NCBI GenBank assembly: GCA_043818055.1
Contig: JBDRGF010000040.1
Location: 1-29,526 of the forward strand
DNA: 29,526 nt
Direction: 5' to 3'
DNA from: Pseudomonadota bacterium
GTDB lineage: Bacteria > UBA10199 > 2-02-FULL-44-16 > JBDRGF01
Below are positions 1-29,526 of the stretch, piece after piece. The stretch's first letter is position 1, and every line of letters begins with the position of its first letter. Under the pieces are notes generated by a model. That model was given only the letters and a program-made list of their open reading frames with translations, made no database searches and was not told the origin of the DNA. The translations under genes and the position numbers were made by a program.

Positions 1-2249
<2,249 letters not shown>

Positions 2250-2284
2250 GCCAATATATTGATCTGTTATTGTCATTTGATATT

Positions 2285-3214
2285 TTACCGCATCGGGCCA
2301 AAGAACCTTGAGTGGGTCTGGTTTAGATTTTGGATGAGAAGATGATCCGAACCCTTATTGAATTTTATATGCAGCATTTCAGATGCTGACAATCTTTCAT
2401 ATCCCTTATCATCTGAAATATCCGACCGCGTTCCCTTAAATTGAGAACCAAATACTCCCGATAAACCTCTTAAAATTCTTCGTGCAGCTTCAATAAAGGA
2501 AGCCGTTGGATTCTCCGCACTGATAAAGTTGATATTCGGCGGACTTACAACCGTATCCCTACTGCTAATAGAGCTTTCCAGATCATTTGCAGCATCTTCC
2601 GCAATAAGAATCCCTATGTTTTCTTCCAATTCTTTCCCTGGATTGACAAAGAGTCCAAAAACAAAATGTCTGGTAATAGGATTCTGATATAAATCTACAA
2701 CGAGTTCAAAGCTGCCGATCAATTGACCATCGACAGATTCAATTCCCTGAACTGCCAGCTTGATTGTGCCATCCTCAAGTAAATATGCATTTACGAAGGC
2801 AGATGAAGGAAGTTCGATCAGGCTGTTGATCATCTTATGAAACTCAATTCCTTCTAAAACTTCTTGTGGCAACCCAAGAGCGCCCTTATCCACACGCCTA
2901 AATTCGAATAGATGCTCAGGAACAGGAAATGGTAAATCTATAACAGACCCCTCTTTTTCCAGTAAAAAAATGCCGCGCAAATAGACACAATGATCGACGA
3001 CATTTTGCTTTGGGACAGAGAGAGCTGGATCAGGCATCAATATTCCTAACTTCCAACCATAGCTGGATTGAGTTGATGTAAGAATATTGCCGGTTTTTCT
3101 ATCCATAAACAGCAACGGGGTGTCAGTGGTACAGGAACCATCTGGATGTTGAATAATATTATTTATCGGCTGATTCGGCACGGGTTCAGGCATGGAGTCG
3201 TTGGCAATTAACAC
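2285..3214 (-). CDS. hypothetical protein, paralog of 3449..5089; probably the 3' part of a frameshifted gene beginning at 3420
   Basis: 309-aa ORF with a GTG start and no clear RBS; the frame is open back to 3244. It shares collinear blocks with the 546-aa upstream protein. Confidence 0.7.
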   Translation of the reverse strand: MLIANDSMPEPVPNQPINNIIQHPDGSCTTDTPLLFMDRKTGNILTSTQSSYGWKLGILMPDPALSVPKQNVVDHCVYLRGIFLLEKEGSVIDLPFPVPEHLFEFRRVDKGALGLPQEVLEGIEFHKMINSLIELPSSAFVNAYLLEDGTIKLAVQGIESVDGQLIGSFELVVDLYQNPITRHFVFGLFVNPGKELEENIGILIAEDAANDLESSISSRDTVVSPPNINFISAENPTASFIEAARRILRGLSGVFGSQFKGTRSDISDDKGYERLSASEMLHIKFNKGSDHLLIQNLNQTHSRFFGPMR

Positions 3215-3420
3215 AGAAAACTCAACACTGATCTCAAAGGGGCATTAGTTCCACCTCTTATTGACTCGAAAGTGGTATTTTCTCTATCCACTGGAGGAGT
3301 GTAGATTTGTTCACGAGTTGGCGTAGTACTATTCAGTTCGCCAACACCTTCACTTTCAGGTGATCTAATTCGATCTTTAGGCGCTGGATGTATCGGCCTT
3401 GTTTTAATCTCGTTTGCCAT
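3208..3420 (-). CDS. short Pro-rich ORF; probably the 5' part of a gene continuing in the -1 frame into 2285..3214
   Basis: ATG preceded by a GAGGG RBS, 28 nt after the stop of 3449..5089. The N-terminus MANEIKTRPIHP resembles MPNPIKPKAISP of the upstream paralog. Confidence 0.6.
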   Translation of the reverse strand: MANEIKTRPIHPAPKDRIRSPESEGVGELNSTTPTREQIYTPPVDRENTTFESIRGGTNAPLRSVLSFLC

Positions 3421-3448
3421 CGTTCCCTCGTTAATTACGCTCGATTAT

Positions 3449-5089
3449 CTAAAATTTCAGCCTTGTGATCGGCTGAAAAATGACCCTTTCAAAACCTGTT
3501 CCGACATTTCGTGTGAAGGTAGTGACATATTCGTTTGGATTCACATTCACCCCATTCCTTCTCTCATCCTCTGTTAAACAACGGCCTTTCTCATTTTTCT
3601 CAATTGCCTCTCCGGTGATGAGATTGTATTGTCTAACCCTGATTGCAGGATCAAGCAATCCGTCTTTGTGTTCGGGAACCAAAAGAATCGGTCCATCATA
3701 TCTGTTCACAAACTGACCCATATAGGAACGAGGAACATTAGAAAATCCGACCTTTCGATCAATGATTCTTTCATTCCTAAGTCTGTCTGTAAAAAGAGAT
3801 TGATGTTCCAACAACACACCTGCATGCCATACCCTATCGTCATCTGTATCTATCAGGACAGCTGCAATAGGCAAACGCCCTTTCCTCTCTCTTATTTCAG
3901 GCAACATCTCTTTTGGATTTAAAACCGTTTCGCTAAAAGCCGAAACATCTGCAAACCGTCCGAAGAGGCTCTCCCAGTCAGGCTCAACAAAAAACCTTGG
4001 TTCACTCCTCGTGATAGGAAGTGTGAGGATCAACTTGTTAAAGCTCTCACCAAGTCTTATACCTTTAAACCTGATAACATCTCCACTTTCACCTTCAAAG
4101 CCATCAAAAAATTTACCATCCTTACTCAAAGAGTAGCGTTTTTTATCCACCCGCATCTCCGGAGATGTACTATGATTAGAAGCTTCGAGTCGATCTATCG
4201 CATGTATCGTATCTGCATGAATATTGATTTTAAAAACTATTCTGTGGGCATCTGGATGGAAGCAGGGCTGAGATGTACAGTCGAAAAATCCGACAGATTT
4301 AACTCTCTCAATTCCCTCCCTTGGTGTAATTAACTCACCATCAGAGTCAATTGCTAAACAAAGAGTGACACCTGGATTAAGCGGATGAGAATCATCAATG
4401 ACGCTCCTTGCAACAAAAATCTCCGTGTCTACCGCGGCAAGCGTTAACTTTCCATTATATCCGTTTATGACCTCCCATCTACAAAGATCTACCGGAAGCG
4501 GAAATACCTGACCTATAAACCCCTCAGTAGCACTTTTTGAAAATGTAATTCCTTTGACGCCTACATAGTCACCTTCGTACTGCTGGGGATAGAAAATCTG
4601 ATGAGGTGCAAAAACATGAGGGAGAACAGCTCTTTGAGAATCAGAGGACATGTCCTCCAAAATCAATTCTGGTTCGAGAAGAGGATCGGTATCCACTTGA
4701 GTCGCTTGATTAAATTCAGGACCAACAAACGCAGGGACGTAGATAGGATGAAGATTTTCATCGATGAACCCCGGAGGCCTGGCATCTCCTGGAAGGGCAT
4801 CTAAAGGGACTAGTTTTATAGGCTCCGTCGGAATGGTCATTTCTGGAGACCTTGTTATTCTGGGCGGTTTTTGAAAATCCGGAGAAGGAGTCGGCCTCTT
4901 CTCCCTCAACAAACCTACGCGAAGTTTGTTCATGTTATGATTATACATCTTAGCTTGTCTCCTCGCCTCTTCAAGCTCCTCAGGAGTGCATTGTTCTTTT
5001 GCGCCCTCCTGTTGAGAGGGCTGTTTTACTTTGACGGGCTGTTTTACACCCACAGGTGAAATTGCTTTAGGTTTAATAGGATTAGGCAT
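3449..5089 (-). CDS. hypothetical protein (546 aa) with a Pro/Gln-rich, probably disordered N-terminus
   Basis: Long ORF with a GAGGGGG RBS upstream. No family motif, signal peptide or TM segment recognised. Confidence 0.8.
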   Translation of the reverse strand: MPNPIKPKAISPVGVKQPVKVKQPSQQEGAKEQCTPEELEEARRQAKMYNHNMNKLRVGLLREKRPTPSPDFQKPPRITRSPEMTIPTEPIKLVPLDALPGDARPPGFIDENLHPIYVPAFVGPEFNQATQVDTDPLLEPELILEDMSSDSQRAVLPHVFAPHQIFYPQQYEGDYVGVKGITFSKSATEGFIGQVFPLPVDLCRWEVINGYNGKLTLAAVDTEIFVARSVIDDSHPLNPGVTLCLAIDSDGELITPREGIERVKSVGFFDCTSQPCFHPDAHRIVFKINIHADTIHAIDRLEASNHSTSPEMRVDKKRYSLSKDGKFFDGFEGESGDVIRFKGIRLGESFNKLILTLPITRSEPRFFVEPDWESLFGRFADVSAFSETVLNPKEMLPEIRERKGRLPIAAVLIDTDDDRVWHAGVLLEHQSLFTDRLRNERIIDRKVGFSNVPRSYMGQFVNRYDGPILLVPEHKDGLLDPAIRVRQYNLITGEAIEKNEKGRCLTEDERRNGVNVNPNEYVTTFTRNVGTGFERVIFQPITRLKF

Positions 5090-5173
5090 AAAAAAGACCC
5101 CCTCTTTTGAGATTGGATAACCTTCAAATGAAAAAACAGATTAATGGAATTTTTATTAGAGAACGCAAATCGT

Positions 5174-5189
5174 GTGACCGCGAGGTCAC
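5174..5189. promoter_or_regulatory. palindrome GTGACC-GCGA-GGTCAC, possible regulator site upstream of the orphan pair
   Basis: Perfect 6-bp inverted repeat with a 4-nt spacer in an otherwise AT-rich intergenic region. Confidence 0.3.
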
Positions 5190-5248
5190 TCTATGAATTC
5201 AGACACCTTGTTTTTAAAGTTATAACAACAATGATGCAAGAAAAAAAA

Positions 5249-7102
5249 TCAGCCAAGAAGCCCCGCAACTAAAAGAGCCGCTATTATGACGCCCATGATA
5301 CCCTCTCCTGCGATGCCGCCAGCTGCAATCGAAGCTGAATACTTTTCGCTGAACGAGGTGTGACGCTTGTTTATGTACAATAAGACAAGAGAGCCTAAGA
5401 ACATCGAAAAACAGTAGTATGCCGGGACTATGAATGCGATGCCAACTGCAACACCTGAGGGCAAAAATCTTTTAATGGATGTCTTGTTGAGCAATGTGAG
5501 GATCGTTCCAAGAACCGCTCCAATTATAGCAGCATGAAGAGTCGAAGGAGGCAGCGAGGAGAGACCCTGCGCCAAGACCCTTGCCATCGTCGACCACGCA
5601 ATCGCTGCCGGCGCGGGCAATGTTTCAGTCCCCAGAGGGTAGGCCTTCGTAACTAACATGTAGATCGGCACAACCATAAAGACACCTACCAACACACCGA
5701 TAAGTTGAGCGACCAATTGTTTCTTTGGAGAAGCGCCCAAAAGATATCCCGCTTTCAGATCGTGCATCATGTCGCCGGACTGGGAGGCGCCCGCGGAGGT
5801 GACAGCAGCGGCCATCAGATTTGTCGTCATGTTGCCAGGGGCCAAAAGACCATAAACCAACTGCGTTATCTTTCCCATCCCTCCCACTGGATTGATGTCG
5901 GTCTCACCGGTAGCACGAACAGCTACCGAAGCCAAAACGCTCGATAACAAAATTGCGATTATCGACATCCAAACTGGGATATTGAAGATATAGTACGCCG
6001 CTATGACAGCCATAGACCCGGCCACGAGCATGCCCACTATCCACAATTTCAAACCGATCTGTTCGATATTTTTTCTGTGTTTTGAAACAGCTGCCTTTTC
6101 TATCGTGACAAATGTTCTCAAAACGGTTTTCCACTGCAAGAGCAAAGATACGATCCCTGTCGAGACCATCAGGGCAACGCCGGGCCATATCGACCAGCGG
6201 ATGATCGCACGATAAGACATTTCTTCAATGACTCCAAACTTAACCAAGAGGGGTGCGATTATCGCCCAGCAGATGGTCGCTCCAACCGCAAGAGAGGCGC
6301 CTACTCTTGGACCGATGAGAAGCCCTGCGCCAAACATCATCGGGCTCATGTTGATGCCCAGGGTCAAAGTCTTGCATGCAACGCCAGAGATAGAACATGG
6401 AAAATATAAATTATTTGGAATATTGAAGGGCATCCAGGCAGCCTTGGCATCCCGAAACCATGTGAAGATTCCTGAAAAAATTCCCATGTACAAAAGCGCC
6501 TTTGCTTTTAAGAGCGCCTCGTTTCCTGCGGCATGCATCGCCTTGATGCAGGCTGCCGTCGCAGTCCCTGTCGGAAAACGAAGCTTCTCGTTGACAACCA
6601 TCTGCTCCCGAAGCGGTATAGCAAAGAATACGCCGAGCAGCGAAACTCCCAGACACCATAAGGTCATCTGCCAATATGAAAGGGTTACGCCGAGCATCGC
6701 TAATGCTGGAATCGCGCTGACAAGCCCAGCTGATGAGCTCATGCAGCCTGCGGCTGAGCCTGTGGTCTGGCTTATATTGTTTTCAAGAATCGTAAATTTT
6801 GATTTAAAAAGTGGAGAGAGAGCTTTGGCAAGTGCAAAGGCCAAAACCGCGCTTATGATGGAGCCCCCTTCTGTCCAACCGGCCTTGAGCCCCATATATA
6901 TGTTGCTCATTCCCATTATGCCGCCGATCAGGCATCCAAAGAGGATCGCACGAAATGTCAACTGGGGTTCATTCACAGACCAGCTCAGGGTCTCTTTATC
7001 TGATGCATCGTGTTCGAGATCACTCTCTATATGAACCGGAATTTCTTCCTCTTCAACAATCTCTGGGTCGAGGCGCTCTTTTTCAAAATTTGTTGTAGTC
7101 AT
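5249..7102 (-). CDS. OPT family oligopeptide transporter (YSL-like)
   Basis: Polytopic hydrophobic protein with QLTFRA, YMGLKAGW, ILENNISQT, EKLRFPTGTATA, GETDINP, MHDLKAGYLLGASP, LPAPAA and GGIAGEG motifs. ATG 7102 has an AAGGAG RBS and is preferred over the TTG at 7180. Confidence 0.93.
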   Translation of the reverse strand: MTTTNFEKERLDPEIVEEEEIPVHIESDLEHDASDKETLSWSVNEPQLTFRAILFGCLIGGIMGMSNIYMGLKAGWTEGGSIISAVLAFALAKALSPLFKSKFTILENNISQTTGSAAGCMSSSAGLVSAIPALAMLGVTLSYWQMTLWCLGVSLLGVFFAIPLREQMVVNEKLRFPTGTATAACIKAMHAAGNEALLKAKALLYMGIFSGIFTWFRDAKAAWMPFNIPNNLYFPCSISGVACKTLTLGINMSPMMFGAGLLIGPRVGASLAVGATICWAIIAPLLVKFGVIEEMSYRAIIRWSIWPGVALMVSTGIVSLLLQWKTVLRTFVTIEKAAVSKHRKNIEQIGLKLWIVGMLVAGSMAVIAAYYIFNIPVWMSIIAILLSSVLASVAVRATGETDINPVGGMGKITQLVYGLLAPGNMTTNLMAAAVTSAGASQSGDMMHDLKAGYLLGASPKKQLVAQLIGVLVGVFMVVPIYMLVTKAYPLGTETLPAPAAIAWSTMARVLAQGLSSLPPSTLHAAIIGAVLGTILTLLNKTSIKRFLPSGVAVGIAFIVPAYYCFSMFLGSLVLLYINKRHTSFSEKYSASIAAGGIAGEGIMGVIIAALLVAGLLG

Positions 7103-7177
7103 ATATTCTCCTTTTGCCCCCCAAGAATCTAAAGATCGTGCAGAATATCGATTTTCATAGCTTTTTGCAACAAAAAC

Positions 7178-7232
7178 CAATTAACAATACCAAAAGGCAA
7201 TTAACAATACAAAATTTCCAATTCCCAATTAA
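7178..7232 (+). repeat. degenerate heptamer repeats (CAATTAA type)
   Basis: caattaa caatac caaaagg caattaa caatac ... caattcc caattaa. Confidence 0.6.
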
Positions 7233-7352
7233 CATCATTATGGCACTTCTAAAAACAACTTTATTTTGTCCTTTTTGTTCTTCGTGTCATCCCCTTGATC
7301 AGCGGGGATCCAGTATTGATAGGTATTAGCCAAATCTGGATCCCCGCTGATC

Positions 7353-7470
7353 GAGGCTGTTGCCGAACTGAAATGTAGGGGCAACCCCCCGTGGTTGCCC
7401 TCTTATAAGGGCAGGCACTTTCGGCCTGCCCCTACAAAAACATCAAAAAACGGACTTCGGCAACAGCCTC
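7353..7470. mobile_element. 118-bp MITE with perfect 15-bp TIRs and a 5-bp target duplication
   Basis: GAGGCTGTTGCCGAA (7353-7367) and TTCGGCAACAGCCTC (7456-7470), flanked on both sides by TGATC (7348-7352, 7471-7475). Confidence 0.8.
7374..7436. repeat. GTAG-family REP doublet (REPIN-like)
   Basis: TGTAGGGGCAACCCCCCGTGGTTGCCCT ... AGGGCAGGCACTTTCGGCCTGCCCCTACA: two GTAG-footed hairpins in inverted orientation. Confidence 0.8.
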
Positions 7471-7524
7471 TGATCAAGGGGATGACAAGCAGGAATCATA
7501 GGTTTTTAGAGGTACCCATATAGT

Positions 7525-10500
7525 TTATTTCATCACCTTATCCCGGAGCGCTTGATAGGAATCAATTACATCATATTTAATATCCGCATGCCCTAACGCC
7601 TCAAAATGCTTTCGGGCATAGCTAATCTTTTTCTGCTCAATTTCCTTTAACTGAAGACTCTCCATACTGCCTTTTGTTTCCGCGATAAAATAAACATACT
7701 TATATTTGTCCGCGTCAAAGACTATCGCCCAATCCGGAGAATAGTTGCCAAGCGGTGTTGGTATTTGAAAACCATTCTGCCCTCTTGGTAATTTTGCATA
7801 AACCAGAACATCTTCAGCTTCCAAAGCCTTGGCGAAATTCCTTTCCACCTTAGAATCCGTCTTCACATAATCATGAACATGTTTTTTTACCTCAAGAATA
7901 TTCTCAGCAAGTGAGCCTTTAAAATTATTGATGGTAAAAACACTGTCGTCATAAGACTGATCTGTCTTTGAATAAATGATATTGTTGATGAGCGTGGCCG
8001 CTTTCTCGCTATTAATCAAATTCACCACACCTTGGATAAAACTTTCCGGATTGACTTTGAAATTATGAAAAGTATCAACGCGCAAATTCTGCAATATCTT
8101 AACGACTGTTCGTCTTGTTAAATTCGTCTCTTTCGCGATCTCAGCAACCAAATCATATTTCAATGAACCAAGTAATGATTCAGCCTTCTCCGTTATATTT
8201 TGTTGCTTCTTCATGCTCTCGCCTGACTTAAGGCTTGATTCATCCATCTTGTCTTCTTGCTCACCGGAAGTGATATGAACCACGATCTTTTTAACGGTCA
8301 GCTTCTCATCAATCGCTTCAACGCTCTTCCTGATCAATTCGTCGCTGTCAAAATCAACCTCATACACCGTCTTAACTTTGATCTTCTTCCAAAGATCCTG
8401 AAACTCTTTCTTCGCAAAATTTTCATTCGGTTTTAAAACAGCTTCATTAATACTGTTGGCGTTCTCATTCTCAGAGGCTTTAAAGTTTGCCGTTGTATAA
8501 ATATTCTGCATCAACTGTGCAACTTGTGTTTCAAAGCCCTTCAGTTTTTCAGGCACTGTATATTTTTTATCCGCAATATCCTGAATGAAAACATCTGTGA
8601 TCTGATAATTCTCATTCACATACCCCTTCATCTTCAGGTCAAATATCAAATCCATGGATGCCTGATTATCAAAAACAAATTTGTCGCCTTTTTCATTAGT
8701 TAAAACCAGATCTTTTAAAACCTCCACCGTCAATTTCACCGGTCTTTCCGAAAGTGACTCTACGATCTCATTCTGCAATTCTCGCGCAAAAGAATCATAA
8801 GACTCACTAGCAACAACCGTCAATTTATTCACATCAAAGAACTCGCCTTCAAGCATCGAAACATCCATACGCTCGCCTTGCCCATTCACACAAATCCTCA
8901 AACCCCTGCCGATCTCCTGACGCTTGCTGATCGTTGACTGGCTATGTTTAAGCGTGCATATCTGAAAGATATTCGGGTTATCCCATCCTTCCCTGAGTGC
9001 CGAGTGAGAAAAAATAAACCGCGTCGGTTCCTTCAGATCCAAAAGCTTTTCTTTATTCTTCATGATCAGATCATACGCACTCTCATCATCACTCCCACCT
9101 TCTCCGCGCTTTTCTTTAGAATCAACAAGATTTCCTTTCTTATCTATCGAAAAATATCCTTTGTGAATATCTCCTACCTGATGTTTGCCAAGATAGGCGT
9201 TATAATCTTCTTCAAACAAATTAAGATGACTTATTGCCTGAGCGTATTCTTCTTCAAACAGCTTAGCATAATCACCTTTTTGATCGGCTTGATCATAATC
9301 CCTGTATTTAACGACCTCATCAATAAAGAACAACGACAACACCTTAATCCCTTTGGAAAACATGATCCGTTCTTTTTCAATATGTGATTTGATCGTTTCC
9401 CGTATCTGAATGCGCCGAACATGCTCTTCGTCCACATGCCCTATTGTTTGCCCGACAGACAACTCAACCCCATTGGTAAATACAACCTTATTCGTTAATC
9501 CGTTGATTTCCTTAACAACGAAACCTTCTTTATATTGACTGCTTTCATTAGACAAAACAAAAAGGTCATCTTTTTCTTTGATCTGCCGGATCTTCTTCTG
9601 AATACCATTATTCTGCTTTACTTCCAGCTCCAGATACGCAACCGGATATTTATTTTTACTCACCTGAATACGATCGAGAAATAAATAACTGTTAGTTCCG
9701 CTATTGCCCACGACCTCGATCCCTTTAACGCTGATCTTTTTAACCAGCTTCTGGTTATAGGCATCAATAGCATCAAGCCGATAAATCTTGTTGAAATCCT
9801 TTTTATGAGTCGCGGAATACCGCAAAGTAAACAACTGATCAAACTCTCTTTGAGTAAATATCTTCTCTGCCTTTTCTCCGAAACGCTGAGGCTCATCAAT
9901 GATCAAAATGGGTCTGGCACGTTTGATGATATCAATAGGCCGCTCGCTTTGAAGTGTATCCAATTTCTGGTAAATCTTTCTGGATTCTTTGCTCGTTGTC
10001 GCAAAAGCCTGATAATTCATAATAATCACTTCGATATTCGACGTATCAGCAAAGCTCTTGATATTAATGAGATTCGATTTATTCTGTGTGTTATAGATCG
10101 AGAAACGGATCTTCTTGCCGTATATTTCCTGAAAATGCTCCGCGGTTATTTCGAGCGATTTATGCACACCTTCGCGAATAGCAACAGATGGCACCATGAT
10201 AATAAACTTGTTCCAGCCGTAATGCTTATTGAGTTCATACATGGTTTTGGTATAAACATAAGTTTTGCCGGTTCCTGTCTCCATCTCAATGGTAAAATTC
10301 AATCCATCCAGCCGGTCAATAACTTTTAAACCCTGCTCTTTCTGCAAAGCCTGAACATTTTTTAAAATATCGCTGTCTGTAATTTCAATTTTCTTGTTAG
10401 AAAAGATCTCATGCGCCACAAAACCAGTGCGCCCTGCCACTTCCTTGCGTAAACCCTTGCTCTGCCCAAGAAAACACTGCACAACCGCGGATGCGGCGTC

Positions 10501-10536
10501 CGTCTGATATTGTTGATGTTTAAATTGAAGTTTCAT
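7525..10536 (-). CDS. res: type III restriction-modification system endonuclease (Res subunit)
   Basis: EMETGTGKTYVY (Walker A), IIDEPQ, YSATH, ALREGWDNPNIFQICTL, RQEIGRGLR, and a C-terminal PD-(D/E)XK nuclease YSPDWAIV...AETKG. Directly follows mod. Confidence 0.95.
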   Translation of the reverse strand: MKLQFKHQQYQTDAASAVVQCFLGQSKGLRKEVAGRTGFVAHEIFSNKKIEITDSDILKNVQALQKEQGLKVIDRLDGLNFTIEMETGTGKTYVYTKTMYELNKHYGWNKFIIMVPSVAIREGVHKSLEITAEHFQEIYGKKIRFSIYNTQNKSNLINIKSFADTSNIEVIIMNYQAFATTSKESRKIYQKLDTLQSERPIDIIKRARPILIIDEPQRFGEKAEKIFTQREFDQLFTLRYSATHKKDFNKIYRLDAIDAYNQKLVKKISVKGIEVVGNSGTNSYLFLDRIQVSKNKYPVAYLELEVKQNNGIQKKIRQIKEKDDLFVLSNESSQYKEGFVVKEINGLTNKVVFTNGVELSVGQTIGHVDEEHVRRIQIRETIKSHIEKERIMFSKGIKVLSLFFIDEVVKYRDYDQADQKGDYAKLFEEEYAQAISHLNLFEEDYNAYLGKHQVGDIHKGYFSIDKKGNLVDSKEKRGEGGSDDESAYDLIMKNKEKLLDLKEPTRFIFSHSALREGWDNPNIFQICTLKHSQSTISKRQEIGRGLRICVNGQGERMDVSMLEGEFFDVNKLTVVASESYDSFARELQNEIVESLSERPVKLTVEVLKDLVLTNEKGDKFVFDNQASMDLIFDLKMKGYVNENYQITDVFIQDIADKKYTVPEKLKGFETQVAQLMQNIYTTANFKASENENANSINEAVLKPNENFAKKEFQDLWKKIKVKTVYEVDFDSDELIRKSVEAIDEKLTVKKIVVHITSGEQEDKMDESSLKSGESMKKQQNITEKAESLLGSLKYDLVAEIAKETNLTRRTVVKILQNLRVDTFHNFKVNPESFIQGVVNLINSEKAATLINNIIYSKTDQSYDDSVFTINNFKGSLAENILEVKKHVHDYVKTDSKVERNFAKALEAEDVLVYAKLPRGQNGFQIPTPLGNYSPDWAIVFDADKYKYVYFIAETKGSMESLQLKEIEQKKISYARKHFEALGHADIKYDVIDSYQALRDKVMK

Positions 10537-10538
10537 TC

Positions 10539-12419
10539 TTATATCACCGTAACCTTTGTTTCAGGTGAAAGCCTCTTGAACCGCTCTTCTACATTAATAC
10601 GATCTTTGTCGTCCTTAAAACTTGCGTCTTTGAAGACAACTTTAAAAGGCTTCAAGTCCGCGATCTCATCGACGATCTTAAAATCAATATCATTGTCAAA
10701 ACACGCCACAAGCGCATTGGTTTGAACAATAAAAACTGTATTCTTGCCTATTTTCTTTGTTTCAATAGGAAGAGAAAGTTCTAAACCCAGATCAAGTAAA
10801 ACTTGCGTGAGCAAGTCTTCCGGGGTGCGATCTTCTTTAATATTACTTTCTAAAAACGCAAGCTGTTGCTGATCTAACGAGGCCGGATGATAAAACACAT
10901 CTTTCATATTGCTCGTGTCAGTTTTATAGACCCGGAATCCGATATCGAGTTTGCTCGCGTCAATGGGCTCCTGACCCAATTCTAATTGCTGATTCTTAGC
11001 GTTAAGTTCCTCAACTATTTTCTTGCCCGCACGGCGAATCCTCTCCTTACCGATCTCGACAATGGTTTTATACCCAGCTTTATATGCTTCACTGTTTTCG
11101 TCACAAGGTTCGGGAATTTGCACCATACAGAATTTACGATTCCCGCCATCTTCGGCATTAAGCTGTAACAATGCATCTGCTGTAGTGGCGCTACCTGAAA
11201 AGAAATCAAAGACAACATCATTATTGCCAACAGCAACATTAATTAGATATTTCATGAGTTTAATTGGCTTCGGATTTTCAAACTTTACTTCCGAAATCAA
11301 GTTCTTCAAGTAAACGGTTGTGCTTTGAGCATCAAACACACCCCAATTACTTTTTAGAGCCTTTGTTTCATTGGTCATTTCCCGCATAAATTCTTTTTGT
11401 TTTGGAAGTGAATCTTTCCATAGAATTCGATTTTCTTTGATCATCCTGTCTAATGATTCTTTTGAAAATGCCCAAGTGTTTGTGTACTCCTTGCCTGTAT
11501 TAGGATCGATAATTGTAAATGCATCTTCAATCGGTTTAATTGTACTTTTTATATTAGACTCTCTCCAAGGCCCTCTAGGATCACTATCCGGATTTTTAAA
11601 GCCATCAGATTCTTCATTTCTTTCTTCCCCGATAAATTTAAATTCTTCACTTTTTTGATATGCGACAATATATTCATGAACATTGACCATCATATTTTTA
11701 GGAGGCACGCCTTTTGCCGATGATTTTTTATTCCAAACTATGGAATCGATATAATTCACTTCGCCGAATATTTCATTCATTATCGAAACTAAAGTTGAAT
11801 GCTCGTGTTCATCGATACTTACAAAAATCGCACCATCATCCCTTAACAAATCTTTCGCCACCACTAATCGCTCATACATCATGCTCAGCCAATCCGAATG
11901 AAACCTGCCGTTTGAATCTGTATTTCTGAACAGCTTCCCTCCTTCTTCATCTTCCACACCCAGCTCATCCTCGTATTCATCCTTGCTCTTCTTGAAATCA
12001 TCTTTATAAATAAAGTCATTGCCCGTGTTATACGGCGGATCGATATAGATCATCTTCACTTTTCCCAAATAACTTTCCTGCAAAATCTTTAAAACTTCAA
12101 AATTGTCTCCTTCAATATAAAGATTTTCAGTGGTGTCAAAATTAACGGATTCCTCACGGCACGGACGAAGTGTTTGAGTGATAGGCGTGTTGGCTTTCAG
12201 AAGTGATGCCTTTTTTCCAGGCCAATCCAAACGGTAGCGTTCGTCATCACCCTCTACAACATCCTTAGATAACGCTGTTTTAAGCAAATCAAAATCCACG
12301 GCTTTTTTAAGCGTTCCGTTTTCATCACGCGTTTCGGTGATCACATTAGGAAACAGCTCGGCGATCCGCTCAATATTCTTATCCGTTAAATCCGGCGTCT
12401 GCATTTTCAATTTATTCAT
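10539..12419 (-). CDS. mod: type III restriction-modification DNA methyltransferase (Mod subunit)
   Basis: NLYIEGDNFEVLK, MIYIDPPYNTGND (motif IV), FHSDWLSMMYERL, NPKPIKL, DFFSGSATT (motif I), GKERIRRA; beta-class motif order. Confidence 0.95.
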   Translation of the reverse strand: MNKLKMQTPDLTDKNIERIAELFPNVITETRDENGTLKKAVDFDLLKTALSKDVVEGDDERYRLDWPGKKASLLKANTPITQTLRPCREESVNFDTTENLYIEGDNFEVLKILQESYLGKVKMIYIDPPYNTGNDFIYKDDFKKSKDEYEDELGVEDEEGGKLFRNTDSNGRFHSDWLSMMYERLVVAKDLLRDDGAIFVSIDEHEHSTLVSIMNEIFGEVNYIDSIVWNKKSSAKGVPPKNMMVNVHEYIVAYQKSEEFKFIGEERNEESDGFKNPDSDPRGPWRESNIKSTIKPIEDAFTIIDPNTGKEYTNTWAFSKESLDRMIKENRILWKDSLPKQKEFMREMTNETKALKSNWGVFDAQSTTVYLKNLISEVKFENPKPIKLMKYLINVAVGNNDVVFDFFSGSATTADALLQLNAEDGGNRKFCMVQIPEPCDENSEAYKAGYKTIVEIGKERIRRAGKKIVEELNAKNQQLELGQEPIDASKLDIGFRVYKTDTSNMKDVFYHPASLDQQQLAFLESNIKEDRTPEDLLTQVLLDLGLELSLPIETKKIGKNTVFIVQTNALVACFDNDIDFKIVDEIADLKPFKVVFKDASFKDDKDRINVEERFKRLSPETKVTVI

Positions 12420-13351
12420 TATTTATCTCCCTTTAATTTATCCAAAATATCTCGCGCGGAAATACTCAATTTTGAGAAAGCGAACCATTTTTTTCCAGCG
12501 TCCTTCAACGAAGCTCCAAAATGATAGACAACGCTTTTATCAAGAATAATAAATCGATCATGCGCTGATTTAAGTTCCTTGACGCTGATAGGTTCATATT
12601 GTTCATTAAACTTCCGCACGTCCTGTTCGAACACGCCGGAAATATTTTTTGTGTAGACATCGACCGTAACGCCTTTTCGTCTTTTTGCGAACAATTTTAA
12701 AACACTGTCATCAATGTAATTATCGATGATAACCAATGATGTTTTCGCGCTGCGGATGATTTCAGCGATCAGCTCATAAGCGTCAAATATCTGTCCGTCG
12801 TAAAATATGCCGTATTCTTTGTGTAATTGGTTTTTCTCAAGCGCGTCAAAAAGAAGCTCGAATCTTTTATCATTTTCCTTCATGTGTATAATTTGTTTGG
12901 TTTCCAGCTTATCAAGTCTTTGAAAAATTTCCGCGTTCCGGATCAGGAATTTACGCATTTCAACAAACGCTTTCATGATTTTAATACTGATATCTACCGC
13001 GGTTTTACTGTGTAGAACCGCGGATAACATAGCAACTCCCTGCTCTGTGAAAACATACGGAACGGACGTGGAATGCTTGAGACTGGCGAACCGGTCGCAA
13101 TTTGCGACCAGTTCAGCGAATTCCTTTTTTGACAACTGAAATCTAAATTCTGGCGGGAACCGGTCGATATTTCTTTTTACCTGTTCATTTAACCTTTTCG
13201 TCTCAACTTGATAGAGCTCCGCCAAATCCCGATCGAGCATAACCTGCTTGTCACAAAAAATGAATATTTTATTCGTAACATCCATCTGAAATTGCGTCTG
13301 TTCACTCTTTACTAAAGAACGGCTCTTTCCCCCCGTGTTATCTCTCTTCAT
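12419..13351 (-). CDS. ORF6N-domain DNA-binding protein with C-terminal PLD-like domain
   Basis: QVMLDRDLAELYQVETKRLNEQVKRNIDRFP..F.FQL and PYVFTEQGVAMLSAVL.S (ORF6N); C-terminal IIDNYID...HDRFIILD...YHFGASLKDAGKKWF. Confidence 0.88.
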   Translation of the reverse strand: MKRDNTGGKSRSLVKSEQTQFQMDVTNKIFIFCDKQVMLDRDLAELYQVETKRLNEQVKRNIDRFPPEFRFQLSKKEFAELVANCDRFASLKHSTSVPYVFTEQGVAMLSAVLHSKTAVDISIKIMKAFVEMRKFLIRNAEIFQRLDKLETKQIIHMKENDKRFELLFDALEKNQLHKEYGIFYDGQIFDAYELIAEIIRSAKTSLVIIDNYIDDSVLKLFAKRRKGVTVDVYTKNISGVFEQDVRKFNEQYEPISVKELKSAHDRFIILDKSVVYHFGASLKDAGKKWFAFSKLSISARDILDKLKGDK

Positions 13352-13352
13352 C

Positions 13353-13994
13353 TTATGACTCCTCTTTAATCTTGCGAAGCTGGTTCTTTTTCTCCAGCAA
13401 TATTTTGTTCAGTTCAACTTTACGATTAAACTGCTTTTCCTTTGATATTTTGTTTTCTAAAACTCCAATTTCATTTTCCAACGCCTTGATCTTGTTGTCT
13501 GTATCGACGATCTCATGAAAACTGGCTTTTGTCCTCGCTTCATTTATGATAAAAACCTTGATGATCTTTTGATAAACCTTCTCCAGATCGATCCCGGTAA
13601 AGTCAAACACCTTATCTTCGTTCCAGTCTGAAAAATAATAATTCTCCGGTTTCTGCCCTTTTAAAGTGACTGCATAAGCCTCGCTATCTTTATAAACAAA
13701 CCGATACAAGATTTGATACGGAATTGCTTTATCAATAACCTTCAAAACATTTTTTGGAATAACCTGCTCTTTCAACTCTATTTCAAATATCTGGATTTCA
13801 GTGACTTTATCCGTTTTGGCAATGCCGACTGTGCCTTCCGCCAACTTGTATTTCCATGTGATCTTTTGGATCTTATCAATAAATTCCTTTTGCAACTTGG
13901 CGCTTAAAGCCGCTTTTTCATAAAATTTATTCTTTGCGATAAATTTATTAACAAAAGCCGCTTTGGGCAATTTAAAGCTGTCACTCGCCATCAC
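13353..13994 (-). CDS. DUF4391 domain protein
   Basis: IQKITWKYKL, EIQIFEIELK, IDKAIPY and C-terminal coiled coil KEKQFNRKVELN; usual position between the helicase and mod. Confidence 0.85.
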   Translation of the reverse strand: MMASDSFKLPKAAFVNKFIAKNKFYEKAALSAKLQKEFIDKIQKITWKYKLAEGTVGIAKTDKVTEIQIFEIELKEQVIPKNVLKVIDKAIPYQILYRFVYKDSEAYAVTLKGQKPENYYFSDWNEDKVFDFTGIDLEKVYQKIIKVFIINEARTKASFHEIVDTDNKIKALENEIGVLENKISKEKQFNRKVELNKILLEKKNQLRKIKEES

Positions 13995-16900
13995 TTGATC
14001 ACCACAAAGGTCAAAAGCTCAAAATCCTCCAGACCTTTAATATTGTTCATGAGCGCGGTCGTTCCTCCGGGCGAAAACAAGCTATCCACATCACTTTCAT
14101 CTTTCACATGAAGAACAGACTCAATAGCTTTATTTAACAGCTGGGAATATTTTGTCATATTCTTTCCGTCATCGGTTTCCTCATTAAACAGATCGTAAAC
14201 TTCCTGTATGGCTTCGCTGTTGCCTTTAGAAATCGCACGCAAAATATCCAGCGTTGTTTTTACATTCAAATGATTAGATAAAACATCTCCATTTGCTGTT
14301 ATATAAACCAAATAAAACGGATGAAGCTGATTGGTTTTATCAATATTGACCCCGGCATTGATATTTCTTAATACAAAAATGACGCCCGGCTCAATTCCGC
14401 GCTCCATATCCTTCTTGCAGACCGCGTGCATCCCATTGGGAAGATTCGCCATACTGCCGTTTTCTTTGATGTAATTGACCAAATCCATACGGAAATCATT
14501 CAAGCCCAAATCAGTTATGGAAACCCCGGATCCCATATCTTCGATATCCACAACCTCTTCCTGCAGTTTTTCCAACTGCTTTTTCCTGAACAACAGATCC
14601 GAAGATTTATTAGTCAGGACGTTATCTTCGCCAGTTGCTGTCGCATCGACCATAAACATCTTGCTTTCAACACGATTCTTTAAATTAATATAATCATCAA
14701 GGGATAATTGAGGCCAGAAGTTGATCAGCTGAATATCGGTATTTGTTGAACCGATTCTATCAATACGCCCGAAGCGTTGAATGATACGCACCGGATTCCA
14801 ATGGATATCGTAATTAATGAGCATATCGCAATCCTGCAGGTTCTGCCCTTCAGAGATACAATCCGTGGCGATCAGAACATCAATTTCGGGGGCTTCTTTA
14901 TTTCTTCGCTCTTTAGATCGAGGGGAAAAATTGATCAGGATATTATTAAAACTGTGGTCTGGCGTAAGAGTTGTCAAATTTTTATCAGAGCCCGTCACTT
15001 TGGCAGTCTCTAAATTGAGTGATTTATTATAGTCAACGATATTCTCATACAGATAATTGACTGTGTCCGCGAACGCGCTGAATATCAATATTTTACGGTT
15101 CCCGGGATTGATAGGATGCTCCAGTTTGTTTTTGATAAAGGCTTTTAAGTCCTGAAGCTTTTTATCATGCCGAGGTATCACTTTTTGCATTTCTTTAAAT
15201 ATTGCCCTAGCAACTGAAACATCCAATTCCAAATCCTGCTTCCACCCGGACGTGTTCATATCCTCTAAATTTACTTTAACTTTTCCTCCGACGCTAAATT
15301 CATCATTCAACCAATCATCATTATCAGCATCCAGATTGATATCATTGAACTGGGTGGATTCAATTACTGTTTGAACACCCGTTCTCTCAAATGCTTCAAT
15401 TTTTTCAATAGTCAGCTCAATCTCTTTGATAAATTTACCTAAAGTGATCCTGAAAGAATCAACAGAACTCTCTAACCTTTTCAGAAAATTAACCCGCATC
15501 AACGTTTGAAGGTTTTTCTCACGGTGAATTTGTTTAAAACTGGTATTTTCATCAAGCTTTGTGTCGTAGACCTCGCTGTAAAACTCCCGCTTCGTGTCCA
15601 ATATGTATTCTGTCGGGGAATAAATCGACATCGATAACCTGGAAAGCTCATCGTAAAGTTCAGATATTTCCATAAAGCCATCCAAATCGGTGATATCAGC
15701 ATGATGCGTGATCGGTTTTAATCTGTTGGGGAATTTCCCGATCTTGTTTATATCGTAATACTTCTCAATATGTTTTCGACTTCGGGCTATTGTGACGCTG
15801 TCTAATAATTTAAAGAAATCAAAATTCGCGTTGAGACGTTTCAACAAATCTTGGCTGGTTCTTTCTTCCAATGGCAGTTTTGACCATTCATTAAATACCC
15901 TCTGGGCGTTGGTCAGAATAGTTTCAATCGATTTATCCGCGTCCATTTTTCCATCGACAATGTTTGTCTCGCCCTCACAAGCCAAAGCAATCTGATTCTT
16001 CAAATCAGTAAACCTGTTGTTAACCGGAGTTGCCGAAAGCATCAGGACTTTCGTTTTAACACCTGCCTTCATAACATCATTAAGAAGCCTTTGATAGCGG
16101 GTTATCCTGTCTTTTCGAGGGTCATTGTTTCTGAAATTATGCGATTCATCTATAACGACAAGGTCATAATTCCCCCAATTGATCCTTGATAAATCTATGC
16201 CATTTGATTCTCCCCGGTCACGCGATAGATCTGTATGATACAAAACATCGTAATTCAGGCGATCTTTGATCAGCGGGTTGTCATCATAATTGTTTAAAAA
16301 CGTCTGCCAATTATCCCCTAACCTTTTCGGACAAAGAACAAGCACCGTGCGGTTTCTCTCCTGATAATATTTGATTACAGCTAACGCAGAAAATGTTTTT
16401 CCAAGCCCGACGCTGTCGGCAAGAATACATCCGTTATGACGTTCCAGCTTATTAATGATCCCCAAAGCGGCATCCTTCTGGAAATCGTAAAGCTTGTTCC
16501 AAATAGCAGAATTCTTAAATCCGGTTTTCTCGTTTGCGAGTTCGTCTTCCGATATATCTTCTAAAAATTCATCAAAGATATTAAAGAGCGTTAAATAGTA
16601 GATAAATTCGGGGGAGTTTTCTTTATAGAGATTCGCGATATATCCGACGACATCATCGGTCACATCCTTTAATACAGATTCATCATTCCATATCTCTTCA
16701 AAATTTTGAATGAACTGTTTCGTGGTTTCAAAATCATCGGTCTTGATAATTTGATGCAGAATCGAATTATTTTTCTCGTAACCAAACCCTGCACTGCTGA
16801 ATTCATTTATCCCCATATAAACGTCTTTATTCTCGCCGTTCACCAACGTTATATGAGGCTGAATATATTTATCGCCGACATTTGTTTTAAACGTTACTTT

Positions 16901-17236
16901 TTGTTCAATCCATTTCTTGCATTCCTTGGCTATCGCCTTGCCTTTAAGTTCATTCTTTAAATTAATTTCAAATTCTGAACCGCCAATAGACTTTTGCCTA
17001 AGATCCGCTCTAATTTGGAACTGTTTCTTTTCTCTTTTGTTTTTATCAACTTCAATAAAGGTGGGATCAGTGAAGATAAAATCTAATTTTTCAACTTTCT
17101 TGAGCTCATTTTTCAAACATTCAAACCCATAGATCGTAAAGATACCAGCCGCGACCTGAAGCCTGCTTTCCTTCCCGATGCATTTCTTAAAATCATCGCC
17201 AACTTTTTCAGTTTTATTGTTAAAACTTTGAATCAT
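13991..17236 (-). CDS. SNF2-like SF2 helicase/ATPase with degenerate N-terminal PLD-like region
   Basis: ILADSVGLGKT, VIDESHNFRN, LSATPVNN, KRLESS, ISEGQNLQD, YDIHWNPVRIIQRFGRIDRIGS. Confidence 0.92.
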   Translation of the reverse strand: MIQSFNNKTEKVGDDFKKCIGKESRLQVAAGIFTIYGFECLKNELKKVEKLDFIFTDPTFIEVDKNKREKKQFQIRADLRQKSIGGSEFEINLKNELKGKAIAKECKKWIEQKVTFKTNVGDKYIQPHITLVNGENKDVYMGINEFSSAGFGYEKNNSILHQIIKTDDFETTKQFIQNFEEIWNDESVLKDVTDDVVGYIANLYKENSPEFIYYLTLFNIFDEFLEDISEDELANEKTGFKNSAIWNKLYDFQKDAALGIINKLERHNGCILADSVGLGKTFSALAVIKYYQERNRTVLVLCPKRLGDNWQTFLNNYDDNPLIKDRLNYDVLYHTDLSRDRGESNGIDLSRINWGNYDLVVIDESHNFRNNDPRKDRITRYQRLLNDVMKAGVKTKVLMLSATPVNNRFTDLKNQIALACEGETNIVDGKMDADKSIETILTNAQRVFNEWSKLPLEERTSQDLLKRLNANFDFFKLLDSVTIARSRKHIEKYYDINKIGKFPNRLKPITHHADITDLDGFMEISELYDELSRLSMSIYSPTEYILDTKREFYSEVYDTKLDENTSFKQIHREKNLQTLMRVNFLKRLESSVDSFRITLGKFIKEIELTIEKIEAFERTGVQTVIESTQFNDINLDADNDDWLNDEFSVGGKVKVNLEDMNTSGWKQDLELDVSVARAIFKEMQKVIPRHDKKLQDLKAFIKNKLEHPINPGNRKILIFSAFADTVNYLYENIVDYNKSLNLETAKVTGSDKNLTTLTPDHSFNNILINFSPRSKERRNKEAPEIDVLIATDCISEGQNLQDCDMLINYDIHWNPVRIIQRFGRIDRIGSTNTDIQLINFWPQLSLDDYINLKNRVESKMFMVDATATGEDNVLTNKSSDLLFRKKQLEKLQEEVVDIEDMGSGVSITDLGLNDFRMDLVNYIKENGSMANLPNGMHAVCKKDMERGIEPGVIFVLRNINAGVNIDKTNQLHPFYLVYITANGDVLSNHLNVKTTLDILRAISKGNSEAIQEVYDLFNEETDDGKNMTKYSQLLNKAIESVLHVKDESDVDSLFSPGGTTALMNNIKGLEDFELLTFVVIK

Positions 17237-17325
17237 TTATGCGATTGTCCTTTGTTTTTCTTGTTCCCGTGGGCAAAGGAATAGGACTTTGACCACTGAT
17301 CTATATCATCCTTGCGAAAGTACCT
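17233..17325 (-). pseudogene. 3' remnant of a small excisionase-like (HTH_17) regulator
   Basis: Reads RYFRKDDIDQWSKSYSFAHGNKKNKGQSHK*, with its TGA overlapping the helicase ATG (ATGA). FRKxDIDxW resembles the HTH_17 C-terminus. In-frame TAG codons lie immediately upstream and there is no start codon. Confidence 0.5.
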
Positions 17326-17600
17326 CTAGCCCTACTTAACTCATACAAATAGTATTTTACATGATGATTTGCGATCTTCATCTGTATAATAATTCAATGT
17401 TTTTTATTAATATCTTGCCTATCATAGCACTCTTGTGTTGGCAATTTAAAAACTTCTTTTGATACAGGCAGTTACACGAACAATTCAACCTTGTCTTCCA
17501 CACTGTAATAGGAACTTTTTGAAAAAGCAGACAGAAAATCAGGGTAAAACCAGTTGATGGTACGGAAGCAGAGGCGTGATTATTGACTTAAGAGAGACTA

Positions 17601-17628
17601 TTAATTGGTTATTGTTAATTGTTAATTG
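17601..17628 (-). repeat. four heptamer tandem repeats (CAATTAA type on the minus strand)
   Basis: ttaattg gttattg ttaattg ttaattg, overlapping the stop codon of the nucleotidyltransferase. Confidence 0.65.
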
Positions 17629-18301
17629 ATTCTTGGTATTTCTGCAGGTCGCCGATATCGATCCACCGGCCATCATAGAAGTATGATGAAAGAATCTTCC
17701 CTTCTGAGAGGAGCTTTTTGAATCCATCATTGACAAGGCAGGATGGAATGCCCTTTGGAGGCAAAATATCCAAAACCTTTTGAGACAAAATTTGTAAGCC
17801 TGTATAAAAATATTCGCCCTTGCCGAAAGATTTAATTTCCCCCGCGTTGTCTATATCGATCGGCGTGTAGCTCTCCCCATCCGTTAGGCGTTTGACGACC
17901 AAAGTTGCAGCGGGGGTTTTTGATTCGTGTTTTTGGATAACCTCTTTGAGATCTACATCCATTATGAGATCGCAGTTGGTTACAACAAAATCCGCACCCT
18001 CAAAAAAATCTACTGCATTCTTGATGCCGCCGCCGGTGCCTAAAATCTCTGGTTCTTCGGAGTAAGCGATTTTCATCCCATATTTTTCACTCCCCAGATA
18101 CGCGCGAATCTGTTCCCCAAGATGGTGAAGGTTGACGATCACATGTTTAATGCCACCTTTTGAAAGTCGCTCCAGAGAAAAATCTATCAGGCGTTTTTCA
18201 CCGATCGGGAGAAGCGCTTTGGGCGTCTCAAATGTGAGCGGCCTCATGCGCGTACCCAAACCTGCTGCCAATACCATCCCTTTATTAATCTTTTTCATCA
18301 C
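17615..18301 (-). CDS. murU: sugar-phosphate nucleotidyltransferase, MurU-like (MurNAc-1-P uridylyltransferase)
   Basis: GMVLAAGLGTRMRPLTFETPKALLPIG, VNLHHL, EILGTGGGI, WIDIG; 228 aa; downstream of an AmgK-like kinase. Start is GTG 18301 or ATG 18298. Confidence 0.8.
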   Translation of the reverse strand: MMKKINKGMVLAAGLGTRMRPLTFETPKALLPIGEKRLIDFSLERLSKGGIKHVIVNLHHLGEQIRAYLGSEKYGMKIAYSEEPEILGTGGGIKNAVDFFEGADFVVTNCDLIMDVDLKEVIQKHESKTPAATLVVKRLTDGESYTPIDIDNAGEIKSFGKGEYFYTGLQILSQKVLDILPPKGIPSCLVNDGFKKLLSEGKILSSYFYDGRWIDIGDLQKYQESINN

Positions 18302-19635
18302 TTTTCCTTGGCTATATATCTTGTGGCTTTTCCAGTCCCAGTTTTTTCTATCAACCCCAACTCGATGAGAGCATTGAGCTCTCTCAAAGCTGTGTCTTCG
18401 CTAACACCAAGATGCTTTCCACATTCGTTGCGAGACACGTTCTTGTGTGTGTTGATGAAATGAAGCAAATTCCTAGCCCTGTCAGAGATTGTCATTTTTT
18501 CACTATCAAAAACCTTCTTTTTGAATACTATATTGAAAAAGTTCGTTGCATGAATTTCTGGGGGAGGATTGCCAGCCGCATTCATCGCTTTAAACATTCT
18601 GACCATCCCGCTGCCAACTTTTTCAATGTAACCGACCCTAAAAAAGAGCTCTGCTATCAAACGATTTCTCCTCACGCTGCGTTTTCCTAAATCTTCTATT
18701 GTGAGACCTTTAAATAGACCTCCCGGGTTTTCGATCTCTATGCGATCGCTGAAGATGTGCAGGTAAATGTGAGAGGTATCATAAAAATAGTCTCTGTGCG
18801 TTGCTGCATTGATGACCGCTTCACGAATAGCGTCCAGCGGATATTCGGCAATCGTCTGATGTTGAGGAGATGATCCGACGATTATCTCTTCAGCGGTGTT
18901 TCGCTTAACGAAGTTTATGGTTTCATCGACCTGGACGATAAGATTTCCACGCAGATCCTTTCTATCTATTATCGAACCCCTGTCGATTCCCCGATATCGC
19001 ACTGCTGTAACATACGCCTCAGGAAAAAATTTTTGAGGATCCTTCGCAAAAAAGAGGACTGCTGCGTTGGTAAAAAGCATCTCACCCTTTTGTTTTTCAG
19101 CAGCATTTAAGTTGATGAGTAAATCCTTCGCAGTAAAATTTACGGATATGTTGGAGAGCTTCAGAAATGATTCAAAATATTCTGTTGAAAAGTCTGTTTT
19201 AAAATTAAATTTTTTGTTGATCTGTTCATCGAAGCGTATCCTTCCCTCACCGATCGCAAAGCTTACTATTTCATCCCTTGTCAGTTTTTGTGTGTTTGCA
19301 CCAACTCTCAGGTAAAAGCCACTTTTACATCTATAAGGCTTATCTTCTCCTCCCCTTACGATGATTTCCAAAATATTCTGGAATTTTTCAATATGAATTT
19401 TAATCGGCGGGTCACAATTTCTTGCGATATCGTAGATCTGACTTATTGTAGCGTTATCCTGCTTTGTTCCCACTATTTTATTTTCGTCGTTTATTCCTAA
19501 AAATATCGATCCCCCCATTGAATTTGCAAAACCCACCATCTCCTTGTCCAGATTGGATAAATTCTCTTTGAATTCAATTAGTTGCCCCTCACCTTCTTGC
19601 ATGACGAGGTTAATTTTTTTATCCATATGTTCCAT
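18298..19635 (-). CDS. AlbA_2 (Schlafen-like) + HATPase_c_4 + winged-HTH protein
   Basis: EGEGQLIEFKE...FANSMGGSIFLGIND (AlbA_2); IREAVINAATHRDY, IENPGGL, RN.LIA, IEKVGSG (GHKL-like); C-terminal LGVSEDTALRELNALIELGLIEKTGTGKATRY. Confidence 0.9.
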   Translation of the reverse strand: MEHMDKKINLVMQEGEGQLIEFKENLSNLDKEMVGFANSMGGSIFLGINDENKIVGTKQDNATISQIYDIARNCDPPIKIHIEKFQNILEIIVRGGEDKPYRCKSGFYLRVGANTQKLTRDEIVSFAIGEGRIRFDEQINKKFNFKTDFSTEYFESFLKLSNISVNFTAKDLLINLNAAEKQKGEMLFTNAAVLFFAKDPQKFFPEAYVTAVRYRGIDRGSIIDRKDLRGNLIVQVDETINFVKRNTAEEIIVGSSPQHQTIAEYPLDAIREAVINAATHRDYFYDTSHIYLHIFSDRIEIENPGGLFKGLTIEDLGKRSVRRNRLIAELFFRVGYIEKVGSGMVRMFKAMNAAGNPPPEIHATNFFNIVFKKKVFDSEKMTISDRARNLLHFINTHKNVSRNECGKHLGVSEDTALRELNALIELGLIEKTGTGKATRYIAKEK

Positions 19636-19690
19636 TTTTCCCTTTATTTTACAAGAAGCTACAGCTCTTCTCCAAATTTGTCAACCAAAA

Positions 19691-19723
19691 TGCGGCGTAT
19701 TTGCGGCGTATTTGCGGCGTATT
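19691..19723. repeat. three perfect 11-bp tandem repeats TGCGGCGTATT
   Basis: Read directly; abuts the stop codon of the kinase gene and lies upstream of the AlbA gene. Confidence 0.9.
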
Positions 19724-20749
19724 TTAAACGCTCAATTCAGGCACGAAATTTTTGAGAAATGCGTAGAAATCGGTGAAACCTAATTTGTGAAGCGCCAATT
19801 TAACATACTCCAAAGATGTGGGAATATTCTTCAGAAAGTTTGGATTCCCCTTCACCCTATCTATATATACAAAGCGTCCTGCATCCTTGAGTTTTCGCTG
19901 AACTGTGACCAGGTGAAATGCCCTCAGAGTGTCGTTAAAATCACGTCCGCTCTTTTCCGTATAATGTTTTATCAGCGCCTCAACAACTGACATGTTTAAT
20001 TTGACATAGGAATCGCGCAGGAGTGAGACGAGGTCATAAACATATGGTCCGATAAGCGCATCCTGAAAGTCTATCATGTAGAGCTTTCCCTCTTTCAACA
20101 TCAGGTTGCGGCTTTGAAAATCGCGATGTGTAAAACCAAATTCGAGTTTTACTATCTCAGCGGAAATTTTTCGGGAAAACTTTTCGAATTCCTTCTTCTC
20201 CTGAGCAATGAGTTTTTTCCCGCCCCTCGCCTCGATGCCATATTCCAAAAAGTGGTCAAACTCCCAATTCAAGAGGCTCTCGTCGAATCTCTTGCCGAAT
20301 GCCACACAGTGTTCCTTATCGATCAACTTCGATCGTTCCTGAACTTCGACGAGCAGGTCGACAGCCATCTCATACCACTTTTTTTGCTCCTGATCGGGCT
20401 TGCCATCGACAAGACCAAATAACATTTCATCTCCAAGATCTTCGATGACGAGCAGCTTTTCATCCTTAGTATTATGAACGATATGCGGGACCGGCAGATG
20501 CGCATTCGACAAACAACGCTGCAAGTTGATGAAGGAGAGTTCCCTTATACCGCCGTCATACTTGGTCACCTCTTCAGAGATGGAGGCATGGCCATCCGGC
20601 ATCTGCATGATTATGAAGCTCTCCCCATCCTCGCATTCCGCCCTGTAAAATGTGCGATATGAGGCATCTCCATGCAGCTTCGAGATGCTCCACTCAGATG
20701 GAGTCGTGTTAGTTATCTCAGCAAGCAGATTTTTGATTTTAGAATCCAT
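19724..20749 (-). CDS. amgK: APH-family phosphotransferase, AmgK-like anomeric MurNAc/GlcNAc kinase
   Basis: HGDASYRTFYR, IEDLGD, THRDFQSRNLM, IDFQDALIGPYVYDLVSLLRD, QRKLKDAGRF; paired with a MurU-like gene. Confidence 0.82.
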   Translation of the reverse strand: MDSKIKNLLAEITNTTPSEWSISKLHGDASYRTFYRAECEDGESFIIMQMPDGHASISEEVTKYDGGIRELSFINLQRCLSNAHLPVPHIVHNTKDEKLLVIEDLGDEMLFGLVDGKPDQEQKKWYEMAVDLLVEVQERSKLIDKEHCVAFGKRFDESLLNWEFDHFLEYGIEARGGKKLIAQEKKEFEKFSRKISAEIVKLEFGFTHRDFQSRNLMLKEGKLYMIDFQDALIGPYVYDLVSLLRDSYVKLNMSVVEALIKHYTEKSGRDFNDTLRAFHLVTVQRKLKDAGRFVYIDRVKGNPNFLKNIPTSLEYVKLALHKLGFTDFYAFLKNFVPELSV

Positions 20750-20757
20750 AAAAATTC

Positions 20758-20785
20758 AGTCGCTGGTCGCTAGTCGCTGGCAGCT
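20758..20785. repeat. four heptamer tandem repeats (RGTCGCT)
   Basis: agtcgct ggtcgct agtcgct ggcagct in the short intergenic gap. Confidence 0.65.
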
Positions 20786-21164
20786 AGTTAATGGTAATCA
20801 CCACATTCGCATTGCTTGTGTTTTCGCCTGTCGTCACGACAATATTCTGGACGCCTGTTGTAGCGTTTTCAGGGACGGTGAATGTGATCGCCTCTAATTC
20901 GATAGCTGTCGGATTAGCCGGTATCTCATATTTCTCCCCTACAGCCACATTGTTTCCAAAACTTACAAAATTATTTTCAGGGACTATGGAGAACCCAAAG
21001 CCGTAGATCACTACCTTATCCCCCCTGATGGGGCTAGCAGGGTCAACTCTATTAATGGTAGGCGGCGCCATACTCACAATATCCTCTGAAAAGGGAACAT
21101 CCGTAACAGAGCCGCACGATATGACAAAAAGGGATATGAACAATGTCAGCAACGGAATTTTCAT
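20784..21164 (-). CDS. IPT/TIG domain lipoprotein
   Basis: Lipobox VISC; PPTINRVDP...GDKVVIYGFGF...N.VSFG...ITFTVP...G...V.T...SN pattern. Confidence 0.82.
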   Translation of the reverse strand: MKIPLLTLFISLFVISCGSVTDVPFSEDIVSMAPPTINRVDPASPIRGDKVVIYGFGFSIVPENNFVSFGNNVAVGEKYEIPANPTAIELEAITFTVPENATTGVQNIVVTTGENTSNANVVITIN

Positions 21165-21355
21165 TGAATGAGCTTATAAACAAAAAGTGGAATAAAAGGC
21201 AAAGAGAAAAAAACGAGGGTCAAGCTTCAAATCTTATCCCCTGGACCCTGGTTACTTGTCTCTTGCCCTTTGATTACATGCTACATATTTCGACTATGCT
21301 TTAGTGGGTGAGATTGATTGATTGTTTCTTTCTATCTTCAATTTGTAACTTGAGA

Positions 21356-21384
21356 TTGTATTTTTCCATATCATACTCTATTAT
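21356..21384 (+). promoter_or_regulatory. possible sigma70 promoter of the metalloprotease gene
   Basis: TTGTAT-17 nt-TATTAT, followed by a GGAGG RBS and ATG 21409. Confidence 0.4.
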
Positions 21385-21408
21385 GGCCTCTCAAATCTGG
21401 AGGTTATA

Positions 21409-23826
21409 ATGAGTAGAAGAAAACAGTTTACCTTATCTTTAATAGTGCTGCTGGCACTCTCATCTCTCAGTTGTGGGGGGGGTGGTTCTTCTGGCGGAGG
21501 GACCACCTGGGGTGGCACACTTAACGACGGTTATGACGTGGCGGAGATTGAGTGTACTGGCACTGTAACCGGAGGAACTTTCACAAGCGGCACCTTTAGT
21601 ACAACAGTCGCCGCGGGTAAAATGAGCACCTGTGTAAATGCAACTAATCCTCAAGTGACCGCAGATACTTCGGTCCCTACCGGTTTGGATATTGGCACGG
21701 ACGGTTCTACCGAAACAAACGTAACAACTGGCGCCACTGCATATACATTAACCGTAGGTGATAGGGGTTTCATAACCGATAGCTCTGGAAATGTCACACT
21801 GACCATTCCCTATGTCGCTACGACAATTCCTGGCGCCAATGAAGATCCGCTGCACGTCTTTGTAAGGATTTTAAACAATGATGATAATTCAGTTGTAGAT
21901 GTAATGGGAACTGTAGATACAGTTGCTAAAACAGTCACTGTCAATCTGACGGGACTCCCCGCATCTATGACCGCCGTCGTCATTTACAATCCCAATATGG
22001 CAGCGATAGCCTCCAGTACAACTGCCAATACCGCGGTGAGTGTGACAAAAGCCACTCCCACAACTTGGGGTGCTGCAAGGTGGTGCGCAATTTATGATGC
22101 TGGCAATACGAGTCTGCAGGCCGCCTACACCACATATAAAGGTTCAAACCCGACAGCGACCCTTGCCGACATGATGAAGGCTGTTGCGGCAAACAATGCA
22201 GTCATCTCGCAGAACTATTTTGTGGCAGCGGGGTTTAGGCAGCCAGCCCTTCATGTAAAATCAACAGCGGTAGAACCTTGTAGCGCACTCACAACCACAC
22301 CTCATTTCAACATTCATGTGAGAGTGGGAGGTTCGCAATTCAGTCCGGTCGTAAGCGGTGAACCTGTGGCACCGAATGGAAATCATTGGGGGAGAGTCTA
22401 TGTGGGCACGGCTCGATTAAATCTCACAACAAGTGATGGTTTAGGACCTGTGCTAGCCAGCATCGCGCATGAAATTCTTCACGCCATACAATACGGTTAC
22501 GATATACCTTTTGCATCGACAACTATTGGATATGCCGAAGGGACTGCTACGACTTATGGACGTAGCATAGGGGTTAACTCTGGAACAACTTCCAACATGC
22601 CATATGCCAGGCAACAATCGAATGAAATTTTTAAGTTGGATCACTATATAGGTCAGAATTCTGCAGACGCGACAACCTTTGTGAGCACTATTGGATATTC
22701 CAACCAGGACTTCTTCGCCTATGTCGGTCGCAAATACAACAGCAATAACCTCTCATACCTCAACGCACTCTTCGATCAAATGAAATCCGATATCGCTGCC
22801 GAGACATCGGATCCATTGCAGTTTCAACCGACCAGAAAGCTGATGCGCGACGCTATGGACATATATTTTCAAGCAAACTTCACAGGCGCACCAACACTTA
22901 AAGAGGTCTATCTCGACTTTGTAAAACAGAGGGCTATGGAACATAACACAGAGAGCCAACTTCACACCGGCGATCCGACTATTGCGGGCGTATTTGTTTC
23001 GACTGTGTTTAACACGGCCGGCATCGCTGCTTTTTCTATCGACCCATTGAATGTAACAACGACCTCTGGCTCATTTACTAACACTGCGCCATTTGCGACG
23101 AGGGCTATACAGATAACTCCCTCTCAAACGGTTGCTGCTGGTGGAACTGGTGCAACGATTTCCGTCAGATTGATTCCTACTAACGGATCAATCGGAACGA
23201 CATTCGATGGCATCGCATATCAGAATGGAAATCGCCAGACACTACAGGAGACAAACAGCTTTACGAATTTTGGGATGTCTTCGACCGATGAAATAATTTT
23301 GCTCGTCTCCAATGTATCCGACACAAAGAATGATCTTGAGGTCATTGTAGGTGGAGATAATGGCAGCGGTGATAGCGGAGGCACTGGGGATACCAGCTTT
23401 TTTTCACTCACGACAAATACGCTACCGGGGCAGAGTATGACACCCGGGTGGATGACGGTAGTTGACAGTACTACTGGATTTATTATTATTCAGGTAACAG
23501 TAACTGGCGGCCCTACGAGTACATCACCCATTCTAGCATTGTTCTTGAATACATCCCGCATAACAGGGGCTGGAACTTATACTACCATAACTAACGATGT
23601 AACCAGCGCCGATGCACAGCTGAGCTACACGCAGGTCTCGCCATCTGTCGGATACTTTCCTACCGGGTCTGGCGCAACGCTGACAATCACCGAATGGGGT
23701 ACTGCCTCGGGAGACACCATCAAAGGATCTTTTAGCGTCCCGATGGTCGATGCAACTGACCCCACACAGACCGGCACACTCACAGCTACGTTTGTTGCTG
23801 TTATTCCGACTATTGGGAATTTGTAG
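21409..23826 (+). CDS. large Thr/Gly-rich lipoprotein with a zinc metalloprotease (HEXXH...E) domain
   Basis: Signal peptide with LSC followed by a Gly/Ser linker; IAHEILHAIQY and downstream YAEGTAT (gluzincin-like third ligand); beta-rich flanking domains. Confidence 0.82.
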   Translation: MSRRKQFTLSLIVLLALSSLSCGGGGSSGGGTTWGGTLNDGYDVAEIECTGTVTGGTFTSGTFSTTVAAGKMSTCVNATNPQVTADTSVPTGLDIGTDGSTETNVTTGATAYTLTVGDRGFITDSSGNVTLTIPYVATTIPGANEDPLHVFVRILNNDDNSVVDVMGTVDTVAKTVTVNLTGLPASMTAVVIYNPNMAAIASSTTANTAVSVTKATPTTWGAARWCAIYDAGNTSLQAAYTTYKGSNPTATLADMMKAVAANNAVISQNYFVAAGFRQPALHVKSTAVEPCSALTTTPHFNIHVRVGGSQFSPVVSGEPVAPNGNHWGRVYVGTARLNLTTSDGLGPVLASIAHEILHAIQYGYDIPFASTTIGYAEGTATTYGRSIGVNSGTTSNMPYARQQSNEIFKLDHYIGQNSADATTFVSTIGYSNQDFFAYVGRKYNSNNLSYLNALFDQMKSDIAAETSDPLQFQPTRKLMRDAMDIYFQANFTGAPTLKEVYLDFVKQRAMEHNTESQLHTGDPTIAGVFVSTVFNTAGIAAFSIDPLNVTTTSGSFTNTAPFATRAIQITPSQTVAAGGTGATISVRLIPTNGSIGTTFDGIAYQNGNRQTLQETNSFTNFGMSSTDEIILLVSNVSDTKNDLEVIVGGDNGSGDSGGTGDTSFFSLTTNTLPGQSMTPGWMTVVDSTTGFIIIQVTVTGGPTSTSPILALFLNTSRITGAGTYTTITNDVTSADAQLSYTQVSPSVGYFPTGSGATLTITEWGTASGDTIKGSFSVPMVDATDPTQTGTLTATFVAVIPTIGNL

Positions 23827-23858
23827 ATATTACGGTTGGGAAAGAGGTAAGCTACAAC

Positions 23859-23893
23859 CAATTACCAATATTCAATTAACAATAATCAATTCT
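23859..23893 (+). repeat. five degenerate heptamer repeats (CAATTAA type)
   Basis: caattac caatatt caattaa caataat caattct. Confidence 0.6.
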
Positions 23894-23980
23894 ATGTGGG
23901 TGTGTCATTGCGACTGCCCGCCGAAACCATTAATGTGTATCACTTTTCCTTGCTGTCATTGCCGCGTCGACTACGTCTTA

Positions 23981-24721
23981 TTAGTTTTTTCTCCAGAGCT
24001 CGTCGATATATCTTGGCCTCTTTATGAATCTCTTAACATAGTATACCTTGAAGTTATGAATGGCCACGTATAGCCTTGGTCTGTTATAGAAAAATTCCTG
24101 TAACTGTAGAGTCTGTCCAGGGTATTCGAAATCGGGTTTGCCAAGTATGCGTTTTAACTCTTCCATGCTGGTTCCATGTCCAACGCCTTTGTAGGTAGCG
24201 CTGAATTTATTCTCCATACTTTTAAGGCTAAAGATATCATCGATATATTTTTCGCGTTTAATTAAAAATCTGCGATAACAATAATAGTAGTGATGCCAGC
24301 GCTGTGCACCGATTTCTTGAAGCAATTTAATGACCACTTCATCATGTGAGAATTTTTCTACCTCTGCAAAAATTATTTTGTCGCCAGTCGAAAACATTTT
24401 CCCAAGCTTATATTTTCCTCTGATCTTTGCGGGTGAGACCCTTTTAATCTTTGATAGAACACTCTTTGATAGATGAGGCGGTTTTTCGCTGAAATACTCA
24501 AGTGATTGATCGCTGCTTAAAGATTTTAGCTCTGGAGCGTTGACTATGTGAAAACCTACGTCATCAATAGTAAACCATTTTTCATTTCTATTGGGATCGG
24601 CACTGCATACAGAAGCTATAATTAATGTCGCACAGATAATCGGGCATGCAAATTTCAATCGTTTTCCGGTCTCTTTATTTTGTGACACCCGATGATTTAT
24701 AATATACTCGAAGTGATTCAA
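23981..24721 (-). CDS. hypothetical, probably exported basic protein with C-terminal SmpA/BLIP-like motif
   Basis: 246-aa ORF. The hydrophobic stretch KFACPIICATLIIASVCSA suggests a true start at TTG 24658. C-terminal GTSMEELKRILGKPD motif. Confidence 0.65.
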   Translation of the reverse strand: MNHFEYIINHRVSQNKETGKRLKFACPIICATLIIASVCSADPNRNEKWFTIDDVGFHIVNAPELKSLSSDQSLEYFSEKPPHLSKSVLSKIKRVSPAKIRGKYKLGKMFSTGDKIIFAEVEKFSHDEVVIKLLQEIGAQRWHHYYYCYRRFLIKREKYIDDIFSLKSMENKFSATYKGVGHGTSMEELKRILGKPDFEYPGQTLQLQEFFYNRPRLYVAIHNFKVYYVKRFIKRPRYIDELWRKN

Positions 24722-24841
24722 GCAATAGAAAACACCCGTACGAGAATTAGAATATTGTGATTGTTCCCGTAACCGTCACGTTTGTGGAGAGATAAGCTGT
24801 TCCAGGTACATTTTGTTACCTATCTCCCCAGTTCACGCCCC

Positions 24842-24869
24842 TAAGCACTATACACTAAGCACTAAACAC
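24842..24869 (+). repeat. four heptamer tandem repeats (TAAGCAC type)
   Basis: taagcac tatacac taagcac taaacac. Confidence 0.7.
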
Positions 24870-24879
24870 TGCCTTTAGC

Positions 24880-24915
24880 GTCCGATTTCTGGACGAATGA
24901 GTCCGATTTTCGGAC
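24880..24915. promoter_or_regulatory. tandem palindromic upstream activator sites (GTCC-N7-GGAC x2) for a sigma54 enhancer-binding protein
   Basis: GTCCGATTTCTGGAC (24880-24894) and GTCCGATTTTCGGAC (24901-24915), 21 bp apart, about 75-110 bp upstream of a -24/-12 element. Confidence 0.7.
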
Positions 24916-24961
24916 GCTTTTCGAACACCCTTACAACCCCATTTTTTTGCAAAGGCTTTAT

Positions 24962-24974
24962 TTTCAACCACTTA
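24962..24974 (+). promoter_or_regulatory. IHF binding site
   Basis: TTTCAACCACTTA matches WATCAA-N4-TTR with one mismatch, has an upstream AT tract, and lies between the enhancer sites and the sigma54 promoter. Confidence 0.6.
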
Positions 24975-24990
24975 TCATCATCTTCCACTT

Positions 24991-25006
24991 TGGCACGCTT
25001 GTTGCT
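24991..25006 (+). promoter_or_regulatory. sigma54 (-24/-12) promoter
   Basis: TGGCACG-CTTG-TTGCT is a perfect match to TGGCACG-N4-TTGCW, 76 nt before ATG 25083. Confidence 0.88.
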
Positions 25007-25082
25007 TAAGAGAGGTGCAGTCAGCTGACATCAACAAATAACAAACGTGAGAGGATCTCACAAAAACAAAGGAGGAAGATGT

Positions 25083-25631
25083 ATGAAGAAGATTTTAACG
25101 GTAGGATTAGCAGTAGGTCTGATGATGGGATTATCCCAGGTAAGCCACGCGTGGTGGGTTGATACTAACGTCGATGCTGGGCGTTATAGCAACAGCAATA
25201 ACGACAACAAGAGAATTATGGAAAACAGCAGAATGACAACGACAACAAACAACAATCAGGATCTTAATTCTCACAATATGGATAATCGCGACTTCAGCAA
25301 TCGAAGCATTGATAATCACGCGATCAGCGGCTTCAACGATTATTCATCGAAGGATCAGTTCACAAACACGTTCGATAGCCACGATTCAAGCTATAGCTCC
25401 AGCGACACAACCGGAAGCTTCAACAACAACAAGTTCGACTCCAGCGTAGGACAAAGGAATGCATCGCATGATGTAAGCGGAACAGTGCGCAACTCTGTGA
25501 TGGGTGCATTCACACAGAAGATCGGCGCTGATGTCACCGGCGCGGTCAGCGGTGTTCAGGGAAACCTCGATGCCTCGACATCGAACAACCAGACATTCGG
25601 CGATGTCTCTGTCGGACAGTCAGACAAGTGA
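25083..25631 (+). CDS. secreted Asn/Ser/Asp/Thr-rich protein, candidate major fibre/amyloid subunit (182 aa)
   Basis: AAGGAGG RBS before ATG 25083; Sec signal MKKILTVGLAVGLMMGLSQVSHA; mature region has no Pro or Cys and is low-complexity with SHN/GFN/SFN-type pseudo-repeats. Confidence 0.8.
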   Translation: MKKILTVGLAVGLMMGLSQVSHAWWVDTNVDAGRYSNSNNDNKRIMENSRMTTTTNNNQDLNSHNMDNRDFSNRSIDNHAISGFNDYSSKDQFTNTFDSHDSSYSSSDTTGSFNNNKFDSSVGQRNASHDVSGTVRNSVMGAFTQKIGADVTGAVSGVQGNLDASTSNNQTFGDVSVGQSDK

Positions 25632-25634
25632 TCA

Positions 25635-25689
25635 TTCGGAGGAATTTCCTGGGCACGAGTGAGATTCCTGCCCAGGGGAATTTTCCGAA
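25635..25689 (+). terminator. intercistronic stem-loop without U-tract (mRNA stabiliser or partial terminator)
   Basis: TTCGGAGGAATTTCCTGGGCA pairs with TGCCCAGGGGAATTTTCCGAA (imperfect, G-U pairs allowed), immediately after the first gene of the operon. Confidence 0.65.
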
Positions 25690-25714
25690 AGATGATAAAA
25701 AACAGGAGGAATTT

Positions 25715-26059
25715 ATGAAAGATGGATACACAAAAAAGGCATGCTTCGGACTCATCGCATCGCTGATCACCTTAAGCCCACTCATGGGAGAGGCTCTTTG
25801 CCTCAAAGACTGTGAACAGAACGCTACATATATCAAACCTGCTCAGCAGGAAAACAGCTCGATCGGCTACATGGCAGACAGCGTCAGATACAGGGAGCGC
25901 AGCCACAATACAGGCGATGTGAAAAACTCGGTGATGGGTGATATGAACATCAAGGTCGGACACGAAAAACTCGACATCAACATCGGCTCGAACGCGACTG
26001 AGAACACTGTGGACGCATCGATCAGCTCAACAATAATCTTAGGAGATATGAAAAAATGA
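25715..26059 (+). CDS. small secreted protein paralogous to the C-terminus of 25083..25631 (114 aa), candidate minor subunit
   Basis: AGGAGG RBS before ATG 25715; signal-like N-terminus; shares SS[VI]G, SH..G.V[RK]NSVMG, K[IV]G and DAS.S.....GD with the upstream protein. Confidence 0.78.
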   Translation: MKDGYTKKACFGLIASLITLSPLMGEALCLKDCEQNATYIKPAQQENSSIGYMADSVRYRERSHNTGDVKNSVMGDMNIKVGHEKLDINIGSNATENTVDASISSTIILGDMKK

Positions 26060-26460
26060 AGTTTAAAAAACTTTCAAAAAACATCTTCCTCCTCAGCATT
26101 CTGGCCTTTATCGGCATGACATCCCTTGTGACTTTTGGCGCTCACGCCCAGACATCGGACGAAGAGGATCATGTAATGCTCGACAGCTTACGAAAGATGA
26201 GATCGAGACAGCAGAACGAAGAGCAGAGGATCACCGTCCGCAAGTTCGTGACCCAGACGACACAGAAAAAATGCACACCGGTTCAGCAGGCACGTCAGAG
26301 GATGAGGGAGATAGAGAGAGGAAATGGCACGCACAACGAAGAGGTGACGATCAACGCGGGACATGAAGAGTTAAACGTCACCGACAACCACGGGACGATC
26401 AATTCGGATATCAATATTCAGATAATAAAACAGGGAGGAGATGAGGACGAATGTTTATAA
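26056..26460 (+). CDS. small secreted protein (134 aa) with C-terminal beta-type region related to 25715..26059
   Basis: ATGA overlap with the upstream gene; signal peptide ending AHA; TINAGHEELNV aligns with NIKVGHEKLDI, and TINSDINIQII with TVDASISSTII. Confidence 0.78.
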   Translation: MKFKKLSKNIFLLSILAFIGMTSLVTFGAHAQTSDEEDHVMLDSLRKMRSRQQNEEQRITVRKFVTQTTQKKCTPVQQARQRMREIERGNGTHNEEVTINAGHEELNVTDNHGTINSDINIQIIKQGGDEDECL

Positions 26461-27464
26461 AAAATATAAAATTCTACGTTCTGTTTATAATATTTCTAAT
26501 TCAGTCCGTCAGCGCCTTTGCCGGAGCCCCGCTCACAAGCCTCACAAAAGACCGCCCGAAGATGCGGGTCGCTGTCTCGAATTTCGGCGCTACTGACCGC
26601 TTCGCCTCTGTATATGGTGGATGGAACATCGGAGGGGGGCTCGCCGCACAGCTCGTCACCGAACTCATCAAGACAAACAGGGTCGTCGTTGTCGAACGCG
26701 CGATACTCTCCAAAGTTCTCATCGAACAGGAGCTCGGTGAATCAAGGCTTTTGACACCGATGACGAAGACACCGGCGGGACACCTTCTGGGTGTCGATTA
26801 TCTGATAGTTGGCGAGGTGACGGAATTTGATGAAAAACAGGTCGGCGCAGGGATGGCCGCGGGATTTTTGGGCGTCAAAGCGAGCGGCGAAATTTCAGCG
26901 GCGCATGTCGGCATGGACATAAGACTTGTCGATACGAGAACCGGAGAGATACTCTATTCTCATCGTGCGCAGGGAAAGGCTTGGGAGAAGGCGATTGGCG
27001 CGAAGGTCGATTATAAGATCATCGATTTCGGCGGCGATGCCTTTCACAAGACTCCGCTTGGTATGGCAACAAGAAGGGCGATCGATAACGCAGTGGAGTT
27101 CATCCTCGGCATCATTGAAAAACAGGTTGAGGATTTCTCGTGGCTGGGACTCGTCATCGAGGCGGACAACAGCAACCTCTATTTCAACGTGGGGAGAGGT
27201 AAAAATGTCTATCCGGGCGACCGTTTTAAAATCACCACTGTTCAAAAAGTCCTGACAGATCCCGAAACTAATCAGGTGATAGGCATTGTGGAAAAAGACC
27301 TCGGCATGGCTCAAGCGGTCCAGGTTGAAAGAAAATATACAAAGGCAAAAATTTTAGGCGGCTTCAGACCTAACAAGGGCGATATCGTCCGCTTTGCTAA
27401 CCAAAGCAAACAAGAAGAATTCCAGCAGCACGAGGAGAGCACCGGTTACGAAATAATGGAGTAA
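26451..27464 (+). CDS. CsgG/HfaB-family secretion/assembly protein with C-terminal FlgT_C-like domain
   Basis: RVAVSNF, LVTEL..TNR..VVER..L..VL.EQ.L, GVDYLIVGEVTEF, DIRLVDTRTGEILYS, TPLG.ATR.AI; C-terminal LYFNVG....VYPGDRF....L.DPET..VIG. Confidence 0.88.
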   Translation: MFIKNIKFYVLFIIFLIQSVSAFAGAPLTSLTKDRPKMRVAVSNFGATDRFASVYGGWNIGGGLAAQLVTELIKTNRVVVVERAILSKVLIEQELGESRLLTPMTKTPAGHLLGVDYLIVGEVTEFDEKQVGAGMAAGFLGVKASGEISAAHVGMDIRLVDTRTGEILYSHRAQGKAWEKAIGAKVDYKIIDFGGDAFHKTPLGMATRRAIDNAVEFILGIIEKQVEDFSWLGLVIEADNSNLYFNVGRGKNVYPGDRFKITTVQKVLTDPETNQVIGIVEKDLGMAQAVQVERKYTKAKILGGFRPNKGDIVRFANQSKQEEFQQHEESTGYEIME

Positions 27465-27467
27465 AAA

Positions 27468-28802
27468 ATGAAAAAAATAATTCTTTTAATAATCATCTTT
27501 TCAATCGCAATAGCAGGATGCGCGACATCGTCGAAAAAATTCGGCTACAGGCAGATCTTTCACGAGGAGACCTCTCAGGTGAGCGAAGCGGTGAAGAGCG
27601 GCAACCTTGAGCAGGGTATCAGAGATGCGAGCATGCTCCTCGAGATGGATCCGAAAAACGACGAGGTGAGATTCTTAAGAGCGATTGCTTACCAAAAGAG
27701 AAATCAGTTTGACAAGGCAGCGCAGGACTATCTTCTTCTCCTAAAGCATAACCCCAATCACGCTCAGGGACATTACAATCTGGGAATGCTCTATGCCTTC
27801 AAGATTTATAATAAACAGGAGGCGCTAAAACATTTCGACACATTTCTTACACTCAATCCAAAACACCAGGACGCATTTAAGGTTGCAAAGATCATGATGA
27901 GCCTCGAAAATTCATTCGGCTCAAATGCTTCGGAAAACGACATGAGTTCGACACTAGCCGATCAAACCCTTAAGAAAGCGTGGAGGGAGATCGATGTGGA
28001 AAAGAGGAAAAAGATCGTTCAGGAGGCGATAAAACTCGATCCGACAAAAACTGAAGGCTACTTCACACTCGGGCAGATCGCCCTCACTGAAGGGAAGAAG
28101 GCGGAGGCGATAAAATATTTTTCAAAGTCAGTGGAGCTGAAACCGACACTCGCCGAGGCGCATCATCAACTGGGGCAATTGCTTTTGCAGGAGAATCAAA
28201 ACGAAGAGGCGAGGATGCATCTGATCAAGGCTTCGCTTTTCAAACCAAACGGTTCATCATCTGAGGATGCGGCAACGCCCTCTTCCGGAAAAAAAAGCAG
28301 AACATCTGAAATCTCACACTATAAGCACGGAGGAAATGGAAGCATAGTCATCAGCACCCGCCCCAAAGATGCCGGGTGTGCGTTGACATTAAATGGTGTG
28401 ACAAAGAGTTATACAACACCCTTGATCCTCGACGACATGAACATCTCAACTCCAATCAAAGGCAAGGTCGTAATTTCAAAGGATGGATATCACAAAAAGG
28501 AAATTGCATTCGAGCTAAATCAATCTGTGAGCTCTCTGACCAAAAGTATCGATCTTGTCCCTCAAGGCTTCGCCCTCATCGACATCCAGGCCTCCCCGTG
28601 GGGAGTGGCCTCCATAAAGAATCACATCGATTCGAAGGAGACCCCTGTTGGTCCTGAGAAGATAAAACCAGGAAGATATCAGATAGAAGTGACCTACCCG
28701 CCCCTCAACAAAACCCTTTCAAAGCAGATCGCAGTCGCCAAAGGCCAGCACATCCAATGCTACGCCGATTTTTCTGATCGTAATTCGATTGAGTGTGATT
28801 AA
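27468..28802 (+). CDS. TPR-repeat lipoprotein with C-terminal PEGA-like domains
   Basis: Lipobox IAGC; TPR motifs (AQGHYNLGMLY, EGYFTLGQIA, AEAHHQLG); then GSIVISTRPKDA...LNG....TTP and IQASPWG...TPV....PGRY. Starts 3 nt after the CsgG-family stop. Confidence 0.85.
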   Translation: MKKIILLIIIFSIAIAGCATSSKKFGYRQIFHEETSQVSEAVKSGNLEQGIRDASMLLEMDPKNDEVRFLRAIAYQKRNQFDKAAQDYLLLLKHNPNHAQGHYNLGMLYAFKIYNKQEALKHFDTFLTLNPKHQDAFKVAKIMMSLENSFGSNASENDMSSTLADQTLKKAWREIDVEKRKKIVQEAIKLDPTKTEGYFTLGQIALTEGKKAEAIKYFSKSVELKPTLAEAHHQLGQLLLQENQNEEARMHLIKASLFKPNGSSSEDAATPSSGKKSRTSEISHYKHGGNGSIVISTRPKDAGCALTLNGVTKSYTTPLILDDMNISTPIKGKVVISKDGYHKKEIAFELNQSVSSLTKSIDLVPQGFALIDIQASPWGVASIKNHIDSKETPVGPEKIKPGRYQIEVTYPPLNKTLSKQIAVAKGQHIQCYADFSDRNSIECD

Positions 28803-29526
28803 GCCCTTTTTCCTAATAAACCAATCACCCTCTCCAGACCTGCATCCAACCCCTCTTTCATCAAATCTATGCGATAGACTTTTATTCCCTTTCCCTTCAA
28901 ATATCTGTCACGAATTGCATCCCTTCCTCTCTGTGAATAATGATATCTGCCATCCAGCTCGATGTTGGCTTTTAAAGTCGGTATATACAGATCCAGCTCA
29001 AATCCATCGATATAGTGATTAACTAATACTGTTTCACGCAATCTTTTTGTTAAAACATTCTGTGATTTTAGCTCACCATTTGTCGACTTTGATTCCTGTG
29101 ATCTAATAAAATTGTTATATCGATCTTCTAACCATTTTGGCAACGGTCGGTCATACAAACTTACCGATCGTACTAAGGTTATCAAATCAATATCATTATC
29201 TAAATTGATTTCATTTTTGATCAAGTCAAAGAGCTGATCGATCATATATCTTGCCTCTGCAGTACCTCTCAGATCCTGCAGGCCATAGAGCGCATTGCCG
29301 ATCTCTTGACTATCCAATATAGCCCCTGACTCATCGATCTTCCTGCTCAACGCCAACAACAGTTCTCTCGGAACTACTCCCGCATCCAAATTCTGCAGAC
29401 CGTAGAGCGCATTGCCGATCTCTTGACTATCCAATATAGCCCCTGACTCATCGATCTTCCTGCTCAACGCCAACAACAGTTCTCTCGGAACTACTCCCGC
29501 ATCCAAATTCTGCAGACCGTAGAGCG
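28799..29526 (-). CDS. 39-aa helical repeat (OPR/HPR-like) protein with C-terminal RAP/DUF559 domain; 5' end beyond the right edge
   Basis: Frame stays open to the window edge. Repeat DAGVVPRELLLALSRKIDESGAILDSQEIGNALYGLQNL; C-terminus GFELDLYIP...NIELDGRYHY...DAIRDRYLKGKGIKVYRI. Confidence 0.82.
   Translation of the reverse strand, partial: LYGLQNLDAGVVPRELLLALSRKIDESGAILDSQEIGNALYGLQNLDAGVVPRELLLALSRKIDESGAILDSQEIGNALYGLQDLRGTAEARYMIDQLFDLIKNEINLDNDIDLITLVRSVSLYDRPLPKWLEDRYNNFIRSQESKSTNGELKSQNVLTKRLRETVLVNHYIDGFELDLYIPTLKANIELDGRYHYSQRGRDAIRDRYLKGKGIKVYRIDLMKEGLDAGLERVIGLLGKRA
29287..29526. repeat. 117-bp perfect tandem repeat (two full copies, a third begins at the edge)
   Basis: 29287-29403 equals 29404-29520; AGAGCG at 29521 starts a further copy. 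Confidence 0.95.

Follow-up and report, generated by a model that had tools for sequence, protein, structure and literature searches.

The window analysed here is a 29,526-nucleotide stretch of contig JBDRGF010000040.1, from the genome (93.6% complete) of an uncultured groundwater bacterium. Between positions 25083 and 28802, a program-made list of open reading frames places five genes on the forward strand, in the order A-B-C-G-T. Gene A (25083..25631, 182 residues) encodes a signal peptide, a variable region rich in Asn, Ser, Asp and Thr, and a C-terminal beta module, and its product is the putative major subunit. The product of gene B (25715..26059, 114 residues), a candidate minor subunit or nucleator, has a signal peptide, a CxxxC motif and a conserved beta module. 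Gene C (26056..26460, 134 residues) encodes a possible adaptor with a signal peptide, a charged and likely helical region, Cys73 and Cys133, and a short beta module. Gene G (26451..27464, 337 residues) combines a CsgG/FlgT-middle-type domain with a FlgT-C-type beta barrel and is without a lipobox. Gene T encodes a TPR lipoprotein in its conserved part (27468..28253; about 260 residues in close orthologues), followed by a C-terminal PEGA-like extension (28290..28802). B and C overlap by 4 nucleotides and C and G by 10, and a purine-rich stretch resembling a ribosome binding site precedes each of the five genes. Inspection by eye assigns Sec-type leaders to A, B, C and G, and a lipobox with Cys18 to T. 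The original prediction of five co-oriented, closely spaced genes, all with export signals, is therefore upheld. A literature search, mostly outside subscription journals, returned no paper on the operon.

A sigma-54 -24/-12 promoter (24991..25006, forward strand) precedes gene A and is a perfect match to the consensus. A strict site of this kind lies upstream of the first small gene at 26 of 34 loci, and a -24 box at all 34, against 0.1 predicted by shuffling. RpoN is encoded in the genome, which also has 15 matches to Sigma54_activat, 14 of them full length. Further upstream are two tandem GTCC-N7-GGAC palindromes set 21 bp apart (24880 and 24901; 24880..24915), to which a sigma-54 activator is likely to bind. 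In this genome, comM/YifB-, comEA- and comEC-like genes are also preceded by this tandem pair and, downstream of it, a sigma-54 site. A loose enhancer pattern occurs genome-wide at chance level (61 matches versus 61-81 after shuffling), and only tandem palindrome pairs before sigma-54 sites rise above background. The IHF-like sites (24950..24974) have one mismatch each and are plausible by position only, as the window contains 61 such matches against 49 +/- 8 expected by chance. Thus, of the complete enhancer-IHF-sigma-54 promoter first proposed, the sigma-54 site and the palindromes stand, but the IHF element is no better than chance. A 10-bp palindrome, GTCAGCTGAC (25020..25029), lies just 3' of the promoter; it occurs at 8 of 34 loci, with a single further copy in the source genome. 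Scans for sigma-70 promoters and terminators gave no more than chance-level matches. Pieces of the operon are found in the RNA run X3, but so are pieces of its opposite-strand neighbours, in both cases as contigs only, and X3 is thus no evidence of operon transcription.

The three small proteins have in common a Gly-spaced beta-strand module of about 50 residues (approximately 25452-25607 in A, 25889-26050 in B and 26335-26427 in C), in which invariant glycines are spaced 7-9 residues apart and Val, Ile or Leu alternate. They had been described as related, and this holds as a chain: A and B are clearly related (score attained in 0 of 2000 shuffles; hhalign 95%), B and C weakly so in pairwise comparison (23 of 2000) and moderately by profile (88%), but a direct comparison of A with C is at background (1119 of 2000; hhalign 15%). 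B and C contain one short module each, without tandem repeats. The Cys73/Cys133 pair of C is invariant, and gene C always lies directly before G. Mature A is 52% Asn, Ser, Asp and Thr and has neither Pro nor Cys; this composition is reached by 1 of 2513 crude open reading frames, making A the richest in these residues among those counted in the genome. Its variable half has weak periodicity only (best z 3.8 at lag 4 and 3.5 at lag 12).

No known family was recovered for A, B or C in Pfam, NCBIfam, PDB profile and related searches. The PDB profile searches gave nothing meaningful, a PHROGs scan of B nothing consistent, and a homologue search from the single A sequence only A itself. In the ESM Atlas, A and C match unnamed clusters only (best scores 0.90 and 0.84), with low-confidence models. 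A monomer model of B (AF2, 56 sequences) has a pLDDT of 55, a pTM of 0.26 and no secondary structure, and is uninformative; a fold search with it returned one meaningless row (E 8.7). Two long repeat proteins that matched the B profile (P0082 and P0084) were set aside as Ig/cadherin-like or other repeats with summed weak matches. These family searches set the small proteins apart from curlin, CsgE, CsgF, HfaA and HfaD, in keeping with the view that they lack the curlin repeat, and as they fall in no known non-fibre family, the fibre reading is not refuted. When two lineages are compared, the tail of C scores higher against neighbour tails of its own lineage at 38 of 39 loci, with means of 45.6 and 43.5 within a lineage versus 31.1 and 34.2 across lineages and 28-31 after shuffling. 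This apparent covariation amounts to a single comparison of one lineage with the other, and shared descent could explain it.

The product of G matches Pfam CsgG (PF03783) over residues 31-225 (E 1.4e-33), confirming the family motifs initially noticed in the fourth gene. It scores 17.6 bits against the NCBIfam CsgG model (PRK15184), for which the cut-off is 505, and 32.6 bits (E 4.6e-8) against the HfaB model (NF037935), for which it is 300. Two amphipathic hairpins (approximately 26838-26903 and 26982-27050), both mostly alternating hydrophobic and polar residues, precede the FlgT-C-type barrel (approximately 27138-27404). The first aligns gap-free to E. coli CsgG and has the same length. Unlinked relatives of G have amphipathic hairpins too, so these do not single out A, B and C as cargo. 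In a PDB sequence search the top matches are CsgG chains and FlgT is absent; when whole-protein folds are compared, FlgT ranks first (Foldseek E 6.8e-16 versus 1.1e-8 for CsgG), aligned over 234 residues from FlgT residue 91 onwards with a Z of 15.0 and an rmsd of 10.2. CT253, XCC0632 and PelC have Z values to the G model equal to or above that of CsgG. The model is moderately confident (pLDDT 64.6; below 50 at the tip of the first hairpin). By a simple pattern, a lipobox is found in 0 of 44 operon-linked G proteins versus 12 of 30 unlinked relatives. The missing lipid-anchor Cys, the FlgT middle and C-terminal architecture and the top fold match to FlgT had all escaped the original prediction. 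Non-lipidated CsgG has been solved as a pre-pore, according to the title of PDB 4uv2. The warning that many CsgG-like proteins are not curli channels is well founded, as only 171 of 601 Pfam CsgG matches are curli genes in PMC3521004.

T comprises TPRs and a weak PEGA match (E 0.0036, under the cut-off). Its PEGA-like tail shares 36% identity with that of a Ser/Thr kinase encoded on contig C101 and, among the loci examined, is fused to T in the source genome only. Because the fusion is confined to one genome and resembles a kinase tail, the PEGA part is not a core assembly factor. An assembly artefact was considered and rejected, as the junction is spanned by contigs from three runs (X1, X3 and X5), although X1 may be the source sample. 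At one Nitrospirota locus (L051), T carries a fused trypsin-like domain.

The operon is genuine, and two distant bacterial lineages conserve it. Among 93 genomes of the phylum, C is present in 16 and G (E<=1e-40) in 15, all among those 16; in the sixteenth (locus L035), a G cut by the contig end adjoins C. The copy numbers of C and G match: G055 and G079 each have two C genes and two G genes. Where G is at least 47% identical, small-protein genes lie upstream in 62 of 66 locus rows, the other four being two with less than 150 nt upstream and two short fragments; below 47% they lie upstream in 0 of 33, 23 of which have at least 1 kb upstream (some contigs enter these row counts twice). In a quick tree, the operon-linked G proteins group on a single branch (SH-aLRT 100). 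The gene module also occurs in Nitrospiria, in records named Manganitrophaceae, Troglogloeales and Nitrospira sp., with up to three tandem paralogous small genes. Linkage is thus strict to one CsgG-like clade and leaves the secretion reading unrefuted.

Given the fixed linkage of a CsgG relative to three small proteins with predicted export signals, the likely product of the cluster is a fibre or anchor on the cell surface, of a kind not yet described. More specifically, there is about an even chance that the operon encodes an exporter resembling type VIII secretion, whose product is a beta-stacked surface fibre other than curlin. All five proteins would cross the inner membrane by Sec, and G would oligomerise into an outer-membrane ring, with two hairpins per subunit inserted as a barrel, that exports A, B and C. 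T may supply an outer-membrane tether, as the Cys anchor does in CsgG, or act as a chaperone. C, presumably closed by a disulfide and with its gene always adjoining G, would be seated on the ring and offer its module as a template, which B would extend. A would be the bulk subunit, its Asn/Ser/Asp-rich variable half being either displayed or stacked as further rungs. A, B and C would in this way stack through their common beta-strand module into the fibre. A bolder version, possible but on the whole doubtful, is that a non-lipidated, two-domain FlgT-like ring tethered by the TPR lipoprotein is itself the secretion pore, and that it seeds a new functional amyloid via C, whose tail would be a subunit module that changes with the cargo.

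Export by G need not lead to a long fibre. A, B and C might instead remain on the ring as a short hetero-oligomer, for instance an intertwined beta-helix, forming a finite anchor or spike that tethers something else. Three paralogues with a single short module each would suit this, as would a glycine spacing reminiscent of the octapeptide VxG repeats of trimeric gp5-C/VgrG-type beta-helices, and an extended B model without intrachain strands would fit strand pairing between chains. Yet Pfam Gp5_C is matched by only 1 of 56 B proteins (E 0.43), B has no PDB match, and near-identical tandem copies in Nitrospiria suit a bulk subunit. A precedent has been described in Caulobacter, where HfaA and HfaD on HfaB tether the holdfast, so that a CsgG relative can serve a non-curlin cargo, the amyloid-like HfaA (PMC6707917); however, the HfaA (NF037934) and HfaD (NF037936) models are negative in the genome, with a positive Caulobacter control, and no recurring polysaccharide genes were found beside the operon in loci read by eye. 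An anchor of this sort is unlikely. Equally unlikely is a purely structural role, in which G would form a ring like FlgT or PelC against the outer membrane on its periplasmic side, with A, B, C and T as periplasmic partners in an envelope structure and no secretion through G. The FlgT fold match extends across both domains, FlgT_C Pfam matches occur in relatives of G, G has no lipid anchor, most CsgG Pfam matches are not curli channels, and the disulfide-type Cys pairs of B and C fit a periplasmic life. Against this, the sequence matches favour CsgG, with its gap-free first hairpin, over FlgT; flagellin and FlgI were not found in the 93.6% complete genome; and a low-complexity protein free of Pro and Cys, such as A, would be more usual as an unfolded export substrate.

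At L027, L029, L031, L049 and L051, the operon is flanked by genes for kinases that end in PEGA-like tails, and FHA genes lie nearby at L028, L031, L046, L049 and L050 (some read by eye). Together with the kinase-type tail fused to T, this might cast A, B and C as ligands or modulators of circuits running from PEGA Ser/Thr kinases through FHA proteins to sigma-54 activators. Such a role is very improbable: the kinase and FHA genes have no constant position, and several loci lack them (e.g. L021-L026), while the A-B-C-G order is fixed, and the circuits would more simply control the sigma-54 promoter. A highly diverged true curli system, to which the Pfam match and the CsgG chains in the PDB search might point, is largely refuted and has a negligible probability. 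As first supposed, CsgE (PF10627) and CsgF (PF10614) have no match in the 93.6% complete genome, nor has curlin (PF07012), the E. coli control being positive; two QxGxxN motifs occur together in none of 25 A, 56 B and 52 C proteins; and G falls far short of the NCBIfam CsgG cut-off. CsgE and CsgF are, however, absent from some curli systems (PMC3521004).

For most CsgG-family genes the cargo is unknown, and here a well-bounded clade comes with three short candidate substrates. Were A, B and C to polymerise, they would constitute a new family of bacterial amyloids or beta-fibres in groundwater and biofilm organisms, exported by a CsgG-like pore with another anchoring logic and cargo, of relevance to secretion biology, nanopores and biomaterials. 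If the FlgT-like pore proposal is correct, type VIII-like secretion would have a distinct branch, represented in Nitrospiria and in an uncultured phylum resembling the deltaproteobacteria, G would be an architectural bridge between the flagellar T ring and the curli channel, and the operon and DNA-uptake genes would have an activator in common.

The Fap system of Pseudomonas (FapB, FapC, FapF) likewise encodes several related, Asn-rich secreted proteins in one operon. The channel candidate here is CsgG-like rather than FapF, the source-genome operon has no peptidase gene, and general family scans found no Fap-named family among the Pfam and NCBIfam matches. The Caulobacter HfaA-HfaB-HfaD(-HfaE) holdfast anchor resembles the operon in encoding a CsgG relative, to which G has a weak match, with non-curlin secreted proteins, but it differs in its HfaA and HfaD components, its association with polysaccharide and its phylum. 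Vibrio FlgT of the T ring (PDB 3w1e, 8z5n) has the same fold as G, a middle alpha/beta domain and a C-terminal barrel, over about 235-300 columns; unlike FlgT, with which it is 14-15% identical, G has no FlgT N-terminal domain, and no flagellar neighbours of the operon were seen. Curli of E. coli (PDB 4uv2, 4uv3, 6si7, 6lqh) share with the operon a CsgG-family protein with a first hairpin of equal length, small, low-complexity related proteins that are likely Sec-exported, and a small gene that invariably accompanies that of the channel. In contrast to curli, the operon is without the curlin repeat, CsgE and CsgF, G has an extra C-terminal barrel and is without the lipid anchor of CsgG, and all the genes, including one for a TPR lipoprotein, lie in a single sigma-54 operon. 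By analogy, the proposed scheme would mirror the CsgG-CsgF-CsgB-CsgA logic with unrelated small proteins.

The window, one entire contig of a 2.93-Mb genome that is 93.6% complete, carries five genes on the + strand at 25083-28802, encoding A (182 aa), B (114 aa) and C (134 aa), three small and likely exported proteins, together with a CsgG-like protein, G (337 aa), and a TPR lipoprotein, T (444 aa). From B onward the gene ends overlap or almost abut; the signal peptides were assigned by eye. The original prediction placed the fourth gene in the CsgG family, which is borne out by a match of G residues 31-225 to Pfam CsgG (E 1.4e-33). T is, as had been proposed, a TPR protein with a lipobox, while the PEGA part of that assignment fared less well, the match being weak and absent from the T proteins of the closest loci.

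The small-protein genes proved to be linked with the CsgG-like gene elsewhere. Close orthologues of G in relatives share 61-74% identity, and in every case A, B and C lie ahead of G and T lies behind it. The C profile matches 16 of 93 genomes of the phylum and the G profile (E<=1e-40) 15, in the same genomes; in the 16th C-bearing genome, G is truncated at a contig end, adjoining C. Copy numbers also agree, with two of these genomes (G055 and G079) each holding two copies of C and G, that is, two whole operon modules. Scans of genome contigs and of metagenomes found 31 and 50 loci, respectively. A close group comes from MAGs labelled Deltaproteobacteria, Bdellovibrionota or Pseudomonadota, and a second from Nitrospirota (Nitrospiria, Manganitrophaceae, Troglogloeales and Nitrospira sp.). 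Profiles made from the first group alone pick up C in the loci of Nitrospirota with E values of 1e-12 to 1e-18, so the link through C is not circular; the profile for Nitrospiria-type small proteins was built from the Nitrospirota loci themselves. In a table of 100 loci, one lacking G and some contigs appearing twice, small-protein genes lie upstream in 62 of the 66 rows with G identity of at least 47% and in none of the 33 rows below 47%. The four exceptions are two loci with less than 150 nt upstream, L084 and L093, and two fragments, L068 and L119. A quick tree of 65 G proteins unites 39 rows linked to small-protein genes, plus L084, in one branch (SH-aLRT 100). At one locus, L028, an additional A-like gene stands ahead of A (4231-4947).

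A perfect sigma-54 site is located at 24991-25006, as predicted, and two palindromes, 21 bp apart, are found about 90-110 bp upstream of it. RpoN and 14 full-length activator domains are encoded in the genome. The strict site occurs at 26 of 34 loci and the -24 box at all 34 (0.1 expected); a sigma-54 match was seen in three of 20 control regions, which are longer than the operon upstream regions. The IHF site that had also been proposed did not hold up, the IHF-like sites being one-mismatch matches at a frequency near chance. At L029, L031, L044, L045, L046, L049, L079 and L086 the -24 box is kept and the -12 TTGC is replaced by TTGA or TTGG; several of these eight belong to the subgroup with FHA genes inside the operon. 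Shortly 3' of the promoter, at 25020-25029, lies the palindrome GTCAGCTGAC, possibly a repressor site or RNA hairpin. It is present near the promoter at eight of 34 loci (also L023, L024, L035, L047, L073, L075 and L077), with one copy elsewhere in the genome.

Tandem GTCC-N7-GGAC palindromes with a downstream sigma-54 site also precede YifB/ComM-, ComEA- and ComEC-like genes of the same genome (contigs C16, 5330-5435; C123, 1561-1709; C141, 18462-18663; loci L120-L122), and the loose single palindrome motif occurs genome-wide at chance level. This shared arrangement suggests an activator common to the operon and DNA-uptake functions, and a candidate sigma-54 competence regulon that would include the operon. 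The stretch occurs in sequencing runs of groundwater and biofilm metagenomes; the single RNA run among them does not show transcription. On contig C38 of the genome (about 4300-6830, - strand), four short Cys-rich ORFs surround a CxxxCxxC ORF behind a sigma-54 site, which by eye resembles a radical-SAM RiPP cluster containing multiple precursors.

A, B and C had been described as three related proteins. A and B are indeed homologous over their last ~50 residues, and B and C more weakly, but A and C share no direct homology. This common module has invariant Gly at a spacing of 7-9 with V/I/L in alternating positions, which points to short beta strands linked by turns. B has a conserved CxxxC after its leader; C has a charged region together with the Cys73/Cys133 pair, which is invariant. 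A, which contains neither Pro nor Cys, has a variable region in which Asn, Ser, Asp and Thr abound; these four residues make up 52% of the mature chain, a proportion attained by one of the 2513 crude ORFs in this genome. The families are small, since the B profile, run against 1.84 billion representatives, found 49 proteins, including two long repeat proteins that are unrelated, and the C profile 35. No consistent family emerged for A, B or C from member-by-member scans of Pfam, NCBIfam and PHROGs or from profile searches of the PDB.

The last 170 residues of T match Ser/Thr kinase ORFs only (best 36% identity, contig C101), and T orthologues of the close group, at about 255-365 aa, match the TPR part only. 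Kinase and FHA genes adjoin the operon in several relatives, so the T fusion is likely to have derived from such a neighbouring kinase-type gene; contigs from three runs span the junction. At L051 (Nitrospirota), T bears a trypsin-like domain, and next come a PEGA kinase and two further CsgG-domain proteins; the extension there (7162-12713) and at similar Nitrospirota loci comprises TPR-trypsin-TPR, PEGA kinase, AhpC-TPR-CsgG-FlgT_C and CsgG-TPR proteins. In the window, the T stop is overlapped by that of an ORF truncated at the contig end (28799-29526, - strand), with ~38-aa tandem repeats and then a DUF559-type nuclease-like domain. Further away are a Thr/Gly-rich protein of 805 aa (21409-23826, + strand), likely a lipoprotein and weakly matching an MXAN_6640-type HExxH metalloprotease, and a type III restriction-modification-type island (SNF2 helicase, DUF4391, ORF6N, methylase and type III restriction subunit; 7525-17236, - strand).

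The most likely reading, on which our confidence is evenly balanced, is a type VIII-like pathway in which a putative G channel exports A, B and C into a beta-stacked surface fibre. A ring of G would form the channel, C would act as the adaptor, B would nucleate, A would supply the bulk subunit and T would be the tether. At 38 of 39 loci the tail of C is closer to the small-protein neighbour tail of its own lineage than to that of the other, which agrees with C as a template, as judged from one contrast between two lineages. The B structure model is poor (pLDDT 55, without secondary structure), a fold search with it was empty, and the variable region of A is weakly periodic, so the fibre call is not a confident one. 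A finite anchor or spike of the HfaABD type is rather unlikely; it would dispense with such a fibre, and HfaA and HfaD genes, like those for curlin, were not found in the 93.6% complete genome, where controls matched. A signalling module, to which the neighbouring kinase and FHA genes are relevant, is very improbable. True curli is scarcely credible: G has the Pfam CsgG domain, but two QxGxxN motifs occur in no A, B or C sequence and neither CsgE nor CsgF was found in the genome (controls matched), as the original prediction had maintained.

A FlgT/PelC-like scaffold without a channel also seems a minority prospect. The G model (pLDDT 64.6, built with 12 sequences) has FlgT as its best fold match, over both domains (E 6.8e-16), followed by CsgG (1.1e-8), and its residues 230-318 form a small barrel resembling the FlgT C-terminal domain; Z scores are close together (CT253 15.8, FlgT 15.0, XCC0632 14.4, CsgG 12.9, PelC 12.4). 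By sequence, CsgG chains were the only significant PDB matches, the first hairpin aligning without gaps, and hydrophobic/polar alternation is largely present in both hairpins of linked and unlinked relatives alike. A lipobox is found in none of 44 linked G proteins, compared with 12 of the 30 that are unlinked. CsgG itself is a lipoprotein whose barrel is nonameric and 36-stranded (PMC7304575); according to the PDB title, the non-lipidated protein was solved as a pre-pore. Thus, a pore role for G would need another tether, for which T is a candidate. A second, distant CsgG + FlgT_C protein (L036, 4549-5613, on contig C139 of the same genome; also L032, L033 and L038) has very Gly-rich hairpins and lacks small-protein neighbours.

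Among known systems, Vibrio-type FlgT shares the fold of both domains with the G model, but flagellin and FlgI were not found in the genome, which makes a flagellar T ring an unlikely role for G in this host. Curli genes account for 171 of 601 CsgG Pfam matches in the account of PMC3521004; curlin architecture and HfaA/HfaB are described in PMC10192328 and PMC6707917, respectively. The operon differs from curli in having no curlin, CsgE or CsgF, and from the holdfast anchor in having no HfaA or HfaD, and the orthology cut-offs for CsgG and HfaB are far from reached. Since the subunit and accessory families that define curli and the holdfast anchor are missing and the cut-offs so distant, its genes place it in neither system. 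No published description was found in the literature searched, most subscription papers lying outside its scope. The operon is real and conserved and represents an apparently undescribed form of putative CsgG-type secretion, with A, B and C as new candidate subunits; it probably operates in the manner of curli or the holdfast anchor.
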